This document shows positions 1-64,000 of a stretch of DNA of 64,000 nucleotides, in pieces (the stretch's first letter is position 1; the number at the start of each line of letters is the position of its first letter). The position numbers were made by a program, and so were the translations under genes. Under the pieces are notes generated by a model. It saw only the letters and a program-made list of their open reading frames with translations. It made no database searches and had not been told where the DNA came from. Source of the stretch: Gammaproteobacteria bacterium (GTDB lineage: Bacteria; Pseudomonadota; Gammaproteobacteria; GCA-001735895); contig JASFKL010000001.1 of the NCBI GenBank assembly GCA_050118655.1, positions 186 to 64,185 of the forward strand, read 5' to 3'.

Positions 1-209
1 ACGGCATTCAGGCAGAGGGTCAGCGGCACGCCGATCAAAATCAGCAGCATAACCGGCCATAGCACCAGTTCATTCAGCACCTGGGGCTGCGAAATGTATG
101 AATACAATAGTCCCGCAACGAGAAATACCGTCGCACAACCCAGCGCGATTCTGCCGAATAGCGGATGGCTATCGAGATTGATGCTTGTATCGGCCTTGTC
201 TTTATTCAA
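1..209 (-). CDS. possible N-terminal part of a membrane protein gene running off the window start (partial); start codon uncertain (TTG near 207-209)
   Basis: Minus-strand reading frame is open from the stop at 219-221 to position 1. It encodes two hydrophobic helix-like segments (GRIALGCATVFLVAGLLYSYI and LVLWPVMLLILIGVPLTLCL). GC3 is lower than in neighbouring genes. It overlaps the plus-strand ORF 94-342, so one or both are spurious. Confidence 0.25.
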   Translation of the reverse strand, partial: MNKDKADTSINLDSHPLFGRIALGCATVFLVAGLLYSYISQPQVLNELVLWPVMLLILIGVPLTLCLNA

Positions 210-756
210 TGTCGTTTTCTATCGCGTCTGGGAAGCCGGATTCCGATATTTGCTTGGCAAGGTTGAACGCTGTTCCGAAATGCCTGCTGTTATAGTACTT
301 AACGCTTATGGGCGCAAAAGCCTGGTAACGATGTATTCATAAGTTGACGTAACGATTTCCAATCCTGGAAAAATCGGGGTCGGATCAGAAATTCCGTGAG
401 CGCCCTGCCCATAGCCTTCGAGAGTCGGCGAAGTCCGCGATGCAAGCGCGTTCCGGCGGGCTCGCCGAAGCCGCCGGTTATCCGCTTACCCGGCTCCGGG
501 AAAAAGGTTCCGTAAACCGGAGTCCTTCCGGTAAATCGGATTGGTCCCGGCTCTGCAAAGCTTGTTCAGAATTGTCGATCTTCCCGAAATGTTGCCAGAA
601 TCCGCCCGGTGCGACCTTCGGCCGCACTCGAGGAAGCGTCGAGATGCTTCGCTCTCTTCGAAGGGGACGGAGTTGCTATCGGTAACTGCGGAGACAACAG
701 GAGATGGTCGCCGAAAGCTACTCTGCCCCCCGGCCTCCCGGTTCTGGAACTCTCCC

Positions 757-1455
757 TCACTTCCAGGCGGGATCATCGTGCTGCGTGGCGAGAAACTCGA
801 TATATTCCCGGTTGGCCTGCCTGGCGCTTTCGTCCACCTGCCACAACGGCAGCGGCCGACCCGCCGCGATACGCTGAACCTCGGCTCCGGCGCGCCGGTT
901 CTCGGCGCCCTGCCCGGGCTCGAGCCCGAGACTGGTCTGACCGCCAGTCATCACCAGGTACACGTCCGCGAGTATGCGCGCATCGAGCAGCGCGCCGTGC
1001 AGGCTGCGGCCGCTATTGTCGATTTCGTAACGCTTGCAAAGCGCATCGAGGCTGTTTTTTTGGCCCGGGTGTTTCTGCCGTGCGAGCACCAGCGTATCGA
1101 GAATACTGCAGCTCTCCTCCAGGGTCGCAGGCGGCGGCTGCAGGCGTGCCAGCTCGCGTTCGAGAAACTCGACGTCGAAAGGCGCGTTATGAATCACCAG
1201 CTCGGCGCCGGCGACGTACTCGAGAAAATCCTCGGCAAGCTCGGCGAAGCGCGGCTTGTCCTGCAGGAACTCGCCGCTGATCCCGTGCACCTCGAACGCA
1301 CCCGGATCGATCTCGCGTTCCGGATTAATGTAATGGTGCCAGTGGTTGCCGGTGACTCGCCGGTTAATCAGTTCGACGCAGCCGATCTCGATGATACGGT
1401 GCCCCTGGCTGGCTTCGAGCCCCGTGGTTTCGGTATCGAGAACGATTTGTCTCAT
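757..1455 (-). CDS. dnaQ: DNA polymerase III epsilon subunit (3'-5' proofreading exonuclease)
   Basis: Translation [13 protein letters not shown]...EIGCVEL...[14 protein letters not shown] shows the DEDDh Exo I/II/III motifs. I set the start at the internal ATG (1453-1455), which forms an ATGA overlap with the rnhA stop. Confidence 0.9.
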
Positions 1456-1895
1456 GCGGAACCTCCTGCGTCGATGGCGGCGTTCGCCAGTTGATCGGCC
1501 CGTTCGTTGCCGTGGACCCCGGAATGTCCCTTGACCCATTTCCAGCTAACGCGGTGGCGGGCGGCCTCGTCGTCGAGCCGTTTCCAGAGATCGTAATTCT
1601 TGACCGGCTTGCGGGCCGCGGTTTTCCAGCCGTTACGCTTCCAGGTCTGGATCCACTCGTTGATTCCCTGCATCACGTATTTCGAATCGGTGTGCAATTC
1701 GACCTCGCAGGGACGCTTGAGTGCGCGTAAACCTTCGATCACCGCGGTCAACTCCATGCGGTTGTTGGTGGTTTGCGCCTCGAAACCCTTCAAGGTCTTG
1801 TCGTTGCCGCGGTAATGCAGCACCACGCCCCAGCCGCCCGGACCGGGATTCCCGCGGCAGGCGCCGTCGGTATACATTACGACTTTATCCGCCAT
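1452..1895 (-). CDS. rnhA: ribonuclease HI
   Basis: Translation [26 protein letters not shown]...[14 protein letters not shown]...[14 protein letters not shown] is a canonical RNase H fold of 147 aa. Confidence 0.92.
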
Positions 1896-1900
1896 CGAAA

Positions 1901-2665
1901 CTAGCGGTCATACTTCATGCTGCGCCCGACGCTGGGCCGGGCCATCTTGCCGGGCAGTATCTTGCGCGCGACCCAGCGATGGCGCACGGGTGTCAGGGGG
2001 GCGATATTCTTGCTGTATACCATCAGGTTGATCGCGCCGAGCAGCGGCGACAGGATACGCGTGCTCTTTTCCAGCCAGCCCAGGTGCCGAATCACCGAAG
2101 GCCGCTGAATCGGCGGCAGATAACCGACCCGGATGTGCCTGTCCTGATCGAAACCGAGCAGTTGCATCCAGTCGTCGATCCGCCGGGCCGTGTAGAGGTG
2201 GCCGGTAAAGGGAACATGCTCGAGCCAGGACTGGCAGTAGTGCCTGAAGCCCCAGAGCGAAACGGGATTGAAATCGATGATCACCAGCTTACCCTCGGGA
2301 ATCAGGACTCGAAAAGCCTCGCGCAGGACCGCGTGCGGTTCATCGGTATTCGCCAGGTGATGCATCAGGATGACCAGGTCGACGCTGTCCGAAGCGACCG
2401 GCAGCATCGAGGGGTTGGCCCTGATCTTGGACCCCGAATCCAGCTCGTCGAGCGTGAACTGGTGCTTGATGCGACAACTCTGTTGCAGGCTGGCTGCCAT
2501 GCCCGGACAACCGATTTGCAGCGAGTAATAGCCGAAAGTCGTCGACAATATCGGATTGATGCGCTCTTCCAGCTCTTTGAACAGATGTTGACCGGTTTCC
2601 GCCTGATACCAGTCGTCCATACAGGCAAATCTTTTGCTATCAGTGCCTTGTCGGTCAAATCTCAT
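1901..2665 (-). CDS. class I SAM-dependent methyltransferase (conserved rnhA neighbour)
   Basis: Translation shows a VLDLGCG-like Rossmann core ([10 protein letters not shown]...[14 protein letters not shown]). It sits where the methyltransferase is found in the Pseudomonas-type dnaQ-rnhA-MTase-mltD arrangement. An alternative start at 2620 (MDDWYQ) is possible. Confidence 0.8.
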
Positions 2666-2730
2666 TTGAAAGTTACGAATCGCGAGTTACAATCAAGTAT
2701 ATTCTAGCCACTAAAAACAATCGATACTAA

Positions 2731-4500
2731 ATGTTTCCCATTTCGAAGCCCCTGCCCGGGGACCGTAATCTGTTGGCCTATCCGCTGTTCGCGCTGTTGG
2801 TGGCGGGATGCGCGAACCTGCAACCCGCGCCCGATGCCGGCGGAGCGGACGCGGAGCCGATCCGGGCTCAGGACGCAGGCGACAACAGGCAGCAAATTGA
2901 CTCGCGCCTCGATGCGGTGGCGCTGGCTTCGGCCGGCTCGGTATATGTCGCTTACGATTTCGATTTCGAAAGCCAGCTGAAAATGGCCGAGACAGAGGCC
3001 GCCGAAAGACAGCGCGCGGCCGAGGCCGAAGCCAGGGCGGAAGCGGAGATCGTCGCCGCGATCAAGGCGGACCTGGAAGCGACCCGCAAGAAACACGATG
3101 CCTGGCTCAGGCTGCAACAGGGCATGCAATTGTCCGAGGTCCACAATGAGCGCGTCAACGCCCAGCTCAAATGGTTCGTCGATCACCCCGGATACATGCA
3201 ACGCGTGATGGAGCGCGCCCGTCCGATCCTGCCGTTCGTGCTCGACGAGCTCGAAGCGCGCAACCTCCCCAGCGAACTGGCCCTGCTGCCGATCGTCGAG
3301 TCGGCTTACCAGGCATTCGCCTATTCCCACGGACGCGCCTCGGGCATGTGGCAAATCATCCCCTCGACCGGCCGCTTCCTCGGGCTCAAGCAAAACTGGT
3401 GGTACGACGGACGTCGAGACATCATCGAGTCGACGCGCGCGGCGATCAATTATCTGCAGCAGTTGTCGCAGGAATTCGACGGCGACTGGGAACTCGCGCT
3501 CGCGGCCTACAACGCGGGGCCCGGCAGGATCCGCAGCGCGGTTCGCTACAACCGCTATCGGGACCGGCCGACCGATTTCTGGAGTCTGACCCGTATTCGC
3601 AAGGAGACCCAGGCTTACGTGCCGAAGATGTTCGCGCTCAAGGAAATGTTTACTCATCCGGAGAAGTACCAGCTCGACCTGTTGCCGATCAACAACCAGG
3701 TCAGTTACGAAATCGTCGAGCTCGACGGCCAGATCGATCTCGCGCTGGCCGCGGACCTGGCCGGAATCTCGGTGAATCAACTCTATCAGTTGAACCCGGC
3801 CTTCAATCGCTGGGCGACCGCGCCCGACGGGCCGCATCGCCTGCTGCTGCCGCGCGGCAAGGCGGATCATTTCAGGCACGAAGTCTCCAAGGTACCGAGT
3901 ACCAAGCGCATCAACTGGGTGCGGCACAAGATCAAGAGCGGTGAAACGCTGAGTGAAATCTCGCGACACTACCGGACTTCGGTGGCGCTGATCAGGGAAG
4001 TCAACAATATCCGCGGCAGCCATATCCGCGCCGGCAAATACCTGATGGTTCCGACGGCCACCAAATCGCTGAGAACCTATACCCTGAGCGCGAGTTCGCG
4101 GCTGGCAGCCCTGCAGAACACCGACCGCGGCGGAACCCGCCAGGAGCACATCGTGCGTCCGGGACAGAGCCTGTGGAGCATCTCGCGGAGCTACGGCGTC
4201 ACCACGCGGGCGCTCGCCAAGTGGAACGGCATGGCGCCGATCGATACCCTGCAGGTGGGACAGAAGCTCGTCGTATGGACCAGCGCCCAGGCGCGCAAGG
4301 TCAGTATCAGTCAGACGCGGCCCAGTAACGCATTACACGCGCTGCGCTACACTGTCCGCAAGGGAGATTCACTGTATCTCATCGCGGATCGCTTCAATGT
4401 CAGCATCGCGGATATCAGGCGCTGGAACCGGCTCGGCAAATATTTGCATCCCGGGCAAAAAATCAAACTTTACGTCGACATCACCAGTCAGTCCGGCTAG
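2731..4500 (+). CDS. mltD: membrane-bound lytic murein transglycosylase D, lipoprotein with SLT domain and three C-terminal LysM repeats
   Basis: N-terminal lipobox LLVAGC; SLT catalytic region ESAYQAFAYSHGRASGMWQIIPSTGR; three LysM repeats (HKIKSGETLSEIS..., HIVRPGQSLWSIS..., YTVRKGDSLYLIA...). Confidence 0.9.
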   Translation: MFPISKPLPGDRNLLAYPLFALLVAGCANLQPAPDAGGADAEPIRAQDAGDNRQQIDSRLDAVALASAGSVYVAYDFDFESQLKMAETEAAERQRAAEAEARAEAEIVAAIKADLEATRKKHDAWLRLQQGMQLSEVHNERVNAQLKWFVDHPGYMQRVMERARPILPFVLDELEARNLPSELALLPIVESAYQAFAYSHGRASGMWQIIPSTGRFLGLKQNWWYDGRRDIIESTRAAINYLQQLSQEFDGDWELALAAYNAGPGRIRSAVRYNRYRDRPTDFWSLTRIRKETQAYVPKMFALKEMFTHPEKYQLDLLPINNQVSYEIVELDGQIDLALAADLAGISVNQLYQLNPAFNRWATAPDGPHRLLLPRGKADHFRHEVSKVPSTKRINWVRHKIKSGETLSEISRHYRTSVALIREVNNIRGSHIRAGKYLMVPTATKSLRTYTLSASSRLAALQNTDRGGTRQEHIVRPGQSLWSISRSYGVTTRALAKWNGMAPIDTLQVGQKLVVWTSAQARKVSISQTRPSNALHALRYTVRKGDSLYLIADRFNVSIADIRRWNRLGKYLHPGQKIKLYVDITSQSG

Positions 4501-4617
4501 ATCCGGCGCTGCCATGGCGTTGCCGCGAGAATTTGTCCGCAGGTAGTTGCTTTATCCCGACCCAGACGCCAAAATAGACTTTTACGTGCGAACGACGAAG
4601 GGTTCCCCAACAAGATT

Positions 4618-5673
4618 ATGAGCCTTGAAATTGATCCCAAACAAATAAAATCCTTCTCTCCGATCAATTCTCTGAATCCAGAAAACGCTCAAGAATTAGT
4701 CAACAAAATTACCGCTACCCCGATCCAGGCGGGCCACTATATCTTCAAGAAAGGTGATATGGACAAGGCGCACGTCTACGTGCTCTCGGGCGAAGTGGAG
4801 CTGGTGCAGGACAAAAAGGTGGTCAAGACCATCAAGGCGGGCTCCCCGGAAGGCATGCAACCGCTGGCGCACGGATTTCCCCGGCCGGTGTCGGCGCGCG
4901 CCAAGGTCGCCTCGGTGGTCACCAAGATCAACAGCGACATGCTCGACATCATGCTGACCTGGGACCAGTCGGGCAGTTACTCGGTAGAACCCGTCGACGA
5001 AGAAGACGAAGAAACCGACTGGATGACCCGCATCCTGCAAACCCGGGCCTTCCATCGCATTCCGCCGGCCAATATCCAGGCGATGTTCATGCGCATGGAA
5101 TCGGTCAGCTTCAAGCCCGGCGAGAAAGTGATCGAACAGGATGCCGAGGGCGATTATTTCTACATCATCAAGGAAGGCCGTTGCCTGGTCACCCGCTCCA
5201 CGCCGGCCAACCCGAATGGCGTCAAGCTGGCGACCCTGTCGGTGGGCGACAGTTTCGGCGAGGAAGCGCTGATCTCCGACAGCAAGCGCAACGCGACGAT
5301 CACGATGCTGTCCGAGGGGCATTTGATGCGCCTCAACAAGGAGGATTTCAACTCGCTGCTGAACGAACCGCTGCTCAACTGGGTCGATTACGACGAGGCC
5401 AGGAAACTGGTCGATGCGGGCGCCGTCTGGTTCGACGTACGCCTGCCTACCGAGCACAAGGCCAAGCACATCAAGGGCAGTATCAATATCCCGCTGATTT
5501 TCCTGCGCATGAAGGCCAATTCGCTCGATACCGAAAAGAAATACGTCATCTATTGCGATACCGGCCGGCGCAGCTCCGCGGCCTCTTTTCTACTCAACGA
5601 AAAGGATATCGAGACCTTCGTATTGCGCGACGGCGTCGATACCGCCGAGCCCTCCGACCTGGTTACCAGCTAA
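4618..5673 (+). CDS. signalling protein with two cyclic-nucleotide-binding (CAP effector) domains fused to a C-terminal rhodanese domain
   Basis: Two cNMP-binding cores are present (FKKGDMDKAHVYVLSGEVEL and FGEEALISDSKRNATITM, with the G-E-x-A-L...R-x-A-T phosphate-binding cassette). The C-terminus is a rhodanese with an intact catalytic loop, YCDTGRRSSAAS. Confidence 0.85.
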   Translation: MSLEIDPKQIKSFSPINSLNPENAQELVNKITATPIQAGHYIFKKGDMDKAHVYVLSGEVELVQDKKVVKTIKAGSPEGMQPLAHGFPRPVSARAKVASVVTKINSDMLDIMLTWDQSGSYSVEPVDEEDEETDWMTRILQTRAFHRIPPANIQAMFMRMESVSFKPGEKVIEQDAEGDYFYIIKEGRCLVTRSTPANPNGVKLATLSVGDSFGEEALISDSKRNATITMLSEGHLMRLNKEDFNSLLNEPLLNWVDYDEARKLVDAGAVWFDVRLPTEHKAKHIKGSINIPLIFLRMKANSLDTEKKYVIYCDTGRRSSAASFLLNEKDIETFVLRDGVDTAEPSDLVTS

Positions 5674-5702
5674 CGCGCCTCGACGCCGTCGGATCCCGCC
5701 GC

Positions 5703-7307
5703 TCAGCCGGCGTAGCCCGGGATTAGCGATTCGTCTATTTCGTCGATCTGCTCCGGATCGAGAAACTCCTCGGCGTAGTCGAGGTAAACCCGCTCGCGAA
5801 TGAAGATCTCGAAGATATCGGGATCGATGTGATTGTCCTTTTTCATGAATCCCATGATGCGCAGGCACTCGGACAGTTTCTTGCCATGCTTGTATGGCCG
5901 ATCGCTGGCGGTCAGGGCCTCGAAAATATCGGCCACCGCCATAATCCGGGCCTGTACCGACATTTCCTCCCTTTTGAGCCCGCGCGGGTATCCCGTGCCA
6001 TCCATTTTTTCATGATGTCCGCCGGCATACTCGGGTACGTTTTGCAAATTGCGGGGAAACGGCAGCGATTCCAGCATCTTGATGGTCGCGACGATATGGT
6101 TGTTGATGACTTCCCGCTCTTCATCGTTCAGCGTGCCGCGCTTGATACACAGGTTCATGACCTCGTCGTCGGTCAAAAGCGGCCGCGTCTCGCCGGACCC
6201 GTCCACCCATTCGAGCCCGGCGAGTTGCTTTACCCGGTCGATATCCTCGTCGCTCATGAATTCGCCGCCGACATTGGCCTTGCGCAAAAATTCGAAATCC
6301 TGCCGGTATTGCTCGCGACGGGATTCGAGATCCCTGTCCAGTTGTTCGACATCGGCCTTCGATCCGTTTGCCGCTAGACGTTTTTTCAAGTATTCGATTT
6401 CGGCGTCGCGCTGCAGGATCACGAAACGGGTTTCCAGCGCATTGATACGATCGTAAATCGTTTCCAGCTTGGTGGCCTTGTCCATCACGTACTCGGGGGT
6501 AACCACCTTGCCGCAATCGTGCAACCAGGCAGCGGTCTCGAGTTCGTAGCGATCCTTGTCGGTAATTCTGAAATCCTTCAGCGGCCCCTTGTCGTCCTGG
6601 TGCGCGGCCTCGGCAAGCATCATCGTCAATACCGGAATCCGCCGGCAATGACCGCCGGTATAGGGCGACTTGTCGTCGATCGCCGAGGCGATCATGCGGA
6701 TAAAAGATTCGAACAGGATTTGCAGTTCCGAGATCAGTCTCCGCTGGGTCAGCGCGACGGCTGCCTGGGAAGCCAGTGACTCGGCGAGTTGCTGTTCGAC
6801 GGCGCTGAAAACTTTGACCTCGCCGGTTTGCTCGTTCCTGGCATTGATCAATTGCAGCACGCCGATGATTTCCTTCTCGTGGTCCTTGAGCGGAAAGGTC
6901 AGCATGGAGCGGGTGCGGTAACCGGTCTTTTCGTCGAAGGCCCGCGTGCCCGAGAAATCGAAGCCGTCCTCGTTATAGGCGTCGGCAATGTTGATGGTTT
7001 CTCCGGACAGTACGCAGTGGGAGACGACGTTGGCATGGTTATCCTTGCCTTCGATCGACAGCGGTATCGCCGGAAAAGTGATTTCGTTACCCGAGGTACC
7101 GCCCATCTGTATATCGAGCGAATCGTTGGAAATGATCTCGAATCTGAGTTCGCCGTCGTTCAGAAAATACAGCGAGCCGCCATCCGCGTGGGTGAGCGAT
7201 TTTGCTCCCATCATGATCAGCTCGAGCAGCTTGGGCGTATCGTTTTCCGCCGACAGCGCGATGCCGATTTCATTTAACCGATCAATCCTGTCGAGCAATT
7301 CTGACAT
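5703..7307 (-). CDS. GAF-domain HD-GYP phosphodiesterase (predicted c-di-GMP hydrolase)
   Basis: N-terminal GAF region; HD motif in AAWLHDCGK; HD-GYP signature GGHHEKMDGTGYPRGL. Confidence 0.9.
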   Translation of the reverse strand: MSELLDRIDRLNEIGIALSAENDTPKLLELIMMGAKSLTHADGGSLYFLNDGELRFEIISNDSLDIQMGGTSGNEITFPAIPLSIEGKDNHANVVSHCVLSGETINIADAYNEDGFDFSGTRAFDEKTGYRTRSMLTFPLKDHEKEIIGVLQLINARNEQTGEVKVFSAVEQQLAESLASQAAVALTQRRLISELQILFESFIRMIASAIDDKSPYTGGHCRRIPVLTMMLAEAAHQDDKGPLKDFRITDKDRYELETAAWLHDCGKVVTPEYVMDKATKLETIYDRINALETRFVILQRDAEIEYLKKRLAANGSKADVEQLDRDLESRREQYRQDFEFLRKANVGGEFMSDEDIDRVKQLAGLEWVDGSGETRPLLTDDEVMNLCIKRGTLNDEEREVINNHIVATIKMLESLPFPRNLQNVPEYAGGHHEKMDGTGYPRGLKREEMSVQARIMAVADIFEALTASDRPYKHGKKLSECLRIMGFMKKDNHIDPDIFEIFIRERVYLDYAEEFLDPEQIDEIDESLIPGYAG

Positions 7308-7634
7308 CTACTGGCACCTGCCCCTCGCGGAGGCCGAGCTACGCGAGCTTCGAAAGTCGCTCTATTCTAGGTGAATCCCCGGGCATTTCAATTCCGGGCC
7401 GGTTAAATTTTTAACCCCAAGCACTGGTAAAAAAGCGCATTCAACCTTATAGTTTAGAGGCATCACGATTCATAAGAATACCGGGGGGGATCCAAGCTGT
7501 TAACCAGTTCAAGGTGTTCGCATAAACTATTGAATATTATACGAATCGGATTTCTTCATTTTCCGGTCGCACACCCAGTAAAGTACGACTATAACAAGCT
7601 GGGTGACTAATAAGAATCAAACTATGGAGACGGT

Positions 7635-10265
7635 ATGAAAACCCGTTTTTGGAGTAGCGACTGGTTCGCCGGGCTGCTGATTACCATCGTGATTGTGGCG
7701 GTCTCGGGTTCCGGCCCCTTCCAAAGCCTGGAGCGCTCGTTTTACGACTGGGGCGTGCGCTCGACCGACAGGACTCCCTCCGACAAGATTGCGATCATCG
7801 CCATCGACGACGAGAGTATCGACAACCTGGGCCGCTGGCCCTGGCCGCGCGACCTCCACGCCGAATTGATCAACCGGCTTTCCGAGGGCGGAGCCAAGGT
7901 CATCGGTCAAACCGTATTTTTCCTCGAACCCCAGGTCGATCCGGGGTTGACCTATATCCGCGAACTGATCGAGTTTTTCTCTACCGCGAGCTTCGGCGAC
8001 GTTCCCGCCGATATCGATGCGCTGGGCGCGATGCTGGAACTGGGCGGCAACAATCGCAAGATAAACGATATCCTCGAATTCTATCTCCAATCGAGCCTGA
8101 ATACGCGTCTCAACCAGGATATCGAAACCCTGAAATCCCGAATGTTCGAAGCCGAGCAGGCGCTCAACACCGACGCCAAGCTCGCCGAGAGCATGGAAAA
8201 AGCCAAGAACGTCGTGCTGGCGATGGTCTTTTACCTGGGCATCCCGCGCGGCAAGCCCGACGAGGAACTGCCCGACTACGTGCTGAAAAACTCGATCAGC
8301 CAGATCCGTGACCGCGTATCGGCACAACCCAACGGCCTGTTCCCGATTCCGACCATCGATGCGCTGACACCGATTCCGGAAATCGGCCGCTACGCGGCGG
8401 CGATCGGCCATCTCAATACCCTGCCCGATATCGACGGCGGGGTTCGTTCAGAGCCGCTGGTGCTGCAGTACTACGACCGCTTCTTCCCGTCGATATCGCT
8501 GCAAATCGCCGCGCGCAGCCTGAACCTCGACACCAACGACATCCGCGTCAATCTGGCGGAGAGCGTCGAACTCGGCAGTCTGGCAATCAAGACCGATACC
8601 CAGCTGCAGATGAATACCTTTTACTACTCGAATCGCGATGGTTTTCCGGCATTTCCGGTGGATTCGTTTTACGACGTATTCACCGGCAAGATTCCGATCG
8701 AAAAGTATCGCGGCAAGATCGTTTTGATCGGCCCCACCGCCACCGGCGTCGGTACGCCGCAGGTCACTCCCATCGATCCCGCAATGGCGCCGGTACTGAC
8801 GCTCGCACACTCGGTTTCGAGCATCCTCAAGGAGGATTTTTTCATCGAGCCCGAATGGGGCTTCTGGGCGCGCATGGGTACCTTCCTCGTGGTTGCGCTC
8901 TACCTGATGCTGCTGATGCCGCGGTTAAAGGCCGGTGTCGCTTTCGTGGTCACCACGGTGCTGGTGCTGGCACTGATCGCCACCCATTACATACTGATGA
9001 CCGGCAGCACGATGTGGATTCAGTTGATGACCCCGGGGGCCCTGCTGGTGATCGGTTACCTGTTGATCACCACCAAGAGATTCCTGGTCACCGAGCGCGG
9101 CAAGGCCAAATCCGACGTGGAATCGGCCGAGAGCAACCGGATGCTGGGTATCGCATTTCAAACCCAGGGTCAACTCGACATGGCGTTCGAAAAATTCCGC
9201 AAGTGCAGCCCGGTCGACGAACAGGTGCTCGAGGCGATGTACAACCTGGCGCTGGATTTCGAGCGCAAGCGGCAATTCAACAAGGCCACTTCGGTGTACC
9301 AGTACATGGCCAAGCACGACAAGAGCTTCCGTGATATCGAAACCCGTATGAACCGCGCGCAGAAGATGGAAGAAACCGTCATGCTCGGCGGTAGCGGCGG
9401 ACATGCGGGCGGCACCCTGCTGCTCGATGGCAGCGGTGTCGAAAAACCGATGCTGGGCCGTTACGAAGTCGAAAAGGAACTCGGCAAGGGCGCCATGGGT
9501 ATCGTCTACCTGGGCAAGGACCCCAAGATCAGCCGGGTCGTGGCGATCAAGACCATGGCCCTGGCGCAGGAGTTCGAAGCCGACGAACTCGACGAGGTCA
9601 AGGAGCGGTTCTTCCGCGAGGCGGAAACCGCGGGGCGCCTGAATCATCCCAATATCGTAACCATTTACGATGCCGGCGAGGAGCACGATCTCGCCTATAT
9701 CGCGATGGAATTTCTCAAGGGCTACGACCTTACGAAACACTGCAAGCCCGATAACCTGCTGGAAATGAATACCGTGGTCAGCATCGTCCAGCGCGCCGCC
9801 GAGGGCCTCGATTTCGCGCACCGGCAAAACGTCGTGCACCGCGATATCAAGCCGGCCAACATCATGTACGAGCCGGAATCGGATACCATCAAGATTACCG
9901 ATTTCGGTATCGCGAGAATTACCGATTCGAGCAAGACCAAGACCGGGATGGTACTCGGCACGCCCTCTTACATGTCTCCCGAACAACTGGCGGGCAAAAA
10001 AGTCGATGGACGTTCCGACCTGTTTTCACTCGGCGTCATGCTTTACCAGATGCTTTGCGGATCCCTGCCCTTCAAGGCGGATTCGATGGCCAGTCTGATG
10101 TTCAAGATCACCAACGAAGAGGCCCCGGACATTCGCAGCGTGCGCGAGGATATACCCCATGGCCTGGTCGAAGTAATCGCCTTGGCCATGACCAAGGATG
10201 CCGACCAGCGATATCAGACAGGAGCCGATTTTGCCAATGCATTGAAAGCATTTCTGAATAATTGA
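7635..10265 (+). CDS. CHASE2 sensor domain / TPR-like linker / Hanks-type Ser/Thr protein kinase (membrane-bound)
   Basis: N-terminal TM followed by a CHASE2 region (IAIDDESIDNLGRWPWPRD). Several TM helices follow (residues ~420-470), then TPR-like helices. The C-terminal kinase shows GKGAMGIVY, VAIK, HRDIKPAN, DFG and SPE motifs. An RBS (GGAGA) lies 5 nt upstream of the ATG. Confidence 0.9.
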   Translation: MKTRFWSSDWFAGLLITIVIVAVSGSGPFQSLERSFYDWGVRSTDRTPSDKIAIIAIDDESIDNLGRWPWPRDLHAELINRLSEGGAKVIGQTVFFLEPQVDPGLTYIRELIEFFSTASFGDVPADIDALGAMLELGGNNRKINDILEFYLQSSLNTRLNQDIETLKSRMFEAEQALNTDAKLAESMEKAKNVVLAMVFYLGIPRGKPDEELPDYVLKNSISQIRDRVSAQPNGLFPIPTIDALTPIPEIGRYAAAIGHLNTLPDIDGGVRSEPLVLQYYDRFFPSISLQIAARSLNLDTNDIRVNLAESVELGSLAIKTDTQLQMNTFYYSNRDGFPAFPVDSFYDVFTGKIPIEKYRGKIVLIGPTATGVGTPQVTPIDPAMAPVLTLAHSVSSILKEDFFIEPEWGFWARMGTFLVVALYLMLLMPRLKAGVAFVVTTVLVLALIATHYILMTGSTMWIQLMTPGALLVIGYLLITTKRFLVTERGKAKSDVESAESNRMLGIAFQTQGQLDMAFEKFRKCSPVDEQVLEAMYNLALDFERKRQFNKATSVYQYMAKHDKSFRDIETRMNRAQKMEETVMLGGSGGHAGGTLLLDGSGVEKPMLGRYEVEKELGKGAMGIVYLGKDPKISRVVAIKTMALAQEFEADELDEVKERFFREAETAGRLNHPNIVTIYDAGEEHDLAYIAMEFLKGYDLTKHCKPDNLLEMNTVVSIVQRAAEGLDFAHRQNVVHRDIKPANIMYEPESDTIKITDFGIARITDSSKTKTGMVLGTPSYMSPEQLAGKKVDGRSDLFSLGVMLYQMLCGSLPFKADSMASLMFKITNEEAPDIRSVREDIPHGLVEVIALAMTKDADQRYQTGADFANALKAFLNN

Positions 10266-10279
10266 GCCCAGACTGTTTG

Positions 10280-11104
10280 ATGAATTTGCAAAACAAGATA
10301 ACCATCCAGGGCCTGACTGACACGGGGATAGTGCGCGGCAAGAACGAGGACGCGATCGGTTATGACAGCGCGCTGGGTCTCGTGGTTCTCGCCGATGGCA
10401 TGGGAGGTCATCGCGGCGGCGAAATAGCCAGCAGTATGACCGTCGATACGGTTATCAATCTCCTGCAGCAGCGGCTGCCGGAAATCAACTCCGGCGACGT
10501 CGACGAAGCCAGTGGATTTTCGATGGAGTCGATTTGTATCCAGGATGCCGTGGTCGCGGCCAACGAACTGGTCTACAAGACCGCCGAGGCCAATCCCGAA
10601 CACAAGGGAATGGGCACCACGATCGTGGTATTGCAGTTCTACAACAATTCCTTCTCCCTCGCCCATATCGGCGACTCGCGCTGTTATCGTCTGCGCAATG
10701 ACAAGCTCGAACAGATTACCAAGGATCACTCCCTGTTACAGGAACTCATCGACCGCGGCTTCTATACGCCCGAAGAAGCGCGCAATTCGATGAACAAGAA
10801 TCTCGTGACGCGTGCCCTGGGCATCGATCCGATCGTCATGCCGGACATACAGGAGGATATAGTCCTGAAAAATGACATATATTTGCTATGTTCAGATGGG
10901 TTAACGGATTTAGTCGAAGACGAAGATATATACTTAACTATTAAGCAATTTAGTGCTAATCTAGAAGAAGCTGCCAAGCAATTGATTACAAAGGCAAACC
11001 AGAATGGCGGAAAGGATAATATTTCGGTAATGCTGTGCCGGATTGACGATGATTTTTCGTCCCGGCAAGGCTGGTTCAACAAGATTGTCGGCTGGTTCGA
11101 CTAA
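10280..11104 (+). CDS. PP2C-family Ser/Thr protein phosphatase
   Basis: Translation TDTGIVRGKNEDA...VLADGMGGHRGGEIAS...GDSRCYRL...LCSDGLTD shows PP2C motifs. I set the start at the ATG at 10280, 15 nt after the kinase stop; the ORF-track TTG at 10262 would overlap the kinase stop. Confidence 0.88.
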   Translation: MNLQNKITIQGLTDTGIVRGKNEDAIGYDSALGLVVLADGMGGHRGGEIASSMTVDTVINLLQQRLPEINSGDVDEASGFSMESICIQDAVVAANELVYKTAEANPEHKGMGTTIVVLQFYNNSFSLAHIGDSRCYRLRNDKLEQITKDHSLLQELIDRGFYTPEEARNSMNKNLVTRALGIDPIVMPDIQEDIVLKNDIYLLCSDGLTDLVEDEDIYLTIKQFSANLEEAAKQLITKANQNGGKDNISVMLCRIDDDFSSRQGWFNKIVGWFD

Positions 11105-11150
11105 CGGATTACACACCCAGTACAAACTACTCTACAGGCTGGATAATAAA

Positions 11151-11873
11151 ATGGTCGCAAAACTGATCACTACTTCAAGCACGGGCGAAAAAACCGAGTA
11201 TGAACTGGTCAATGAAACCACCACGATTGGGCGTAAGCCGGGTAACGATATTCAAATCGATAATCTGTCAGTCAGCGGCAGGCATGCGCAGGTAATCACC
11301 ATCCTCGAAGATTCATTTCTGGAAGATCTCGGCAGCACCAACGGCACTTACGTCAACGGCAAACTGGTAAAAAAACACGCGCTCGAAGACGGCGACAGTA
11401 TCACCCTGGGCAAGTATCAAATCACCTACCAGAATAACTCCGGCGGCGGTGAACAGGATTTCGAACAAACCATGATTATCCGCCCCGGCGAAGCGGGCAT
11501 GCCCGAAGAAGCCGGCAGCAAGGAAATCGACAAGTCGGTGCAAAAAATTTCAGCGGCGATCGCCTCGGAGGCAGCCAGCACAGCCTCGTCGCCGATGTCT
11601 AACAAGGAAGCCTGCCTGCAATTGCTCAGCGGCGCCAACGCCGGCAAGGAGCTGGTATTGACCAAGGCCCTGACCACCATCGGCCAGCCGGGTGTGCAGG
11701 TGGCGGCGATCACCCGCCGTCCGCAAGGCTTTTTCCTGATTCACGTCGATGGCGGCCCGAACAACAATGTCCCGAAAGTCGGCGGCTCGGAGATCGGCTC
11801 GAACGCGCACGAACTCAAGAGCCACGACATTATCGAAGTAGCCGGCGTAAAAATGGAGTTCTACCTCAAATAA
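11151..11873 (+). CDS. FHA-domain protein (N-terminal canonical FHA plus C-terminal FHA-like domain)
   Basis: N-terminal FHA signature TIGRKPGNDIQIDNLSVSGRHAQV...GSTNGTYVNG. C-terminal second domain TTIGQPGVQVAAITRRPQGFFLIHVDGGPNNNVPKVGGSEIGSNAHELKSHDIIEVAGVKMEF. I set the start at the internal ATG at 11151. Confidence 0.8.
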   Translation: MVAKLITTSSTGEKTEYELVNETTTIGRKPGNDIQIDNLSVSGRHAQVITILEDSFLEDLGSTNGTYVNGKLVKKHALEDGDSITLGKYQITYQNNSGGGEQDFEQTMIIRPGEAGMPEEAGSKEIDKSVQKISAAIASEAASTASSPMSNKEACLQLLSGANAGKELVLTKALTTIGQPGVQVAAITRRPQGFFLIHVDGGPNNNVPKVGGSEIGSNAHELKSHDIIEVAGVKMEFYLK

Positions 11874-11913
11874 AGCCGTTCCTGCTCGTCCGCATTGAAA
11901 CCGGGGGCAAACA

Positions 11914-14145
11914 ATGCAATTACAGCGCATAGTCAGGCTGGTGCTTAGCGCACTGATCCTGCTGGTCATCCTGCTCGACACCTCCGGAGTTTACAAGTAT
12001 CCATTCATCAAGCAGCTGGAAAACTGGACTTACGACGCGCGGCTGAACTTTACCCGTCCCGATACCGTCGACGATCGCGTGGTTATCGTCGATATCGACG
12101 AAACCTCGCTCGCCGAGGTCGGCCGCTGGCCCTGGGGTCGCGACCAGCTCGCGCGCATCGTCGACAACCTGTTCGACTTTTACGGGGCCGACGTGGTCGC
12201 CTTCGATATCGTATTCGCCGAAAAAGACGAGAGCTCCGGACTGGAACAGTTCGAGCAGCTGGCGCGAACCACGTTGCGCGGCGACGAGGAATATATCGAG
12301 GCGCTCGATAAGATCCGGCCGAGCCTCAAACACGACGAAATTTTCGCGCAGAGCCTGGTCGGTAAAAACGTCGTTCTCGGCTATTACTTCAAGTCCAGGT
12401 TGCAGGAAGGAGAAAGCGGTGTCACCGGCCTCCTGCCCCCCGCATTGACCAGGATGGACAGGCAGTGGAGCGAACGCCTGCCGATCAACAAGGCGGTAGG
12501 CTACGGCGGCAACCTGGAAATACTGCAAACCTCGGCACGCTCCGGCGGCTACTTCGACAACCCCTTCGTCGATGCCGACGGCGTATTTCGCCGCGTGCCG
12601 CTGGTGCAGTCCTACCAGGGCTACCTGTTCGCCTCGCTGGCTCTCGCCACTACCCAGGCGTATCTCGACGCCGACGGTATCGAGCTGGCGATCGAAACCG
12701 AGGGAACGCGCGGCGAGAACGAATATTTCGCGCTGGAGACGATTAACCTGAAGAATCACAAGATTCCCGTGGACGCCAACGGCGCGGTGTTCGTGCCCTA
12801 CCGCGGCAGGCAGGGAAGCTTTCCCTATATCCCCGCCCACGAAGTGCTGAGCCGCAAGACCAACCCGCTGGCGCTAAAGAACAAGATCGTACTGATCGGC
12901 ACCTCGGCACCGGGCCTGCTCGACCTGCGCTCTACTCCAGTACAAAACATTTATCCCGGGGTCGAGGTCCATGCCAATATCATTTCCGGCATCCTCGACG
13001 ATCGTATCAAGCACAAGCCGGCCTGGACGGTGGGTTACGAACTCGTGTTACTGATAGTCATCGCGGTCAGCATGGCCTTGCTGTTGCCGCTGGTTTCGCC
13101 GCTGCTGGCGGCGACCGGGACGCTCGGGATTACCGGCCTGGTGGTCGCCGGAACCTTCGTCGCCTGGAACAACAACCTGATCCTGCCGCTGGCGAGCCCG
13201 CTGCTGCTGATTCTGTTGCTGTTCATGCTGCACATGTCCTACGGATTCTTCATCGAGTCCCGTGGCAAGCGGCAGCTCGCTAACCTGTTCGGGCACTACA
13301 TACCGCCCGAACTGGTCGACGAGATGAGCGAATCGCCCGAGGAATATTCGCTCGAGGGCGAGAACCGTGAAATGACCGTGCTGTTTTCGGACGTGCGCGG
13401 ATTCACGTCGATCTCGGAAGGCATGGACCCGAAACAGTTGACCCAGCTCATGAACGCGCTGTTGACGCCGATGACGCGCGTCATCCACAAGAACCGGGGT
13501 ACGATAGACAAGTACATGGGAGATGCCATCATGGCCTTCTGGGGCGCGCCGCTGGCCAATGCCGAGCATGCCCGGCACGCGCTCTATGCCGCACTCCAGA
13601 TGATGGAAGAACTGAAGATAATGCAGGAAGACTTCAAGCAACGCGGCTGGCCGACGGTCAACATCGGTATCGGCTTGAACACCGGCGACATGAACGTCGG
13701 CAACATGGGATCGGAATTCCGCATGGCTTATACCGTGCTCGGCGACGCGGTCAACCTGGGTTCGAGGCTCGAGGGCCTGACCAAGGAATACGGCGTCAAC
13801 ATCATCGTCAGCGAATCCACCAAGGCGGCGATACCCGAATTCGTATTCCGAGAACTCGACCTGGTCAGGGTGAAAGGCAAGAACGAACCGGTCGCAATTT
13901 TCGAACCGGTCGGGCACAAAAACGATCTCGACAAGTCGGTCACCTCGGAGATCAGCGAATACCGCAAGGCATTGATGAACTTTCGCTCCCAGTCCTGGGA
14001 CAAGGCCGAGCTCGATTTCTTCAACCTCAACCGCATCAACCCGGACCGGCAGCTATACCAGGTCTACCTCGAACGTATCGCGGTCTACCGCAGGGAGCCG
14101 CCCGGAGAGGGCTGGGACGGCGTTTTTACGCACACCACGAAGTAA
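11914..14145 (+). CDS. CHASE2 sensor domain / class III nucleotidyl (adenylate/guanylate) cyclase, membrane-bound
   Basis: CHASE2 region (VVIVDIDETSLAEVGRWPWGRD) is paralogous to that of the kinase. TM helices follow (residues ~370-440). The cyclase catalytic domain shows FSDVRGFT, KYMGDAIMAFWGAP and GDAVNLGSRLE. Confidence 0.9.
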   Translation: MQLQRIVRLVLSALILLVILLDTSGVYKYPFIKQLENWTYDARLNFTRPDTVDDRVVIVDIDETSLAEVGRWPWGRDQLARIVDNLFDFYGADVVAFDIVFAEKDESSGLEQFEQLARTTLRGDEEYIEALDKIRPSLKHDEIFAQSLVGKNVVLGYYFKSRLQEGESGVTGLLPPALTRMDRQWSERLPINKAVGYGGNLEILQTSARSGGYFDNPFVDADGVFRRVPLVQSYQGYLFASLALATTQAYLDADGIELAIETEGTRGENEYFALETINLKNHKIPVDANGAVFVPYRGRQGSFPYIPAHEVLSRKTNPLALKNKIVLIGTSAPGLLDLRSTPVQNIYPGVEVHANIISGILDDRIKHKPAWTVGYELVLLIVIAVSMALLLPLVSPLLAATGTLGITGLVVAGTFVAWNNNLILPLASPLLLILLLFMLHMSYGFFIESRGKRQLANLFGHYIPPELVDEMSESPEEYSLEGENREMTVLFSDVRGFTSISEGMDPKQLTQLMNALLTPMTRVIHKNRGTIDKYMGDAIMAFWGAPLANAEHARHALYAALQMMEELKIMQEDFKQRGWPTVNIGIGLNTGDMNVGNMGSEFRMAYTVLGDAVNLGSRLEGLTKEYGVNIIVSESTKAAIPEFVFRELDLVRVKGKNEPVAIFEPVGHKNDLDKSVTSEISEYRKALMNFRSQSWDKAELDFFNLNRINPDRQLYQVYLERIAVYRREPPGEGWDGVFTHTTK

Positions 14146-14151
14146 TACCGT

Positions 14152-15390
14152 TTACCAGCAGGCGCGTAATTCCCGCGCCAGTATGCCGACGCCTTTTTCG
14201 AGTTCCTCCTCGCTCTGCGCATAGTTCATGCGCACGCAACTCTCGGCGTGCGCGGACACGTTCTGCTGCCCGGGAAAGAAGTACTTGCCAGGCACGACCA
14301 GTAAACCGTTGCGCTTGAGCCGCTGGTAGAGTTCGGTAGTGGTCACGCCGAGATCTTCGAACCACAGCCACAGGAACATCGATCCCTCGGGTTTGTGGAT
14401 GTGCAGCCGCGGATCCTCGATCGCCTCGCGCAGCAGCCTGACCGCGAGTTCCGAGCGCTGCAGGTAAAACGGCCGGATGATATCGTCGCAAAGCGGTTGC
14501 AGGGCATCGTCGACGATCAGCTGGCGGACGATTTCGGCGCCGAGACCCGCCGGCGCGAGGCTGGTTATCGCGGTCATGTTGGAAAAATAGCGAATCAACT
14601 CCTCGTTGGCGATCACGATCCCGGTACGCGCGCCGGGCAACCCGAGCTTCGACAGGCTCATGCAAACGATGCAGTTATCGTTCCAGAAGGGATTGACGCC
14701 GGTGAATATGATGTTCGGGAAAGGCGTGCCGTAGGCATTGTCGATCAACAGCGGAACGTCGTGGTCGCGGGCGATCTGGTCGAGTTGCCCGCACTCGGCG
14801 TCGGTGAGCACGTTGCCGCTCGGATTGGTAGGCCGAGAAACGCAAATCAGGCCCACGGAATCGTCGGCCTCGAGCTGCTCGAAGTCGACCTGGTACTTGA
14901 AAAACCCGTCATCGAGGTGCTGAATCCTGGCCTCCTGGCTGGCGAGCAATCCCTCTTCGATACCGACGTCGCAGTAGCCGATATACTCGGGCACCAGCGG
15001 GATCAGAACGCGTTTACGGCCTTGCCTCGAGCGGCCGGCAAAAGAATTGAATAGAATGAAGAACGAACTCTGGCTACCGTGGGTCAAGGCGATATTGCGG
15101 CTGCTGATCGGCCAGCCGTAACGATCCCGGAAGTACTCGGCCAGCGCTTCGAGAAAGCCCGCCCTGCCCTGCGGCGCATCGTAGTTGGAAAGCGCCTCGA
15201 CCAGGGCGCCCGATTCCCGCAGTTTGTCGAGCACCTGGCCCACTATCTTCTTGACCTCGGGGATCGAAGCGGGATTGCCGCCGCCGAGCATGACCACGCC
15301 GGGTTGCGCGAGACCCTCGCTCAAATCGTCCATCAGGTGGGTAATACCGGAGTAACCGTTGAAATGTTCGCCGAATTCAGAAAATTTCAT
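14152..15390 (-). CDS. avtA: valine-pyruvate aminotransferase (aminotransferase class I/II)
   Basis: N-terminus MKFSEFGEHFNGYSGITHLMDDLSEGL...MLGGGNPASIPE resembles the E. coli AvtA N-terminus from memory. A PLP-lysine region SLSKLGLPGARTG is present. Confidence 0.85.
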   Translation of the reverse strand: MKFSEFGEHFNGYSGITHLMDDLSEGLAQPGVVMLGGGNPASIPEVKKIVGQVLDKLRESGALVEALSNYDAPQGRAGFLEALAEYFRDRYGWPISSRNIALTHGSQSSFFILFNSFAGRSRQGRKRVLIPLVPEYIGYCDVGIEEGLLASQEARIQHLDDGFFKYQVDFEQLEADDSVGLICVSRPTNPSGNVLTDAECGQLDQIARDHDVPLLIDNAYGTPFPNIIFTGVNPFWNDNCIVCMSLSKLGLPGARTGIVIANEELIRYFSNMTAITSLAPAGLGAEIVRQLIVDDALQPLCDDIIRPFYLQRSELAVRLLREAIEDPRLHIHKPEGSMFLWLWFEDLGVTTTELYQRLKRNGLLVVPGKYFFPGQQNVSAHAESCVRMNYAQSEEELEKGVGILARELRACW

Positions 15391-15533
15391 TACGCCTGCT
15401 TAGAGTCGATAACAATTACAATTACTGACAGCATTTGAGAAAAATGCAACCGTTTTCGATCCCGCAACAACCACCCGGTTGACTGGCCCGTCCAATCTGG
15501 CAAGATTTGCGCGACGATAAATCCGGTGCGCGC

Positions 15534-15944
15534 ATGCAATATACCCACGATCTGGAATTCAAGGTACGCGATTACGAATGCGACATGCAAGGCGTGGTCA
15601 ACAACGGCGTCTACCAGAATTATCTCGAGCATGCGCGCCACGAGTTCCTGCAGGCCGAGGGTATCAACTTCGCTCAGGTGACTGCTTCGGGAATCAACCT
15701 GGTGGTGATTCGCGCGCAACTGGATTACCGGAAATCGCTGGTTTCGAACGACCGTTTCGTGGTGCGTAGCCTGTTGCGGCGGATATCCAGGGTCCGCTTC
15801 GAATTCCAGCAGGACATTTTTCGCTTGCCGGATGAAGAACTCGTGCTCAACGCGCTGATCACCGGCACCGCGGTCAACCGCAACGGCCGGCCCTGCGTGC
15901 CGGGCGAACTCGAAAAGCTGTTCAGCGCCGCCGAAGACGCCTGA
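15534..15944 (+). CDS. acyl-CoA thioesterase, 4HBT hotdog fold (YbgC/FadM-like)
   Basis: Translation MQYTHDLEFKVRDYECDMQGVVNNGVYQNYLEHARHEFL aligns with the YbgC-family N-terminus. I use the ATG at 15534; the ORF-track start at 15507 is a TTG. Confidence 0.75.
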   Translation: MQYTHDLEFKVRDYECDMQGVVNNGVYQNYLEHARHEFLQAEGINFAQVTASGINLVVIRAQLDYRKSLVSNDRFVVRSLLRRISRVRFEFQQDIFRLPDEELVLNALITGTAVNRNGRPCVPGELEKLFSAAEDA

Positions 15945-16116
15945 GCCTTGCGGACAGGCTCGCCGGCGCGACGATCGCAAGGAATACTCGCCGCGTCGTG
16001 ATCTTGTCCCGACGGATTACGGCGCGAGGCTCTTCGCCGGTATTCCGTACGCTGCAGTTTGTATTTGCATGCGAACCGGGACGCTGAGAAAATAGTCTTC
16101 ATTTTCGGGAGATGAT

Positions 16117-16902
16117 ATGGGTTTATTATCCGGCAAGAAGGCATTGATCGTCGGCATCGCCAGCAATCGCTCTATCGCTTACGGGATAGCGCAGGCCATG
16201 CATCGCGAAGGCGCCGAACTCGCCTTCAGTTATGCCAATGACAAGCTCAAACCCCGAGTGGAGAAATTCGCCGCCCAATTCGAATCCAGTATCGTGCTTC
16301 CCTGCGACGTCACCATCGACGACGAAATCACCGGCCTGTTCGACCAATTGTCGGATCACTGGTCCAGCCTCGACGTGCTGGTGCACTCGGTGGCTTTCGC
16401 GCCGCGCGAGGCCCTGTCGGGCGACTACCTGAATAATCTCGATCGCGAGGGATTTCGCATCGCCCACGACATCAGTTCCTACAGCCTGGCGGCGCTGGCC
16501 AAGGCAGCCCGGCCGATGATGCAAAATACCCGAGGCGCGATCGTTACCATGTCTTACCTGGGCTCGGAACGCGCACTGCCGAACTACAACATCATGGGGG
16601 TAGCCAAGGCCAGTCTCGAGGCCAACGTGCGTTACCTGTCGGCGGCACTGGGTCCGGAAGGCATCCGCGTGAATTCGATATCCGCGGGACCGATCAAAAC
16701 CCTGGCGGCGGCCGGTATAGGGGATTTCAAGAAGATTCTCGACGAGGTTGCCACCAATGCACCGCTGCGCAGAAACGTCACTATCGAGGACGTGGGCAAC
16801 GCGGCGGCATTTTTGTGCTCGGATTACGCCGCCGGTATCACCGGCGAGAATATCTACGTCGATTCCGGCTATAACATCGTCAGTATGGGGGTGCTCGAGT
16901 AG
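16117..16902 (+). CDS. fabI: enoyl-[acyl-carrier-protein] reductase (NADH)
   Basis: Translation [39 protein letters not shown]... with catalytic Tyr and Lys in [31 protein letters not shown] lies 7 nt upstream. Confidence 0.93.
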
Positions 16903-16917
16903 CCGCCGTCGGCGGCG
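16902..16917. terminator. short GC hairpin between convergent fabI and ppiD (weak bidirectional terminator candidate)
   Basis: GCCGCCG..CGGCGGC inverted repeat lies directly after the fabI stop. No U-tract follows. Confidence 0.25.
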
Positions 16918-16921
16918 AGGG

Positions 16922-18799
16922 CTATTGCTCCTCCAGAGGCGTCCTGGTGACCTCCGCACGGCTGGTAATCAGATTGACCGTCGATCGGTACTCGGCTGCC
17001 GCTTCGGCCGTTTTAAGCCCTTCCAGGGCCTTCTCGTCGACGTTTGCGTCATTCGACATCACCGCGGACAATTCGACCACCACATATTCCCCTCCGGCCA
17101 GCACGAGGCCATCGTAAACCAGCCCCTGGTCGGGCTTCGGCATACTGAAAGCGAGATTGCGCACCGAGGCGTCGATATCGGCCTGATCGCGGGCGACGAA
17201 ACCGCGGTCCGTGATCTTCGCATTCCATTTGCCGGCCAGCTCTTCCAGCGACTCGCCGTTTTTGAGCGCCGCCAGCGCTTCGCGACCGGTGGTGGTGGCC
17301 AGTTCGCGCATCTTGCTGCGCCTGAGATCCTCGAGCACGAGATCGCGAACTTCCTCCAGAGGCTGTTGCTGCGACGGACGATGCTCGTTGAGGCGGATAA
17401 ATACGATTCGATTTTTATCCAGCTCGATACCCTCGCTATTCAGACCCTTTTGCAGCACCTCGTCGGAAAACGCCTGTTGACGAACCTTCGGCTCGGCGGC
17501 GATACCCTGGCCCGAAAAGCGGCTGAACCAGTCGCTGGTCTGCAATTTCAGCCCGAGTTGGTCGGCCGCCGGTAGCAGCGAATCCGGTTGTTCGTAGGCG
17601 AGATTGGAGACCGTTTCGATCAAATCGTAAATCTGGTTCTCTGCGCGTTGGGTCTTGATCTCGTCCTCGAGTTCCGCCTTGACCTCGTCGAACGGGCGTG
17701 TCTTCCCCCCCTCGATCGAATTCAGTTGGATCAGATGCCAACCGAAACTGGTCTTGACCGGTTCGCTGAGTTCGCCAACCTTCATCGAAAACAGCGCCGA
17801 TTCGAAACTCGGCACCATGTCTCCTTTTTCGATCTCGCCCAGGTTGCCGCCGTCGGCGGCCGATGCCGGATCCTCGGAATATTCCTTCGCCATCTCCGCA
17901 AAGCTTTCTCCATCGACGATCCGTTTACGGATCTTCTCGATTTGCGCGAGCGCCTGTTCGCTGTTCGAATCGTCCGCCTTGATCAGGATATGGCTGGCGG
18001 TTCGGGTCTCGGGCGTGGTGTAGGCAGCGATATTTGCCTCGTAACGGGCGCGAACGTCCTTCTCCGGTACCTCGATCGATTTCTTGACGTTTTCCAGGCT
18101 GAGCTCGATATAGTCGATTTTCACCTCTTCCGGAGTCATGTAGCGCTCCTTCTGGGACTGGTAACGGCTTTCGATTTCCGCATCGTCGATCTCGATACTC
18201 GCCGGGTCGACGCTGTAGCCGAGCGTTCTCAGTTTGCGGGTCTGGTTGCGCAGGCTGGCGAACTGCTTTTGCTCCGCGGGCACCAGAAATGCGGTTGCTT
18301 CCAGTCCCGTCTGAAACTGCTGCCTCGCGCCATTGACTCTCATTTCCTGCTCGAAGCCGAGCGGCGAGTATCCCAGCGAACGGAGCTGGGCCTCGTAAAC
18401 CTGGCTTTCGAATTTACCGTCGCGCTGGAACACGTCCATCGCTCGTATCATGCGGTTCAATTCGGCATCGCCGATTCGGTAGCGTTGCTTCTCGACGTAC
18501 TGGCGCAGCGCGTTTTCCTCGATCATTTGATTGAGAACTTGCTCGCGCAGCATTTGTTCGGTACCGAAGGATGCGGGAATGCTGCCGCCGAACAGGCGGG
18601 ACAGGCGCTGGCGATATCTGCTGTAAGCCTGATCGAGGTCCTGGGTGGTGATTTCCTGGCCGTTGACGGTCGCCGCGGGCGCGGCTTCGCCGCCGCCGAG
18701 ATAGGAATTGACTCCCCACAGGGCGAAGGGGATGCTGATCAGGAAAATAACGCCGTAGGCAATCCAGCCAGTTACTTTTTCTCGAATTGCTTGCAGCAT
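16922..18799 (-). CDS. ppiD: periplasmic chaperone PpiD (peptidyl-prolyl isomerase D)
   Basis: N-terminal membrane anchor MLQAIREKVTGWIAYGVIFLISIPFAL; 625 aa; parvulin-like segment. Conserved position downstream of hupB. Confidence 0.9.
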   Translation of the reverse strand: MLQAIREKVTGWIAYGVIFLISIPFALWGVNSYLGGGEAAPAATVNGQEITTQDLDQAYSRYRQRLSRLFGGSIPASFGTEQMLREQVLNQMIEENALRQYVEKQRYRIGDAELNRMIRAMDVFQRDGKFESQVYEAQLRSLGYSPLGFEQEMRVNGARQQFQTGLEATAFLVPAEQKQFASLRNQTRKLRTLGYSVDPASIEIDDAEIESRYQSQKERYMTPEEVKIDYIELSLENVKKSIEVPEKDVRARYEANIAAYTTPETRTASHILIKADDSNSEQALAQIEKIRKRIVDGESFAEMAKEYSEDPASAADGGNLGEIEKGDMVPSFESALFSMKVGELSEPVKTSFGWHLIQLNSIEGGKTRPFDEVKAELEDEIKTQRAENQIYDLIETVSNLAYEQPDSLLPAADQLGLKLQTSDWFSRFSGQGIAAEPKVRQQAFSDEVLQKGLNSEGIELDKNRIVFIRLNEHRPSQQQPLEEVRDLVLEDLRRSKMRELATTTGREALAALKNGESLEELAGKWNAKITDRGFVARDQADIDASVRNLAFSMPKPDQGLVYDGLVLAGGEYVVVELSAVMSNDANVDEKALEGLKTAEAAAEYRSTVNLITSRAEVTRTPLEEQ

Positions 18800-18865
18800 T
18801 TAATCTTCGGTCACTTATTCAGGTGCTGCCAAATTGAAGCGCTCGAATGAGAGCGCTTTCAATAT

Positions 18866-18942
18866 TGGCGGAGTGGACGGGACTCGAACCCGCGACCCCC
18901 GGCGTGACAGGCCGGTATTCTAACCAACTGAACTACCACTCC
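18866..18942 (-). tRNA. tRNA-Asp (GUC)
   Basis: Reverse complement GGAGTGGTAGTTCAGTTGGTTAGAATACCGGCCTGTCACGCCGGGGGTCGCGGGTTCGAGTCCCGTCCACTCCGCCA. Anticodon loop CUGUCAC. Near-identical to E. coli tRNA-Asp. Confidence 0.92.
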
Positions 18943-18950
18943 AGATTAGG

Positions 18951-19026
18951 TGGTGGGTGCTGACGGGATCGAACCGCCGACCCTCGCCTTGTAAGGGCGA
19001 TGCTCTCCCAGCTGAGCTAAGCACCC
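18951..19026 (-). tRNA. tRNA-Val (UAC)
   Basis: Reverse complement GGGTGCTTAGCTCAGCTGGGAGAGCATCGCCCTTACAAGGCGAGGGTCGGCGGTTCGATCCCGTCAGCACCCACCA. Anticodon UAC. Confidence 0.92.
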
Positions 19027-19047
19027 GGTGTCGCTAAAAAAGGGGCG

Positions 19048-19320
19048 CTAGTTTACTGCGTCCTTCAGAGCTTTGCCAGCCTTAAATGCAGGGACTTTCG
19101 AGGCTTTAATCTGGATGGTTTCTCCGGTACGGGGGTTGCGACCCGAACGAGCTTCGCGCTGCCTGACTAAAAAGGTACCAAAGCCGACGATCGTAACCTG
19201 GTCGCCTGATTTCAAAGCTTCCGTCACTGCCGCAATGACACCATCCACTGCACGCGACGCATCGGCTTTGTTCAAATCGGCACCGCTGGCAACAGCATCA
19301 ATCAATTCGGATTTATTCAT
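19048..19320 (-). CDS. hupB: DNA-binding protein HU-beta
   Basis: Translation [50 protein letters not shown]...[30 protein letters not shown] is 90 aa. I set the start at the internal ATG at 19318-19320. Confidence 0.92.
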
Positions 19321-19356
19321 TAGATTTTTCCATTTGGTTAGGTTGATATATTTATA

Positions 19357-19370
19357 GCCCGAAGGGCGGA
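19357..19370 (-). terminator. GC hairpin followed by A/T-rich tract downstream of lon (weak terminator candidate, just upstream of the hupB control region)
   Basis: Minus strand reads CCGCCCTTCGGGCT followed by ATAAATATAT. Confidence 0.25.
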
Positions 19371-19528
19371 CAGGCAACGTAAACAGATCTGTTTGTTGTG
19401 CTCTCTTCGGCGAGTATTTTACTCGCGACATCCCCCGTCCAGAGCGACGAATTAAACCAACAGCAGCCTTTACGGTCAACCACAAAAGCCCAAAAAGATT
19501 AAATAAGTCGCATTATTTCACTGCGCCG

Positions 19529-21967
19529 CTAGTGCGCCCTGACCCGCGAAGACTTCTTGTCCTTCTCTTTCGGTTTCGGCGTTTCGTCGTCGCTGCCCGA
19601 TGCTTTCGGCAGCGGCGTCGGCTGATGCGCCAACGCCACTTCCAGAACCTGGTCGATCCAGCGCACCGGGATAATTTCCAGCTTGGCCTTGATGTTGTCC
19701 GGAATTTCCGCGAGATCCTTTTCGTTTTCTTCCGGGATCAACACCTTGGTGATACCGCCCCGGTGCGCCGCCAGCAACTTCTCCTTGAGTCCGCCGATCG
19801 GCAGCACTTCGCCACGCAGAGTGATCTCGCCGGTCATCGCAACCTCGGCCTTGACCGGGATACCGGTGAGCGCGGAGACCAGCGCCGTGCACATACCGAC
19901 ACCGGCACTCGGGCCGTCTTTCGGGGTCGCGCCCTCGGGAACGTGGATATGTATATCCTTGTTCTCGTTGAAATCCGGGTTTACACCGAGTATCGAAGCG
20001 CGGCTGCGAACCACGGTCATCGCGGCCTGGATCGATTCCTTCATGACATCGCCCAGCTGACCGGTCTGTACGAATTTTCCCTTGCCGTCGACCACCGCCG
20101 ACTCGATCGTCAGCAGTTCGCCCCCGACCTCGGTCCAGGCGAGGCCCGTGACCTGGCCGACCTGATCTTTCTCGTCGGCCGATCCGAAACGGAAGCGTTT
20201 GACGCCGAGATACTTTTCGATGTTCTTGGCACTGACGGTGACCTTTTTGGTACTCGACTTCAACAGCATCGACTTGACCGCCTTGCGGCAGATTTTGGAA
20301 ATTTCGCGCTCGAGGTTACGCACGCCGGCTTCGCGCGTGTAGCGCTGAATGATTTCGCGCACCGCGTTTTGCTTGATATCGATTTCCTCGGGCTTGAGAC
20401 CGTTTTCCTTGATCTGTTTGGGGATCAGGTACTTGAGGGCGATATTGAGTTTTTCGTCCTCGGTATAGCCGGGAATACGAATGACCTCCATGCGGTCGAG
20501 CAGCGGCCCGGGGATGTTCATGCTATTCGAGGTAGCGACGAACATGGTGTCCGAAAGATCGAATTCGACCTCGAGGTAATGATCGGAAAAGGTGTTGTTT
20601 TGCTCCGGGTCGAGGACCTCGAGCAACGCCGAGGCCGGATCGCCGCGGAAATCCATCGCCATCTTGTCGATCTCGTCGAGCAAAAACAGCGGGTTACGAA
20701 CCTTGACCCGTGCCAGGTTTTGAATGATCTTGCCCGGCATCGAACCGATATAAGTCCTGCGGTGACCGCGGATCTCGGACTCGTCGCGCACGCCGCCGAG
20801 CGACATGCGGGAAAACTTGCGGTTGGTGGCCCTGGCGATGGAGCGGCCGATCGAGGTCTTGCCCACGCCCGGCGGACCGACGAGGCACAAAATCGGGCCC
20901 TTGAGCTTGCGCACACGCTGCTGTACGGCGAGATATTCGAGAATCCGTTCCTTGACCTTTTCGAGACCGTAATGATCTTCTTCGAGCACCTTTTCGGCCT
21001 GCGCGAGATCGCGCCTGATCTTGGACTTTTTCTTCCAGGGCACGCTGACCAGCCAGTCGATATAATTGCGCACCACGGTCGCCTCCGCGGACATCGGCGA
21101 CATCATTTTTAATTTGTTGAGTTCCGAATCGGCCTTTTCCCGGGCTTCCTTGGGCATACCCGATTCTTCGATCTTGTTTTGCAGATCCTCGACCTCGTTG
21201 GGCGCATCGTCCATGTCGCCGAGTTCCTTCTGGATCGCCTTCATCTGCTCGTTGAGATAGTATTCCCGCTGGCTTTTCTCCATTTGCTGCTTGACCCGGC
21301 CGCGGATGCGCTTCTCGATCTGCATCAGGTCGATCTCGCCTTCGATCTTGCTCATGATGTGCTCGATACGCTCGCGCGGATCCTGGATTTCGAGGATCTC
21401 CTGCTTTTCATCGAGTTTCAGCGACATGTGCGCGGCGATGGTATCGGCCAGGCGGCTGGGATCGTCGATCCCCGACAGCGAGGTCAGGATTTCCGGCGGA
21501 ACCTTCTTGTTGAGCTTGACGTACTGGTCGAACAGGTTGAGCACCGAGCGCAGCAGCACCTCGGCCTCGCGATCGTCGACCGCACCGGATTTCTCCAGCA
21601 TATTGATCGCCGCGGAGTAGTATTCGTTGGTTTCCAGCAGGCTGTCGACCACCACGCGCTCACCGCCCTCCACGAGCACCTTGATGGTCCCGTCCGGAAG
21701 CTTGAGCATTTGAAGAATCGTCGACAGGGTACCGATCTGGTACAGGTCTGCCTGGCCGGGATCGTCTACCTCGGCATTTTTCTGCGCCAACAGCAGGATT
21801 TTCTTGTTGTCGGCCATCGCCGCTTCGAGCGCGAGTATCGATTTTTCGCGGCCGACGAACAGCGGGATTACCATGTGCGGGTAAACCACCACATCGCGCA
21901 AGGGCAAAACGGGAATCAATTGCCGTTCCTGCGGTTCGGCGAGAAGATTATTCTGAAAGTCTGACAT
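19529..21967 (-). CDS. lon: ATP-dependent Lon protease
   Basis: 812 aa. N-domain [16 protein letters not shown], Walker [10 protein letters not shown], and the catalytic Ser region PKDGPSAGV. Confidence 0.95.
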
Positions 21968-21994
21968 AGATGCCTCGGTACTGGTTGTCGGGAC

Positions 21995-22023
21995 TATATG
22001 GGTGTCGACGGTTCGTTTTCAAC
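21995..22023 (-). promoter_or_regulatory. sigma-32 (heat-shock) type promoter upstream of lon
   Basis: Minus strand reads GTTGAAAacgaaccgtcgacaCCCATATAg. This fits the consensus TTGAAA-N14-CCCCATNT and lies ~30-60 nt upstream of the lon ATG. Confidence 0.5.
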
Positions 22024-22057
22024 CCGGCTCTCCGCCCCGCGCACGACCAGCTGAGGC

Positions 22058-23338
22058 TTAATCGTCAGAGGCCACCCGTTGCATATCGCCGCCCTCGTAA
22101 ATCACGTAGGGCTGGGCATGGCCTTCGATAACCGCGGCGTCGACGACGACCTTGCTGACGTTTTCCATCGCGGGCAGGTCGTACATGATTTCCAGCAGGG
22201 TATTTTCGAGAATGGTGCGCAATCCGCGGGCGCCGGTCTTGCGTTCCATGGCTTTCCTGGCCACGGCAGCAAGCGAATCGTTGCGAAACTCGATCTCGCA
22301 GCCCTCGATTTCGAACATTTTCTGGTATTGCTTGGTGATCGCGTTCTTGGGCTCGGTCAGGATCTGCACCAGCGCGTTTTCGTCGAGTTCCTCGAGCGTC
22401 GCCACTACCGGCAACCGGCCGACGAATTCCGGGATTAGCCCGTACTTGATCAGATCTTCGGGCTCGACCTTGGCGATTACCTCGCCGAACAGGTCTTTCT
22501 TGTCCTTGCTCTTGAGGTCGGCGCCGAAGCCGATTCCGCCCTTCTCCGAGCGATTCAGTATGACCTTGTCGAGCCCGGCGAAGGCGCCGCCGCAAATAAA
22601 CAGGATCTTGCCGGTGTCGACCTGCAGGAATTCCTGCTGCGGATGCTTTCTGCCGCCTTGCGGGGGAACCGACGCGATCGTGCCCTCGATCAGTTTCAGC
22701 AGCGCCTGCTGCACGCCTTCCCCGGAAACGTCGCGGGTAATCGACGGGTTATCGGATTTTCGCGAAATCTTGTCGATCTCGTCGATATACACGATTCCGG
22801 TCTGCGCCTTGTCGACGTCGTAGTCGCATTTCTGCAGCAATTTCTGAATGATGTTTTCGACGTCTTCGCCGACATAGCCGGCTTCGGTCAGGGTCGTCGC
22901 ATCGGCGATCGCGAACGGTACGTTGAGCAGTCTCGCGAGCGTCTCGGCGAGCAGCGTCTTGCCCGAACCGGTCGGTCCGATCAGCAGGATATTGCTCTTG
23001 GAAAGCTCGATATCGTCCTTGACATGCCCCACTTCGAGGCGTTTGTAGTGGTTGTATACCGCTACCGAAAGCACCTTTTTGGCGCGACTCTGGCCGATAA
23101 CGTATTCGTCGAGGACCTTGTAGATCTCGTGGGGGATCGGCAGCTTGCTCTCGGCGTCCTCGCCGTTTTCGTGGATTTCCTCACGAATGATGTCGTTGCA
23201 GAGGTCGACGCATTCGTCGCAGATAAACACCGAGGGCCCTGCAATCAGCTTTCTGACTTCGTGCTGGCTCTTGCCGCAGAACGAGCAGTAAAGCAGTTTT
23301 TCGTCCTTATTTTTGGATCTCTCGTCACTCATACACAA
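22058..23338 (-). CDS. clpX: ATP-dependent Clp protease ATP-binding subunit ClpX
   Basis: Zinc-finger N-terminus [30 protein letters not shown] and Walker [12 protein letters not shown]; near-identical to E. coli ClpX along its length. Confidence 0.95.
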
Positions 23339-23450
23339 CTACCGGAATCTTTATGCCCACGCTTTGATAATATTAGACCAAACCGCCAAGCACAACCGAA
23401 AAAACCGCTTTTTGATCAACGATTCACAGTTAAATCGGTAGACCGGGAGC

Positions 23451-24125
23451 TTATTCGTCGTCGGCTTTCTCGACCGGTTCGGTACGCGACGTCAGGACTT
23501 TGTCGATGATACCGTATTCGACCGACTCTTCGGCGCTCATGAAGTTGTCCCTTTCGGTATCGCGCTCGATGACGCTCTCCTTCTTGCCGGTGTGCGCGGC
23601 GAGCAATTTATTGAGCCTCGCGCGTACCGCGAGGATTTCCCTGGCATGGATCTCGAAATCGCTGGCCTGTCCCTGGAATCCGCCCAGCGGCTGGTGGATC
23701 ATGACCCGCGAATGCGGCAGTCCGTAACGCTTGCCGTGGCTGCCGCCGGCCAGCAGGATCGCGCCCATGCTGGCGGCCTGGCCGGTGCAGAGCGTACTGA
23801 CGTCGGGCTTGATGAACTGCATGGTGTCGTAAATCGCCAGTCCCGCGGTCACCGAGCCGCCGGGGCTGTTGATATACAGGGAGATATCCTTGTCGGGATT
23901 TTCCGACTCCAGAAACAGGAGCTGGGCGACGATCAGGTTGGCCATGTGGTCCTCGATCGGGCCGACCACGAAAATCACCCGCTCCTTGAGCAGGCGCGAG
24001 TAAATATCGTAGGCACGCTCGCCGCGAGCGGATTGCTCGACGACCATCGGTACCAGATTGGCCTGTATTTCCGGGTAACCGGACAGGATAGCGCTCAGCT
24101 CTGAACTACTGGGGTAATCTTTCAT
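23451..24125 (-). CDS. clpP: ATP-dependent Clp protease proteolytic subunit
   Basis: Translation [29 protein letters not shown]...catalytic GQAASMGA...MIHQP. The N-terminus is ~10 aa longer than in E. coli ClpP. Confidence 0.93.
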
Positions 24126-24151
24126 GGGTTAGCTTGCAACTCCTCGGTGAA

Positions 24152-25456
24152 TTAGATGTTACCGTTCATCAAGTCTTCGAAACTCGCCTTTTTCTCGGTA
24201 ACCTTTGCCTTGTCCAGGATGTGGTTGACCACCTGATCTTCAAGCACCATGTTCTCGATACCGGTGCGCGCCTGGCGGTTCTGCCGATAGTATTCCCTGA
24301 CCTGCTCCGGCTGTTCGTAGGCGACCGCCATCTCCTCGATGGCTGCGTCGACAAGCGATTGATCCAGCTCGATTTTTTCCTGCCTGATGACTTCGCCGAC
24401 CAGCAATCCGAGCTGCACCCGGCGGTTTGCCTCGGCGATGAACATGTGGTCGGGCAACTGGTTTTCGTCGACCGTGGCCGGATCCTGCCCCATACGCTGC
24501 GCCGCCTGCTGTCGCAGGGCCTTGATCTCCTCGCCGATCAACGCGGTCGGGGCGATGATTTCATTGTGCTCGAGCAGCCCCTCCATGACCTTGTTCTTGA
24601 GATCCATCTTGAGCCGTTCGTTCTTTTCCTTTTCCATGTTGGCGCGGATGTCGGTGCGCATTTTCTCGAGGTCGCCGTCGGCGATGCCGAAACTCCTGGC
24701 GAATTCCTCGTCGAGTTCGGGCAATTGCGGTTCCGACACGCGGCTAGCCCTGAGGGTGAATTTCGCGGTTTTGCCGGCGACGTCCTTACCGTGATAATCC
24801 TCCGGAAAATTGACCTCGACTTCCCGTTCCTCGCCCGCTTTTATACCTTCCAGGCCTTCCTCGAACTCGGGCAGCATCTGCCCGGCGCCGATTTCCACCG
24901 GCATGTCCTTGCCGCTGCCGCCCTCGAATATCTCGCCGTCGATTCGCCCCTCGAAGTCCACCGTCACCTGGTATCCGGATTTGGCCGCGGCATCGACTTC
25001 TTTCCAGGTCTTGCGCTGCTCGCGCAGCTTTTCGAGCATATCCTCGAAATCCGAATCGGTGATTTCGACCTGCGGTTTCTCGATCTCGATGGCTTCGAGT
25101 TCGAGCTTGTCGATCTCGGGATAGACTTCGAAGGTCGCGGTAAAGGACATGTCTTCCTTTTCTTCGCTGCTGATCGAGTCGATGCTGGGCATGCCCGCCG
25201 GGCGTACCTGCTCCTGGATCAGCGCTTCCTGGTAGCTGGATTCGATGACGTCGCCGATGACTTCCTGGCGCACGTGGCCGCCGAACTTCTGCTGCACCAC
25301 CTTCAGCGGCACCTTGCCCGGCCGGAAACCGTCGATTCGCACCGTCTTGCTCAGGTCCCTGAGCTTCTTTTCGACCGCCTCGGTAACTCGCTCGGACGGG
25401 ATCTGCACCGTCATCCTGCGTTCCAGGCCCTCGAGGGTTTCGATTGATACTTGCAT
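24152..25456 (-). CDS. tig: trigger factor
   Basis: Translation MQVSIETLEGLERRMTVQIPSERVTEAVEKKL...GFRPGKVP, 434 aa. Conserved tig-clpP-clpX-lon order. Confidence 0.93.
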   Translation of the reverse strand: MQVSIETLEGLERRMTVQIPSERVTEAVEKKLRDLSKTVRIDGFRPGKVPLKVVQQKFGGHVRQEVIGDVIESSYQEALIQEQVRPAGMPSIDSISSEEKEDMSFTATFEVYPEIDKLELEAIEIEKPQVEITDSDFEDMLEKLREQRKTWKEVDAAAKSGYQVTVDFEGRIDGEIFEGGSGKDMPVEIGAGQMLPEFEEGLEGIKAGEEREVEVNFPEDYHGKDVAGKTAKFTLRASRVSEPQLPELDEEFARSFGIADGDLEKMRTDIRANMEKEKNERLKMDLKNKVMEGLLEHNEIIAPTALIGEEIKALRQQAAQRMGQDPATVDENQLPDHMFIAEANRRVQLGLLVGEVIRQEKIELDQSLVDAAIEEMAVAYEQPEQVREYYRQNRQARTGIENMVLEDQVVNHILDKAKVTEKKASFEDLMNGNI

Positions 25457-25705
25457 GTCGGAGACTCGTGAATTTACTGAGAGATATTATCTAGATTAGC
25501 GCCGGTCGAAAGCGGCCGACCGCTTCGTGACGACAGTGTTGCAACACTGGGCGATGTCCAAAGTGGCGCGGATTATACCCACGTCGATGCAGGATGTCAG
25601 CCAATTTTTGCCCCTCCACGGCGACGCCCGCGGCGGCTTTCGGGTACCGATTGAACGCGGCCCCAGGCAATTTATCGAGGCCGGTGCATTTGCATTCGAC
25701 GGGGC

Positions 25706-25791
25706 TGGTGCGAAAGGAGAGACTCGAACTCTCACATCGTAAAGATACCAGAACCTAAATCTGGCGCGTCTACCAATTCCGCCACTTTCGC
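25706..25791 (-). tRNA. tRNA-Leu (UAG), long-variable-arm type, 86 nt
   Basis: Reverse complement GCGAAAGTGGCGGAATTGGTAGACGCGCCAGATTTAGGTTCTGG...GAGTTCGAGTCTCTCCTTTCGCACCA. Anticodon loop AUUUAGG. Confidence 0.88.
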
Positions 25792-25892
25792 AGTCGTTTC
25801 GTGCCTGCCTGATTACCGGACGCCGTGCCGCGCTCCGCGTCGCCGCGCGGAGTCGAAAACTAACGGCGCCTGCATCGCAGGCGCCGTGTGTA

Positions 25893-25969
25893 TGGGGTGG
25901 ACGATGGGGATCGAACCCACGACAACAAGAATCACAATCTTGCACTCTACCAACTGAGCTACGCCCACC
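25893..25969 (-). tRNA. tRNA-His (GUG), with the extra 5' G(-1)
   Basis: Reverse complement GGTGGGCGTAGCTCAGTTGGTAGAGTGCAAGATTGTGATTCTTGTTGTCGTGGGTTCGATCCCCATCGTCCACCCCA. Confidence 0.92.
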
Positions 25970-25975
25970 ATAATT

Positions 25976-26052
25976 TGGCACGCCCGGCAGGATTCGAACC
26001 TGCTACCCTCGGCTTAGAAGGCCGATGCTCTATCCAAATGAGCTACGGGCGC
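25976..26052 (-). tRNA. tRNA-Arg (UCU)
   Basis: Reverse complement GCGCCCGTAGCTCATTTGGATAGAGCATCGGCCTTCTAAGCCGAGGGTAGCAGGTTCGAATCCTGCCGGGCGTGCCA. Confidence 0.92.
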
Positions 26053-26056
26053 TTCG

Positions 26057-26194
26057 GATACCTCTCTCACGGCGTATTTTAGCCGATTGCTGCGTTGCCG
26101 CCGTGCTCGGATCCTCATGTATGTCTTTATACACTGCGGTCCTGCGCGCGGCGGCGCCTTGCACTCAACTAAAATACGCCGTGAGAGAGGCATC
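26057..26194. repeat. 138-bp element bounded by 26-nt inverted repeats (25/26 match) in the tRNA-Pro/tRNA-Arg spacer
   Basis: Left arm GATACCTCTCTCACGGCGTATTTTAG (26057-26082). Right arm CTAAAATACGCCGTGAGAGAGGCATC (26169-26194). The 86-nt interior is GC-rich. The element begins 4 nt from the tRNA-Arg 5' end. Confidence 0.7.
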
Positions 26195-26395
26195 CTCCAG
26201 TTCAAATTCCGACCGGTCATCCTAAACCTTTTGTATCCCCGGATTGCCGCCGTAGGGGAGGCAACCTGGATTCGTCTTGCCGGCGATAATTCCATTAATA
26301 TACGCGCCAATCGCGTATTCGGATGCCGGGAACCTGCCGTTTCCTCGAACCCCCGATATCCGGGGTGCAATGATAGCAAATTCCCGACAAAATTG

Positions 26396-26472
26396 GTCGG
26401 GGTGGAGAGATTCGAACTCCCGACCCACTGCTCCCAAAGCAGTTGCGCTACCAGGCTGCGCTACACCCCGTG
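26396..26472 (-). tRNA. tRNA-Pro (UGG)
   Basis: Reverse complement CGGGGTGTAGCGCAGCCTGGTAGCGCAACTGCTTTGGGAGCAGTGGGTCGGGAGTTCGAATCTCTCCACCCCGACCA. Confidence 0.9.
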
Positions 26473-26538
26473 TCACCCGCGCGGGCAAGGCGCGGAATCA
26501 TACGCCTAAGCCGACAGGCCGTCAATTCGACCCGGTCT

Positions 26539-27924
26539 CTACTTTCGTCTCCAGCGGGTGCCCTCGGGGCCGTCTTCGATCTCGATGCCGGCGGCGGACA
26601 ACCGGTCGCGTATACGGTCGGCCTCGGCCCAGTTCTTTTGCCCGCGCGCCTGCAGGCGTTCCTCTACCAGCGCCTCGATTTCGGCATCGTCGAGACCGCT
26701 CTCCCGGCCCGCCCGGGATTTCAGAAATGCCTCCGGATCGTCCTGCAACAGTCCGATCACGCCGCCGAGGTAACGCAACAGGCTGGCGAGTTCGTGAACC
26801 CGCTCGTCGCCGGCGCGCTTCGCGCGGTTGATATCGCGCACCAGGTCGAACAGCACGGCTACGGCGCCCGCGGTATTGAAATCGTCGCAAAGCGCCGCAT
26901 CGAAACGCTGTTGATATTCGCTCTCGGCCGCTATCTCTGCGCTGCGCGTATCCAGCAACGCCGCGTACAGGCGCTGCAGGGCGGCGCGCGCATGGTCCAG
27001 CTGCTCCTCGGAATAGTTCAGCTGGCTGCGGTAGTGGCTGCTGACGATGAAGTAGCGAATTTCTTCGGCGCGATAACTCTCGAGTACGTCTCGCAGGACG
27101 AAAAAATTACCCAGCGACTTGGACATTTTCTCTTCGTTGACGCGCACGAAGCCATTGTGCATCCAGTAATTGACGAACTTTTCGCCGCTGCAGGCCTCGC
27201 TCTGGGCGATTTCGTTTTCGTGATGGGGAAATTGCAGGTCCTGGCCGCCGCCGTGGATATCGAAGTGATTACCGAGCAGGCTGGTCGACATCGCCGAACA
27301 CTCGATATGCCATCCCGGCCGGCCCGGCCCGTAACGCGAAGGCCAGCTCGGTTCGCCCGGCTTGGCGGCCTTCCAGAGCACGAAGTCGAGCGGATCCCGC
27401 TTGCCGGGATCGACCTCGACTCGCTCGCCGGCGCGCAACTCGTCGAGCTTCTTGCCCGACAGGCGGCCGTACTCGGCAAATTTCGAGACCGAGAAATAAA
27501 CGTCGCCATTGTCCGCCAGGTAAGCGTAGCCGCCTCGCTCGAGCTCCTCGATCATCCCGAGGATCGGTGTAATGGTCTCGGTGGCGCGCGGCTCGCGGTC
27601 GGGGCGCAGGACTCCGAGTGCGTCCGCGTCCTGGTGCATGGCCTCGATGAAGCGCCCGGTCAGGCTGTCGACTGCCTCGCCGTTCTCGCGCGCCCGGTTG
27701 ATGATCTTGTCGTCGATATCGGTAATGTTTCTGACGTAGGTCACGTCGTAACCCAGGTGCTTCAGAAACCGGTAAACGACATCGAACACTACCAGTACGC
27801 GGGCATGACCGATATGGCAATAGTCGTAAACCGTCATCCCGCAGACGTACATCCTGACCTTGCCGGGCTCGATCGGTTCGAAGGCTTCCTTTTGCCTCGT
27901 CAGGCTGTTGTAGATGGTCAGCAT
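26539..27924 (-). CDS. cysS: cysteinyl-tRNA synthetase
   Basis: Translation [17 protein letters not shown]...[18 protein letters not shown] (HIGH motif) and KMSKSLGN (KMSKS motif), 461 aa. Confidence 0.94.
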
Positions 27925-28174
27925 ATGTCGGTATCACGAGGGCCGCGTAAAAAAGGTGGATTCTAAAAGATGCACTCTGCGAGCGAAACTGTTTATTGCC
28001 GTCGACCGGCGCCTACCCCTCTCCCCTGCTTTCATCCGGGCCGCGAAATCAGTAGAATTCGCAGCCTTGGAAATTGGTGGAATGCTGATGAAAAAAATAC
28101 TGCTCCCGATCGCGGTGGTACTTGCAGCTATTCTGTCGCTGATCCTTTATCCCAACTTCAAAGGTGAAAAATCA

Positions 28175-28696
28175 ATGAATCAGACCCCTGCAGGCAATCC
28201 GACCGTGCTGATCGAAACCACCATGGGCAACATCACCGTCGAACTCGATATGCAAAACGCCCCCAATACCGGCGAGAACTTTCTCGCCTATGTCGACGAC
28301 GGTTATTTCGTCGGCACCACTTTTCACCGCGTGATCCCCAATTTCATGATCCAGGGCGGCGGCCTTACCGCGGACATGCAGGACAAGCCCAGCGGACGTG
28401 CACCGATCCAGAACGAGGCCAACAACGGTCTCGAGAACGACCGCGGCACGCTGGCGATGGCGCGTACCGGCGACCCCCACTCGGCGACCTCGCAATTTTT
28501 CATCAATCTCAAGGATAACGATTTCCTCAATTTCACCGCTGAAACCGTGCAGGGCTGGGGATATGCCGTATTCGCCAGGGTGATCGACGGCATGGACGTG
28601 GTCGACGCGATTGCGCAGGTGCCGACCGGCAACAAGGGCGGCCATCAGAACGTGCCGCTGGAACCGATCACGATCACCGCGGTCAGCCGGCAGTAA
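28175..28696 (+). CDS. ppiB: peptidyl-prolyl cis-trans isomerase B (cyclophilin type)
   Basis: Translation [25 protein letters not shown]...[14 protein letters not shown] is a cyclophilin core. A strong RBS (AAGGTGA) lies 7 nt upstream of the ATG at 28175. An in-frame upstream ATG at 28082/28088 would add a hydrophobic 30-aa extension (see findings). cysS is divergent and lpxH lies downstream, as in E. coli. Confidence 0.85.
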
Positions 28697-28711
28697 CCCG
28701 GACCGTCTTGG

Positions 28712-29431
28712 ATGACGGGCGAAACGCTTTTCATCTCGGATTGCCACCTCGACAGCGGGCGGCCGGATATCACGCAGGCGCTGAGCGAATTTCTCGGCCG
28801 GCGAGCCGCGCGGGCTGATTGTCTCTACATTCTCGGCGACCTGTTCGAGGTCTGGCTCGGAGACGACGACCCGCTAGAGGCGCAGCAACCCGTGGTCGAC
28901 GCACTGCGAAGCCTGGCAAAACGCATCCCGGTTTATTTCATCGCCGGCAACCGGGATTTTCTGCTCGGCAGCGAGTTCGCCGGGAGCGTCGGCCTGCAAC
29001 TGCTCGACGAACCCCGGGTGCTGCAGCTTGACCGCCATCGCGTGCTGTTGATCCACGGCGATACGCTGTGCACGGACGATCACGATTACCAGCGGTTTCG
29101 CGCCCTGGTCCGGTCACCCGAATGGCAGGCCGAATTTCTCGCCCGACCGCTTGCCGAACGCCGGCAGATCGCCGCGCAATTGCGTAGCGAGAGCGCCGGC
29201 GCGATGGCGCAAAAGGCCGCCGAAATCATGGATGTAAACCTGCAGGCCGTCGAATCCTGCTTCCGGGAAAACGGGGTCGATACGATCATCCACGGGCACA
29301 CGCACCGGCCGGCCGTGCACCGCTATCCCGGTGACCTGACCCGTTATGTTCTCGGCGACTGGAATCCGGGACCGAGCTTTCTCTGCTGGCACCCCGATAG
29401 AGGTTTCGACCTGCGGGATCCGCGCGTCTAG
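28712..29431 (+). CDS. lpxH: UDP-2,3-diacylglucosamine pyrophosphatase (lipid A biosynthesis)
   Basis: Translation MTGETLFISDCHLD...LYILGDLFEVWLGDDDP...FIAGNRDFLLG...IHGDTLCTDD...IHGHTHRPAVH shows metallophosphatase motifs and aligns with E. coli LpxH throughout. Confidence 0.88.
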   Translation: MTGETLFISDCHLDSGRPDITQALSEFLGRRAARADCLYILGDLFEVWLGDDDPLEAQQPVVDALRSLAKRIPVYFIAGNRDFLLGSEFAGSVGLQLLDEPRVLQLDRHRVLLIHGDTLCTDDHDYQRFRALVRSPEWQAEFLARPLAERRQIAAQLRSESAGAMAQKAAEIMDVNLQAVESCFRENGVDTIIHGHTHRPAVHRYPGDLTRYVLGDWNPGPSFLCWHPDRGFDLRDPRV

Positions 29432-29446
29432 TTTCGCGCCGCGGAA

Positions 29447-30295
29447 TTATCCGGCCCCGTGCCGTTGGCGTTGATTACCGGATCGGGTCGCCGATTTCCG
29501 CCCGCGCCGTTCGAGAGCCTCTAGCTCGGCGCTCTCGAAGCCGGCCTCGATGCGCGCGCTCCAGTTGAAGGGCCCGCGCAGGCCTTCCCCCAGGTATTCG
29601 TCGATCAGGGTTTTGAAGGTCGACATCGGTTCCAGGCCCTGCTGCCGGCATAACTCGCGGTACCAGTAATTGCCGATACGAACGTGCCCGATCTCGTCGC
29701 GGTAAATAACTTCGAGTATCTCCGCGGCCGCCGGATCGCCGAATTGACGAAAGCGCTCGACCATGCCGGGAGTGACATCGAGGCCGCGCGCTTCCATCAC
29801 CCGGGGCACCAGCGCGATGCGATGCAACAGGTTGTCGCGGGTCTTGCAGACCATGTCCCAGAGGCCGCCGTGAGCCGAGAGGGCCCCGTAAAAACTGCCG
29901 CGTCGCCGCAGCTCGGTCTCGAGCATCGCGTAATGCTCCGCTTCCTCGGCGGCCACGCCGAGCCAGTCGCCGATATAGCTTTCCGGCACCTCGCGAAATC
30001 GATATACCGCATCCAGGGCGATGTTGACGGCGTTGAATTCGATGTGCGCGAAGGCATGCAACAGACGCAGGCGCCCCTCCTCGCTGGAAAAACTTCGCCG
30101 CGGCAGGTTTCGCGGATCGACCAGTCGCGGCAGCGGCGGCCTGCCCGGATCGTCGATGGGCAGGATCGGCGATACCGCATCGCGCGCCAGCACGCCCTGC
30201 CGCCAGTCCCGCAACAATCGCCGGGTCTGCTCGCACTTGGCCCGCGCATCGCGCTCGAGAATCGCGGCCTCGGCCCGCCGGTAGAGTTCAGGCAT
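29447..30295 (-). CDS. DUF455-like ferritin-fold protein (MiaE-like di-iron family), likely co-transcribed with metZ
   Basis: Translation MPELYRRAEAAILERDARAKCEQTRRLL...LLHAFAHIEFNAVNIALD...AEEAEHYAML shows ferritin-like E..H pairs. I set the start at the internal ATG at 30293-30295, giving an 8-nt overlap with the metZ stop. The longer ORF-track start would run deep into metZ. Confidence 0.65.
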   Translation of the reverse strand: MPELYRRAEAAILERDARAKCEQTRRLLRDWRQGVLARDAVSPILPIDDPGRPPLPRLVDPRNLPRRSFSSEEGRLRLLHAFAHIEFNAVNIALDAVYRFREVPESYIGDWLGVAAEEAEHYAMLETELRRRGSFYGALSAHGGLWDMVCKTRDNLLHRIALVPRVMEARGLDVTPGMVERFRQFGDPAAAEILEVIYRDEIGHVRIGNYWYRELCRQQGLEPMSTFKTLIDEYLGEGLRGPFNWSARIEAGFESAELEALERRGRKSATRSGNQRQRHGAG

Positions 30296-31466
30296 CCAGA
30301 CCGCGCGACAGATCGGTAAAAATATCCTCCAGGTTTTCGAGACCCACCGCGACGCGAACCAGTCCCTCGACGATTCCGGCGCGCGCCTTGAGTTCGTCGC
30401 TGACACGGCCGTGGGTGGTCGTGGCGGGATGCGTGATCGTGGTTTTGACATCGCCGAGATTGGCGGTAATCGACAACAAGCGCGTCTCGTCGATGACTCG
30501 CCAGGCCGCCTCGCGGCCGCCCTTGACCACGAAAGAGACCACGCCGCCGAACCCCTGTTGCTGGCGAAGGGCGAGATCGTGCTGGGGATGGGATACGAGA
30601 CCCGGGTGGTAGACCCGCTCGATCGCGGGGTGCTGGCTGAGAAAATCCGCCAGCGACTGCGCCTGCCGGGAAATCGCCTGCATCCGCAGGTTCAGCGTCT
30701 CCAGGCCCTTCAACGCGACCCAGGCATTGAAAGGGCTCAGGCTCGGCCCGGTGGTGCGCAGCACGCCGAAGATCTCCTCGCCGACCAGCTGCCCGGGACC
30801 GACCACGGCGCCGCCGACGATGCGCCCCTGGCCGTCCAGATACTTGGTGGCAGAATGCACCACCAGATCGGCGCCGAAGTTCAGCGGGCGTTGCAACGCC
30901 GGCGTACAGAAACAGTTGTCGACCACCAGCAGGCAGCCGTGCGCATGCGCCAGTTCCGCCAGGCCGGCGATATCGGCGATTTCCATCAACGGATTGGACG
31001 GGGTTTCCAGAAACAACAGCCGCGTATTGGCGCGGATGGCGCGTTCCCAGTCCGCGAGATCGGTCATCGCGACGAAGCTGGTTTCGATACCGTAGCGCGG
31101 CAGGTATTTCTCGAACAGCGTGGTCGTGGTACCGAATATCGACTGCGAACTGACGATGTGGTCGCCCGATTTCAATAGCGCCAGGCAAATGCTGGTAATC
31201 GCGGCCATGCCCGAGGCGGTCGCGACGCAGGCCTCGCCGCCTTCGAGCGCGGCCAGACGTTGCTCGAATGCCCGCGTGGTGGGATTGCTGAACCGGGAGT
31301 AAATGTTGCCGGGATCTTCGCCGGCGAAGCGCGCGGCCGCCTGGGCCGCATTTTCGAACACGAAGCTCGAGGTCGCGAAAATCGCCTCGCTGTGCTCGAG
31401 TTCTGCAGTACGTTGCTGACCGCTCCTGACCGCGAGCGTGTCAAATCCTAGATTGTCGTTGTTCAC
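30288..31466 (-). CDS. metZ: O-succinylhomoserine sulfhydrylase (PLP-dependent Cys/Met metabolism enzyme)
   Basis: Translation MNNDNLGFDTLAVRSGQQRTAELEHSEAIFATSSFVF...SATKYLDGQG (PLP-Lys region), 392 aa. The start is GTG (31464-31466), with GGAG 8 nt upstream. Confidence 0.9.
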   Translation of the reverse strand: MNNDNLGFDTLAVRSGQQRTAELEHSEAIFATSSFVFENAAQAAARFAGEDPGNIYSRFSNPTTRAFEQRLAALEGGEACVATASGMAAITSICLALLKSGDHIVSSQSIFGTTTTLFEKYLPRYGIETSFVAMTDLADWERAIRANTRLLFLETPSNPLMEIADIAGLAELAHAHGCLLVVDNCFCTPALQRPLNFGADLVVHSATKYLDGQGRIVGGAVVGPGQLVGEEIFGVLRTTGPSLSPFNAWVALKGLETLNLRMQAISRQAQSLADFLSQHPAIERVYHPGLVSHPQHDLALRQQQGFGGVVSFVVKGGREAAWRVIDETRLLSITANLGDVKTTITHPATTTHGRVSDELKARAGIVEGLVRVAVGLENLEDIFTDLSRGLDA

Positions 31467-31484
31467 GGAGTTTCTCCATAATAG

Positions 31485-31535
31485 AAAAAACTCGGGAGGG
31501 AATGGGCACGGAAGGACTTCGGAACCACCCTCTTT
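31485..31535 (-). promoter_or_regulatory. hairpin plus U6 tract in the metZ 5' leader, immediately upstream of the SD (attenuator or riboswitch-terminator candidate)
   Basis: Minus strand reads AAAGAGGGUGGUUCCGAAGUCCUUCCGUGCCCAUUCCCUCCCGAGUUUUUUCUAUUAUGGAGAAACUCC-GUG. A GAGGGUGG/CCAUUCCCUC stem is followed by UUUUUU, about 20 nt before the start codon. Confidence 0.35.
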
Positions 31536-31610
31536 AGCAAATTTGTTTTCGGATCCGTCCCCGGACCCTGGGCGCCTGCAAGCCGAGTAACAAATCGGCG
31601 CCGATCGCAG

Positions 31611-31639
31611 AAGATATTACCTCGCCCTAACCATGTCAA
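31611..31639 (-). promoter_or_regulatory. sigma70-like promoter for metZ (TTGACA-N17-TATCTT)
   Basis: Minus strand reads gcTTGACAtggttagggcgaggtaaTATCTTctg. This predicts a ~135-nt leader. Confidence 0.4.
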
Positions 31640-31707
31640 GCATCTCCGGGACGGTTTGTGCCGGATCCGGATCGGCGACCGCTTCCGGCGTTGCCGGGCG
31701 CGGGGCT

Positions 31708-32247
31708 CTAGCGGATCAGCACCAGGTCGTCGACCAGGACCTCGTCGAACAATTCGATCACCTCGTCGTTGGTCATGCGGATACAGCCGGCCGACACCGG
31801 CTGGCCGATGCGTTTCTCGTCGCTGGTGCCGTGTATGTAGATGTAACGCGAATAGGTGTCGTTATCGCCGCCGCGATTGACGCCCTCCTCGAGGCCGTCG
31901 AGCCACAGGATCCGCGAGGTGATTTCATCCTTTTCGCGGTTATCCAGGTTGCCGGCTATCCTGCCGGTGGGTTCGCGCGCCTCGAACACCATGCCCCGCG
32001 GTTGCCCGCCGCCGATTTTCTGCCGGATGCGGTGAATACCGAAGGGCGTGCGGAAGGAATCGCTGCGATTGCCGATGCCGTTAGCGGCAGTCGAAATCGT
32101 ATAGCTGCGGTTGTTTTCTTCGTCGGTATCCAGCCAGTGCAAACGTTGCGCGGCGGAATCGACGTAAATGATCGGCCGCTGGTCGGCGAGCGCCGGGTTG
32201 CCGTGCAGCCTGGGCGCGATTTCCCGATTGATATCCTGCCAGCGCAT
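31708..32247 (-). CDS. L,D-transpeptidase (YkuD domain) family protein
   Basis: Translation ...YIYIHGTSDEKRIGQPVSAGCIRMTNDEV carries the H..G..S/GC catalytic motif of YkuD. Its start overlaps the purF stop (TGATG). Confidence 0.8.
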   Translation of the reverse strand: MRWQDINREIAPRLHGNPALADQRPIIYVDSAAQRLHWLDTDEENNRSYTISTAANGIGNRSDSFRTPFGIHRIRQKIGGGQPRGMVFEAREPTGRIAGNLDNREKDEITSRILWLDGLEEGVNRGGDNDTYSRYIYIHGTSDEKRIGQPVSAGCIRMTNDEVIELFDEVLVDDLVLIR

Positions 32248-33764
32248 CAGGCGTTGTTGTGCAGTTCCATCCCGATCACGGTAACCTGCTCCTCGCCGTT
32301 ATCCTTCGCCGAGTCGCTTCTCAAGTGACTGATTTTATTAAGGTATTCGTCATCGACGGTCTTCGTGACATACTTGCCGTCGAAGCAGGAGCAATCGAAT
32401 TTCTTGATCTGCCGGTTGCCCTTTTGCACCGCGTCGACGAGGTCTTCGAGGTCCTGGTAAATCAGCCAGTCCGCGCCGATGTACTCGGCGATCTCCGCCT
32501 CGCTGCGGTCGTGGGCGACCAGTTCGTCGGCCGCGGGCATGTCGATCCCGTAGACGTTCGGATAGCGCACCGGCGGCGCCGCCGAGGCGATGTAAACTTT
32601 CCTGGCGCCGGCCTCGCGGGCCATCTGGATGATTTGCTGCGAGGTGGTGCCGCGAACGATGGAATCGTCGACCAGCAGCACGTTCTTGCCCTTGAACTCG
32701 ATATCGATCGGGTTCAGTTTCCGCCGTACCGATTTCTTGCGCATGGTCTGGCCCGGCATGATGAAGGTGCGGCCTATATAACGGTTCTTGATGAACCCCT
32801 CGCGAAACTTGACGCCGAGATGAAACGCGAGTTCCATCGCCGCGGGGCGGCTGGTGTCGGGGATCGGAATCACCACGTCGATATCGTGATCCGGCCTTTG
32901 CCGCTGTATCTTGCGCGCCAGCTTGACGCCCATGCGAAGGCGGGCCTTGTAAACATAAATATCGTCGATGATCGAATCGGGGCGCGCGAGGTAGACATAC
33001 TCGAAGATACACGGCCTGAGCTTCGGATTCGCGGCGCACTGGCGACGGTGGACGTTGCCGGAGCTATCGATGTAAACCGCCTCGCCGGGCTGCAGGTCGC
33101 CGATCAGTTCGAAGCCGGAGGCCTGCAGGGCCACGCTCTCGGAAGCGATCATGTATTCCGGGCCATCGCTGGAATCGCGCTTGCCGTAGACCACGGGACG
33201 AATGCCGTGGGGGTCGCGGAAACCCAGTATGCCCTTGCCGGTCAGCATCAGGACGACGGCGTAGGCGCCCTCGATCCGTTTGTGGGTCTCGGTCACGGCG
33301 GTGAAAATTTCGTCGGGAGTCAACTTCAGGCTGCCGCAGCGCTGCAGCTCGTGGGCGAAAACGTTGAGCAATACCTCGGAATCGGACTCGGTATTGATGT
33401 GGCGCAGATCCGACTGATAAAGCTCCGCCTTGAGTTGCTCCATGTTGGTCAGGTTACCGTTGTGGGCCAGGCTGATGCCGTATGGCGAATTGACGTAGAA
33501 CGGCTGCGCCTCGGCTGACGACGAACAGCCGGCGGTCGGGTAGCGGACGTGTCCGATACCCATATTACCGGTCAGCTTGAGCATGTGGCGGGTGTGGAAC
33601 ACGTCGCTGACCTGGCCGTTATCCTTGCGCAGATTCAGCTTCTTGTTCTGGTCGCAGACCACGATTCCGGCCGAATCCTGTCCGCGGTGCTGCAAAACCA
33701 GCAAGGCATCGTAGATTGTCTGCGCCACTTCCTGATAGCTGACGATTCCGACTATTCCACACAT
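32247..33764 (-). CDS. purF: amidophosphoribosyltransferase
   Basis: Translation [35 protein letters not shown] has the N-terminal Cys nucleophile; 505 aa; PRTase motif [13 protein letters not shown]. Confidence 0.95.
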
Positions 33765-33790
33765 ATTGCTCTACCTGGGTTGTAACCCGT

Positions 33791-34279
33791 TCAGAATTTG
33801 AAGCTGTCCGCGGCGGTGTCGGGAATGATTCCCTTGAGCCACCCCGCCAGTTGCTGGAAAAATCCGATCATCGCCGAATCCTGCCACCAGGACGCCTCGG
33901 GCATCGGCGTCAGGCTGGCCAGCAATACGATCATGGTGACGATCAGTACGCCGCGGGCAGCGCCGAAAATGACGCCGAGCGCCTTGTCGGTGCCGCTGAG
34001 GCCGGTTCGATTTACCAGCTGATTCATAATAAAGTTGATGATAGCGCCGATTACAAGGGTGCTGATGAATAAAACCGCGAACGCGGTGATATTACGGATC
34101 GTCGGCGCACCGACGTAAGGTTCGAGTATTTCCGCCAGCGGGGCGAAGTATCGAAACGCGAGGATGCCCGCGACGATCCAGGTAATCAGCGAAATCGTCT
34201 CCTTGACGAAACCGCGAATGACACTGATCAGCGCGGACAGCACGATGATCACGATGATGACGACGTCCAGCCAGCTCAT
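33791..34279 (-). CDS. cvpA: colicin V production protein CvpA (inner-membrane protein)
   Basis: Translation MSWLDVVIIVIIVLSALISVIRGFVKETISLITWIVAGILAF... I set the start at the internal ATG (coordinate from ORF-track arithmetic). Conserved dedD-cvpA-purF order. Confidence 0.85.
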   Translation of the reverse strand: MSWLDVVIIVIIVLSALISVIRGFVKETISLITWIVAGILAFRYFAPLAEILEPYVGAPTIRNITAFAVLFISTLVIGAIINFIMNQLVNRTGLSGTDKALGVIFGAARGVLIVTMIVLLASLTPMPEASWWQDSAMIGFFQQLAGWLKGIIPDTAADSFKF

Positions 34280-34366
34280 CCGCCTGCTCTCGCCGCAAGC
34301 CGTATCGGGGGCCGAGTCCCGGGGCAACAGTCGCTCAAGGCTTTCCTCCGGACAAAGAAGCGCAGA

Positions 34367-34972
34367 TTATCTTTCATACTTCATAATAATGCCATCGATG
34401 TCGTGCTTGGCCTTGATCTTGTTTTGCGCCACCCGGGTCTGTTCGCGGTTCAGGAAAGGCCCGAGCCGGACCCGATAACTATCCTTGCCCTGGTACTCGA
34501 ATCGCTCGATGAATACCGCGGCGATATTGGACTTGCGCAGTTTGTCGCGCTGCTTGAGCGCCTTGTCGCGATCCTGAAAGCTGCCGACCTGCAATACCCA
34601 GCTCTCGCCGCCGGTCCTGGTGGCGGGCTCGGGCTCGGGCTCGGCTGAGGTCTGGTTCCCGGATGCGGACGTCGCCTTCGCCGTCCGGGCAGGCTCCTCG
34701 GCGGCCCCGGTCCCCGTCTGATCGGCCTGGGGGTCGGAACTCTCGTCGACGAAGCGTGACTCGAGCTCGGGCACATCGTCGACTTTCGACTGCAATTCGA
34801 CGATTTTCGGCTCGAATTCGGGATTGGCGGTAACCAGCGGTTGCGGCGGGATCACCACCTCGTCCTTGTTTTTGCGCATCCCCGAACCGTCGAGGATCAT
34901 CGGCAGGAAGATGACCGCAAGCGCGAAAATAACGATCACGCCAACCAGGCGATTTTTAATATTCGGGTCCAT
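34367..34972 (-). CDS. dedD: SPOR-domain cell-division protein (DedD-like)
   Basis: N-terminal TM (LVGVIVIFALAVIFLPMI), a Pro/Glu-rich linker, and a C-terminal SPOR domain (WVLQVGSFQDRDKALKQRDKLRKSNIAAVFIERFEYQGKDSYRVRLGPF). Confidence 0.75.
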   Translation of the reverse strand: MDPNIKNRLVGVIVIFALAVIFLPMILDGSGMRKNKDEVVIPPQPLVTANPEFEPKIVELQSKVDDVPELESRFVDESSDPQADQTGTGAAEEPARTAKATSASGNQTSAEPEPEPATRTGGESWVLQVGSFQDRDKALKQRDKLRKSNIAAVFIERFEYQGKDSYRVRLGPFLNREQTRVAQNKIKAKHDIDGIIMKYER

Positions 34973-36254
34973 ATTGGTTCAATTCACGGGAATCGGGTAA
35001 CGCACGCAGGAGCAGTTCGACAGTAACGAAGGAGCCGGTGGCCAGCATTATATCCTTATTGCCCAAAGATGACAGTGCATGAGCCAGCGCGGCGGCCGGA
35101 TTTTCGAATTGCGCCTCGATTTCGGCCGCCGAACCGATTCTTTCCCGCAACCGATCGGCATCGAGGCCGCGGTCGCAGTCCAGCGAGGTCAACCACCAGG
35201 CGTCGACTGTCGGCGCCAGCGCAGCGACGAATTCCCGCGGCAGCTTGTCTTCGAGCATGCCGAGCAGCACCACGATGCGGCCCTGCTCCGGCCTGATTCG
35301 CTCCAGGCTGGCGGCCAGAACCCGGGCGGCGTCGGGGTTGTGTCCGACGTCCAGATACAGGCTGCCGGCGAGCGGACTGCGCACGGACTCGAATCGGCCG
35401 GCCACCCGCATACCTCGAAAATACGCGTTTATCTGCTCGGGCCGATAATCGTCGAGCGACAGGATCTGCGACAACCCGGCGATCACGCCGGCCAGGTTGA
35501 GTTCCTGGTGGGCCCCGGGCAGCACGCAATCGATCTCGATTTCGCACTCGGCGGACTGCCAGCGGAATCGCCCGTCAGTTCCCGGCAAGACCCGGTAATC
35601 CCGGCCCAGCTGCAGGCAGTCGCACCCGCGCCGCTCGATTTCGTCGAGTACGGATTGCGGCGGGTCCGGATCGTTCAATACGACCTTGATACCGTCGCGC
35701 AGCACGCCGGCTTTCTCGAATCCGATTTGCTCCCGCCCCTCGCCGAGCCAGGCCTGGTGATCGATGCCTATCGGCGTCAGGTGAACGAGATCGGCATCGA
35801 TGATATTGACCGCGTCCAGCCGGCCGCCGAGGCCGACCTCCAGCAGTGCGTAGTCGGGCTGCCATTGCTGGAACAGGTAAAGCGCCGCCAGGGTGCCGAA
35901 TTCGAAATAAGTCAGCGTGGTCCCGCCGCGGGCCTCCTCGACTGCGGCGAAAGCCGCGCAAAGCTCGCTATCTCCGACCGCTTCGAGATTGCGCTTGATA
36001 CGCTCGTTATAACGCAACAGGTGCGGCGAGGTATAGCTCGCGACTTCGAAACCGGCCTGCCGCAGCCAGGTTTCGTAAGCGGCAACCGTGGATCCCTTGC
36101 CGTTGGTGCCCGCAACCGTAATTACGTTGCGCGCAATCCGCTCCAGGCCGAGTCGATCGCCGACCCGCCGCACGCGATCGAGCCCCAGGTCGATGGCTTT
36201 GCCGTGCAACTGCATTTGCCATTCGAGCCACTGGTCGAGAGTATCGAAACGCAT
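34956..36254 (-). CDS. folC: bifunctional folylpolyglutamate synthase / dihydrofolate synthase
   Basis: Translation MRFDTLDQWLEWQMQLHGKAIDLGLDRV...VAGTNGKGST has the Mur-ligase P-loop. I set the start at the internal ATG at 36252-36254; the ORF-track N-terminal extension overlaps accD and is Arg-rich junk. The stop overlaps the dedD start by 17 nt. Confidence 0.88.
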   Translation of the reverse strand: MRFDTLDQWLEWQMQLHGKAIDLGLDRVRRVGDRLGLERIARNVITVAGTNGKGSTVAAYETWLRQAGFEVASYTSPHLLRYNERIKRNLEAVGDSELCAAFAAVEEARGGTTLTYFEFGTLAALYLFQQWQPDYALLEVGLGGRLDAVNIIDADLVHLTPIGIDHQAWLGEGREQIGFEKAGVLRDGIKVVLNDPDPPQSVLDEIERRGCDCLQLGRDYRVLPGTDGRFRWQSAECEIEIDCVLPGAHQELNLAGVIAGLSQILSLDDYRPEQINAYFRGMRVAGRFESVRSPLAGSLYLDVGHNPDAARVLAASLERIRPEQGRIVVLLGMLEDKLPREFVAALAPTVDAWWLTSLDCDRGLDADRLRERIGSAAEIEAQFENPAAALAHALSSLGNKDIMLATGSFVTVELLLRALPDSRELNQYGPEY

Positions 36255-36277
36255 CGGCGAGGCCGGAAAACCGGATC

Positions 36278-37144
36278 TTACTGGGGCCGCGCCTGCCCCA
36301 TCATCATGGTGCAAAGCGAGCTGATCTTGTCGCGCATCTTGCGACGGTCGACGATCATGTCGACGGCGCCGTGGTCGAGCAGGAATTCGCTGCGCTGAAA
36401 GCCCTCGGGCAAGGTCTCGCGAACCGTCTGCTCGATGACCCGCGGCCCGGCAAATCCGATCAGCGCCCCGGGTTCGGCGATATGAATGTCGCCGAGCATG
36501 GCAAAACTCGCCGATACCCCTCCCATGGTGGGATCGGTGAGCACGCAGATATACGGCAGTCCGCGTCTCGAGAGGCGTGTCAGGGCGGCACTGGTCTTGG
36601 CCATTTGCAGCAGCGAAAACAGGGCTTCCTGCATGCGCGCGCCGCCGCTGGCGGTAAAGCACACCAGCGGTATTCCGTGCTCCACCGCGGCGTTTGCCGC
36701 GCGCACGAATTTTTCACCGACCACGGATCCCATCGAACCGCCCATGAACCGGAATTCGAATGCCGCGGCAACCATTTCCACGCCCGTCACGGTTCCGCGC
36801 ATCACCACCAGGGCATCTTTCTCGCCGGTTTGTTTCTGCGCCTGGCTAAGGCGTTCGCGATAACGCCGGTCGTCCCGGAATTTGAGAATGTCCTCGGCTT
36901 CGAGTTCGGCACCGATTTCGCTGCGCTCTTCCTCGTCGAAAAACGATTCCAGCCGGCGGCGCGCACCGATACGCATGTGAAAGTCGCACTTGGTGCAAAC
37001 TTCCTGGTTACGCTCGAGTTCGGCACGGTAAATAATCGCATCGCAGGAATCGCATTTTGCCCACAGGCCCTCGGGCACGTTTTTCTTATCGTTGCCGCCC
37101 GAAGTTCTGATTTTCGAGGGTAACAACATTTCGAACCAGTTCAT
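36278..37144 (-). CDS. accD: acetyl-CoA carboxylase carboxyltransferase beta subunit
   Basis: Zinc ribbon [26 protein letters not shown] and carboxyltransferase core; near-collinear with E. coli AccD. Confidence 0.93.
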
Positions 37145-37183
37145 GCAATGCTCCAGTTAACGGGACCGGTGGAACCGATCGGG

Positions 37184-37822
37184 TTATGCGTCATAGCCAT
37201 CGCCGCGTCTGACCTGCTCGATGAAAGCCTCGACCAGGCCGGCGTTTTTGATCCCACTGGAATCTTCCACGCCGCTGCTCACATCCACCCCCCAGGGTTT
37301 GACACGGGAGATAGCCTCGGCAACGTTCGACGGATTCAAACCACCCGCCAGAACCACGGGATAAGCGAATGAAGTGGGGATTTTCGACCATTCAAATGTA
37401 TCACCAGAGCCACCCAGGCGTCCAGCGGCGTTGCTGTCGAGCAGGAAACCCTGCGCTGTCTCGAAACGCGCGGCATACTGCAGCGGATCGTCGATGCTGC
37501 CCATCGGAATCGCCTTCAGATAGGGCAGCCCCCAGGCCGCGCAAAACTCTTCCGACTCGTTGCCGTGAAACTGCAGGCAATCCGGCTTGACGCGATGCAA
37601 AACTTGCGCGATCAGGTCCTCGCTGTCGTCGAGAAACACCGCGGTCGCGGTGACGAAAGGCGGCAGCGAGTGCCTGATTTCGATCGCCCGGTCGAGGGAA
37701 AGCGCGCGTGAACTCGGCGGATGCATCATCAATCCAATCGAATCTGCGCCCGCCGCCGCGGCATGCCGCGCATCCTCGATCCGGGTGATTCCGCAGATTT
37801 TAACTCGTGTACGCTGTTTCAT
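37184..37822 (-). CDS. trpF: N-(5'-phosphoribosyl)anthranilate isomerase
   Basis: Translation MKQRTRVKICGITRIEDARHAAAAGADSIGLMM...GGSGDTFEW, 212 aa. Confidence 0.9.
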   Translation of the reverse strand: MKQRTRVKICGITRIEDARHAAAAGADSIGLMMHPPSSRALSLDRAIEIRHSLPPFVTATAVFLDDSEDLIAQVLHRVKPDCLQFHGNESEEFCAAWGLPYLKAIPMGSIDDPLQYAARFETAQGFLLDSNAAGRLGGSGDTFEWSKIPTSFAYPVVLAGGLNPSNVAEAISRVKPWGVDVSSGVEDSSGIKNAGLVEAFIEQVRRGDGYDA

Positions 37823-38610
37823 GGCCCGAATAATACGGGTTTTTTGCCCCGCGTGGGCAGCTTATATCGAGATTCGTACCAGGCACGCAAAAGGTACAAA
37901 CCCGCGGCGGAGGCGGTTACATCCGCGAGATTACGGTCCCGCGCCGCAAAAACCCCGCGGAACCACTCGCGGTCCTGCTCGCCCTTGCCGACGGCAATCA
38001 GGCTGCCGGCTATATTGCGAACCATGTGGTAAAGGAAAGCATTGGCCTTGACGTCCAGGATAATCAACTCGCCGTGCCGCTGAACGGAAATTTCCTGCAC
38101 TTCGCGTTGCGCGGATTTGGCCTGGCAGCCGACGGCGCGAAAGCTGCTGAAATCGTGCTCGCCGAGCAGCAACTGGGCGCAATCGTGCATCGCCTGGTGA
38201 TCGAGTGGCCGGTGTTCCCAGCTCGCGCGGTCGTGGAAGATAGCGCTCGGCACCGGAGAATTGACGATCAGGTAACGATAGGCACGGGCGCGGGCGCTGA
38301 ACCGGGCGTGGAAATCGTCGTCGACCGGCACTACCCAGAGCAGGCGAATGTCGGCTGGCAAGCGGCAATTGGTGCCGAGCACCCAGGCGCGTTCACTGCG
38401 CTCGGAGTCGCTTTCGAAATGAGCGACCTGTTCTATCGCATGTACTCCGGCGTCGGTGCGTCCGGCGCATACCAGCTCGACGGGATGGTTGGCGACGAAG
38501 CCGAGCGCTGACTCCAGATGCTGCTGGATCGATGCGCAGTGCGGCTGGCGTTGCCAGCCGCAATACGCGCTTCCCGCATATTCGACTCCGACCGCGTATT
38601 TCATGCGCAC
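37819..38610 (-). CDS. truA: tRNA pseudouridine(38-40) synthase
   Basis: Translation MKYAVGVEYAGSAYCGWQRQ...AGRTDAGVHA (catalytic Asp). Forms a 4-nt overlap with trpF. Confidence 0.9.
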   Translation of the reverse strand: MRMKYAVGVEYAGSAYCGWQRQPHCASIQQHLESALGFVANHPVELVCAGRTDAGVHAIEQVAHFESDSERSERAWVLGTNCRLPADIRLLWVVPVDDDFHARFSARARAYRYLIVNSPVPSAIFHDRASWEHRPLDHQAMHDCAQLLLGEHDFSSFRAVGCQAKSAQREVQEISVQRHGELIILDVKANAFLYHMVRNIAGSLIAVGKGEQDREWFRGVFAARDRNLADVTASAAGLYLLRAWYESRYKLPTRGKKPVLFGP

Positions 38611-38803
38611 GCGGTGTGAGCGCCCGCCGCCGGCATCCGGGTCCGGCCACAGGGCTGCTGTAGACAGTGTTTATCGGGTATCACGATTGCGGCGATTCGC
38701 GTGCAGAAAAACGAGGAGCGGAGTCTAGCAAAAACCGCGACTGCTTTGCGGGCCAATTTACGCGCCCGCGGTCCGGCCAGGCTCGGGAGAGGATCTCTCG
38801 AGC

Positions 38804-41800
38804 CTAGATCTGTTCCAGCAGTGCCTGCGCCTCTTCCTTTTGCGCATCGTTGCCTTCGGCGATGACTTCCTCCAGGCTGCCGCGGGCGCCTTCGGTATCG
38901 CCCATGTCGATGAACGCGCGCGCCAGATCGAGCTTGGTCGACACCTCGTCCACGTCGTCCGGCAACATCAGGTCGTCGATATCGTCGAGATCGGCAGCAT
39001 CGGCTACCGCGGTCGGCTCGTCGAAGTCGCCGGGCGCGAAAGTACCGGTCCTGGCTTCCTCGTCGTCATCCTCCATGTCGACATCGATCGACAGGGAATC
39101 GTCGTCGCCGGCGGATTCCACCAGTGCCGTGGGCTCTTCGAAATCGTCGGCGCCGAAATCGAGTATCGATACATCCTCGTCGTCGTCGATATCCCCGTCG
39201 TCATCCGTCGGCAGCTGCAATTCACCGGTATCCAGCGACGGATCGTTGAGATCCATGATTCCGGTATCGTCCATACCGAGATCTATGCCCTCGTCGTCAT
39301 CGCTTTCGGAATCGTCGCCGCCGAGCAACGAGGCTTCCAGCTCATCGGAAGACACCACCGCGGTTGCTTCCAGGAAATCGTCGGCACCGTCTTCTTCGGG
39401 CACCTCCAGTTCGATCGAATCCTCGATTTCGTCACCGCCGTCGTCGTCATCCGCGAAACCCAGGTCTTCACCGAGATCGAAATCGGAGGGATCGTCGTCG
39501 GTGGTGCCGTCATCGAGGTCGAAATCCATCGCCATGTCGAGTTCGTCGTCTGCCTGGTCAGCCGATTCCCCGGCGCCGACGGTATCTTCGTCGTCTATCG
39601 AAAACTCGAGTTCGTCGCCGATATCATCGGGCAAGTCGAGGCCGCTGTCCTCCGGCTCTTCCGCCCGCTGATTCAGATTCGTTTCGTCGTCCTCGCCGAG
39701 GTCGGGGAAATCGCCGACTTGCTGGACCACCTGGGTGGCCGCGACTTCTTCCTCGCCCAATTCCGGCAACTCGTCGACTTGCTGGATGACCTGGGTAGGC
39801 GGTAAGCTGTCGTCGTCACCCCCCGATTCGTCTTCGTTGAAATCCCCTCCGGTATCGTCGGCGCCGAGATCGAAATCGGTAGTCGAGAAGCTGGTATCGT
39901 CATCATCGGCGCCGAGATCGAAATCAGCCTCCTGGGGGTTGGCGATCTCCAGATCCGCGGCACTCAGATCACTGTCCTTGGCCTCCGAGAACAGCGGATT
40001 GTCTGGCGCCAGTTCGTAGCCCATGATTTGCACGCGATCCCAGTAACGTGTCGCCGCATCGCCCATCGACTTGAGTTTTTCCGCTTCCTTGACGAAAGCC
40101 GATTCGTTCTTGGTCGCGAAATAGGTATCGAGCAGTTTCGAGCGGTAATCGGCGCGATCCGGATTATCGGTCAGGCTGCTGTTGAGTAATTCCTCGGCAT
40201 TGTCGTACAGGCCATAGGCGAGGTAGACATCGACCTCGTTGAGCACGTCGTCCTGTTCGGCGGGCTCTGCCGTGGCCGCCGGAGCGGGTGCTTCGGGCTC
40301 CGGCATATCGGTTGCCGAAATGATCGAGGTCTGCGCAAAATCATCCTCGGCTTGGGGCGGCACTTCGGCGGTAACTTCCGCCGTCGAGGTCATCGTATCC
40401 AGTTCGTCGGCGGACGGGATATCCTCGTCCGACGGTGTCTTGATGTCGGTATCTTCGGGGAGTTCGACATCCGCGAGATGAATCGGGGTCAGTTCTTCTT
40501 CGTCGTCGGCGAAAAGATCCTCGTCGCCGCTCGCGGTTATCGTCGATTCGCTGTCACTGCTGTTTTTTTTTCTCTTGATTACCAGCAGGGCCACCAGGAG
40601 CAGGACTACCCCGCCGAGCGCGGCGAGCGTAATCGGGTCGCTGAAGATTCCGCCCATAGAAGGCATCGACGGAATCATGTCGGCGGCGCCGGCCGGGAGA
40701 ATTCCATCCAGGAAGGACGGCTCGCGTTTCGTCTGTTCGGTTACTATTACGGGCGCCGGCGGAGTGGTCTGCTGTGCGGCCTGTCCCTGGTCGTCCGACT
40801 GCCCGCCGGTGGCGGCTTCTTCGCCCTCGTCGGCGGCCATCCCCTCGGTGGAACCCATTTCGGCGGCAGGCGCCTGCCCGGCAGCTTCGTCTTCGACCAT
40901 GCCGCCTGCAGTTCCCTCGTCGCTGACCATGCCGTCGTCGCTGGCCGCCGGGGCTTTCGCAGCCTCTTCCTCGGCCTGGGCCGCGGCCTCTTCGGCAAGT
41001 AATTCCTCGATGAGCGCATCCTCGCTGGACTCCACCTTCCCGTTACCCGCTTCAGCCGGTGGTTCCTCGACAGGCTCGCCACCTTCGGATGCTCCAGCTT
41101 CCGGTTGCTGGGCGGACTGATCGGCCTGCAGCCTGGCCAGGCTGTCATCCTCGATCTCGACCATTTTTTGCAGTTCTTCGACCTTGGACAGGCGTGCCTG
41201 GAGATCCGAGATACGCGATTCGAGTTCGCGATTCTCGATTCGGGAGGCCTCGAGTTCTTCCTCGGCCATCGCCAGCTTGGTGCGTAACTCTTCAACCTCG
41301 GCACCATCGCCGGTTCCCGCCGAATCGCCGCCGCCGTCGGCGGGCAACAGCAGGCTCAATTCGCCACCAGACTCGCCGGTATCGGCGGTCTCGCCGCCGG
41401 CGGATTCGGTGGATTCGGCGGACTCGCCCTGATCGACCGCGGCCGTCGTCGAAACGCCGGTTACCCGTGCGACATACTCGTCCCACAGACCATTCTGGAC
41501 CAGGACTTCCGCGTAGGCTTCCTGCTCACCCATGGCATCGAGTTCGGCGGCATCGGGAGCGCGCAGAATCGCGCCCTCCTTCATATTGTTGATATTACCG
41601 TCATTGAAGGCATCCGGGTTGGCGCGCTGAAAGGCGAGCATAACCTGCGACATGCTGTGACGGTCGTCCTTATAGAGCTTGGCGATACTCCAGAGGGTGT
41701 CGCCCTTATTGACGTATACCTCCTGGTCGAGGCCGGTCTGCGAACTGGAGGGCGTGTACTGGTAACTGCTCGAGTCGGCTATCGGCTCGGGCTCCGGTTG

Positions 41801-42418
41801 GGCTACCGGCTCGGGCGTCGCGATCTCGTTGCCAGAGCCGTCATCCGACAAGGCGATCGGCTCGCTGAGCTGCTCGCCGGTTTCGGCAGACTCGGCGGAT
41901 TCGGATTCCATGGTGCTGGTCACGCCGGTCTGCTCGACGATATCGCTGACACTCGATTCGTCGCTGATCGGTGCGGCGGCCTGCTGGCTGGCAGGCTCTA
42001 CGGGCGGCGGCTGATCGGCATAGAACGGCGGGTCGAGCAAGACCGTGAATTCGCGCAGTACCCTGCCCTTGGCCCAATCGGCCTCGATGAGGAAATTCAG
42101 AAAGGGTTCCTTGACGCCGTCCTTGGTGGACACCACGATGACGGCCTCGTCGCCGGCCTCGTTCTTCCTGACGGAAAAACGCAGGTCCAGAAGATTGCGC
42201 GGGCGTGCCAGGCCGGCGCGGGAAAATGCTTCGCGGGAAGCGAGGCTGACCAGTAAATCGTCGATCTCGCCGGGACGGGCGGAAATAACCGGGATCTCCG
42301 CTTCTAGCGGCTGGTTCAGGAATGACTTGACTTCGATCTCACCCAAACCCAAGGCGAGCGCGTTGGTCGGCAAGATCGCCGTTAGCCACAATGCAACTAT
42401 TAGTCCCAGATTACGCAC
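38804..42418 (-). CDS. fimV: FimV-family peptidoglycan-binding protein (LysM, long acidic repetitive region, C-terminal TPR-like FimV motif)
   Basis: Signal/TM N-terminus, FimV N-domain, LysM (YVNKGDTLWSIAKLY), a coiled-coil, and >400 aa of Asp/Glu-rich repeats with DFDLGADD units. C-terminal motif LDLARAFIDMGDTEGARGSLEEVIAEGNDAQKEEAQALLEQI. Conserved position between truA and asd. Confidence 0.85.
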   Translation of the reverse strand: MRNLGLIVALWLTAILPTNALALGLGEIEVKSFLNQPLEAEIPVISARPGEIDDLLVSLASREAFSRAGLARPRNLLDLRFSVRKNEAGDEAVIVVSTKDGVKEPFLNFLIEADWAKGRVLREFTVLLDPPFYADQPPPVEPASQQAAAPISDESSVSDIVEQTGVTSTMESESAESAETGEQLSEPIALSDDGSGNEIATPEPVAQPEPEPIADSSSYQYTPSSSQTGLDQEVYVNKGDTLWSIAKLYKDDRHSMSQVMLAFQRANPDAFNDGNINNMKEGAILRAPDAAELDAMGEQEAYAEVLVQNGLWDEYVARVTGVSTTAAVDQGESAESTESAGGETADTGESGGELSLLLPADGGGDSAGTGDGAEVEELRTKLAMAEEELEASRIENRELESRISDLQARLSKVEELQKMVEIEDDSLARLQADQSAQQPEAGASEGGEPVEEPPAEAGNGKVESSEDALIEELLAEEAAAQAEEEAAKAPAASDDGMVSDEGTAGGMVEDEAAGQAPAAEMGSTEGMAADEGEEAATGGQSDDQGQAAQQTTPPAPVIVTEQTKREPSFLDGILPAGAADMIPSMPSMGGIFSDPITLAALGGVVLLLVALLVIKRKKNSSDSESTITASGDEDLFADDEEELTPIHLADVELPEDTDIKTPSDEDIPSADELDTMTSTAEVTAEVPPQAEDDFAQTSIISATDMPEPEAPAPAATAEPAEQDDVLNEVDVYLAYGLYDNAEELLNSSLTDNPDRADYRSKLLDTYFATKNESAFVKEAEKLKSMGDAATRYWDRVQIMGYELAPDNPLFSEAKDSDLSAADLEIANPQEADFDLGADDDDTSFSTTDFDLGADDTGGDFNEDESGGDDDSLPPTQVIQQVDELPELGEEEVAATQVVQQVGDFPDLGEDDETNLNQRAEEPEDSGLDLPDDIGDELEFSIDDEDTVGAGESADQADDELDMAMDFDLDDGTTDDDPSDFDLGEDLGFADDDDGGDEIEDSIELEVPEEDGADDFLEATAVVSSDELEASLLGGDDSESDDDEGIDLGMDDTGIMDLNDPSLDTGELQLPTDDDGDIDDDEDVSILDFGADDFEEPTALVESAGDDDSLSIDVDMEDDDEEARTGTFAPGDFDEPTAVADAADLDDIDDLMLPDDVDEVSTKLDLARAFIDMGDTEGARGSLEEVIAEGNDAQKEEAQALLEQI
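39471..39925. repeat. DNA-level direct repeats (GCCGAGATCGAAATC-type, three copies plus a longer 23-nt near-identical pair) inside the fimV acidic-repeat coding region
   Basis: CCGAGATCGAAATCGG at 39471-39486. GCGCCGAGATCGAAATCGG at 39861-39879. GGCGCCGAGATCGAAATC at 39908-39925. On the coding strand these encode DFDLGA units. Confidence 0.6.
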
Positions 42419-42933
42419 GTTATAGTCTCCCAGCTCCCCGACCTATTTGTTATAAAAGTGCCTTAAATTCCATGCACCTATGATTGCAGCCAGAGAATTT
42501 ACTTTAAAGAAAGCACTTTCACAAGTAGATGTAAATACAGATTGTAGAAAAGATTTTAGCAAAATCTCTAAAACATTCACGAAATTATTGGTGAGCCCTG
42601 AAATCGCACTTTCCACGGTCTATCCCGCAGGGCCGCGGGAACGACGGTACGGAGCTTGTTGCAGGAGGCTTATAGCATAGCTAAACAATTGATTCCAATC
42701 GAAATACCCTGTTCTTCGAACCCTGTCACCTGGACCCCGAAAAAGGCTTCCGAGCGCCGTTTAAAGCAGGCCAGGCCGCGAATTCCCGCCAGAATAAGGC
42801 CCCGAGACCGGCGCCGATACCCGCAAACGCGTCGAATCCGGCCTTAACGGCCGCCTGGAATATGAAATATTTCCCAAAAAGGCTTTTCCCGGCGAGAACC
42901 TGACCGCCTCATCGAGGTTCGCGATCCGCTCGC

Positions 42934-44049
42934 CTAGCGTTGTTGCAAAATGTTCAGCATCCGGCGCAACGGCTCGGCGGCGCCCCACAGCAACTGGTCG
43001 CCCACGGTAAAAGCCGCCAGATATTCGCCGCCCATGTTCAGCTTGCGCAGTCTGCCGACCGGTATGTCCAGCGTGCCGGTTACCGCTGCCGGCGACAATG
43101 CATCCAGGGTTATCTGCCTGTCGTTTTCGAGCACCCGCACCCAGTCGTTCGAGGCCGCAAGCATTTCGTGGATCTCGTCGAGCGGCACATCCCGCTTGAG
43201 CTTGACGGTCAGCGCCTGCGAATGACAACGCATCGCGCCGACGCGCACGCACAGCCCGTCGATCGGGATCTGGTCGTCGCCGCGTCCGAGGATCTTGTTC
43301 GCCTCGACGCCCGCCTTCCACTCTTCGCGGCTTTGCCCGTTGTCGAGCTGCGCGTCGATCCAGGGGATCAGGCTGCCGGCCAGCGGCACGCCGAACTCCT
43401 GGCACGGAAAATCCGCCGCGCGCAACTGCTCGGTAACCCGCCGATCGATATCGAGGATCGCCGATGCGGGATCGTCCAGCCGATCGGCCACACTTCGATA
43501 GAGACTGCCCATGCCGGCGATCAGCTCGCGCATGTGGCGGGCGCCGCCGCCGGAAGCAGCCTGGTAAGTCATTACGCTCATCCAGTCGACCAGTTCGTGC
43601 TCGAACAGGCCGCCCATGGCCATCATCATCAGGCTAACCGTACAGTTGCCGCCGATGAAATCTCGGCAGCCGCCGTCGAGCGCCCGGTCGATGACCTTGC
43701 GGTTAACCGGGTCGAGAATGATGATACTGTCGCTTTCCATGCGCAACGCAGAAGCCGCGTCGATCCAGAATCCCTGCCAGCCGCTGCCGCGCAGATCCGC
43801 GTAAACCTGCTTGGTGTAATCCCCGCCCTGGCAGCTGACGATCGCATCCATGGTTTTCAGTTGCGCAAAATCGCCTGCATCCTGAAGCGGCGGTACCTCG
43901 CGGCCTATATCGGGCCCCGGCTCGCCTGCCTGCGAGGTGGTAAAAAATACCGGTTCGTCGATACGATCGAAATCGCGCTCCTCGAGCATGCGTTGCATCA
44001 ACACCGAACCGACCATACCGCGCCAGCCGACAAAACCTACTCTTTTCAT
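42934..44049 (-). CDS. asd: aspartate-semialdehyde dehydrogenase
   Basis: Translation [28 protein letters not shown]...catalytic Cys in [12 protein letters not shown]; 371 aa; collinear with E. coli Asd. Confidence 0.93.
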
Positions 44050-44071
44050 GTTTCAATCTCCGCCGGGCCAT

Positions 44072-45157
44072 TCATTTCCCGTGTTCACCGAGCGCCGCCA
44101 CCACGGCATCCCCCATTGCCGCGGTACCGACTGACTCGCCGTCGCCGGCGATGTCGGCGGTGCGCAGTCCCCGATCGAGCACCGTGCCAACCGCTTCTTC
44201 GATCGCACTTGCGAGTTCGGTTTGTCGCAGGCTGTAACGCAGCATCATAGCCAGGGAAAGAATCGTCGCCAGCGGGTTGGCGAGGCCCTTGCCGGCGATG
44301 TCGGGCGCCGAGCCGTGCACCGGCTCGTAAAGGCCCTTGCCGTTTTCGTCCAGCGATGCCGAAGGCAGCATGCCGATGGATCCGGTCAGCATCGCCGCGG
44401 TGTCCGAGAGAATATCGCCGAACATGTTGCTGGTGACGATGACATCGAATTGCTTCGGCGCTCGCACCAGTTGCATGGATGCGTTGTCGACATACATGTG
44501 GCTCAGCTCGACGTCGGGATAATCGCCGGCGACCCGCTCGACCACCTCGCGCCAGAGCTCGGATACCTCGAGGACGTTGGCCTTGTCGACCGAGCACAGG
44601 CGGCGGTTGCGCAGCATCGCGGCCTCGAGCGCCGCGCGCGCGATGCGCTCGACTTCGTGCTCGGCATAGACCAGCGTGTTGTAGCCCTGGCGTTCTCCGT
44701 TGTCGAGTTCTCGAATACCGCGCGGCTCGCCGAAATAGATACCGCCGGTCAGCTCCCGCACGATCAGGATATTGAGCCCCGAGACCAGCCCGGGCTTGAG
44801 GCTGGACGCCTCGGCGAGCTGCGGGTACAGGATCGCGGGTCGCAGGTTGGCGAACAGGTCCAGCGACGAGCGCAACTGGAGCAAGCCTTTTTCCGGCCGC
44901 AGCTCGCGCGGCAGCGAATCGTACTGCGGCCCGCCGATCGCGCCGAACAGGATGGCGTCCGCTTGCCGGCAAATTTCCAGGGTCTCGTCGGGCAGCGGTT
45001 TGCCGGATTGATCGTAGCCCGCGCCGCCGATGGCCGCGGGTTCGAGCTCGGCGTCGAAACGGAACTGCCGCTGCAGGCATTCGACGACCTTGACGGCCTC
45101 GGCGACGATTTCCGTTCCTATGCCGTCGCCTGCGAGTACTGCAATCTTGTGAGTCAT
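44072..45157 (-). CDS. leuB: 3-isopropylmalate dehydrogenase
   Basis: Translation [25 protein letters not shown]...NMFGDILSD, 361 aa. Confidence 0.95.
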
Positions 45158-45166
45158 GGTTTTATC

Positions 45167-45802
45167 CTATTTCAGCCAGGGCATCGACTGGTAATACTGC
45201 TGCTCGAATTCGCGGATCTCGTCGGCATGCTGCATGGTCAGGCCGATATCGTCGAGGCCGTTCAACAGGCAATACTTGCGGAACTCGTCGATTTCGAATC
45301 TCATCTCCTCGCCGTCGGGAGTGCGCACCAGCTGGTTCTCGAGATCCACCGTCAGCCGGTAACCCTCGTTCTGCGCGACCGCGGCGAACAGCCGATCGAC
45401 CTCTTCGCCCGTCAGCGCCACGGGCAGCAAGCCGTTCTTGAACGAATTATTGTAAAAGATATCGGCGTAGCTCGGTGCGATGACGACCTTGATACCGAAA
45501 TCGAGCAGCGCCCAGACGGCGTGCTCGCGTGACGAGCCGCAAGCGAAGTTTTCGCGCGCCAGCAAAATCTGCGCCTGCCGGTAGGGTTCGCGATTGAGCA
45601 CGAAATCCGGATTCTTTCGCCGGGCCTCGTTATCCTGCCCGGGTTCGCCGGGGTCCAGGTAGCGCCAGTCGTCGAACAGGTTGATACCGAAGCCGGAGCG
45701 TTTGATCGACTTCAGGTATTGCTTCGGAATAATCGCGTCGGTATCGATATTGGCGCGATCGATCGCGGCGACGATGGCGGAAAAGGTTTCGAATTTATCC
45801 AT
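45167..45802 (-). CDS. leuD: 3-isopropylmalate dehydratase small subunit
   Basis: Translation [39 protein letters not shown], 211 aa. Confidence 0.93.
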
Positions 45803-45814
45803 TACGACCTCGGC

Positions 45815-47218
45815 TCAAAAATTGCGTACATCGACGAAATGGCCCTCTACCGCGGCCGCGGCGGCCATCGCCGGCGATACCAGGTGAGTGCGCCCGCCCT
45901 GCCCTTGCCGGCCCTCGAAGTTGCGGTTCGAAGTCGAGGCGCAACGCTCTCCCGGCTCGAGCCGGTCGGCGTTCATACCCAGGCACATCGAGCAACCGGG
46001 TTCGCGCCATTCGAATCCGGCATCGATGAAAATCCGGTCCAGACCCTCGGACTCGGCCTGTTCCTTGACCAGCCCGGACCCCGGCACTACCAGCGCGAGC
46101 TTGATATTGTCCGCGATCTTGCGCCCCTTGACGACGCCGGCGGCGGCGCGCAGGTCTTCGATCCGCGAATTGGTGCAGGAACCGATGAATATCTTGTCCA
46201 GCCGGACCTGCTCAAGCGGCGTGTTGGGCTCGAGGCCCATGTAAGCGAGCGCGTTGCGGATACTCCCGGCCCGGGTGGGATCGGTTTCGGCGGCGGGATC
46301 GGGTACCTTGCCGCCGATACCACAAACCATTTCCGGGGAGGTTCCCCAGGTCACCTGCGGTGAAATATCGGCAGCGTCGATCTCGACTTCGCGGTCGAAC
46401 CGCGCATCGTCGTCCGAATGCAGATCGCTCCAGAATTCGACTGCACGGTCCCAGGTCTCTCCGCGGGGCGCGAACGGACGGCCCTTGATGTAATCGAGCG
46501 TGGTCTGATCGCAGGCAATCAGACCTGCACGGGCGCCGGCTTCTATGGTCATGTTGCAGACCGTCATGCGGCCTTCCATCGACAGATCGGTAATTGCATC
46601 GCCGGCGAATTCGATCGTGCAACCGGTGCCGCCGGCGGTGCCGATGACACCGATGATATGCAGCACGATATCCTTCGCGGTAATTCCCTCGGCTACCGAC
46701 CCCCTGACGCGCACGCGCATGTTTTTCGACTTTTTCTGAATCAGGCACTGGGTAGCCATGACATGCTCGACCTCGGAAGTGCCGATGCCGAAAGCCAGCG
46801 CCGCGAAAGCCCCGTGCGTCGAGGTGTGCGAATCCCCGCATACCACGGTCATGCCCGGCAGGGTCGCGCCCTGTTCCGGACCGATGACGTGCACGATGCC
46901 CTGGCGCACGTCGCCCATCTTGAATTCGGTGAGCGCATGCTTGTCGCAATTGGCGTTCAGCGTATCCACCTGCAGACGCGCGACCGGGTCGGTAATACCG
47001 TATTCGAGACCCGTGGTCGGTACGTTGTGATCGGGAACCGCGAGAATCGAGCGCTTGCGCCACAGCGGACGATGCGCGATTTCGAGTCCCTCGAAGGCCT
47101 GCGGCGAGGTAACCTCGTGAACCAGGTGACGGTCGATATACAGCAACGCGGTGCCGTCTTCGTCGAGGCGCACCTGGTGCAAATCCCAGATCTTGTCGTA
47201 CAGGGTCTTTCCGGACAT
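45815..47218 (-). CDS. leuC: 3-isopropylmalate dehydratase large subunit
   Basis: Translation [45 protein letters not shown] aligns with the E. coli LeuC N-terminus. I set the start at the internal ATG (arithmetic from the ORF-track end). Confidence 0.93.
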
Positions 47219-47314
47219 GTCGATTACCCGCAATAAAACTTGAGCGATTTTACGCCTGCATTTAAAATAACTCTAATTCATTATTTTCATAAATTTGATT
47301 CTATTTAGGAATAC

Positions 47315-48232
47315 ATGCAGCTCAACCAGATCCGCGCTTTTCTCGCTGTCGCCGAACTCGAGTCGTTTTCGCTCGCCGCCGAGCGCCTGCACGTCACCCA
47401 GCCCGCGGTCAGCAAGCGTGTCCGCCAACTCGAAAACAACCTGCGGGTGGAGCTGTTCGACCGTATCGGCAAGCGCAGCATCCTGACGCCCAACGGCCTC
47501 GCCTTCAAACCCCGCGCCGAGCGCATCCTCGAAGAATTGCAATCCTACCGCCAGGATCTCGCCCGGCAGCTGGGAACGCCCTCGGGCAGTCTGAGTTTCG
47601 CGACCAGCCACCACGTCGGGCTGCACCGCCTGCCGCAGGTGTTGCGCGAATTCAAGATCCGCTACCCGCAGGTCGACCTCGACCTGCAGTTCATGGATTC
47701 GGAGGATGCCTGCAGCGCGATCGCCGCCAACCAGCTGGAGCTGGCGATCGTCACCCTGCCCGAGGTCGTCGACGACAGGCTGATTTGCGAAACCGTCTGG
47801 ATAGACGAACTGGTCGCGGTCACCGCACCCGATCACGAACTCGCCGCGAGCGACGTGATCGATGCCGAAGAATTACTGCGCTACCCCGCCATCCTGCCGT
47901 CGCACGAAACCTTCACTCGCCGAATCATCGACAACCTGTTTGCCGACAACGACCGTCGGCTCGATATCATTCTCGAAACCAATTACCTGGAAACCATCAA
48001 GGTCATGGTGTCTGCCAACCTGGGATGGAGCATACTGCCGCGCAGCATGATCGACGCGAGCCTCATCGGGCATCGACTCGCCGGGCTCGACGCGCACCGT
48101 CGGCTGGGCATGGTGACGCGCAGGCATCGCAGCCTGTCCCCGGGTTCGAGCGCGATGCAGGAATTTTTGCGCGAGCTTGCCGCGACCCCGTCGCCGGCGG
48201 CCAATACGGCCGCCGGCCGGTCTACTGCATAA
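47315..48232 (+). CDS. LysR-family transcriptional regulator, divergent from the leuCDB-asd operon
   Basis: Translation MQLNQIRAFLAVAELESFSLAAERLHVTQPAVSKRVRQLE is a LysR helix-turn-helix, followed by a LysR substrate-binding domain. A 96-bp AT-rich shared promoter region separates it from leuC. Confidence 0.85.
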   Translation: MQLNQIRAFLAVAELESFSLAAERLHVTQPAVSKRVRQLENNLRVELFDRIGKRSILTPNGLAFKPRAERILEELQSYRQDLARQLGTPSGSLSFATSHHVGLHRLPQVLREFKIRYPQVDLDLQFMDSEDACSAIAANQLELAIVTLPEVVDDRLICETVWIDELVAVTAPDHELAASDVIDAEELLRYPAILPSHETFTRRIIDNLFADNDRRLDIILETNYLETIKVMVSANLGWSILPRSMIDASLIGHRLAGLDAHRRLGMVTRRHRSLSPGSSAMQEFLRELAATPSPAANTAAGRSTA

Positions 48233-48281
48233 CCCCTGGTTTGTTGCTATAGTCAGGACGTCACCATTCAAGGAGACTTCA

Positions 48282-48665
48282 ATGCGTCCTTTAATGAAAG
48301 TATCGATTCTTGTCGCTGCCATACTGCTCAGCGGCAACAGTTTCGCGGGTGAAGTCAGCCGGGCCATGTTCACCATCGGCATCGACAATCGCGAGCCCGT
48401 CATCATGGTCGACAGCATCGACAGCAGCGCCTACAACTCGATTTCTTTTTTCACCGAGTTGAAAGATCTCGAAGGTCATAACGTCACCCATCAATGGAAA
48501 TTCGACGGCAAGGTGATGTTCGAAAAAACCTTCGAGGTCAAGGGCGCCCGCTGGCGCGTGTGGACCAGCAAGACGCTGCTGCCTTCCTGGACCGGCGAGT
48601 GGACCGTCAACGTGCTCGATACCGATCGCACGGTACTCGCCAGCAAGACTTTCGAGTACCTGTAA
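48282..48665 (+). CDS. small secreted protein of unknown function (cleavable signal peptide)
   Basis: Translation MRPLMKVSILVAAILLSGNSFAGEV... is a signal peptide with an AGE cleavage region. RBS AAGGAGA lies 5 nt upstream. C-terminal W-rich beta-like region (RWRVWTSKTLLPSWTGEWTVNVLD). Confidence 0.6.
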   Translation: MRPLMKVSILVAAILLSGNSFAGEVSRAMFTIGIDNREPVIMVDSIDSSAYNSISFFTELKDLEGHNVTHQWKFDGKVMFEKTFEVKGARWRVWTSKTLLPSWTGEWTVNVLDTDRTVLASKTFEYL

Positions 48666-48671
48666 ACTGTT

Positions 48672-48685
48672 CACGGCATGCCGTG
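48672..48685 (+). terminator. perfect 14-nt palindrome hairpin just after the stop of the small secreted protein gene
   Basis: CACGGCATGCCGTG lies 7 nt after the TAA stop. No strong U-tract follows. Confidence 0.25.
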
Positions 48686-48747
48686 CTTCATTCCCTGCCG
48701 GAGTGGAGAACGGCCCGCCGTTTCTGCCGTTTGCCGCGCTGACGACG

Positions 48748-49236
48748 ATGTACTGGCCGAAGAAAATTTTCATCGCGTTGACCGCGATCGTCCTGCTGCA
48801 GTCGGTCTTCTACTACCCGAAGATGCCGGCGGTGGTCGCCTCGCATTTCGATGCGCAGGGCGCGGCCAACGGCTGGTCCGGCAAGGAAGTTTTCTTCGGG
48901 CTTTACCTGGCTATCGTCCTGTTGCTGTTCGGGGTCTTCGGCTGGGTACCGAAGTGGATCGAATCACGCCCCGGCAAAAGCGTTAACATTCCCAATCGCG
49001 ATTACTGGCTGGCCCCGGAACGCAGGGCCGAAACCTGGGCCTTCTTCCGCCGCCAGATGATGCTGATGGGTGACCTGCATCTGTTGCTGGCGATTTTCGC
49101 CTTCCAGCTGGCGATCCTCGCCAACTTCGATCGGCCTCCTCGATTGCATCCGGCGATCGGCTGGGCGCTGGCTTTTTACTTCATCGTTTTCACCGCCTGG
49201 CTGATCCACTTTTTCCTGCATTTCAAAAGGCCGTGA
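48748..49236 (+). CDS. DUF1648-like small integral membrane protein
   Basis: Four hydrophobic helices ([72 protein letters not shown]). The start is ambiguous: ATG at 48748 or GTG at 48703. The stop overlaps the next gene's GTG start (GTGA). Confidence 0.55.
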
Positions 49237-50264
49237 AGAGCCGCAAGATCATTCACGTGGTTTCCTGTCACGCCGAGGGCGAGGTCGGCGACGTTATCGT
49301 CGGCGGCGTCGCCCCGCCTCCCGGCGATAGCCTCTGGGAACAGTCGAGGTGGATCGACCGCGACGGCCGGCTGCGAAATTTCATGCTCAACGAACCCCGC
49401 GGCGGCGTGTTCAGGCATGTCAACCTGTTGCTGCCCGCGAGGCATCCCGACGCCGACTTCGGCTTCATCATCATGGAGCCCGAGCACACCCCGCCGATGT
49501 CCGGCTCCAACGCGATCTGCGTGGCGACCGTGCTGCTGGACAGCGGGCTGATCGAGATGCAGGAACCGGTCACCGAGTTTACGCTCGAAGCACCGGGCGG
49601 ACTGGTGCCGGTGAAGGCATTTTGCGAATACGGCAAGGCGCAGAGCATCGAGGTTGAAAACGTCGCGTGCTTCGCCGGGCGGCTCGATGCGCCGCTGGAA
49701 GTCGAAGGCGTCGGCACGCTCCGCGTCGACACCGCTTATGGCGGTGACAGTTTCGTCATCGTCGACGCCGCCGGCCTGGGCTTCGAGATTCGTCCCGAGG
49801 AGGCCGCCGAACTGGCGCGGACAGGCGGGCGCATCACGCGCGCGGCCAACGAACAGCTGGGCTTCGAACACCCGGAAAATCCGGACTGGTCGCATATCTC
49901 TTTTTGCCAGTTCGCATCGCCGATCGAGCAGGACGACGGCGTCCTGGTCAGCCGCAATGCCGTGGTCATCGACCCGGGCAAGCTGGACCGCTCTCCGACC
50001 GGCACCGGCTGCTCCGCGCGGATGGCGGTATTGCATGCCAGGGGCATGATGGGCACGGGCGACCGGCTGGTCGGCAAATCGATCCTCGGTTCGCGATTCG
50101 ATTGTCGTATCGTCGGCGAAACCCGGGTCGGCAGCAGGCCGGCGATCCTGCCCGCGATCCGCGGTCGCGCATGGATCACGGGCACCCATCAGTTATTGCT
50201 GGACCCCGACGATCCCTGGCCGGAGGGATACCGGCTCAGCGATACCTGGCCGCTGAAAACCTGA
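49233..50264 (+). CDS. proline racemase / hydroxyproline epimerase superfamily enzyme, predicted trans-3-hydroxy-L-proline dehydratase type (Cys...Thr catalytic pair)
   Basis: Family motifs [13 protein letters not shown] and [16 protein letters not shown] are present. The second catalytic position reads Thr (DRSPTGTG) where true racemases and epimerases have Cys (DRSPCGTG). GTG start. Confidence 0.8.
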
Positions 50265-50392
50265 TGACCGCCGGGTATCGAAGCGGGACGCCGCGGATCG
50301 CCTTGATCCCGGTCAAATTGTATCCGCGGGTCATGCCGATATAATTGCGCATTCTCGAAACCGGAATACCGGATTCATTATCGTGCCCTGAA

Positions 50393-51820
50393 ATGCCCGA
50401 ATCGCCAATGGAAAAAAACGTCAGCAGCCGCAACACCCACGATAAGGCGCTGCGCATCAATCTCGACGAAAAGAAATACGGCACCATCGTCGAGATCGGC
50501 GCCGGCCAGGAAGTCGCGCGCCAGTTTTTCAAGGCCGGGGCGGCCGCGGGAACCATCGCCAAGACCATGTCGGCATACGACATGCAGTTTTCCGATGCGA
50601 TTTACGGGGTCCAGGAAGACCGCCGCTACGTCAGCCACAGCCGGGTGGAGGCGATGCTGAAAAAGGAATTCCAGCTGGTCATCGACCGGGTCAGCAAAAT
50701 TCGCTCGGCCTCGTCGCGCTATTTTTCCTATGCCGCCACGGTGGCCGCCAAGAGTTTCAAGGGCAACAACGAGTGCCATGCCTGGTGCGGTATCCGGGTG
50801 CAGATGTATCCGGGCGCGGAGCCGTCCGACATCGTCATCCACGTACGCATGCGCGACGGCGACGCGGATCGCCAGCAGCAGGCGCTGGGTGTGTTCGGTG
50901 TCAACGTGATTTACGCGGCCTATTACTACTTCGAAAACCCGCAAACCCTGATCGATTCGCTGACCGATAACCTCGAGCAGGGGCGCATCGAAATCGACTC
51001 GATCGAATTTCAGGGCCCCTACTTCGAAGAAGTCGACAATCGCGCCATCAACCTGCACCTGATCCGCAGCTGGAAAACCCGCGCCATCATGTTCCGGCCC
51101 GACGGTTCGGTCGCCGTTCCGGCCGAAATGCTTCACAAGAAAAACGTGCTCACGATTCGCGGTACCTTCAAACCGGTAACCCGCCTCAACGTGGACATGA
51201 TCGAGCAGGGCCTGAAGGCTTTCACGGGCATGGACGGCGTGACCGTGGAAAACAGCGTCGCACTGGCCGAAATATCGCTCAACGACATGCAGGGTAACGA
51301 TCTCGGGGTATCCGGAGAAGACTTGATCGAGCGCGTCAGCCTGCTGAACAAGCTCGGCTACAGCGTGATGGTTTCGGATTACACGCGGTACTTTTCGCTG
51401 CGCGCCTATTTCCGCCAGTTCACCAAGCTGCAGATCGGCATCGTCCTCGGGATCATGAACATCCGGCAGATTTTCGACGAGAACAGCTACCGCGGGGTCG
51501 AAGGCGGTATCCTCGAAGGTTTCGGCAAGCTGTTCCCCGATAATACGCGGCTGCTGGTTTACCCCGAAATCGACAACGCCGGGGAATATGTGGACTATCA
51601 AAGCGTCGTTTTACCGACGAATCTGCAATACCTGTATCGCCACCTGCTGGAGAACCATTTCATCTTCGGCATCGAAGCCAGCGACCGCGAACTGTTCAAG
51701 ATTCATTCGCGCGAGGTGCTCAAGCAATTGCCGGACGGCAGGGGCGACTGGGAAGCCTGTCTGCCCGAGGGTATAGCCGAGGAAATCATCGAGCGAAGGC
51801 TGTTCGGCTACCGGGACTGA
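50393..51820 (+). CDS. hypothetical protein, ~475-490 aa, no domain recognised by eye
   Basis: Long ORF on the coding strand with no convincing antisense competitor and GC3-rich codons. Start ambiguous (TTG 50345, ATG 50393, ATG 50408). Distinctive segments: IVEIGAGQEVARQFFKAGAAAG and HAWCGIRVQMYPGAEPSDIVIHVRMRDGD. Confidence 0.55.
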   Translation: MPESPMEKNVSSRNTHDKALRINLDEKKYGTIVEIGAGQEVARQFFKAGAAAGTIAKTMSAYDMQFSDAIYGVQEDRRYVSHSRVEAMLKKEFQLVIDRVSKIRSASSRYFSYAATVAAKSFKGNNECHAWCGIRVQMYPGAEPSDIVIHVRMRDGDADRQQQALGVFGVNVIYAAYYYFENPQTLIDSLTDNLEQGRIEIDSIEFQGPYFEEVDNRAINLHLIRSWKTRAIMFRPDGSVAVPAEMLHKKNVLTIRGTFKPVTRLNVDMIEQGLKAFTGMDGVTVENSVALAEISLNDMQGNDLGVSGEDLIERVSLLNKLGYSVMVSDYTRYFSLRAYFRQFTKLQIGIVLGIMNIRQIFDENSYRGVEGGILEGFGKLFPDNTRLLVYPEIDNAGEYVDYQSVVLPTNLQYLYRHLLENHFIFGIEASDRELFKIHSREVLKQLPDGRGDWEACLPEGIAEEIIERRLFGYRD

Positions 51821-51847
51821 AACGCCCGCGCACGGATTTGCCGGGGT

Positions 51848-53062
51848 TCAGGCGATAATCCCCGCAGCGCGGAGTTTTTCGAGATCTCCGGCGTCCAGCT
51901 CGAGCAATCGCGAGAGAACCTCGTCGGTGTGCTGGCCGAGCAACGGCGGGGCCTGCCGATAGTCGATCGGCGTACGCGACAGCCGGATCGGGTTGGCGAC
52001 GCTGGCGACGCTGCCGGCCGACGGGTGATCGAGCTGCAGCTGCAGACCGCGTGCCTTGACCTGCGGATCGTCGAAAACCTGATCGATTTCATTGATCGGT
52101 CCGCAGGGAATCCCCTCGGAGTTGAGTGCCTCCAGCCACGCGGCGGCGGATTTTTCACGCATGATTTCGGCGACCCGGGGAACCAGCAGGTCGCGATGCT
52201 CGACGCGCGCGCGATTGCTGCGAAAACGGGGGTCCTCCGCGAGTTCGGAGCGACCGGCGAGAGCGCAGAAGCGCGCGAACTGGGAATCGTTACCGACCGC
52301 CAGGATGATATAGCCGTCGCTGGTCTGAAACGCCTGGTAAGGGACGATATTGGGATGCGCATTGCCGAGCCGGCGCGGGTTTTCGCCGCTGGCGAGATAA
52401 TTCATCGCCTGGTTGGCGAGCGCGGCCACCTGCACGTCGAGCAGGGCCATATCGATATATTGTCCCTCGCCCGTCGCGCGCTGGTGAAGCAATGCCGCCT
52501 GGATCGCGTTGGCCGCGTACAGGCCGGTCAGGATGTCGGCCAGCGCCACGCCGATCTTCATCGGCTGACCGTCGGCCTCGCCGGTGACGCTCATCAATCC
52601 GCCCATCGCCTGGATCATGAAATCGTAGCCGGCGCGCGCCGCGTAAGGGCCGTCCTGGCCGAAACCGGTGATCGAGCAATACACCAGGGAAGGATTGATT
52701 TCTTGCAGGCTGTCGTAGTCGAGGCCGTATTTTTCCAGACCGCCGACCTTGAAGTTTTCGATCAATACGTCGGCGAGACGGGCGAGCTCGCGGATCAACT
52801 CCTGCCCGCCGGGTTGCGACATGTCGATGCATACCGACTGCTTGCCGCGGTTGGCGCTGTGAAAATAGGCCGATTCTGAACCCGGTTTGCCGTCGCGATC
52901 CGGCATGTAGGGCGGACCCCAGCCGCGCGTATCGTCGCCGCTGCCGGGACGCTCGACCTTGATCACCTCGGCGCCGAGATCGGCGAGCATCTGGCTGGCC
53001 CAGGGCCCGGCGAGGATGCGGCTCAGATCCAGTACCCGCACGCCGGCGAGTGGTCCAGACAT
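51848..53062 (-). CDS. gcdG: family III CoA-transferase (CaiB/BaiF), glutaryl-CoA transferase candidate downstream of gcdH
   Basis: Translation MSGPLAGVRVLDLSRILAGPWASQMLADLGAEVIKVERPGSGDDTRGW is the family III CoA-transferase N-terminus; 404 aa. Its start codon directly follows the gcdH stop (TAGATG). Confidence 0.85.
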   Translation of the reverse strand: MSGPLAGVRVLDLSRILAGPWASQMLADLGAEVIKVERPGSGDDTRGWGPPYMPDRDGKPGSESAYFHSANRGKQSVCIDMSQPGGQELIRELARLADVLIENFKVGGLEKYGLDYDSLQEINPSLVYCSITGFGQDGPYAARAGYDFMIQAMGGLMSVTGEADGQPMKIGVALADILTGLYAANAIQAALLHQRATGEGQYIDMALLDVQVAALANQAMNYLASGENPRRLGNAHPNIVPYQAFQTSDGYIILAVGNDSQFARFCALAGRSELAEDPRFRSNRARVEHRDLLVPRVAEIMREKSAAAWLEALNSEGIPCGPINEIDQVFDDPQVKARGLQLQLDHPSAGSVASVANPIRLSRTPIDYRQAPPLLGQHTDEVLSRLLELDAGDLEKLRAAGIIA

Positions 53063-54247
53063 CTAGAAGAATGCCTGGATGCCGGTTTGCGCCCTGCCCA
53101 GGATCAGGGCGTGGATATCGTGGGTACCCTCGTAGGTATTGACCGCCTCGAGGTTCATCGCGTGGCGGATGACGTGATACTCGTCGGCGACCCCGTTACC
53201 GCCGTGCATGTCGCGTGCGACGCGGGCGATGTCGAGCGCCTTGCCGCAGTTATTGCGTTTCATCATCGACACCAGCTCCACCGGGCAGTTGCCGGCATCC
53301 ATCAGGCGCCCCATTTGCAGGCAACCCTGCAACCCCAGGGTGATCTCGGTCTGCATGTCGGCGAGCTTCTTTTGCACCAGCTGGGTCGCCGCCAGCGGCC
53401 GGCCGAACTGGTTGCGGTCGAGCGTGTACTGGCGCGCGGCGTGCCAGCAGAATTCGGCCGCGCCCATGCTACCCCAGGCGATACCGAAACGCGCCCGCGT
53501 CAGGCAGCCGAAAGGCCCCTTCAGGCCCTCGACGTTCGGCAACAGGTTTTCCTCCGGCACGAAAACGTCCTGCATCGCGATTTCACCGGTTACCGAGGCG
53601 CGCAGCGAAAACTTGCCTTCGATCCCGGGTGTCGTCAATCCGTCCATGCCGCGCTCGAGGATAAAACCGCGAATCACGTCGTCGAGCTTGGCCCAGACAA
53701 CGAAAACGTCGGCGATCGGCGAATTGGTGATCCACATTTTGGCTCCCTTGAGCCGATATCCGCCGTCGACCGCGGTGGCCGTGGTTTTCATGCTCGCGGG
53801 ATCCGATCCGGCATCGGGTTCGGTGAGCCCGAAACATCCCACCAGCTCGCCGCTGGCGAGCCCGGGCAGATACTTGCCGCGCTGTTCGTCGCTACCGTAG
53901 GCATAAATCGGATACATGACCAGCGACGACTGCACGCTCATCGCCGAGCGGTAACCGCTGTCGACGCGCTCGACCTCGCGCGCGATCAACCCATAGGACA
54001 CGTAGTTGACGCCGGCACAGCCGTATTCCTCGGGAAGCGTCGCTCCCAGCAATCCCAGCTGGCCGAATTCGTTCATGATTTCGCGATCGAACACCTCGTC
54101 GCGATTGGCCCTGCGGATGCGCGGCATCAATTGCTGCTGGCAGTAGTCGCGGGCCGCATCGCGGATCAGGCGCTCCTCGTCGGCGAGCTGCTGCTCGAAA
54201 AACATCGGATCCTGCCAGTCGAAAGTTACGCGTTTTGCTTGGGTCAT
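53063..54247 (-). CDS. gcdH: glutaryl-CoA dehydrogenase (acyl-CoA dehydrogenase family)
   Basis: Translation [37 protein letters not shown]...[14 protein letters not shown]...[18 protein letters not shown], 394 aa, collinear with known GcdH. Confidence 0.9.
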
Positions 54248-54306
54248 GGGTTATAGAGGCTCGAAGACGGAGACCAGATTTTATCGCCGTGCGCGCAGAT
54301 TGCCAG

Positions 54307-55638
54307 TCAATTTCCGCTCCCCGCGTTCGAACTCGCGGCACCGGGCCCGCGCCGATCGGCGATTTGCAACGCCAGGGTTCCGTAGTTGTAATAAGCGGCG
54401 CGAAGCTTGCGCCAGTGCTCGCGATGGACCGCCTCCACGGGAAACGGAAAATCGCGCAAATCGTCCCTGACCAGGGCCTCGGCCAGGTGTTTGCCGATCA
54501 CCGTGCCCGGACCGATACCGCGCCCGTTGTAACCCGCCGGCGCATAGATTCCCGGGGCGATCAGCTGCACGCGCAGAATCTTGCTGTCGGTAACCCCGAC
54601 CTGCCCGCTCCAGCGATACACCCAGCGCAGGCCCCGGGTTTGCGGAAACAGGCGGTTGCGATTGCGCGTCATCCAGTTTTCGCGCGGCGCGCGCTGGTAT
54701 CCGGCCAGTCTCCCCGCACTACTCATGATCAGCCTTCCGGCCGAATCGACCCGCGACGACGTCATCAGGCTCTGCGTATCCCAGAGACCCTGTCGCTGCG
54801 GGATGATGCGCGCGGCGAGCTCGGGCGACAGCGGTTCGCTGGCGCACTGGAAGATGAACACCGGCAGGGTCGACGCACGCACCTGCGCGTTATTTCGATC
54901 GGCATAGGCATTGGTCGCGAGGATGACCCGCGACGCGGAAACTTCGCCGGCGGCGGTGCTTGCCAGCCAGCGATCCTGCCTGCGCTCGAGACTCGATATA
55001 GCGGAGTCCTGGAAGATCCGCGCCCCCGCACCGAGCGCGGCCGCGGCCAGCGAGCGAGCGTAATTGAGCGGATGAATGGTGCCGGCACCGGGATCGAGGA
55101 TACCCCCATAGCGATAGCAGGGCGACGCCGATATCCTCGACGCGGCCGGGCCGTCGATCAGTTCGACCGCGGCGCCCAGCGCCTGCAGTTGGCTACAGCG
55201 ATCCTCGAGCGTCTTCATCGCCGCGGCACTGTGCGCGATATGTACCGTGCCGGCGCGCCGCGCTTCGCAGTTCATCGAAAACCGTTCGATCAGCTCGAAG
55301 ACCAGCGCCGGCGAGTCCCTTAGCGCCCGGTAGAATCGCTCGCCCTTGTCCGCGCCGAGTTGCCGGGCCACGTGACGCGGATCTTTCCACACTCCCGCGT
55401 TAACCAGGCCGGCGTTGCGCCCCGACCCGCCGAAGCCGATCGACCTGGCCTCCAGCAAGACCACGTCGACACCCTGCTCGGCGAGGTGCAGGGCGCTCGA
55501 CAGGCCCGTATACCCGCCGCCGACGACGAGCACGTCCGCGCGCAGCGATTCCCGCAGGCGATCGTCGACCGGGTTGTCGATTGCAGTTGCTCCCCAGAGC
55601 GAGTTTTCTCCGGGATCCTGCGGTAAAAAGTCTGCCAT
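54307..55638 (-). CDS. FAD-dependent oxidoreductase of the PuuB/OrdL (gamma-glutamylputrescine oxidase-like, DAO) family
   Basis: Translation VLVVGGGYTGLSSALHLAEQGVDVVLLEARSIGFGGSGRNAG closely matches the PuuB N-terminal FAD-binding region from memory. I set the start at the internal ATG at 55636-55638. Confidence 0.8.
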   Translation of the reverse strand: MADFLPQDPGENSLWGATAIDNPVDDRLRESLRADVLVVGGGYTGLSSALHLAEQGVDVVLLEARSIGFGGSGRNAGLVNAGVWKDPRHVARQLGADKGERFYRALRDSPALVFELIERFSMNCEARRAGTVHIAHSAAAMKTLEDRCSQLQALGAAVELIDGPAASRISASPCYRYGGILDPGAGTIHPLNYARSLAAAALGAGARIFQDSAISSLERRQDRWLASTAAGEVSASRVILATNAYADRNNAQVRASTLPVFIFQCASEPLSPELAARIIPQRQGLWDTQSLMTSSRVDSAGRLIMSSAGRLAGYQRAPRENWMTRNRNRLFPQTRGLRWVYRWSGQVGVTDSKILRVQLIAPGIYAPAGYNGRGIGPGTVIGKHLAEALVRDDLRDFPFPVEAVHREHWRKLRAAYYNYGTLALQIADRRGPGAASSNAGSGN

Positions 55639-55808
55639 GGCGTTGCTTCTGTGGACGACGCCGGAATTGTCCGCGATCCGTGGTTTTATTGCCAGTCCGC
55701 GCATTATATCAGCATTGCGCATGCACTCATTCGGCTCATGCGATATACGGGCTAGCCAAGGCAGGAAAAATCGATAAGAATCCGGGAATTGAAATCAGTG
55801 GAGCCTTC

Positions 55809-57245
55809 ATGAGCGTCGACGAGTTGTGTTATCTGACCGCCGCGCAGGCGATCGGCAAATTTACCGACGGCAGCCTGTCGCCGGTCGACCTGATGCAGGC
55901 GATAGCCAGCCGCACCGATGCCGTCGAGCCGTCGGTCAATGCCTTCACCGAAACCTGGTTCGAAGACGCGCTGGAAAAGGCGCGCGAGGCCGAGGCGCGT
56001 TACCGCAACGGAACCCAGCGCCCGCTCGAAGGCATTCCGCTCGCGGTCAAGGATGAATTCAAGCTCGCGGGCCGGCGGCGTACTTCGGGTTCGCTGGTTT
56101 ACCGCGATCGGGTCGACGACGAAAGCGACGTCATTATTCAACGATTGCTCGACGCCGGCGCGATCGCGCATGCGAAAACCGTGACACCCGAATTCTGCCT
56201 GCTGGGCTCCTGCCATTCGCGCCTCTGGGGGGTGACCCGAAACCCGTGGAACCTCGATATCACCAGCGGCGGTTCGTCCGGGGGTTCGGGAGTCTCGCTC
56301 GCCGCCGGCACCACGATCATCGCCACCGGCACCGATATCGGCGGATCGATTCGCATCCCGTCGGCACTCTGCGGAACCGTCGGTTACAAACCGCCTTACG
56401 GCAGGAACCCGGAAATCCCCGTATTCAACCTCGATTTCTACAGCCATTCGGGACCGATGACACGCAGTGTCGGCGATGCCGCGATGATGCAGAATATCGT
56501 CTCGGGCGTGCACAACCGCGATATCGCCAGTCTGCGCGAAAAACTGGTGCTCGACGCCTCGATCCCGGCCGATCTCTCGGGCTGGAAAATCGGCTATTCG
56601 CTCGATCTCGGCTTCATGGAAGTCGATGCCTCGGTGCGCGACAATACCCTCGCCGCGCTGGATATCCTGCGCGGACTCGGCGCGCAGGTCGACGAGGTCG
56701 AACTCGGCTGGGACGAAGCGATCATCCAGGCGGCGCACAGCTACTGGGCGCACGGCTGGGCCGCGCCGATGGAACGCCTGCTCGACGAACATCGCGATCA
56801 ACTCTGCGACTACACGGTCTGGTTCGTCGAAAACTCCCGCCGCTCGACGCCGCGCGACTACCTCGAATCGATCGAGACCGCGGTAGGTATGTACGACCGC
56901 TTCGGTCCGCTGATGGATGAGCTCGACCTGTTCGTCTGCCCGACCCTGATGACCACCGGGATACCGAACGACAGTACCTGGCCCGATAACGAGGTCGAAA
57001 TCAACGGCCGGATTCACCGGCTCAGCGAAGAGCACTGGTCGGCGACTTATCCGTTCAATATGCTGAGCCGTTGCCCGGTGATTTCGATGCCCAGCGGCCT
57101 GGCCGCCAACGGGGTGCCCACCGCGGTACAATTCGTCGCCCGGACTTACGACGATCAGCGGGTTTTCAGTGCCGCGCTGGCTTACGAGCAGGCCTTCGAG
57201 CGCCCCCTTTACCAACTCGATAAACGCATTTCAGCCGGAGAATAG
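55809..57245 (+). CDS. amidase-signature family amidohydrolase
   Basis: Translation GGSSGGSGVSLAAGTTIIATGTDIGGSIRIPSALCG is the amidase signature with the Ser-cisSer-Lys triad context. I set the start at the internal ATG at 55809. Confidence 0.88.
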   Translation: MSVDELCYLTAAQAIGKFTDGSLSPVDLMQAIASRTDAVEPSVNAFTETWFEDALEKAREAEARYRNGTQRPLEGIPLAVKDEFKLAGRRRTSGSLVYRDRVDDESDVIIQRLLDAGAIAHAKTVTPEFCLLGSCHSRLWGVTRNPWNLDITSGGSSGGSGVSLAAGTTIIATGTDIGGSIRIPSALCGTVGYKPPYGRNPEIPVFNLDFYSHSGPMTRSVGDAAMMQNIVSGVHNRDIASLREKLVLDASIPADLSGWKIGYSLDLGFMEVDASVRDNTLAALDILRGLGAQVDEVELGWDEAIIQAAHSYWAHGWAAPMERLLDEHRDQLCDYTVWFVENSRRSTPRDYLESIETAVGMYDRFGPLMDELDLFVCPTLMTTGIPNDSTWPDNEVEINGRIHRLSEEHWSATYPFNMLSRCPVISMPSGLAANGVPTAVQFVARTYDDQRVFSAALAYEQAFERPLYQLDKRISAGE

Positions 57246-57247
57246 CG

Positions 57248-58279
57248 ATGCTTACGGTGTTTAGCGAAAAACACGCCCTGCGCGACGCCAAAACCGAACT
57301 CTACGGCGGCAAACTGGTGCCCCCGTTCGAATGCCCGGTGCGCGCCGAGCACGTACTCGATCGCGTGCGCGAGGTCGGGCTCGGCGAAATCCTTGCGCCG
57401 CGGGAATTCGGCATCGAGGCCGTGACTCGCGTGCACGATGCCGACTTCGTGCGTTTCCTCGAGACTTGCTGGAAGGAATGGACCGCGCTGGGTTACGACG
57501 GCGAGGCGATCGCCAACTGCTGGCCGGCGCGCGGCATGCATCTGGATCGGGTACCGCGGCATATCGAGGGTAAGCTCGGACATTATGCGATGGCCGCGGA
57601 AACCTCGATATCCAGCGGCACCTGGGAAGCGGCGCGCGCCAGCGTCGACGTCGCTTTGACCGCGCAGGCGGCGATACGGGACGGCGCCAGGGAAGCCTTT
57701 GCCCTGTGCCGGCCGCCGGGTCACCACGCGGCGGAGGATATGTTCGGCGGTTACTGCTTCATCAACAATGCCGCGGTTGCCTCGCAGGCATTCCTCGACC
57801 AGGGGGCCTCGAGGATCGCATTGCTCGACGTCGACTTTCACCACGGCAACGGCAGCCAGGCGATTTTTTATCAGCGCGACGACGTCATGTTCCTGTCGCT
57901 GCACGGCCACCCCGAAGATGCTTTCCCGCACTTCCTCGGTTACGCGGACGAAACCGGCGCCGGCGCCGGTGAGGGTTATAATCATAATTACCCGATGGGT
58001 CCGGGTACCAATTTCAGGACCTGGGGCAGCGCGCTCGACGACGCTTGCAAAAAAATCGCCGCCTATGCGCCCGATGCATTGCTGGTCTCGCTCGGTGTCG
58101 ACACTTTCGAGCACGACCCGATATCCTTTTTCAAGCTGACCAGCGACGACTTCAAGCGCTACGGAGCAACCCTCGGCCGGCTCGGTCTGCCGACACTGTT
58201 TTTGATGGAAGGCGGTTACGCGGTCGAGGAAATCGGCGTCAACGCGGTCAACGTGCTCGAAGGCTACGAGGGCCGGTGA
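57248..58279 (+). CDS. histone-deacetylase-family amidohydrolase (acetylpolyamine/acetoin-type deacetylase)
   Basis: Translation CRPPGHHAAEDMFGGYCFINNAAVAS...LLDVDFHHGNGSQAIFY carries the HDAC catalytic His-His and Zn-binding Asp/His motifs. Its start is 3 nt after the amidase stop. Confidence 0.85.
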   Translation: MLTVFSEKHALRDAKTELYGGKLVPPFECPVRAEHVLDRVREVGLGEILAPREFGIEAVTRVHDADFVRFLETCWKEWTALGYDGEAIANCWPARGMHLDRVPRHIEGKLGHYAMAAETSISSGTWEAARASVDVALTAQAAIRDGAREAFALCRPPGHHAAEDMFGGYCFINNAAVASQAFLDQGASRIALLDVDFHHGNGSQAIFYQRDDVMFLSLHGHPEDAFPHFLGYADETGAGAGEGYNHNYPMGPGTNFRTWGSALDDACKKIAAYAPDALLVSLGVDTFEHDPISFFKLTSDDFKRYGATLGRLGLPTLFLMEGGYAVEEIGVNAVNVLEGYEGR

Positions 58280-58340
58280 CCGGCGGCGCCTTTCGCCGAC
58301 TTACCGACCGCGCCTTTCCCGCGGTCGCGATACCCGGGGT

Positions 58341-59303
58341 ATGAAAAGCCTCGCCCTGCTCAGTCCCAATACTCGCGGCGTGCTCTGCCTGGTCGTCGCA
58401 ATCGCCTGCCTGACGGTCAGCGACGCGATCATCAAGTGGCTCAGTCCGGAGCTGGCACTGCACCAGATCACCCTGCTGCGCTCGTTAATCGCGCTGTTGC
58501 TGGTATTTCTGATCGCGTATCTCGAAGGTGGATGGCATACCCTGAAGACCCGCCGCCCGGTACTGCATTTCATCCGCGGATCGCTGCTGGTGCTGGCCAA
58601 CATGTTCTTTTTCACCGCCCTCGCGGCCCTGCCTTTGGCGGAAACCGTGACCCTGTTTTACACCGCGCCGCTGTTCATCTGCCTGCTGTCCTGGCCGGTA
58701 CTCGGCGAACGCGTCGGCGCATCGCGCTGGATCGCGATCGCGGCCGGAATGGCCGGGGTGGTGATCATGATGCGCCCGGGAGCCGAACTGTTTCGCTATA
58801 CCAGCCTGTTGCCGGTGCTGGCGGCACTCAGTTACGCGGCGATGACGATGCTGACGCGCAAGCTCGGGCTGCGAGAAACCGCGGGGGCGCTGACTTTTTA
58901 CATCCAGCTCGCGTTCATCTTCGTCAGCGCCGCGGCGGGGATTTTGATCGGCGACGGCGAATACGATATCTACGCAAACCCGTCGCTGCAATTCCTGCTG
59001 CGCGAGTGGCGCTGGCCCGACGCGACGCAACTGCAGCTGATCGCTGCCTGCGGAGTCATCGTCGCCTTCGGGGGCTACCTGATTTCACAGGCCTATCGGA
59101 TCGGCGAAGCCTCCGCCGTGGCGCCGTTCGAATACGCCTCGCTGCCGTTCGCGCTGCTGGTCGGCTATTACCTGTGGGCGGACTGGCCCGAGCCGCGCGC
59201 CTTTCTCGGCACCGGCCTGATCATCGGCAGCGGCCTGGTGGTCGTCTATCTCGACAACCGCGCATGGCGAAAATCGATGCGCCCGGCACAAATCGACTTT
59301 TAA
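58341..59303 (+). CDS. EamA/DMT-superfamily transporter (10 TM)
   Basis: Two EamA repeats; hydrophobic throughout; 320 aa. Confidence 0.85.
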   Translation: MKSLALLSPNTRGVLCLVVAIACLTVSDAIIKWLSPELALHQITLLRSLIALLLVFLIAYLEGGWHTLKTRRPVLHFIRGSLLVLANMFFFTALAALPLAETVTLFYTAPLFICLLSWPVLGERVGASRWIAIAAGMAGVVIMMRPGAELFRYTSLLPVLAALSYAAMTMLTRKLGLRETAGALTFYIQLAFIFVSAAAGILIGDGEYDIYANPSLQFLLREWRWPDATQLQLIAACGVIVAFGGYLISQAYRIGEASAVAPFEYASLPFALLVGYYLWADWPEPRAFLGTGLIIGSGLVVVYLDNRAWRKSMRPAQIDF

Positions 59304-59391
59304 CTTGTCCAACGTCAATGCTTACCGCGATCCGTAGCGCGATACTCGGATCGTTAAACCTTTCAAGTCAAATGCCAGTCCAACGGAGAAA

Positions 59392-59727
59392 TTGATGACC
59401 GACGAAGCCCGATTCAGACAGACCCTGCTCGATATGAAAAACGATCTGACCCGGCGTATAGACTCGATCGACAAGACCATTCGCCACGAGGGCATGTCCG
59501 CGGACTGGAGCGAACAGGCCAGCGAACGCGAAAACGACGAAGTCCTCGAGTCGCTGGGCAGCAATTCGGAAAAGGAATTGCAGATGATCAAATACGCGCT
59601 GAAACGAATCGAGGACGGCAGCTATTTCCTCTGCGACCGCTGCGGCGCGAAAATTCCCGAAGCCAGGCTGGAGCTGCTGCCTTTCACGCCTTACTGCGTC
59701 GACTGCGCCGAGAAAATCGAACCCTGA
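59392..59727 (+). CDS. DksA/TraR-family C4 zinc-finger protein
   Basis: C-terminal CDRCGAKIPEARLELLPFTPYCVDC has the four-Cys finger of DksA/TraR proteins; 111 aa. Confidence 0.8.
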   Translation: MMTDEARFRQTLLDMKNDLTRRIDSIDKTIRHEGMSADWSEQASERENDEVLESLGSNSEKELQMIKYALKRIEDGSYFLCDRCGAKIPEARLELLPFTPYCVDCAEKIEP

Positions 59728-59737
59728 GAAACTTATC

Positions 59738-59977
59738 ATGTTGACCGACAAGCACGATTTACTGCACGAGTTCCCCGAGTACAAGGACAAAATTCACGAT
59801 CTCAAGCTGAGCGACTCGCATTTCGCCAGGCTTTTCGACGAGTACCACGACCTCGACCACGAGGTGCATCGCATCGAGACCGGGGTCGAGAATACGTCCG
59901 ACGAATATCTCGAGGGACGCAAACTGCGCCGTCTGCACCTCAAGGACGAACTCTACCGGATAATCCGGGAAGACTGA
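59738..59977 (+). CDS. YdcH/DUF465-family small protein
   Basis: Translation HEFPEYKDKIHDLKLSDSHFARLFDEYHDLDHEVHRIE matches the DUF465 consensus pattern; 79 aa. Confidence 0.75.
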   Translation: MLTDKHDLLHEFPEYKDKIHDLKLSDSHFARLFDEYHDLDHEVHRIETGVENTSDEYLEGRKLRRLHLKDELYRIIRED

Positions 59978-60090
59978 CCTGCATACTGCCGGGTCATACC
60001 GGAGAACGGGGTAAAACGGCGTTCGCCCGGCCCAGCCACGGGCCGGCAGCCTCGACTATGTCGGAAGCCGGGGCCCGGGCGGCAGGCCGG

Positions 60091-60447
60091 CTAATCGACG
60101 GACTTGCTGTCCGGCAGGTAGCAGACGACGATACAGCCGTTCTCGCTATAGGTCGTATGCTGGGTTCCGGATTTCAGCCACACCAGGTCGCCGGGGCGGT
60201 AAACCGTGCCGTCGTTATCCCTGGCATCGCCCCTGATCACGTAGAACTCCTCGGCGCCGAGATGCTCGTGCGGCAGCGTGGTGTATCCGGGGTCCATCTT
60301 GTAAAGGTGAAAACCCGTGCCCGGCGGCTTGCTCTTGTCGAGTTGCATGACATAACCGTCATGCTGGCCGCGATCGTTGACGAAGGGCTCGAATTCGTCC
60401 TCGTCGATATTGGCGATCAAACGCTCGCCTTCGGCGACTGCTTTCAT
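60091..60447 (-). CDS. cupin-domain protein
   Basis: Translation FHLYKMDPGYTTLPHEHLGAEEFYVIRGD...GDLVWLKSGTQH is a double-stranded beta-helix motif pair; 118 aa. Confidence 0.7.
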   Translation of the reverse strand: MKAVAEGERLIANIDEDEFEPFVNDRGQHDGYVMQLDKSKPPGTGFHLYKMDPGYTTLPHEHLGAEEFYVIRGDARDNDGTVYRPGDLVWLKSGTQHTTYSENGCIVVCYLPDSKSVD

Positions 60448-60457
60448 ACTGCATACC

Positions 60458-60877
60458 TCATTTTTCGGATTCGGGTATTACGGCGATCACATCGATCTCC
60501 ATCAGCCATTCGGGCTGGCCGAGACCGGCGACTACGAGTCCCGTGGATATCGGGAAAACTCCCTTGAGCCACTTGCCGACCTCCTGGTATACCGGTTCGC
60601 GATAACGCGGATCGGTGATATAGGTCGTGGTCTTGACGACGTGACCGAGCTCGCTGCCACATTCGGTAAGCAGCTGGCTGACGTTTTTCATCGCCTGCTC
60701 GGCCTGCGCGCGGGGATCTCCGAGGCCCACCAGCTTACCGTCGAAGTCGGTACCCACCTGGCCGCGCAGATAGACCGTGTTGCCGGCGACTACCGCCTGG
60801 CAAAGGTCGTTGTCGAGCGACTGGTTCGGATAGGTATCCCGCGTGTTGAACATGCGGATGCGTTTGTGAGTCGGCAT
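60458..60877 (-). CDS. RidA/YjgF-family (reactive intermediate deaminase) protein
   Basis: Translation VYLRGQVGTDFDGKLVGLGDPRAQAEQAMKNVSQLL...VKTTTYITDPRYREPV...MEIDVIAVI is the RidA fold. I set the start at the internal ATG at 60875-60877; the longer ORF-track N-terminus is Arg-rich junk. Confidence 0.8.
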   Translation of the reverse strand: MPTHKRIRMFNTRDTYPNQSLDNDLCQAVVAGNTVYLRGQVGTDFDGKLVGLGDPRAQAEQAMKNVSQLLTECGSELGHVVKTTTYITDPRYREPVYQEVGKWLKGVFPISTGLVVAGLGQPEWLMEIDVIAVIPESEK

Positions 60878-61113
60878 CGAGTCTCCGGACGGGAGGCTGA
60901 CGACGGACAGCCGCCGACTGCGCCTCCGGTTAACATGACTGTTTTCGAAACCTGGAATTCTAAAGCAAATCCCGGATTCGCGCAGCTTTCGATCGCGCAC
61001 CGACAAGACGCGATAGACGAAAACAAAAGGCCCTGCCCCCGAATCGGCGCGGATGAATTCGACCGTCGCCATGTTATCCTTCGTTATTACGGTCCTGGTA
61101 ACGAGGAATTGAA

Positions 61114-61785
61114 ATGACCCTGTCCATCGCCGCGTGGGACGAACGGAGCGGCCAGCTCGGCGCGGCAATCGCCTCGTCGAGCATCAGCGTCGCCGCGCGC
61201 TGCCTGCACTGGCGCTCCGGCGTCGGCATCGCGCTGAGCCAGAATATCACCGACCCGAGGCTCGGCCCGCGCCTGCTCGCGCTGCTCGCCGACGGCGTCG
61301 ATGCGAATGCCGCGATGGACGCCGTCAGGCACAGCACGCCCCATATCGCCTATCGACAGCTCGGCCTCGTCGACAATACTGGAAATACCAGCCGGTTCAC
61401 GGGTGACGCGGTACTCGGCTGCTTCGCTTCGGGCGAGGGCAGGCACTGCGTGGCCGTCGGCAACCTGCTCGAAAACGACGGCGTTCCCGCGGCCATGATC
61501 CGCGCCTTCGAACAGGCTTCGGGTTCCCTCGGCGCGCGCCTGCTCGAAGCGCTGCGAGCCGGTGCCGAGGCCGGCGGAGAAGCGGGTCCTCTGCACTCGG
61601 CGGGACTGCTCCTCGGCGGCGAACCGAGCTGGCCGCTGGCGGAACTGCGCATCGACTGGAGCCCGGACCCGATCGCCGCCATAGTCGAGGGATGGGCGGT
61701 CTACGAACCGCAAATCGACGACTATGTGCTGCGCGCCTACAACCCCGTCGAGGCACCGTCTTACGGTGTACCGGGGGACCCTTAA
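61114..61785 (+). CDS. DUF1028-family (Ntn-hydrolase-like) protein
   Basis: Translation MTLSIAAWDERSGQLGAAIASSSISVAARC begins with the DUF1028 signature MT(F/L)SI(V/A)A, which has an N-terminal nucleophile-like Thr/Ser. Confidence 0.7.
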   Translation: MTLSIAAWDERSGQLGAAIASSSISVAARCLHWRSGVGIALSQNITDPRLGPRLLALLADGVDANAAMDAVRHSTPHIAYRQLGLVDNTGNTSRFTGDAVLGCFASGEGRHCVAVGNLLENDGVPAAMIRAFEQASGSLGARLLEALRAGAEAGGEAGPLHSAGLLLGGEPSWPLAELRIDWSPDPIAAIVEGWAVYEPQIDDYVLRAYNPVEAPSYGVPGDP

Positions 61786-62949
61786 ATGAACAGCCAGGAA
61801 ATTCTCGCGCGCCTGGTCGCCTTCGATACCACGAGCACGAAATCGAATCTGGAGTTGATCGACTTCGTGCGCAACCTGCTCGACGACCACGGCATCGAAT
61901 CGCAACTGGTACACAACGACGAGCAAACCTGCGCCAACCTCTATGCCACCATCGGTCCCGACGACCGCGGCGGGATCATGCTCTCCGGTCATACAGACGT
62001 CGTGCCGACCGCCGGACAGGACTGGCACAGCGATCCCTATCGGATGAAAACCGGCGACGATCGACTCTTCGGACGCGGTTGCTGCGATATGAAAGGCTTT
62101 ATCGCCTGCACGCTCGCGGCCCTGCCCCGCCTCGCGGCCGAACCGCTGCAGACGCCCGTGCACCTCGCGTTTTCCTATGACGAGGAAATCGGCTGCGTCG
62201 GCGCCAGGCGCCTGGCCGCGGCGATGTCGGGTTTCGAGGTCAGACCGCGGCTGGGATTGATCGGCGAACCCACCGGCATGAAACTGGTGCTCGGCCACAA
62301 GGGCAAGGTTTCCTATCGCGTCACGGTCGGCGGCCTGTCCTGCCATTCGGCCTATATCGACCAGGGCGTCAACGCGGTCGAATACGCAGCCGAACTGATC
62401 GCCTTTATTCGCTCCATGAACGAGCGGGCAAGCGAACTCCTCCGCGACCCGTCCTACTCGGTACCCCATACGACCTTCCACGTCGGCAACATCATCGGCG
62501 GCACGGCGCTCAATATCGTCCCCAGACAATGCAGCTTCGAATTCGAAATCCGCAACCTGCCGCAACAGGACCTCGAATCGCTGGTCCACGAAATCCGCCA
62601 TTATGCCGACGATACGCTGTTGCCGGACATGCAGTCGCGTTATCCCGAAAGCCGTATCGACTTCGAGGAAATCGCTTCCTACCCGGGCCTGCACACCGAC
62701 CCGACCGCCGCCATCATCGGCTACACCAGCGCCATCAACCCGGTTGCCGAGATCGGCGATAACGTAAGCTTCGGTACCGAGGCCGGGCTGTTCGACGGCA
62801 TCGGCGTGGAGTGCCTGGTCTGCGGTCCGGGCAGTATCGAGCAAGCGCACAAGCCCGACGAGTTCGTCAGCCGCGAGCAATTGCAGCATTGCGACCGCAT
62901 GCTGGAAAATCTTGCGCAACGCTGTCGCGAAACGGCAGAATTCGATTAA
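61786..62949 (+). CDS. M20-family metallo-deacylase (ArgE/DapE-like acetylornithine deacetylase family)
   Basis: Translation LSGHTDVVPTAGQDWHSDPY...GRGCCDMKGFIAC...LIGEPTGMKLVLGHKG shows the M20 metal-binding His/Asp/Glu motifs. Its start immediately follows the DUF1028 stop. Confidence 0.85.
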   Translation: MNSQEILARLVAFDTTSTKSNLELIDFVRNLLDDHGIESQLVHNDEQTCANLYATIGPDDRGGIMLSGHTDVVPTAGQDWHSDPYRMKTGDDRLFGRGCCDMKGFIACTLAALPRLAAEPLQTPVHLAFSYDEEIGCVGARRLAAAMSGFEVRPRLGLIGEPTGMKLVLGHKGKVSYRVTVGGLSCHSAYIDQGVNAVEYAAELIAFIRSMNERASELLRDPSYSVPHTTFHVGNIIGGTALNIVPRQCSFEFEIRNLPQQDLESLVHEIRHYADDTLLPDMQSRYPESRIDFEEIASYPGLHTDPTAAIIGYTSAINPVAEIGDNVSFGTEAGLFDGIGVECLVCGPGSIEQAHKPDEFVSREQLQHCDRMLENLAQRCRETAEFD

Positions 62950-62971
62950 ATCCGCAGATTAAAAAGGTCCC

Positions 62972-63445
62972 ATGCCGACAGACACCGACAAGCTTTGTAT
63001 CGGATGGCGCGAATGGGTCGCGCTGCCCGATCTTAACCTGCCCGCGATCAAGGCCAAGGTCGATACCGGCGCGCGCACCTCGGCACTGCACGCCTTCCTG
63101 ATCGAACCCTACACGCGCGACGGCACCGACATGCTGCGCTTCATGATTCACCCGATACAGCGAAACCAGGAGCTGGCCATCGAATGCCATTGCCCGGTTT
63201 TCGACTACCGCGAGGTAACGGATTCCGGCGGCCATCGCGAGATGCGCTACGTAATCCAGAGCCTGATCGAAATCGGCGGCCGGCAATGGCCCATTGAACT
63301 CACCCTGACCAACCGTGATACAATGCGCTTTCGCATGCTGCTGGGGCGGCGCGCCATGGAAGACCGTTTCATCGTCGATCCGGGCGCGTCTTACGTCAAT
63401 GGCAGATTGAGACCCCGCCAACTCTACGGGATCCACCAAGGATAA
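62972..63445 (+). CDS. RimK-associated retropepsin-like (DUF785, ATP-dependent zinc protease family) protein
   Basis: Translation [22 protein letters not shown] is the aspartic-protease-like DTGA motif, in a conserved partnership with rimK. Confidence 0.8.
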
Positions 63446-63449
63446 CTGC

Positions 63450-64000
63450 ATGAAAATCGCCCTCCTCTCGCGCAACCGGAAGCTTTATTCCTCTCGTCGG
63501 ATCATCGAGGCCGCCGAAGAGCACGGGCACGAAATCGTCGTCATCGACGTGCTGCGCGCCTACATGAATATCGCCGCGCACAAGCCGTCGATCCATTACA
63601 AGGGCGAAGCTCTCGAAGGTTTCGATGCCGTGATACCCCGTATCGGTGCCTCGGTAACCAGCTACGGTACCGCGGTTCTGCGGCAGTTCGAAATGATGGG
63701 CGTGGTGTCGCTCAACGAATCCGTGGCGATTACCCGCTCGCGCGACAAGCTGCGCTCGCTGCAGCTGCTGTCGCGCCGCGGCATCGGCATGCCGCTGACC
63801 GGTTATGCCAATAAACCCGACGATATCAAGGACGTGATCGAGATGGTCGGCGGCGCGCCCGTGGTGATCAAGCTGCTGCAGGGCACCCAGGGTATCGGCG
63901 TGGTGCTCGCGGAAACGCGCAAGGCCGCCGAAAGCGTGATCGAGGGTTTCATGGGCGTCAAGGCCGACATCCTGATCCAGGAATTCATCAAGGAGGCCGG
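63450..64000 (+). CDS. rimK: ribosomal protein S6--L-glutamate ligase (ATP-grasp), 3' end beyond the window
   Basis: Translation [46 protein letters not shown]... is collinear with E. coli RimK. RBS AAGGA lies 8 nt upstream. Confidence 0.9.

What the first reader, a model, noticed from the sequence alone, without database searches (positions are those of the whole stretch)
4618..14145. Compact second-messenger / Ser-Thr phospho-signalling island: cNMP sensor + HD-GYP + CHASE2-kinase + PP2C + FHA + CHASE2-cyclase
Six adjacent genes between mltD and avtA all encode signalling proteins. The first is a dual cNMP-binding/rhodanese protein. Convergent to it is a GAF-HD-GYP phosphodiesterase. Divergent from the HD-GYP gene is an operon of a CHASE2-TPR-Hanks kinase, a PP2C phosphatase, a dual-FHA protein and a CHASE2 class-III cyclase. 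The set contains a writer (kinase), an eraser (PP2C), a reader (FHA) and two periplasmic CHASE2 sensors with different outputs, plus a cyclic-nucleotide producer and a candidate cNMP receptor. The Pseudomonas-type order of flanking genes does not include these genes, so the block behaves like an inserted accessory module. I did not recognise this exact arrangement as a described system, so the sensor-output pairing seems worth characterising.
Basis: partly seen in the sequence, partly recalled or inferred. Interest (0 to 1): 0.75.

Follow-up and report, generated by a model that had tools for sequence, protein, structure and literature searches.

The report
Conserved kinase–FHA–cAMP signalling gene cluster
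Six neighbouring genes for a sensor kinase, its phosphatase, a phospho-threonine reader, a sensor adenylate cyclase, a cyclic-nucleotide-binding sulfurtransferase-like protein and a c-di-GMP-degrading enzyme really are there, and they form a lineage-wide, uncharacterised signalling unit that recurs, in a larger form beside pilus genes, in many beta- and gammaproteobacteria.

Summary
All six ORFs exist at the stated coordinates, with the stated domains and complete catalytic motifs.

- The "dual-FHA" protein is one canonical FHA domain plus a degenerate pseudo-FHA domain.
- The cyclase has the ATP-type (Lys/Thr) residue pair of class IIIb enzymes.
- The block is not a recent or mobile island. 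Every environmental relative assessed (AvtA at least 67% identical) carries it at the same mltD–avtA site. Its genes evolve more slowly than the flanking genes, and it has no island hallmarks.

The six genes have full-length orthologues in Betaproteobacteria. There they lie in one co-directional array, together with an MBL-fold phosphodiesterase-like gene and a GAF–PilB-like ATPase, usually next to a type IV pilin gene. The cNMP–rhodanese and HD-GYP genes occur almost only where the CHASE2 cyclase is present.

Within the window's own clade the HD-GYP and kinase genes have been deleted repeatedly. The PP2C, FHA, cyclase and cNMP–rhodanese genes are always intact.

Best model (inferred): a phospho-threonine switch (kinase, PP2C and FHA adaptor) is coupled to receptor-made cAMP. 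The cAMP is read by the cNMP–rhodanese protein and by the GAF domain of the HD-GYP enzyme.

I found no paper describing this cluster. I rate it a new variant of known kinds, of moderate to high interest.

The parts
4618..5673 (+). 351-aa protein with a degenerate cNMP-binding domain (about res 15-115), a canonical cNMP-binding domain (about res 145-250; phosphate-binding cassette FGEEALISDSKRNAT at res 213-227, nt 5254-5298) and a rhodanese domain (res 259-340; active-site Cys313 in the loop YCDTGRRS, codon 5554-5556). It has no HTH.
   Evidence: Pfam. Best PDB sequence matches are PKG/PKA cNMP-binding domains and PspE. The cassette and the Cys loop are invariant in 21 gamma and beta orthologues.
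5703..7307 (-). 534-aa GAF-HD-GYP phosphodiesterase of the PmGH type. All metal and GYP motifs are present: GGH220, H263-D264, H404, H431-H432-E433..DGTGYP and D460. A conserved ~110-aa helical insert (res 276-386, nt 6150-6482) splits the HD-GYP domain.
   Evidence: Pfam. PDB match to PmGH 4mcw, E 6.8e-36, in two stretches that flank the insert. The GAF domain best matches cNMP-binding GAFs of PDE5, PDE2 and CyaB2. Motifs. The insert is present in 13 orthologues.
7308..7634 (.). Divergent 327-nt intergenic region. It holds a promoter-like site for the HD-GYP gene on the minus strand (TTGAAA 7391-7386, TAGAAT 7369-7364). It also holds conserved blocks upstream of the kinase gene (CTGGTAAAAA..ACCTTATAGTT, CTGTTAACCAGTTCA, ATTGAATATTATA) and the GGAG ribosome-binding site.
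   Evidence: Consensus scan. Alignment of six orthologous intergenic regions. These are consensus and conservation observations only, not evidence of function.
7635..10265 (+). 876-aa receptor Ser/Thr kinase. Order of parts: TM1 (res 11-29), CHASE2 (res 17-422), three TM segments (about 410-478), TPR x2 (about 493-572, nt 9111-9350), conserved Thr581 (ETVML, codon 9375-9377) and Thr594 (GGTLLL, codon 9414-9416), then the Hanks kinase domain (res 610-876). Kinase motifs: GKGAMG617, VAIK639, HRDIKPAN735, DFG756, TPSYMSPE776.
   Evidence: Pfam. TPR. Motifs and hydropathy. Thr581 is conserved in 31/35 and Thr594 in 28/35 full-length orthologues, each with Leu at +3.
10280..11104 (+). 274-aa PP2C phosphatase (Stp1/IreP type) with the motifs RGKNED, DGMGG39, GDSR131, CSDGL204 and GGKDNI243.
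   Evidence: Pfam. NCBIfam 248.6 bits, above the cutoff of 230. Motifs. Present next to the FHA gene in 75 of 80 related loci.
11151..11873 (+). 240-aa adaptor protein. Canonical FHA domain at res 1-95 (G27 R28 S42 H45 T63 N64 G65 invariant). Disordered linker carrying the conserved Thr107 motif FEQTMIIRP (codon 11469-11471). Pseudo-FHA domain at res 154-239.
   Evidence: Pfam. Alignment A1. Thr107 conserved in 37/44. AF2 model pLDDT 85.9, with the linker below 50. hhalign of the N against the C domain, 96.8%. Foldseek matches to GarA, OdhI and EmbR.
11914..14145 (+). 743-aa receptor adenylate cyclase. Order of parts: TM1 (res 3-21), CHASE2 (res 15-385), three TM segments (about 377-440), class IIIb cyclase domain (about res 480-660, nt 13351-13893; D493, K533, D537, T607, N614, R618), then a conserved ~80-aa tail.
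   Evidence: Pfam. Best PDB matches are the CyaB1 fusion 6fht, P. aeruginosa CyaB 3r5g and CyaC 1wc0. Five of the six catalytic and specificity residues are invariant in 52 orthologues and T607 is kept in 51 of 52. Hydropathy.

Best explanation
This is a chromosomally fixed, vertically inherited signalling cluster. It couples a phospho-threonine switch to cyclic-nucleotide signalling.

Shown here:
- All six proteins have complete catalytic or ligand-binding motifs.
- Both CHASE2 proteins have a 1+3 transmembrane topology that places the output domain in the cytoplasm.
- The cyclase has the Lys/Thr pair of ATP-using class IIIb enzymes.
- The six genes are linked in two proteobacterial classes.

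Inferred mechanism:
1. An unknown periplasmic or envelope cue acts on the two CHASE2 receptors.
2. The kinase autophosphorylates on the conserved juxta-kinase threonines Thr581 and Thr594. Both have Leu at +3, which fits FHA preference.
3. This recruits the FHA adaptor through its canonical N-terminal FHA domain.
4. The kinase phosphorylates the adaptor's linker Thr107 (T-M-I-I). That site can fold back on the adaptor's own FHA domain, as in GarA/OdhI.
5. PP2C resets the switch.
6. The adaptor's pseudo-FHA domain contacts an output partner, most probably the cyclase encoded directly downstream. This tunes cAMP synthesis.
7. cAMP is read by the canonical cNMP-binding domain of the rhodanese protein, possibly gating its conserved catalytic cysteine.
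8. cAMP is also read by the cNMP-type GAF domain of the HD-GYP enzyme, linking cAMP to c-di-GMP breakdown.

Betaproteobacterial relatives carry the same circuit plus an MBL-fold phosphodiesterase-like protein and a GAF-PilB-like ATPase next to a pilin gene. That suggests surface or type IV pilus behaviour as the ancestral output.
For: - Domains and motifs.
- Cyclase closest to class IIIb adenylate cyclases.
- FHA domain residues invariant, Thr107 conserved 37/44, and the linker disordered in the AF2 model.
- Pseudo-FHA domain.
- Kinase Thr581 and Thr594 with +3 Leu conserved.
- Phosphate-binding cassette and rhodanese Cys invariant in 21 orthologues.
- GAF domain closest to cNMP-binding GAFs.
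- Precedent for FHA control of a nucleotide cyclase: Bdellovibrio DgcB structures.
- Linkage: full-length orthologues of all six genes lie in one co-directional array in L003 and L080; L007 and L011 have the same array but no kinase gene within 4-10 kb.
- Co-occurrence among 59 species-level loci: the cyclase co-occurs only with CHASE2-type kinases (12/12, against 0/21 for other kinases); cNMP-rhodanese 4/16 with the cyclase against 0/43 without; HD-GYP 7/16 against 1/43; GAF-T2SSE ATPase 13/16 against 4/43.
- The block's genes are more conserved than the flanking housekeeping genes.
Against: - No biochemical or expression data exist. Every step after "the domains are intact" is inference.
- The kinase gene is reduced to dead remnants in five close relatives, and is absent near the cluster in four beta loci. 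PP2C and FHA stay intact there. So the neighbouring kinase is not obligatory.
- The HD-GYP gene is lost in most clade members.
- No conserved non-catalytic Thr was found in the cyclase cytoplasmic part that would mark it as a direct FHA target.
- The co-occurrence counts are not phylogenetically independent.
- The best structural relatives of the cNMP-binding domain and of the GAF domain bind cGMP, so the receptors do not by themselves prove cAMP.
- The pilin adjacency in Betaproteobacteria could be inherited synteny (recA-sucCD-TerC-...-pilin) rather than function.
Confidence: 0.6

Rival explanations
1. The six genes are independent signalling genes that merely happen to be neighbours. There is no shared pathway.
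For: The HD-GYP and kinase genes can be deleted while the others stay intact. The cNMP-rhodanese and HD-GYP genes are transcribed separately from the four-gene array, in convergent and divergent orientations.
Against: The same gene set is linked in Betaproteobacteria in a different order and orientation. That pattern is what selection for linkage would produce. The cNMP-rhodanese and HD-GYP genes are almost confined to loci that carry the CHASE2 cyclase.
Confidence: 0.12
2. The messenger is cGMP (or both cNMPs), not cAMP. The cyclase would be a guanylate cyclase feeding PKG-like and PDE5-like receptor domains.
For: The best PDB matches of the cNMP-binding domain are cGMP-dependent kinases. The best GAF matches are PDE5 GAF-A domains. 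The residue after the cassette Arg is Asn, which is neither the PKA-type Ala nor the PKG-type Thr.
Against: The specificity pair is Lys533/Thr607; Lys533 is invariant in 52 orthologues and Thr607 is kept in 51 of 52. This is the class IIIb adenylate cyclase pattern; guanylate cyclases use Glu plus Cys/Ser/Gly (my knowledge of the family). The closest solved cyclases are all adenylate cyclases.
Confidence: 0.1
3. The kinase, PP2C and FHA trio is an envelope or cell-wall growth-control module. It would resemble Stk1/Stp1 or PknB/PstP/FhaA and be tied to the adjacent mltD gene. The cyclase would be only a parallel output.
For: The kinase and PP2C best match the NCBIfam Stk1 and Stp1 models. The block abuts a murein transglycosylase gene. 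The PP2C-FHA pair is the universal core and often occurs without any cyclase.
Against: There are no PASTA domains. The mltD adjacency is specific to this one clade; in Betaproteobacteria the site is sucCD-TerC/pilin. The kinase match to the Stk1 model is below its cutoff (306 against 450 bits). The trio is recurrently linked to cyclic-nucleotide genes.
Confidence: 0.1
4. The block is a mobile accessory or anti-phage island. It would be Pycsar-like, with a cyclase plus a cNMP-binding effector, or a PD-T4-6-like kinase system.
For: PADLOC HMM hits: PycC E 1.4e-33 on the cyclase domain; PycTIR/effector models on the cNMP-binding domain; PD-T4-6 E 1.7e-91 on the kinase domain.
Against: - The hits cover only the generic catalytic or binding domains. 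There is no TIR or pore effector.
- The cyclase is a membrane receptor with ATP-type residues.
- The block is at a fixed site in every assessed relative with AvtA at least 67% identical.
- It is more conserved than its flanks.
- GC3 is host-like.
- No bounding repeats and no adjacent tRNA were found, and no ORF is left unaccounted for inside the block. An integrase was not searched for specifically.
Confidence: 0.03

Closest known systems
Hanks kinase / PP2C / FHA threonine-phosphorylation triads (mycobacterial PknB-PstP-FhaA/GarA; T6SS PpkA-PppA-Fha1)
   Same: A writer, an eraser and a reader are encoded side by side. The FHA domain has the canonical pThr-binding residues and a fold closest to GarA, OdhI and EmbR. 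A conserved Thr in a flexible segment suggests a GarA/OdhI-like intramolecular switch.
   Different: The sensor is CHASE2 plus TPR, not PASTA or a vWA-type sensor. The FHA protein carries a second, degenerate FHA domain, and the candidate acceptor Thr lies C-terminal to the FHA domain. There are no T6SS or cell-division genes nearby. The trio is linked to cyclic-nucleotide enzymes.
CHASE2 receptor adenylate cyclases (for example Sinorhizobium meliloti CyaD1/CyaD2/CyaK; from my own knowledge, not checked here) and class IIIb cyclases (CyaB1, P. aeruginosa CyaB, Spirulina CyaC)
   Same: CHASE2, three TM segments and a class III cyclase, with Lys/Thr specificity residues. The catalytic domain scores 124-132 bits against CyaB1 and CyaB structures.
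   Different: It is encoded in an array behind kinase, PP2C and FHA genes, together with a second CHASE2 receptor that shares only 23% identity in the sensor. The ligand is unknown.
PmGH-family GAF-HD-GYP c-di-GMP phosphodiesterases, and the cAMP-dependent Tlr0485
   Same: The GAF plus HD-GYP architecture, with all metal-binding and GYP residues. The GAF domain is of the cyclic-nucleotide-binding type. A cAMP-to-HD-GYP link has a precedent.
   Different: A ~110-aa conserved helical insert lies between the HD and GYP halves. The ligand of its GAF domain is untested.
FHA-regulated nucleotide cyclases: Bdellovibrio DgcB (FHA-GGDEF) and Synechocystis Cya1 (FHA-adenylate cyclase fusion; the latter from my own knowledge)
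   Same: An FHA domain is coupled to second-messenger synthesis. DgcB is controlled by binding of a phosphorylated peptide to its FHA domain (PDB titles).
   Different: Here the FHA domain and the cyclase are separate polypeptides, and the coupling is inferred from gene order only.
Pil-Chp/FimV/CyaB-cAMP-Vfr surface-sensing circuit of Pseudomonas aeruginosa (from my own knowledge)
   Same: A class IIIb membrane cyclase and cAMP connected with type IV pili. In beta relatives the cluster ends with a GAF-PilB-like ATPase and a pilin gene.
   Different: The input is completely different: CHASE2 receptors and Ser/Thr phosphorylation instead of a chemosensory system. The cAMP receptor is a rhodanese fusion rather than a Crp/Vfr transcription factor. 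The window itself has no pilin or PilB gene in the block.

Membership tests
Hanks-type Ser/Thr kinase | Gly-rich loop, VAIK lysine, HRD catalytic loop, DFG and an APE-like motif | tested here: met
   GKGAMG617, VAIK636-639, HRDIKPAN735, DFG756, TPSYMSPE776. Pkinase 191 bits.
PP2C (PPM) phosphatase | Metal-binding Asp motifs (RxxxED, DGxGG, GDS, DG, DN) | tested here: met
   RGKNED, DGMGG39, GDSR131, CSDGL204, GGKDNI243. NCBIfam Stp1/IreP 248.6 bits, above the cutoff of 230.
FHA domain (pThr reader) | Conserved Gly-Arg, Ser-x-x-His and Asn-Gly residues on the FHA beta-sandwich | tested here: met
   N-terminal domain: G27 R28 S42 H45 N64 G65 invariant in 44 sequences. Foldseek E about 1e-8, rmsd 1.3 A to GarA. 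The C-terminal domain has the fold-level similarity but lacks these residues, so it is not a functional pThr reader by this criterion.
T6SS threonine phosphorylation pathway (PpkA/PppA/Fha1/TagH) | Encoded within or beside a type VI secretion gene cluster | tested here: not met
   No T6SS genes in the block or its flanks. The NCBIfam TagH match is 45.7 bits against a cutoff of 120.
Class III adenylate cyclase, subclass IIIb | Two metal-binding Asp, transition-state Asn and Arg, and a Lys/Thr substrate-specifying pair | tested here: met
   D493, D537, N614, R618 and K533 invariant in 52 orthologues; T607 kept in 51 of 52. Closest structures are CyaB1, CyaB and CyaC. The enzymatic product cannot be tested with these tools.
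CHASE2 transmembrane receptors | A CHASE2 domain between one N-terminal TM segment and three TM segments, followed by a cytoplasmic output | tested here: met
   Pfam CHASE2 174 and 204 bits. Hydropathy peaks at 11-29 and 410-478 (kinase), and at 3-21 and 377-440 (cyclase).
HD-GYP c-di-GMP phosphodiesterase (PmGH family) | HD metal ligands, the HHExxDGxGYP motif and an N-terminal GAF domain | tested here: met
   LHDCGK262, HHEKMDGTGYP431, VADIFEAL458. Match to PmGH, E 6.8e-36. It departs from PmGH by a 110-aa insert. Substrate not testable.
Crp/Fnr-type cAMP receptor transcription factor | A cNMP-binding domain followed by a C-terminal helix-turn-helix DNA-binding domain | tested here: not met
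   The C-terminal domain is a rhodanese, and there is no HTH. No CRP-box was found in the block.
Rhodanese sulfurtransferase (catalytic type) | An active-site Cys at the start of a six-residue loop | tested here: met
   C313-DTGRR, with the Cys invariant in 21 orthologues. Matches to PspE/GlpE-type models are below their cutoffs. Activity not testable.
Pycsar anti-phage system | A PycC pyrimidine cyclase plus a cNMP-binding effector with a TIR or transmembrane killing domain, in a variable defence context | tested here: not met
   Only the generic domains match. The effector domain is a rhodanese. The cyclase is a receptor with ATP-type residues. The locus is fixed and conserved.
Genomic island / mobile accessory module | Patchy presence among close relatives, atypical composition, integrase or tRNA or flanking repeats | tested here: not met
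   Present at the same site in all assessable relatives with AvtA 67-92% identical. GC3 0.65-0.80 against 0.69-0.81 for housekeeping genes. No bounding repeats. The nearest tRNA is 4.7 kb away, beyond avtA. No integrase search was run; the ORF list shows no unassigned gene inside the block.

The most novel reading that the evidence does not exclude
The block is the reduced form of a widespread, so far undescribed proteobacterial signalling super-cluster. In this reading a PP2C plus FHA/pseudo-FHA adaptor pair is the invariant core. It integrates Ser/Thr phosphorylation with cAMP synthesis and turnover and with c-di-GMP hydrolysis, and it controls a GAF-PilB-like pilus ATPase. The cNMP-rhodanese protein would be a new class of cAMP effector: a cyclic-nucleotide-gated sulfurtransferase, or a persulfide or redox switch.
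Probability: 0.3. Interest if true: 0.8.

Novelty: new variant of a known kind. Interest (0 to 1): 0.58.

Why it matters
Bacterial Ser/Thr phosphorylation, cAMP and c-di-GMP are usually studied as separate networks. This cluster hard-wires all three. It is conserved from uncultured sediment Gammaproteobacteria to cultured Burkholderiales, Rhodocyclales and Chitinimonas.

It offers:
- A tractable system for how CHASE2 receptors, whose ligands are unknown, signal.
- A test of whether FHA adaptors regulate adenylate cyclases in trans.
- A candidate new cAMP effector type, the cNMP-binding rhodanese.
- A possible alternative route from surface or envelope sensing to type IV pili.

The natural deletion series in relatives (kinase lost or HD-GYP lost, everything else intact) is a ready-made guide to which parts are core.

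Tried and rejected
- **Naming the organism.** Exact look-ups only give "MAG: Gammaproteobacteria bacterium". The window has no rRNA.
- **Second homologue search** (cNMP-rhodanese). It returned only relatives at 84% identity or more, so it added no distant contexts.
- **AF2 model of the cNMP-rhodanese protein** from that shallow alignment. It failed (pLDDT 47.7) and was not used.
- **Domain fusions.** Longer members of the FHA family only had extra FHA repeats or longer linkers.
- **CRP-box search.** No site in the block, and fewer matches in the window than chance predicts.
- **Flanking att-like repeats.** None found. The only notable repeat is the shared CHASE2 GRWPW motif.
- **Rfam scan.** Only tRNAs were found.
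- **MBL-PDE and GAF-PilB-like genes** elsewhere in the 64-kb window. Absent.
- **Cyclase C-terminal tail** (res 660-743). No significant structural relative.
- **Conserved non-catalytic Thr in the cyclase.** None found.
- **Defence-system reading.** Rejected, because the PADLOC hits are generic-domain matches.

Full report
**1. Observation**

They lie between an mltD-like gene (2731-4500+; its NCBIfam murein transglycosylase D match of 384.6 bits is below the 508-bit cutoff, but Pfam SLT and LysM hits support it) and avtA (14152-15390-, above cutoff).

Pfam assigns the following, all above gathering scores:
- cNMP_binding x2 plus Rhodanese
- GAF plus HD_5
- CHASE2 plus Pkinase
- PP2C
- FHA
- CHASE2 plus Guanylate_cyc

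NCBIfam names the phosphatase an Stp1/IreP-type PP2C, above its cutoff.

Orthologue lengths support the ATG starts at 10280 and 11151. The four co-directional genes are separated by 14, 46 and 40 nt, with no terminator-like site between them.

Exact-sequence look-up places the window in an uncultured "Gammaproteobacteria bacterium" MAG, on a 66.6-kb contig.

**2. Anatomy**

*Kinase (876 aa).*
- Hydropathy gives one N-terminal TM segment and a cluster of three TM segments after the CHASE2 domain.
- Two TPR repeats follow, then a complete Hanks catalytic core.
- Just upstream of the kinase domain lie two threonines, T581 (E-T-V-M-L) and T594 (G-T-L-L-L). They are conserved in 31 and 28 of 35 full-length orthologues, each with Leu at +3.

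*PP2C.* It has all the metal-binding motifs.

*FHA protein.*
- It is a two-domain adaptor, and both domains are confidently modelled (pLDDT above 90).
- The N-terminal domain keeps every pThr-binding residue and superposes on GarA and OdhI at 1.3 A.
- The C-terminal domain is homologous to FHA by profile-profile comparison (96.8%, E 2.3e-10). It has a 12-residue deletion that removes the SxxH loop, and it lacks the Arg. It is a pseudo-FHA.
- The disordered linker carries a conserved Thr107 in F-E-x-T-M-[IV]-[IL]-R-P (37/44).

*Cyclase.*
- It has the same 1+3 TM CHASE2 topology, and a catalytic domain closest to CyaB1, CyaB and CyaC.
- D493, K533, D537, N614 and R618 are invariant in 52 orthologues, and T607 is kept in 51 of 52. 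The Lys/Thr pair is the ATP signature of class IIIb enzymes (family knowledge).
- The two CHASE2 domains share only 23% identity.

*HD-GYP protein.*
- It matches PmGH in two stretches that flank a ~110-aa insert.
- The insert is conserved in all 13 orthologues examined.
- All HD and GYP motifs are present.
- Its GAF domain is most similar to the cyclic-nucleotide-binding GAFs of PDE5, PDE2 and CyaB2.

*First protein (cNMP-rhodanese).*
- It has a degenerate cNMP-binding domain followed by a canonical one.
- The phosphate-binding cassette FGEEAL..KRNAT and the rhodanese loop YC[DQ][ST]GRRS are invariant across 21 gamma and beta orthologues.

**3. Is it an island?**

No.
- A metagenome scan with AvtA returned 68 loci. 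In every contig with AvtA at least 67% identical and enough flank, the cyclase, FHA, PP2C and kinase array abuts avtA. The cNMP-rhodanese and mltD genes lie on the far side. Loci with AvtA at 51% identity or less lack the block.
- Across this clade the signalling proteins are more conserved than the flanks. In L103, for example: FHA 96%, PP2C 92%, cNMP-rhodanese 91%, cyclase 86%, kinase 85% and HD-GYP 81%, against AvtA 77%. MltD is about 69% in neighbouring loci.
- GC3 of the block genes is within the housekeeping range. PP2C and FHA are slightly low.
- There are no bounding repeats and no adjacent tRNA, and the ORF list leaves no unassigned gene inside the block. No specific integrase search was run.
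- An ancient en bloc acquisition by the clade's ancestor remains possible. The block does not behave as an accessory module today.

**4. Natural variation**

I assessed the 15 relatives whose contigs span most or all of the block.
- The cyclase, FHA, PP2C and cNMP-rhodanese genes are always intact.
- The HD-GYP gene is intact in four of them (and also in the window and L001). It is reduced to remnants in three and absent in eight.
- The kinase gene is truncated to a dead C-terminal remnant in five and split in one. The remnant sizes differ, which indicates several independent deletions around the divergent promoter region.
- In the kinase-less relatives, PP2C and FHA keep every functional residue, including the Thr107 motif. 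This is unexplained.

**5. Distribution beyond the clade**

- The two-domain FHA protein defines a large family: 347 cluster representatives at E below 1e-30.
- A species-level genome scan with an alignment of this family gave 80 loci from Gamma-, Beta- and Zetaproteobacteria. I mapped domains on them with phmmer.
- PP2C-FHA is the near-universal core, present in 75 of 80 loci. A kinase gene is usually, but not always, upstream.

Many Burkholderiales, Rhodocyclales and Chitinimonas loci show this co-directional array:

CHASE2-kinase > PP2C > FHA > CHASE2-cyclase > MBL-fold hydrolase > [cNMP-rhodanese] > GAF-MshEN-T2SSE ATPase > GAF-HD-GYP

- The MBL-fold hydrolase has a PDEase_II-like motif.
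- The ATPase best matches NCBIfam PilB, at 481 bits, below the cutoff.
- The array is typically wedged between recA-sucCD-TerC and a type IV pilin gene.
- The window's proteins align full-length with these: kinase 55-60%, HD-GYP 55-60% including the insert, cyclase 43-49%, PP2C 46-53%, FHA 44-55% and cNMP-rhodanese 32-42%.

Counts among 59 loci with enough flank:

| Feature | With CHASE2 cyclase | Without |
|---|---|---|
| Upstream kinase is CHASE2-type | 12/12 | n/a |
| Non-CHASE2 kinase co-occurring with the cyclase | 0/21 | n/a |
| cNMP-rhodanese | 4/16 | 0/43 |
| HD-GYP | 7/16 | 1/43 |
| GAF-T2SSE ATPase | 13/16 | 4/43 |
| MBL hydrolase | 14/16 | 12/43 |

These counts are descriptive and are not phylogenetically corrected.

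The window lacks the MBL and GAF-PilB-like genes within its 64 kb.

**6. Mechanism**

*Shown:* intact catalytic and binding motifs, the topology, ATP-type cyclase residues, and conserved linkage.

*Inferred:*
1. The CHASE2 kinase autophosphorylates on T581 and T594.
2. The FHA adaptor docks there and is phosphorylated on T107.
3. T107 acts as a GarA/OdhI-like intramolecular switch.
4. PP2C reverses the phosphorylation.
5. The pseudo-FHA domain addresses an output partner, most plausibly the cyclase encoded next to it. This modulates cAMP.
6. cAMP is read by the cNMP-rhodanese protein and by the GAF domain of the HD-GYP enzyme.

*Precedents:*
- cAMP-dependent HD-GYP activity in Tlr0485, as cited by Galperin and Chou (10.1101/2021.11.05.467447).
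- cAMP sensing by the EAL enzyme Bd1971 (PMC6717892, title only).
- FHA-controlled DgcB.

*Weak points:*
- No conserved docking Thr in the cyclase.
- The kinase and HD-GYP genes are dispensable.
- The receptor domains have cGMP-type nearest relatives.

**7. Rivals**

- Mere neighbourhood is disfavoured by the conserved linkage despite rearrangement.
- A cGMP system is disfavoured by the cyclase residues.
- A cell-wall Stk1/Stp1-like role is disfavoured by the absence of PASTA domains and by the clade-specific mltD adjacency.
- Defence or Pycsar is rejected. The PADLOC hits cover only generic domains, and the locus is fixed and conserved.

**8. Novelty**

Eight full-text searches combining CHASE2, FHA, PP2C, HD-GYP, MshEN, rhodanese, cNMP-binding, twitching and adenylate cyclase found no description of this cluster or of cNMP-rhodanese fusions. 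Targeted reads of four of the returned papers found none either.

All the parts belong to known families, and the wiring has partial precedents. I therefore rate it a new variant of a known kind, of moderate to high interest. The literature library covers open-access papers only, so a description in a subscription journal cannot be excluded.

Noticed in passing
L093, L096, L099, L100, L107, L110, L112, L116, L122, L124, L126 (orthologous to window 5703-10265): There are recurrent, apparently independent deletions centred on the divergent HD-GYP/kinase promoter region. HD-GYP is absent or reduced to remnants in 11 relatives. The kinase is truncated to dead C-terminal remnants of 93-251 aa in 5 relatives and split in 1. 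The cyclase, FHA, PP2C and cNMP-rhodanese genes stay intact.
   Followed up: partly
L003, L007, L011, L019, L031, L037, L044, L046, L050, L055, L057, L080 and others: Betaproteobacterial relatives carry an extended co-directional array. It adds an MBL-fold PDEase_II-like hydrolase and a GAF-MshEN-PilB-like ATPase. The array is usually inserted between recA-sucCD-TerC and one or two type IV pilin genes.
   Followed up: partly
window 6150-6482 (-), HD-GYP residues 276-386: A ~110-aa helical insert splits the HD-GYP domain between the HD motif and the H..HHE..GYP half. It is flanked by two similar K-x-[GT]-K/T-L-x-x-E segments, which suggests a partial duplication. It is conserved in all 13 gamma and beta orthologues examined.
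   Followed up: partly
window 14145-14152 and 5673-5703: The convergent gene pairs end almost back to back. The cyclase and avtA stop codons are 6 nt apart, and the cNMP-rhodanese and HD-GYP stops are 29 nt apart. No terminator-like hairpin was detected at either junction.
   Followed up: no
window 38804-42418 (-): A 1204-aa ORF has a FimV N-terminal domain (E 3.6e-37). In Pseudomonas, FimV is a pilus-associated peptidoglycan-binding protein tied to CyaB and cAMP. This suggests the lineage has type IV pili.
   Followed up: no
window 10280-11873: The PP2C and FHA genes have lower GC (0.51, 0.55) and GC3 (0.65, 0.69) than the other block genes and the housekeeping genes (GC3 0.73-0.81), even though they are the most conserved proteins of the block.
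   Followed up: no
window 55752-57215 (-) and 61087-62919 (-): Two long ORFs (487 and 610 aa) have no Pfam match at E of 1e-5 or better. Some long ORFs in this GC-rich window are antisense shadows of real genes, so they may not be genes.
   Followed up: no
window 18866-19026 and 25706-26470 (-): There are two tRNA clusters. Asp-Val lies between ppiD and the ORFs upstream of lon. Leu-His-Arg-Pro lies between tig and cysS. Neither borders the signalling block.
   Followed up: no
L004, L018, L021, L022, L024, L025, L029: In Woeseiaceae-type and other gammaproteobacterial loci, the MBL-fold hydrolase gene lies divergently upstream of a kinase-PP2C-FHA array that has no cyclase nearby. So this hydrolase is linked to the phospho-module itself. 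Its assignment as a cAMP phosphodiesterase is weak.
   Followed up: partly

What the first reader, a model, noticed from the sequence alone, without database searches (positions are those of the whole stretch)
4618..5673. Unusual fusion: two CAP-type cNMP-binding domains followed by a catalytically intact rhodanese domain
Both cNMP cassettes retain the phosphate-binding Arg/Thr-Ala motif (RNATITM). The rhodanese loop CDTGRRS keeps the active-site Cys. A cyclic-nucleotide-gated sulfurtransferase or phosphatase-like output is uncommon. It could be the receptor for the product of the cyclase encoded 6 kb downstream.
Basis: seen in the sequence. Interest (0 to 1): 0.6.

Follow-up and report, generated by a model that had tools for sequence, protein, structure and literature searches.

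The report
cAMP-binding rhodanese protein, stand-alone form
The gene is real and encodes a soluble protein with one degenerate and one intact cyclic-nucleotide-binding domain joined to a rhodanese domain that keeps its catalytic cysteine. It belongs to a large, never-studied family of environmental sulfur-oxidising Gammaproteobacteria, so the fusion is uncharacterised rather than rare.

Summary
The ORF at 4618-5673 (+, 351 aa) is real. Pfam finds two cNMP_binding domains and one Rhodanese domain, and dN/dS against eight orthologues is about 0.04-0.11.

Only the second domain (CNB2) has a canonical phosphate-binding cassette (FGE...RNATITM). The first (CNB1) keeps the Arg but has Met for the ribose-binding Glu and Pro-Val for [ST]-Ala. 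This degeneracy holds across the family.

The rhodanese loop CDTGRRS aligns without gaps with PspE's CNAGRQS. It is the six-residue sulfurtransferase type, not the Cdc25 type. The Cys is present in 140 of 144 family representatives.

The fusion is not rare. There are 1321 clusters (50% identity) with E<1e-30. Most top hits carry the same 345-aa module at the N-terminus of 1200-1800-aa proteins that continue as coiled coil, one membrane helix and an FGE-sulfatase domain.

The downstream CHASE2 cyclase has Lys/Thr specificity residues, so it is predicted to make cAMP. It is syntenic only within this clade. The nearest outgroups keep MltD, GAF-HD-GYP, CHASE2-kinase, PP2C and FHA but have no cyclase.

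Best reading: a non-CRP cAMP effector whose CNB2 gates or positions a persulfide-carrying rhodanese. Nothing has been tested biochemically. I class it as a new variant of a known kind.

The parts
4618..5673 (+). Gene for the 351-aa CNB1(degenerate)-CNB2-rhodanese protein. It is soluble, with no hydrophobic segment.
   Evidence: ORF. Pfam cNMP_binding x2 plus Rhodanese. 100% identical database entry P0001 named 'cyclic nucleotide-binding domain-containing protein'. dN/dS 0.04-0.11. Maximum 19-residue hydropathy 0.87.
4675..4968 (+). CNB1 (residues about 20-117): cNMP-binding fold with a degenerate phosphate-binding cassette.
   Evidence: Pfam 39 bits when scanned alone. AF2 beta-barrel with pLDDT about 83-96. 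dN/dS 0.09-0.17, the least constrained of the three domains but still under purifying selection.
4840..4902 (+). CNB1 cassette GSPEGMQPLAHGFPRPVSARA. Arg89 is kept, Glu is replaced by Met80, and [ST]-Ala by Pro90-Val91.
   Evidence: Translation. Gapless alignment to PfPKG CNB-D. In the family, position 80 is R/K/L and never E, positions 90-91 are Q/P/K followed by L/V/F, and R89 is present in 137/144.
4969..5016 (+). Acidic linker (residues 118-133, SGSYSVEPVDEEDEET), predicted disordered.
   Evidence: pLDDT below 50 for residues 118-133. Variable in length and sequence in alignment A1.
5017..5373 (+). CNB2 (residues 134-252): canonical cNMP-binding domain and the most constrained part of the protein.
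   Evidence: Pfam 64.9 bits when scanned alone. The best PDB sequence and fold matches are CNB domains of PKG and PKA-R. dN/dS 0.01-0.03 in seven of the eight comparisons and 0.085 in the eighth.
5254..5304 (+). CNB2 phosphate-binding cassette FGEEALISDSKRNATIT.
   Evidence: Translation. G214 and E215 in 144/144, R224 in 141/144, N225 in 130/144 and A226 in 135/144 representatives.
5383..5637 (+). Rhodanese domain (residues 256-340), joined to the CNB2 C-helix by about 5 residues.
   Evidence: Pfam Rhodanese 51.9 bits. PDB sequence hits are the CoADR rhodanese domain and PspE. CNB2-Rhd modelled alone gives pLDDT 91.7 and pTM 0.76.
5554..5574 (+). Active-site loop C313-DTGRR-S319, the six-residue sulfurtransferase type.
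   Evidence: Translation. Gapless alignment with PspE yCNAGRQS and CoA-persulfide reductase sCHSGLRS. Cys in 140/144 and Ser319 in 139/144 representatives.
2731..4500 (+). Upstream neighbour: MltD-type lytic transglycosylase (SLT + 3 LysM), 117 bp before the gene.
   Evidence: Pfam. Adjacency is kept in nearly all of the related loci that extend upstream of the gene and in the outgroups L080 and L081.
5703..7307 (-). Convergent neighbour: GAF-HD-GYP protein (HD_5), with its stop codon 29 bp from the target's stop.
   Evidence: Pfam. Kept in L080 and L081. Lost or truncated in about a dozen related loci, including L003, L006, L016, L018, L022, L028, L029 and L052.
7635..11873 (+). CHASE2-Ser/Thr kinase (7635-10265), PP2C phosphatase (10262-11104) and FHA protein (11043-11873).
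   Evidence: Pfam. Syntenic in the clade and in the 54-56% outgroups L080 and L081.
11914..14145 (+). CHASE2-class III nucleotidyl cyclase, predicted to be an adenylyl cyclase (Lys in GTIDKYMGD, Thr in AYTVLGD).
   Evidence: Pfam. Best PDB hit is P. aeruginosa CyaB 3r5g, E 1.4e-35. In the alignment the query has Lys where the Cya2 sequence 2w01 has Glu (gtidEfmgd). Present in about 34 related loci but absent from L080 and L081.

Best explanation
The gene encodes a cytoplasmic cAMP effector that is not a CRP-type transcription factor. CNB2 is proposed to bind the cyclic nucleotide through its canonical cassette (Gly214-Glu215 ... Arg224-Asn-Ala). Its C-terminal helix (residues 241-252) runs into the rhodanese domain after a five-residue linker, so ligand-driven movement of that helix would change the exposure or partner access of Cys313. 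Cys313 sits in a PspE-type six-residue loop able to carry a persulfide. CNB1 is tethered by a disordered acidic linker. It has lost the ribose-binding Glu and the [ST]-Ala of its cassette, so it probably acts as a regulatory or docking domain rather than as a second canonical nucleotide site. In this organism, a relative of the sulfur-oxidising gamma-3 symbiont of Olavius algarvensis, the likeliest local nucleotide source is the CHASE2 adenylyl cyclase at 11914-14145.

Shown: the domain identities, the motif states, their conservation, purifying selection and the family distribution.

Inferred: nucleotide binding, sulfur transfer, the coupling between them, and the link to this particular cyclase.
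For: Domains: Pfam cNMP_binding x2 and Rhodanese, each above the curated cut-off when scanned alone. Fold matches are tandem CNB domains of PKA-R and PKG.

CNB2 cassette: invariant or nearly so in 144 representatives (G214/E215 144/144, R224 141/144), and dN/dS 0.01-0.03 in seven of eight comparisons, 0.085 in the eighth.

Rhodanese: the loop aligns without gaps to PspE and to CoA-persulfide reductase rhodanese domains. Cys313 is present in 140/144 and D273 and R275 are conserved. dN/dS is 0.025-0.07.

Tight CNB2-Rhd unit: the linker EPLL is short and conserved. The two-domain model gives pLDDT 91.7 and pTM 0.76, against pTM 0.49 for the full length.

Not a transcription factor: no HTH domain, and the CRP/FNR NCBIfam model scores 15.9 bits against a cut-off of 274.

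Cyclase: Lys/Thr specificity residues and CyaB as the best PDB hit. It is syntenic in about 34 related loci.

Lineage: the gamma-3 symbiont is a sulfur oxidiser (PMC4744751). Its scaffold carries a 90% identical orthologue in the same gene order (L047).
Against: There is no biochemical evidence of any kind.

Specificity for cAMP or cGMP cannot be read from the RNAT cassette.

Four long-form representatives lack the Cys (P0210, P0216, P0223, P0235), so the module can persist without catalysis.

No sulfur-metabolism gene is a conserved neighbour in any context examined. No other rhodanese, CNB or FGE gene lies in the 64-kb window.

The cyclase is absent from the otherwise identical neighbourhood of the nearest outgroups.

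In most family members the module is the tip of a giant membrane-anchored coiled-coil protein. That fits a localisation or scaffolding role at least as well as an enzymatic one.
Confidence: 0.45

Rival explanations
1. The module is a signalling or localisation adaptor and not an enzyme. The rhodanese cysteine acts as a sensor (persulfidation or oxidation reports sulfide or redox state), CNB2 senses cAMP, and the output is a change in protein-protein interaction. In the long forms the module sits at the end of a coiled-coil tether of about 860 residues anchored in the inner membrane. The short form would be a soluble derivative that docks on partners such as the neighbouring kinase/PP2C/FHA or GAF-HD-GYP proteins.
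For: Among the 150 best representatives, 62 are long forms with an FGE-sulfatase domain. In 61 of those 62 a single hydrophobic segment lies about 80 residues before that domain, and the middle region is 67% A/E/L/Q/R/K. Four long forms lack the Cys. MltD, GAF-HD-GYP and CHASE2-STK/PP2C/FHA remain adjacent even in the 54-56% outgroups, whereas the cyclase does not. No sulfur-enzyme partner is conserved nearby.
Against: The Cys and the whole CxxGxRS loop are conserved in 97% of representatives and are under strong purifying selection. That is typical of catalytic rhodaneses, although it also fits a sensing Cys. Synteny with the kinase cluster sits inside a larger syntenic housekeeping block (mutS ... 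dnaQ-rnhA-mltD), so it may be inherited rather than functional. In clades at 57-59% and 43% identity the gene lies in unrelated contexts.
Confidence: 0.3
2. It is a constitutive housekeeping rhodanese. The CNB domains are structural relics that no longer bind nucleotide, so there is no regulation by cNMP.
For: CNB1 is clearly degenerate. The gene usually stands alone beside housekeeping clusters.
Against: CNB2 is the most constrained domain, with dN/dS 0.01-0.03 in seven of eight comparisons. Every canonical ligand-contact residue is invariant or nearly so across 144 divergent representatives. That is hard to explain without ligand binding.
Confidence: 0.08
3. It is a Cdc25/Acr2-like phosphatase or arsenate reductase gated by cNMP.
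For: Rhodanese and Cdc25 share a fold, and the gene lies next to a Ser/Thr kinase/PP2C/FHA cluster.
Against: The active-site loop has six residues (C-DTGRR-S) and aligns without gaps to PspE CNAGRQS. Cdc25 and Acr2 use a seven-residue CX5R loop (Bordo & Bork 2002, as cited in PMC2887360). The matching NCBIfam models are all sulfurtransferase types: PspE, ThiI-C, MoeB, GlpE.
Confidence: 0.04
4. It is a CRP/FNR-type transcription factor, as the JGI label 'CRP-like cAMP-binding protein' suggests.
For: Source names. Weak matches to CRP-family structures over the CNB domain only.
Against: There is no HTH domain in Pfam. The CRP/FNR NCBIfam model scores 15.9 bits against a cut-off of 274 and covers only residues 160-221. 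The C-terminus is a rhodanese domain.
Confidence: 0.02

Closest known systems
Mycobacterial cAMP-gated protein acetyltransferase (MtPat / KATmt, Rv0998: CNB domain fused to a GNAT enzyme)
   Same: A bacterial CNB domain joined directly to an enzyme-type domain rather than to a DNA-binding domain. The NCBIfam Pat model matches residues 145-252, which is CNB2 (E 2.4e-09). It serves as the mechanistic template: ligand binding moves the CNB C-terminal helix or lid and releases the catalytic domain. That mechanism is from my own knowledge and from Nambi et al. 2012 as cited in PMC11139211.
   Different: The output domain is a rhodanese, not a GNAT. The domain order is CNB followed by enzyme, with an extra degenerate CNB in front. 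The whole-protein score is far below the family cut-off (36.5 against 460 bits), so this protein is not a member.
Tandem CNB-A/CNB-B of PKA regulatory subunits and PKG
   Same: These are the best sequence and fold matches: E 9e-27 to Plasmodium PKG and Foldseek E about 1e-19 to PKA-R and PKG tandem CNB structures. They also have two CNB domains in tandem.
   Different: No kinase domain, inhibitor sequence or dimerisation/docking domain is present. CNB1 is degenerate. The two CNB domains are separated by a disordered acidic linker instead of being packed together (full-length pTM 0.49).
P. aeruginosa CbpA (a polar cAMP-binding protein with a degenerate N-terminal and a functional C-terminal CNB domain; Endoh & Engel 2009, cited in PMC11139211)
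   Same: A non-CRP cAMP effector in a gammaproteobacterium. As I recall it, it has the same pattern of a degenerate first CNB and a canonical second CNB. The paper itself was not held.
   Different: CbpA has no rhodanese domain.
Single-domain rhodaneses PspE and GlpE, and the C-terminal rhodanese domains of CoA-disulfide and CoA-persulfide reductases
   Same: Same fold and the same six-residue loop type (CDTGRRS against PspE CNAGRQS and CoAPR CHSGLRS), aligned without gaps. The DVR...E and N-IPL motifs are conserved.
   Different: Scores lie well below the equivalog cut-offs (PspE 39 against 102 bits, GlpE 15.2 against 102). Here the domain is fused to CNB domains, and the protein is cytoplasmic whereas PspE is periplasmic.
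Long-form relatives annotated 'SUMF1/EgtB/PvdO family nonheme iron enzyme' (CNB-CNB-Rhd, coiled coil, TM, FGE-sulfatase; for example MBZ0070909.1 = P0127)
   Same: The N-terminal 345 residues are 40-51% identical over their full length. They share the degenerate CNB1, the canonical CNB2 and the CDTGRRS loop.
   Different: The window protein ends after the rhodanese domain. It has no coiled coil, TM segment or FGE domain. The short forms fall mostly into one neighbour-joining clade. The long forms sit in a different conserved context, GspA-GspB-TerB-HU | gene | ... DjlA.

Membership tests
cNMP-binding domain (PF00027): CNB2, residues 134-252 | Profile match above the curated threshold, and a beta-barrel fold with flanking helices | tested here: met
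   64.9 bits against a cut-off of 27.5 when scanned alone. AF2 pLDDT is above 90 over the barrel. Foldseek matches PKA and PKG CNB domains.
cNMP-binding domain (PF00027): CNB2, residues 134-252 | Phosphate-binding cassette with Gly-Glu (ribose 2'-OH contact) and Arg-[STAN]-Ala (phosphate contact) | tested here: met
   FGEEALISDSKRNATIT. G/E in 144/144, R in 141/144 and A in 135/144 representatives.
cNMP-binding domain (PF00027): CNB2, residues 134-252 | Actual binding of cAMP or cGMP, and which of the two | not testable with these tools
   This needs ITC, fluorescence or a similar method with the purified protein.
cNMP-binding domain (PF00027): CNB1, residues 20-117 | Profile match above the curated threshold | tested here: met
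   39.0 bits against a cut-off of 27.5 when scanned alone. PDB hit to PfPKG CNB-D with E 3.4e-13.
cNMP-binding domain (PF00027): CNB1, residues 20-117 | Canonical phosphate-binding cassette (Gly-Glu ... Arg-[ST]-Ala) | tested here: not met
   G79-M80 ... R89-P90-V91. In the family, position 80 is never Glu and position 91 is L/V/F/M. Only the Arg is retained.
Rhodanese-type sulfurtransferase (PF00581; PspE/GlpE-like single domain) | Rhodanese fold, shown by a profile match above threshold | tested here: met
   48.2-51.9 bits against a cut-off of 22.2.
Rhodanese-type sulfurtransferase (PF00581; PspE/GlpE-like single domain) | Catalytic Cys at the start of a six-residue active-site loop | tested here: met
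   C313-DTGRR-S319 aligns without gaps with PspE C-NAGRQ-S. Cys is present in 140/144 representatives.
Rhodanese-type sulfurtransferase (PF00581; PspE/GlpE-like single domain) | Sulfane-sulfur transfer activity, or persulfide formation on the Cys | not testable with these tools
   This needs a thiosulfate:cyanide assay or mass spectrometry.
PspE and GlpE equivalogs (NCBIfam) | Whole-protein score above the equivalog cut-off | tested here: not met
   PspE 39 against 102 bits, TIGR02981 36.3 against 126.3, GlpE 15.2 against 102.
Cdc25 / Acr2 phosphatase-type rhodanese | Seven-residue CX5R loop (CE[F/Y]SXXR in Cdc25) | tested here: not met
   The loop has six residues, CDTGRR. The motif definition is taken from PMC2887360 citing Bordo & Bork 2002.
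CRP/FNR transcription factors | C-terminal helix-turn-helix DNA-binding domain | tested here: not met
   No HTH family appears in the Pfam scan even at E up to 1. The CRP/FNR NCBIfam model scores 15.9 against 274 bits.
Family 2B encapsulin shell protein (CNB insertion) | HK97-fold shell protein, with a score above the equivalog cut-off | tested here: not met
   40.6 against 400 bits. The match covers only residues 151-250, which is CNB2.
PKA regulatory subunit | Tandem CNB-A/B plus an inhibitor/pseudosubstrate site and an N-terminal dimerisation/docking domain | tested here: inconclusive
   The tandem CNB fold is matched. There are only about 20 residues before CNB1, which leaves no room for a docking domain. 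No RRxS-type inhibitor site was looked for systematically.
Long-form CNB-CNB-Rhd / coiled-coil / TM / FGE-sulfatase proteins | Shared N-terminal three-domain module with degenerate CNB1, canonical CNB2 and a CxxGxRS loop | tested here: met
   40-51% identity over residues about 5-345, with shared motif states.
Long-form CNB-CNB-Rhd / coiled-coil / TM / FGE-sulfatase proteins | Coiled-coil region, a single TM segment and a C-terminal FGE-sulfatase domain | tested here: not met
   The protein ends at residue 351, and a convergent gene starts 29 bp later. There is no FGE-sulfatase match anywhere in the window and no hydrophobic segment.

The most novel reading that the evidence does not exclude
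The CNB(degenerate)-CNB-rhodanese cassette is a widespread, undescribed coincidence sensor of environmental sulfur-oxidising Gammaproteobacteria. It would integrate cAMP (at CNB2) with sulfane-sulfur or persulfide status (at Cys313). In its commoner long form it sits at the tip of a coiled-coil tether of about 860 residues, anchored in the inner membrane with a periplasmic FGE-like domain. The stand-alone form in this window would be a soluble derivative that connects a CHASE2 adenylyl cyclase, a Ser/Thr-kinase/PP2C/FHA module and a GAF-HD-GYP protein to sulfur trafficking. It would be a new class of bacterial non-CRP cAMP effector.
Probability: 0.2. Interest if true: 0.75.

Novelty: new variant of a known kind. 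Interest (0 to 1): 0.5.

Why it matters
Outside CRP-type regulators, few bacterial cAMP effectors are known. A 2024 review states that cAMP acts through CRP in most bacteria and names CbpA as an exception (PMC11139211).

Here a CNB domain with a fully canonical and extremely constrained binding site is fused to an intact rhodanese. The family has more than a thousand sequence clusters, in lineages that include sulfur-oxidising symbionts and sediment bacteria.

If nucleotide binding controls the rhodanese cysteine, second-messenger signalling would be linked directly to sulfur trafficking or persulfide signalling in organisms that live on reduced sulfur. The 351-aa soluble form in this window is the most tractable member for testing that. 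The giant membrane-anchored relatives raise a separate question about what a tethered cAMP/rhodanese head does.

Tried and rejected
1. Literature. Four of the seven searches or reads were aimed at the fusion: 'cyclic nucleotide-binding' + rhodanese + FGE-sulfatase, cNMP + rhodanese, and cAMP-binding + 'rhodanese domain', plus a reading of the myxobacterial phosphatome paper. They found no description of a CNB-rhodanese fusion. The only co-mentions concern family 2B encapsulins and their operons, which are unrelated apart from the CNB domain. The CbpA paper (PMC2786554) is not held.

2. A profile search with a mixed short-form and long-form alignment mostly returned the window's own clade again and added little.

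3. Promoter and terminator scan of 4300-7800. Nothing exceeded the shuffle expectation near the gene, so the transcription unit is undetermined.

4. Search for a separately encoded coiled-coil/TM/FGE partner, or a second CNB or rhodanese gene, in the window. None was found. The 1204-aa ORF at 38804-42418 is a FimV homologue, not a relative.

5. Guilt by association. No conserved sulfur-metabolism partner appears in any of the five contexts examined.

6. Readings rejected on tested features: a CRP-type regulator, an encapsulin and a Cdc25-like phosphatase.

7. Nucleotide specificity of CNB2. The RNAT cassette does not map cleanly onto known cAMP or cGMP determinants, so I left it open.
Full report
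**Observation**

The window has an ATG-to-stop ORF of 351 codons exactly at 4618-5673 on the + strand.
- Pfam assigns two cNMP_binding stretches and one Rhodanese domain.
- Each third of the protein, scanned alone, still passes the curated threshold: residues 36-109 score 39.0 bits for cNMP_binding, the middle third 64.9 bits, and the C-terminal third 51.9 bits for Rhodanese.
CDTGRRS is at nt 5554-5574 and the cassette ending in RNATIT at nt 5254-5304.
- The gene is not a chance ORF. An identical protein and more than 100 clusters at 84-99% identity are in the protein collection.
- 72 genome loci encode relatives.
- Nei-Gojobori dN/dS against eight orthologues is 0.04-0.11. dS is about 1-2 and near saturation, so these values are approximate.

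RNATITM occurs once, not twice. The first domain's cassette is GSPEGMQPLAHGFPRPVSARA.

A gapless alignment to the cGMP-binding CNB-D of Plasmodium PKG gives these correspondences:
- G79-M80 on the Gly-Glu pair
- P88-R89 on Pro-Arg
- P90-V91 on Thr-Ala

CNB1 therefore keeps the phosphate-binding Arg. It has lost the ribose-binding Glu and the small [ST]-Ala pair.

This is a family trait and not a local mutation. In 144 representatives the Glu position is R/K/L and never E, the +1/+2 positions are Q/P/K followed by L/V/F, and the Arg is kept in 137/144.

CNB1 is not decaying, since its dN/dS is 0.09-0.17. It is the least constrained of the three domains.

**CNB2 and the rhodanese domain**

CNB2 is canonical and extremely constrained.
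- G214 and E215 are present in 144/144 representatives, R224 in 141/144 and A226 in 135/144.
- dN/dS is 0.01-0.03 in seven of the eight comparisons and 0.085 in the eighth.

The rhodanese domain aligns without gaps to PspE (yCNAGRQS), to a CoA-disulfide reductase rhodanese domain and to a CoA-persulfide reductase domain (sCHSGLRS).
- The loop is the six-residue sulfurtransferase type. It is not the seven-residue CX5R loop of Cdc25 (motif as quoted in PMC2887360).
- Cys313 is present in 140/144 representatives. The four exceptions are all long forms.

**Structure**

AlphaFold2 on a 31-sequence alignment gives pLDDT 82.8 but pTM 0.49. The acidic linker at residues 118-133 is disordered. Foldseek's best matches are the tandem CNB domains of PKA regulatory subunits and PKG.

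CNB2-Rhd modelled alone gives pLDDT 91.7 and pTM 0.76. This fits a defined two-domain unit joined by the short conserved EPLL linker, with CNB1 flexibly tethered. I could not inspect coordinates, so the geometry of Cys313 relative to the CNB2 lid is unknown.

**The family is large and mostly long-form**

The exhaustive search of cluster representatives found 1321 proteins with E<1e-30. Nearly all of the 150 best match over almost the whole of the query. The main exceptions are two multi-CNB giants (P0131, P0251) and a few truncated or N-terminally extended entries.

Only 28 of the 150 are shorter than 400 aa. The long forms have these features:
- 62 carry a C-terminal FGE-sulfatase domain, including 54 of the 57 proteins of 1300-2000 aa.
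- The region between the module and that domain has a median length of about 860 residues. It is 67% A/E/L/Q/R/K with about 1% Pro, which is coiled-coil-like.
- 61 of the 62 have one hydrophobic segment about 80 residues before the FGE domain.

The implied topology is a cytoplasmic CNB-CNB-Rhd head, a long coiled coil, one membrane pass and a periplasmic FGE-like domain.

NCBI names these proteins 'SUMF1/EgtB/PvdO family nonheme iron enzyme'. The named sources are Thiohalobacteraceae, Thiogranum and hydrothermal-vent metagenomes.

In a neighbour-joining tree, 25 of the 28 short forms fall in one 33-leaf clade, 19 of them in a purely short-form subclade that contains the query. The stand-alone form is therefore a distinct subfamily and not an assembly artefact.

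**Genomic context**

Gene order in the window:

| Coordinates | Strand | Product |
|---|---|---|
| 757-1539 | - | DnaQ-like exonuclease |
| 1901-2665 | - | Methyltransferase |
| 2731-4500 | + | MltD |
| 4618-5673 | + | The gene |
| 5703-7307 | - | GAF-HD-GYP |
| 7635-10265 | + | CHASE2-Ser/Thr kinase |
| 10262-11104 | + | PP2C |
| 11043-11873 | + | FHA protein |
| 11914-14145 | + | CHASE2-class III cyclase |
| 14152-15390 | - | Aminotransferase |

This order is kept in more than 50 related MAG loci (with the cyclase itself in about 34), including the Olavius algarvensis gamma-3 symbiont scaffold, which carries a 90% identical orthologue. That symbiont is a sulfur oxidiser (PMC4744751).

The cyclase has Lys in GTIDKYMGD, where the Cya2 sequence 2w01 has Glu in the same alignment, and Thr in AYTVLGD. 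Its best PDB hit is P. aeruginosa CyaB. From established knowledge of class III cyclases, a Lys/Thr pair predicts an adenylyl cyclase of subclass IIIb.

The linkage to the cyclase is shallow.
- The two nearest outgroups (54% and 56% identical) keep mutS ... dnaQ-rnhA-MTase-MltD, the gene, GAF-HD-GYP and CHASE2-STK-PP2C-FHA. After FHA they have other genes and no cyclase.
- A clade at 57-59% identity has the gene between a thioesterase gene and tatD-pilZ-holB-tmk-mltG.
- A clade at 43% identity has it between guaA-tadA-mltF and an aldo-keto reductase gene.
- The long forms sit in GspA-GspB-TerB-HU | gene | ... DjlA.

No partner is conserved across these contexts. The association with the kinase/PP2C/FHA and HD-GYP genes lies inside a larger syntenic housekeeping block.

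**Mechanism**

My preferred reading (0.45) is a non-CRP cAMP effector. Nucleotide binding to CNB2 would move its C-terminal helix and change the exposure or partner access of the persulfide-carrying Cys313. CNB1 would act as a regulatory or docking domain. The closest mechanistic precedent is the mycobacterial CNB-GNAT acetyltransferase.

The main rival (0.30) treats the module as a sensor or adaptor rather than an enzyme.
- For it: the long-form architecture, the four Cys-less members and the lack of any sulfur-enzyme neighbour.
- Against it: nothing decisive. A sensing Cys would be conserved as well.

I reject a relic-CNB rhodanese, a Cdc25-like phosphatase and a CRP-type regulator on tested features.

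**Novelty and score**

The architecture is already annotated automatically, for example by JGI as 'CRP-like cAMP-binding protein/rhodanese-related sulfurtransferase'. I found no paper describing it.

It is a new variant of a known kind, namely a CNB-regulated non-transcriptional effector. The window copy is an ordinary, well-conserved member of its family.

Interest is moderate (0.5). It is uncharacterised, sits in sulfur-oxidising lineages and has striking giant relatives. The short soluble form makes the link between cAMP and sulfur directly testable.

Noticed in passing
L077:9001-14016, L078:9001-13656, L079:9001-13299 (and P0124, P0127, P0129, P0137, P0147 and others): Giant relatives of 1200-1800 aa with this layout: CNB-CNB-Rhd head, about 860 residues of coiled-coil-like sequence, one hydrophobic segment, and a C-terminal FGE-sulfatase domain. 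They are named 'SUMF1/EgtB/PvdO family nonheme iron enzyme' and lie in a conserved context, GspA-GspB-TerB-HU | gene | ... ABC transporter ... DjlA. Their function is unknown.
   Followed up: partly
window 7635-14145 (+): A four-gene signalling cluster: CHASE2-Ser/Thr kinase, PP2C, FHA protein and a CHASE2-adenylyl-type class III cyclase. The kinase, PP2C and FHA genes are kept in outgroups at 54-56% identity (L080, L081) without the cyclase. In some close relatives the kinase is reduced to a fragment or missing (L016, L018, L027, L028, L029).
   Followed up: partly
window 5703-7307 (-): A GAF-HD-GYP protein convergent with the target, with stop codons 29 bp apart. It is lost or reduced to a fragment in about a dozen related loci (including L003, L006, L016, L018, L022, L028, L029, L052) and kept in L080 and L081. 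Whether its GAF domain binds a cyclic nucleotide was not examined.
   Followed up: no
window 2731-4500; L064:5721-7229; L073:13916-14926; L075:13957-14958: Three different lytic transglycosylases lie beside or near the CNB-Rhd gene in three otherwise unrelated contexts: MltD here and in L080/L081, MltF in L064 (and probably in L067, judged from a similar ORF layout only), and MltG/YceG four genes away in L073 and L075. This may only reflect insertion next to housekeeping clusters.
   Followed up: no
L063:9956-11368, L066:9956-11209, L062:1687-3084: Intermediate-length homologues (417-470 aa, about 43% identical) with a C-terminal extension beyond the rhodanese domain. L063 has a TerB-DnaJ (DjlA-like) gene downstream, as the long-form loci do. 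That suggests truncated derivatives of the long form.
   Followed up: no
window 38804-42418 (-): A 1204-aa FimV homologue (FimV_N domain, E 3.6e-37). It sits in a housekeeping region that also holds ppiD, lon, clpX, tig, cysS, purF, a Mur-ligase/FolC-like gene and an aconitase-family gene.
   Followed up: no
window 61087-62919 (-): A 610-aa ORF with no Pfam match at E<=1e-5.
   Followed up: no
window 10262-11104 and 11043-11873 (+): The PP2C and FHA ORFs, as listed mechanically, overlap by 62 nt. The true FHA start is probably a downstream start codon. The homologues in L080 and L081 are 234-238 aa, against 276 aa here.
   Followed up: no
L077:14604-16657: Directly downstream of one long-form gene lie a stand-alone 144-aa rhodanese gene and a GGDEF protein gene.
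   Followed up: no

Follow-up and report, generated by a model that had tools for sequence, protein, structure and literature searches.

Positions 7635-14145 of the window, the whole 64,000-nucleotide stretch of DNA analyzed here, hold four same-strand genes that encode a CHASE2 Ser/Thr kinase, a PP2C phosphatase, an FHA protein, and a CHASE2 nucleotide cyclase, and the catalytic motifs of all the enzymes in this set are intact. The open reading frames are as described in the initial annotation, and the four peptides quoted there are all found, namely IAIIAIDDESIDNLGRWPWPRD (kinase residues 52-73), VVIVDIDETSLAEVGRWPWGRD (cyclase residues 56-77), DKYMGDA (cyclase residues 532-538), and YTVLGDAVN (cyclase residues 606-614). 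The second and third intergenic gaps were correctly given as 46 and 40 nt, but the first measures 14 nt and not 15, with the PP2C ATG at 10280; JGI gene calls on identical contigs are in agreement. The limits of the unit had been drawn too narrowly, since its upstream extension to position 4618, comprising a gene for a cNMP-binding/rhodanese protein and a divergent gene for a GAF-HD-GYP phosphodiesterase, was missed. The stretch 4618-14145 probably constitutes one signaling unit assembled from known parts (Table 1).

Table 1. Features of the putative signaling unit and their positions in the window
Feature	Position	Strand	Length	Evidence
Cytoplasmic protein with two cNMP-binding domains and one rhodanese domain	4618..5673	+	351 aa	cNMP_binding 1.9e-28 (2 stretches), Rhodanese 1.5e-12
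GAF-HD-GYP phosphodiesterase, divergent	5703..7307	-	534 aa	HD_5 1.6e-44, GAF 5e-12
Divergent intergenic region	7308..7634	.	327 nt	Conserved promoter-like elements
CHASE2 receptor Ser/Thr kinase	7635..10265	+	876 aa	Pfam CHASE2 5e-51, Pkinase 2.7e-56
PP2C-type Ser/Thr phosphatase, Stp1/IreP type	10280..11104	+	274 aa	Pfam PP2C 1.3e-14
Soluble FHA adaptor	11151..11873	+	240 aa	Pfam FHA 1.7e-21
CHASE2 receptor, predicted class IIIb adenylate cyclase	11914..14145	+	743 aa	CHASE2 4e-60, Guanylate_cyc 4e-23

Co-transcription of the four genes, as proposed earlier, is plausible from their spacing and synteny, since about 80 species have the genes in this order and again closely spaced (median gaps across relatives of 8, 44, and 52 nt). 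Alignment of 19 gamma-clade intergenic regions points to a putative promoter on the plus strand, consisting of ACTGGTA (7423-7429), an 18-nt spacer, and TATAGT (7448-7453); a consensus promoter scan of the same 7308..7634 region returned promoter-like sites on the minus strand only. In a promoter and terminator scan of positions 7200-14400, the counts did not exceed those in shuffled sequence and no convincing internal terminator was seen, and an Rfam search of the whole window yielded only tRNAs.

The presence of two CHASE2 receptors with different outputs was confirmed, with Pfam scores of 174 bits (kinase) and 204 bits (cyclase) against a cut-off of 26.3. Each receptor possesses one transmembrane segment before the CHASE2 domain and three after it by hydropathy (11-29, about 410-428, 431-449, and 460-478 in the kinase; 3-21, 377-395, 398-416, and 422-440 in the cyclase), followed by a Lys/Arg-rich stretch after the last helix, which fits the topology assigned earlier, with periplasmic CHASE2 domains and cytoplasmic output domains. 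An AF2 model of cyclase residues 1-455 (pLDDT 86) places helices at 2-23, 371-393, 396-419, and 427-454, and the corresponding model of the kinase CHASE2 domain, built from a shallow alignment (pLDDT 56), was set aside. The N-terminal homology noted between the two receptors extends over about 430 residues with 23% identity (E = 2e-16) in a pairwise alignment, and the two CHASE2 domains have invariant acidic and Arg residues in common. The CHASE2 domain of the cyclase shows 40-49% identity to cyclase-type orthologues of other classes versus 23-24% to kinase-type CHASE2 domains; by these alignments, the kinase-type and cyclase-type regions are homologous and anciently diverged.

In the kinase, a conserved juxtamembrane helical segment (NRMLGIAFQTQGQLDMAF...LDFERKRQFNKA) and an ETVMLGG motif lie between the last transmembrane helix and the Hanks kinase domain, and Thr581 of this motif (nt 9375) is a conserved candidate phospho-site of the juxtamembrane segment. 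All Hanks features are present and conserved in 76 sequences, including LGKGAMG, the catalytic residues Lys639, Asp737 (His-Arg-Asp), Asn742, and Asp756 (Asp-Phe-Gly), and GTPSYMSPE, with Thr763, Thr768, and Thr770 in the activation loop. Together with a score of 306 bits against the NCBIfam PknB/Stk1-type model, these features describe an active-looking Hanks Ser/Thr kinase.

In the cyclase, the transmembrane helices are followed by the catalytic domain and a conserved C-terminal helical tail ending in WDGxxxxxTK. The closest solved catalytic domains are those of Pseudomonas aeruginosa CyaB (3r5g, 1.4e-35) and Spirulina CyaC (1wc0, 7.6e-28). The catalytic residues Asp493, Lys533, Asp537, Thr607, Asn614, and Arg618 (nt 13390-13767) are each at least 95% conserved among 41 orthologues. 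Asp493 and Asp537 align with the metal-binding Asp residues of CyaB and CyaC, so that the pair whose loss would mark a dead enzyme is present. The ATP-specifying Lys recognized earlier in DKYMGDA is Lys533, and the Thr noted at the position of the second specificity Asp is Thr607; both share columns with 3r5g (MDYTIIG) and 1wc0 (SDFTAIG), and the spacing of Asn614 (Thr+7) and Arg618 (Asn+4) is the same in both structures. The nucleotide specificity, which the initial annotation had considered not obvious, can therefore be read from the alignment, Lys plus Thr being the polymorphism by which class IIIb adenylate cyclases are defined; because this signature and the Asn/Arg spacing match CyaB and CyaC, the protein was assigned as an active-looking class IIIb adenylate cyclase. 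The Asp that canonically completes the Lys/Asp pair is absent, and a relative, Cya2 (2w01), is known to be a guanylate cyclase, two points that could suggest a guanylate, promiscuous, or inactive cyclase. This reading is very improbable, as Cya2 has Glu at the position of Lys533, the Lys-Thr combination is that of class IIIb adenylate cyclases, and none of the conserved residues for metal binding and the transition state is missing.

The phosphatase carries the metal-binding residues Asp39, Asp206, and Asp246 and the motifs RxxNED, DGMGG, CSDGL, and GGxDN, which are conserved in 80 sequences, and it passes the cut-off of the NCBIfam model Stp1_PP2C_phos (NF033484; 248.7 bits against 230). The adaptor consists of a canonical N-terminal FHA domain, a linker, and a degenerate C-terminal FHA-like domain (about 155-240), and its family comprises at least 347 clusters at 50% identity. 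The pThr-binding residues Arg28, Ser42, His45, and Asn64 of the N-terminal domain are intact and conserved in every lineage sampled, and the best solved relatives of this domain are GarA/OdhI (1e-11). In contrast, the C-terminal domain is without pThr-binding residues; among 14 orthologues, it gave weak Pfam matches to Yop-YscD_cpl in 10 and to FHA in 4, and a profile search of it against the PDB returned no significant match. The linker contains the invariant Thr107, in FEQTMIIRP (nt 11469), with a hydrophobic residue at +3 and a family motif FE[QK]T107MxxR found in every lineage sampled. Thr107 of the adaptor and Thr581 of the kinase are thus the conserved candidate phospho-sites of the locus.

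Upstream, the GAF-HD-GYP enzyme possesses the HD dyad His263/Asp264 (LHDCGK) and HHExxDGxGYP (431-441, within GGHHEKMDGTGYP at 429-441), and these motifs are kept in 63 orthologues. Within the HD-GYP domain, residues 276-386 form an insertion of about 110 aa that is conserved in the family. Its best solved HD-GYP relatives are PmGH (4mcw, 6.8e-36) and then the cGAMP phosphodiesterase V-cGAP3 (5z7c); because HD-GYP enzymes can also hydrolyze 3'3'-cGAMP (5z7c), the second messenger is uncertain and may be c-di-GMP or another. The GAF domain resembles those of PDE5, PDE2, and CyaB2, with a partly recognizable NKFDE-type motif. The cNMP-binding/rhodanese protein, which shows 36% identity to a Sideroxydans copy, is a candidate cAMP receptor; its gene adjoins the cluster in about 35 gamma-clade loci, and a cNMP-binding gene lies 3' of the cyclase in four of seven betaproteobacterial contigs.

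The kinase-PP2C-FHA trio is present in all 65 informative loci (those with enough flank), representing about 80 species, and on this genomic evidence it is an invariant core to which the other genes are recurrent but dispensable partners. The fourth gene encodes the cyclase in 39 of these loci and the GAF-HD-GYP enzyme in 24; the latter, cyclase-less loci are mostly from Methylophilaceae, where the GAF-HD-GYP gene starts 24-129 nt after the FHA gene. The same six-gene arrangement as in the window is found in about 31 gamma-clade genome loci, and two others of this clade (L014 and L081) are without the upstream pair. The GAF-HD-GYP gene is linked to the trio in most lineages, including Chitinimonas, and is divergent in the gamma clade; no HD-GYP gene was found within 10 kb of the trio in three Comamonadaceae loci (L072, L080, and L082) or in L054, and the trio of Hydrogenophaga L080 is also without a cyclase. 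Since the trio occurs without the cyclase and without HD-GYP, no single partner appears to be obligatory.

Each of the seven cyclase-anchored contigs from betaproteobacteria (Gallionellaceae and Burkholderiales MAGs) carries a co-directional array with the trio upstream of the cyclase and a GAF-T2SSE (PilB-like) ATPase and the GAF-HD-GYP enzyme downstream. A gene for a PDEase_II-like (class-II-like cNMP phosphodiesterase) protein is present in six of the seven and a pilin gene in four; neither the PilB-like ATPase nor a pilin gene was found in the 64-kb window or in gamma-clade loci. Direct reading of c-di-GMP by the ATPase in the MshE manner was considered and dropped: Pfam MshEN matches, some of them weak, are present in ATPases of related loci, but a regular-expression search for the binding motif RLGxx(L/V/I)(L/V/I)xxG...LxxxLxxQ gave no match in seven of them (L065, L085-L089, and L091). 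The hosts belong to groups of environmental importance and include a sulfur-oxidizing symbiont, iron oxidizers, and methylotrophs; Chitinimonas species and Methylovorus sp. MM2 are cultured hosts.

Several known systems resemble parts of the locus. In type VI secretion, the clustered genes for PpkA, PppA, and Fha1 specify a membrane-bound Hanks kinase whose sensor is periplasmic, a PP2C, and an FHA protein, respectively, and Fha1 is a kinase substrate that switches an ATPase-driven machine. The same kinase-PP2C-FHA set occurs here, but with a CHASE2 sensor and cyclic-nucleotide enzymes as neighbors; membership in the type VI threonine-phosphorylation pathway was rejected, as no type VI secretion Pfam families were found in the 10-kb flanks or among the scanned neighbors and the TagH model gave 46 bits against a cut-off of 120. 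GarA and OdhI are likewise small, soluble proteins with an FHA domain, and a conserved Thr of the protein itself is the kinase target that toggles enzyme binding. However, their targets are metabolic enzymes and their Thr motif precedes a single FHA domain, whereas the adaptor has its Thr on the C-terminal side of the FHA domain and contains a second domain that is FHA-like; these differences, and 66 bits against a cut-off of 200 for the OdhI model, led to rejection of membership in this family. CyaB has a MASE2 sensor and is regulated through the Pil-Chp system, not by a Hanks kinase, and CyaC carries GAF, PAS, and receiver domains. Both therefore differ from the cyclase of the window in their sensor domains despite identical Lys/Thr, Asp/Asp, and Asn/Arg residues. 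In P. aeruginosa, CyaB-derived cAMP acts on type IV pilus genes through Vfr (PMC11656802). CyaD1, CyaD2, and CyaK of Sinorhizobium meliloti, in which an external signal raises cAMP via the outer-membrane protein NsrA (PMC13001267), share the architecture of a CHASE2 ectodomain with a class III cyclase; their output is the Crp-like regulator Clr, and the same paper mentions no kinase, PP2C, or FHA partner. The GAF-HD-GYP architecture is that of PmGH and Tlr0485, and Tlr0485 was reported to show that an enzyme of this kind can be activated by cAMP (bioRxiv 10.1101/2021.11.05.467447; PMC8846402); the window enzyme differs from both in its catalytic insertion and its genetic tie to the trio. The cyanobacterial proteins tlr1540 and alr1869 combine an N-terminal CHASE2 domain with a Hanks kinase (PMC2176072). 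They are likened by architecture only, being uncharacterized and with no conserved PP2C, FHA, or cyclase neighborhood reported.

Based on these parts and their linkage, a possible mechanism was proposed for the unit spanning 4618-14145, and we regard parts, linkage, and mechanism taken together as a probable, though by no means assured, account. A periplasmic cue may act on both CHASE2 domains, whereupon the cyclase could produce cAMP. The GAF domain of the HD-GYP enzyme may read this cAMP, altering the turnover of c-di-GMP or another cyclic nucleotide as in Tlr0485, and the cNMP-binding protein may read it as well; cNMP phosphodiesterase and cNMP-binding genes do occur in the same arrays as GAF-HD-GYP. 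In parallel, the kinase could autophosphorylate at its activation loop and Thr581 and phosphorylate Thr107 of the adaptor. Like GarA/OdhI or Fha1, the adaptor may then toggle among the kinase, itself, and a partner enzyme by means of its degenerate C-terminal domain, and PP2C could reset this switch. The enzyme under its control may be the cyclase or the HD-GYP protein or, in loci that have one, the PilB-like ATPase. The cluster may in this way link protein phosphorylation to cAMP and probably to c-di-GMP signaling.

The initial annotation had proposed a circuit in which the kinase phosphorylates the cyclase or the FHA protein, FHA docks on the pThr to gate cyclase activity, and PP2C resets it. 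The FHA gene does immediately precede that of the cyclase in 39 of the 65 loci and in all seven cyclase-anchored contigs, FHA domains are fused to cyclase-like and GGDEF proteins in the solved structures 3gqs and 6hc1, and a kinase/cyclase fusion family exists in NCBIfam (TIGR03903). As stated, however, the circuit is not supported. When the window cyclase was aligned with 120 relatives from betaproteobacteria, no Thr of the cytoplasmic part proved to be conserved outside the catalytic fold except the penultimate one (83%), which is without a possible pT+3 position; the conserved candidate phospho-sites instead sit on the FHA protein and the kinase. Gating of the cyclase by FHA is plausible, but because the trio persists without the cyclase in 24 loci, it cannot be the sole role of the trio, and a circuit directed through a cyclase pThr is unlikely.

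A somewhat stronger, still minority, candidate is that the trio mainly controls the GAF-HD-GYP enzyme and hence c-di-GMP, the cyclase being an accessory second input through the GAF domain. This enzyme is the most widespread partner, occurring in the gamma clade, Methylophilaceae, Chitinimonas, and all seven betaproteobacterial contigs, and its conserved insertion could be a regulatory surface; nevertheless, it is missing near four of the trios, as described above, and no conserved loop Thr was identified among its orthologues. On the other hand, phosphorylation and cyclic-nucleotide signaling might be two parallel, non-interacting pathways clustered by a shared cue or physiology, with the adaptor acting elsewhere, for example on a pilus ATPase or platform, much like Fha1 in type VI secretion. 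The gain and loss of modular partner genes around a fixed trio, the YscD cytoplasmic type of the adaptor C-terminal domain, which is found in secretion machines, and the GAF-PilB-like ATPase and pilin genes of the full clusters are consistent with such an arrangement. It is nonetheless improbable, as the window and the gamma-clade loci are without these pilus genes, and the genes have stayed side by side and closely spaced in two proteobacterial classes, which speaks for a functional coupling.

To our knowledge, CHASE2 is among the most widespread bacterial sensor domains, with ligands that are largely unknown, and proteobacterial Hanks-kinase/FHA signaling is understood mainly for type VI secretion. 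One CHASE2 cue has been reported, in S. meliloti, where a plant protein serves as the signal that is relayed to the CHASE2 cyclases (PMC13001267). The searchable literature yielded no description of a CHASE2 kinase-PP2C-FHA-cyclase or HD-GYP cluster, and a 2024 PilB review leaves GAF and FHA unmentioned; the locus is a new combination of known parts that is apparently unstudied, although the larger cluster is present in numerous beta- and gammaproteobacteria. As a compact, conserved system that seems to wire an HD-GYP enzyme to Ser/Thr phosphorylation and cAMP, it offers a natural handle on their cross-talk, with clear candidate phospho-sites in Thr107 and Thr581 and a readable output, the PilB-like ATPase and pilin gene, in several betaproteobacteria.

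Returning to the proposed mechanism, a more speculative extension, which we hold only tentatively, is a hub of three currencies in beta- and gammaproteobacteria in which the two CHASE2 receptors sense the same periplasmic cue, the dedicated two-domain adaptor, toggled at Thr107 by the kinase and PP2C, sets the gain of a relay from cAMP through GAF-HD-GYP to c-di-GMP, and the complete form drives the GAF-regulated PilB-like ATPase and pilin. According to PMC3383692, the Thr at the class IIIb position predicts sAC-like cyclases regulated by bicarbonate, and because the cyclase is of class IIIb, such a hub might also integrate inorganic carbon. The hosts are often chemolithoautotrophs, such as Gallionellaceae, sox-carrying Burkholderiales, and the sulfur-oxidizing worm symbiont, a lifestyle that the inorganic-carbon idea fits.

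The four open reading frames reported in the initial annotation at 7635-14145 were confirmed by ORF reading and Pfam matches, and their boundaries agree with those called by JGI on four metagenome contigs with an identical kinase. Of the intergenic gaps given there, those of 46 and 40 nt were reproduced when the junctions were read, and the first proved to be 14 nt instead of 15 nt. The homology proposed for the CHASE2 N-termini of the kinase and the cyclase extends over ~430 aligned residues (23% identity, E = 2e-16 in pairwise alignment), and Asp41, Asp62, Ser65, Trp74, Arg76, Asp141, Asp220, Asp222, Arg226, and Glu275 (cyclase numbering) are invariant in both CHASE2 types. Comparison of the CHASE2 fold with solved structures gave no match. 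In both the kinase and the cyclase, a hydrophobic segment at the N-terminus is joined by three more after CHASE2, the last of which precedes a Lys/Arg-rich stretch; the CHASE2 domains are therefore placed in the periplasm and the output domains in the cytoplasm, as originally suggested. The cytoplasmic portions comprise residues ~490-876 of the kinase and ~455-743 of the cyclase. No such segments occur in PP2C, the FHA protein, or the two proteins encoded upstream. The kinase-type CHASE2 domain contains an extra helical stretch, the part modelled with the least confidence, in which a 43-residue block is missing from the cyclase-type domain (a gap in the BLAST alignment).

Features of the cluster and its surroundings in the window
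Feature	Position	Strand	Basis or remark
cNMP-binding/rhodanese gene	4618-5673	+	Pfam: two cNMP-binding domains and a rhodanese domain; precedes the GAF-HD-GYP gene
GAF-HD-GYP gene	5703-7307	-	HD and HHExxDGxGYP motifs intact; divergent, upstream of kinase
Palindrome	~7401-7416		GGTTAAATTTTTAACC
Promoter-like sequence	7423-7453	+	ACTGGTA-N18-TATAGT
Intergenic block	7496-7511		GCTGTTAACCAGTTCA
Intergenic block	~7530-7545		TTGAATATTATACGA
CHASE2 kinase gene	7635-10265	+	Pfam CHASE2 5e-51, Pkinase 2.7e-56
Extra helical stretch of kinase CHASE2	~7932-8219	+	residues ~100-195
PP2C gene	10280-11104	+	Pfam PP2C; start ATG 10280 from junction reading
FHA adaptor gene	11151-11873	+	Pfam FHA 1.7e-21; start ATG 11151 from junction reading
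CHASE2 cyclase gene	11914-14145	+	Pfam CHASE2 4e-60, Guanylate_cyc 4e-23
C-terminal extension of cyclase	13915-14145	+	residues ~668-743
tRNA cluster Asp-Val	18866-19026		
tRNA cluster Leu-His-Arg-Pro	25706-26470	-	

The nearest solved catalytic domains of the cyclase are those of P. aeruginosa CyaB (3r5g, 1.4e-35), Synechocystis Cya2 (2w01), and Spirulina CyaC (1wc0). In alignment to these enzymes, the metal-binding Asp pair, whose loss had been contemplated in the initial annotation, is present as Asp493 and Asp537, and the adenine-specifying Lys is Lys533, a position occupied by Glu in the guanylate cyclase Cya2. Thr607 aligns with the Thr of CyaB and CyaC, followed by Asn614 at +7 and Arg618 four residues further, with the same spacing as in CyaC. 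Each of these six residues, the coordinates of which were verified, is at least 95% conserved among 41 orthologues. The Lys-Thr pair is a polymorphism of class IIIb. Nucleotide specificity had been left open; the match of Lys533 and Thr607 to this class resolves it in favour of a predicted class IIIb adenylate cyclase. In sAC-like cyclases, this Thr has been reported to predict regulation by bicarbonate (PMC3383692). The catalytic domain is followed by a conserved helical C-terminal extension, and its pattern W..AE...NL....P...LY.....R....R..PP...WDG.....TK-COOH is found in the window cyclase as well as in 120 relatives from Betaproteobacteria.

The other enzymes of the cluster also look active as judged from their motifs. 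The kinase contains all Hanks motifs (Lys639, HRD Asp737, Asn742, DFG Asp756, and GTPSYMSPE), an activation loop with Thr763, Thr768, and Thr770, and a strongly conserved juxtamembrane segment, together with an ETV[MI]LGG motif in which Thr581 has Leu at +3. PP2C retains its metal-binding motifs and scores above the NCBIfam Stp1/IreP equivalog cut-off (248.7 vs 230). The GAF-HD-GYP protein has a GAF domain of the PDE5/PDE2/CyaB2 type and, among solved structures, matches PmGH best (6.8e-36) and then the cGAMP phosphodiesterase V-cGAP3. Relative to PmGH, the HD-GYP domain is split by a conserved, largely helical insertion of ~110 residues (276-386), and the motif flanking it (DKATKL ... KRGTLNDEE) looks duplicated.

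A library clustered at 50% identity contains 347 representatives of the FHA adaptor family (E <= 1e-30). The N-terminal FHA domain of the adaptor is canonical (Arg28, Ser42, His45, and Asn64), with GarA/OdhI as the closest solved relatives (1e-11), and is followed after ~12 residues by the motif [FY]E[QK]T[MV]xx[RK]. All sampled lineages, which range from gammaproteobacterial MAGs to Polaromonas and Gallionellaceae, keep Thr107 of this motif. With few exceptions they have Ile, Leu, or Val at +3, in line with preferences common among FHA domains. The last ~85 residues are also conserved but lack the pThr-binding residues; of 14 orthologues, 10 match Yop-YscD_cpl here and four match FHA (best E ~1e-4). 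This C-terminal part, a degenerate FHA-like domain, probably provides a phospho-independent interaction surface.

A kinase profile scanned against one genome per species gave 147 relatives, of which the best 80 were examined for synteny with BLAST. They occur in uncultured Gammaproteobacteria (including the Olavius algarvensis Gamma 3 endosymbiont and one closed MAG chromosome), Methylophilaceae (Methylovorus, Methylotenera, and Methylophilus), Chitinimonas, Pseudorhodoferax, Hydrogenophaga, Polaromonas, and one Ectothiorhodospiraceae MAG. Chitinimonas viridis, C. koreensis, and Methylovorus sp. MM2 are cultured carriers. PP2C accompanies the kinase in 79 of these 80 loci, and an FHA gene follows in all 65 with 4.5 kb or more of sequence downstream. 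The fourth position is taken by a CHASE2 cyclase in 39 loci and, in 24, by a same-strand GAF-HD-GYP gene with no cyclase within 10 kb; the six-gene layout of the window is repeated in ~31 gamma-clade genome loci. Median gaps are 8 and 44 nt within the trio, then 52 nt from FHA to cyclase or 51 nt from FHA to HD-GYP. The trio of kinase, PP2C, and adaptor is invariant, and it recurrently neighbours enzymes and readers of cyclic nucleotides. The HD-GYP enzyme accompanies the trio most often, yet three Comamonadaceae loci have none nearby. Among individual loci, the trio is followed by a PDEase_II-like match without a cyclase in Hydrogenophaga (L080) and by a cyclase and a PDEase_II-like gene in Pseudorhodoferax (L072), and in two others (L054 and L075) a hybrid histidine kinase (HisKA-HATPase-REC-Hpt) separates the FHA gene from the cyclase. 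In the Olavius algarvensis endosymbiont (L084, ~9941-13149), the kinase homologue consists of two overlapping ORFs (CHASE2 part 9941-12646, kinase part 12379-13149), and the match spans 3143 nt vs ~2630; this split could stem from a frameshift or an insertion in the symbiont genome, or else from misassembly of the old scaffold.

Cyclases 55-57% identical to that of Chitinimonas are widespread in Betaproteobacteria, and seven contigs found with it (Ferrigenium, Sideroxydans, and several Burkholderiales or unclassified MAGs) were inspected. All seven carry one co-directional array that starts with CHASE2-kinase, PP2C, FHA, and CHASE2-cyclase and continues with a metallo-beta-lactamase/PDEase_II-like gene (6/7), a cNMP-binding/rhodanese gene (4/7), a T2SSE ATPase of ~795 aa with an N-terminal GAF domain, and GAF-HD-GYP. 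A prepilin-type pilin gene comes next in four (L085, L086, L087, and L088) and lies further downstream in L090, where the ATPase is truncated to 494 aa and has no GAF domain. The Chitinimonas locus has the same gene order. The ATPase resembles PilB (484 bits), and the pilin resembles PpdD. No PDEase_II-like, PilB-like ATPase, or pilin gene is found anywhere in the 64-kb window, which therefore holds a reduced, rearranged version of the larger conserved cluster. Because a pattern search of the ATPase N-terminal region (L065, L085-L089, and L091) did not find the canonical MshEN c-di-GMP motif, these GAF-PilB-like ATPases may be regulated via GAF rather than by c-di-GMP. Pfam assigns an MshEN label to the region after GAF in six of seven (L065 excepted). 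Two Gallionellaceae-type contigs also encode a soluble Pkinase + cNMP_binding protein of 427 aa (L085, 1806-3089; L090, 1669-2952; both minus strand), divergent and upstream of TerC-Usp-kinase, a further connection between kinases and cyclic nucleotides close to the cluster.

The trio would work as PpkA/PppA/Fha1 does, but no type VI secretion genes were found in the 10-kb flanks or among the neighbours scanned, and the model score is below the cut-off; membership in that system was rejected. Likewise, the adaptor would work as GarA/OdhI does, but it was rejected as a member since its Thr motif lies on the opposite side of the FHA domain and its model score is also below the cut-off. By family criteria, the parts comprise a class IIIb cyclase, CHASE2, a Hanks kinase, a Stp1-type PP2C, FHA, and HD-GYP. 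CHASE2 cyclases (S. meliloti CyaD1/D2/K; PMC13001267) and CHASE2 kinases (cyanobacteria; PMC2176072) are known separately. Open-access full-text literature on CHASE2/FHA/PP2C/HD-GYP combinations yielded no description of this cluster, and a 2024 review on PilB regulation mentions neither GAF nor FHA. The cluster is rated as a new combination of families each already known.

A possible mechanism can be proposed. Both CHASE2 receptors may sense related periplasmic cues. The cyclase would raise cAMP, which could be read by the cNMP-binding protein and also by the GAF-HD-GYP enzyme, by analogy with Tlr0485, a cAMP-activated GAF-HD-GYP c-di-GMP phosphodiesterase (PMC8846402; bioRxiv 10.1101/2021.11.05.467447). 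The kinase may autophosphorylate Thr581 and its activation loop and phosphorylate the adaptor at Thr107; the adaptor could then switch partners as GarA/OdhI or Fha1 do, with PP2C as the enzyme that would reset it. The initial annotation had envisaged that the kinase phosphorylates a Thr on the cyclase or the FHA protein and that FHA docking gates the cyclase. Because the trio survives without a linked cyclase, the adaptor must do more than gate this enzyme; in addition, the conserved Thr-x-x-hydrophobic motif is present on the adaptor and the kinase and not on the cyclase. The cluster offers a testable hub for cross-talk among Ser/Thr phosphorylation, cAMP, and c-di-GMP, in which every part is familiar and the steps of the mechanism are proposed.

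The divergent intergenic region between the GAF-HD-GYP and kinase genes contains a palindrome, a promoter-like sequence, and two blocks, the first of which overlaps a predicted minus-strand -35; the promoter-like sequence and both blocks are conserved across gamma-clade relatives. Genes around the two tRNA clusters look housekeeping (DnaQ-like RNase_T and MltD-like SLT/LysM by Pfam, and two that we take to be FabI and PpiD by eye), which points to a chromosomal, not mobile, context.
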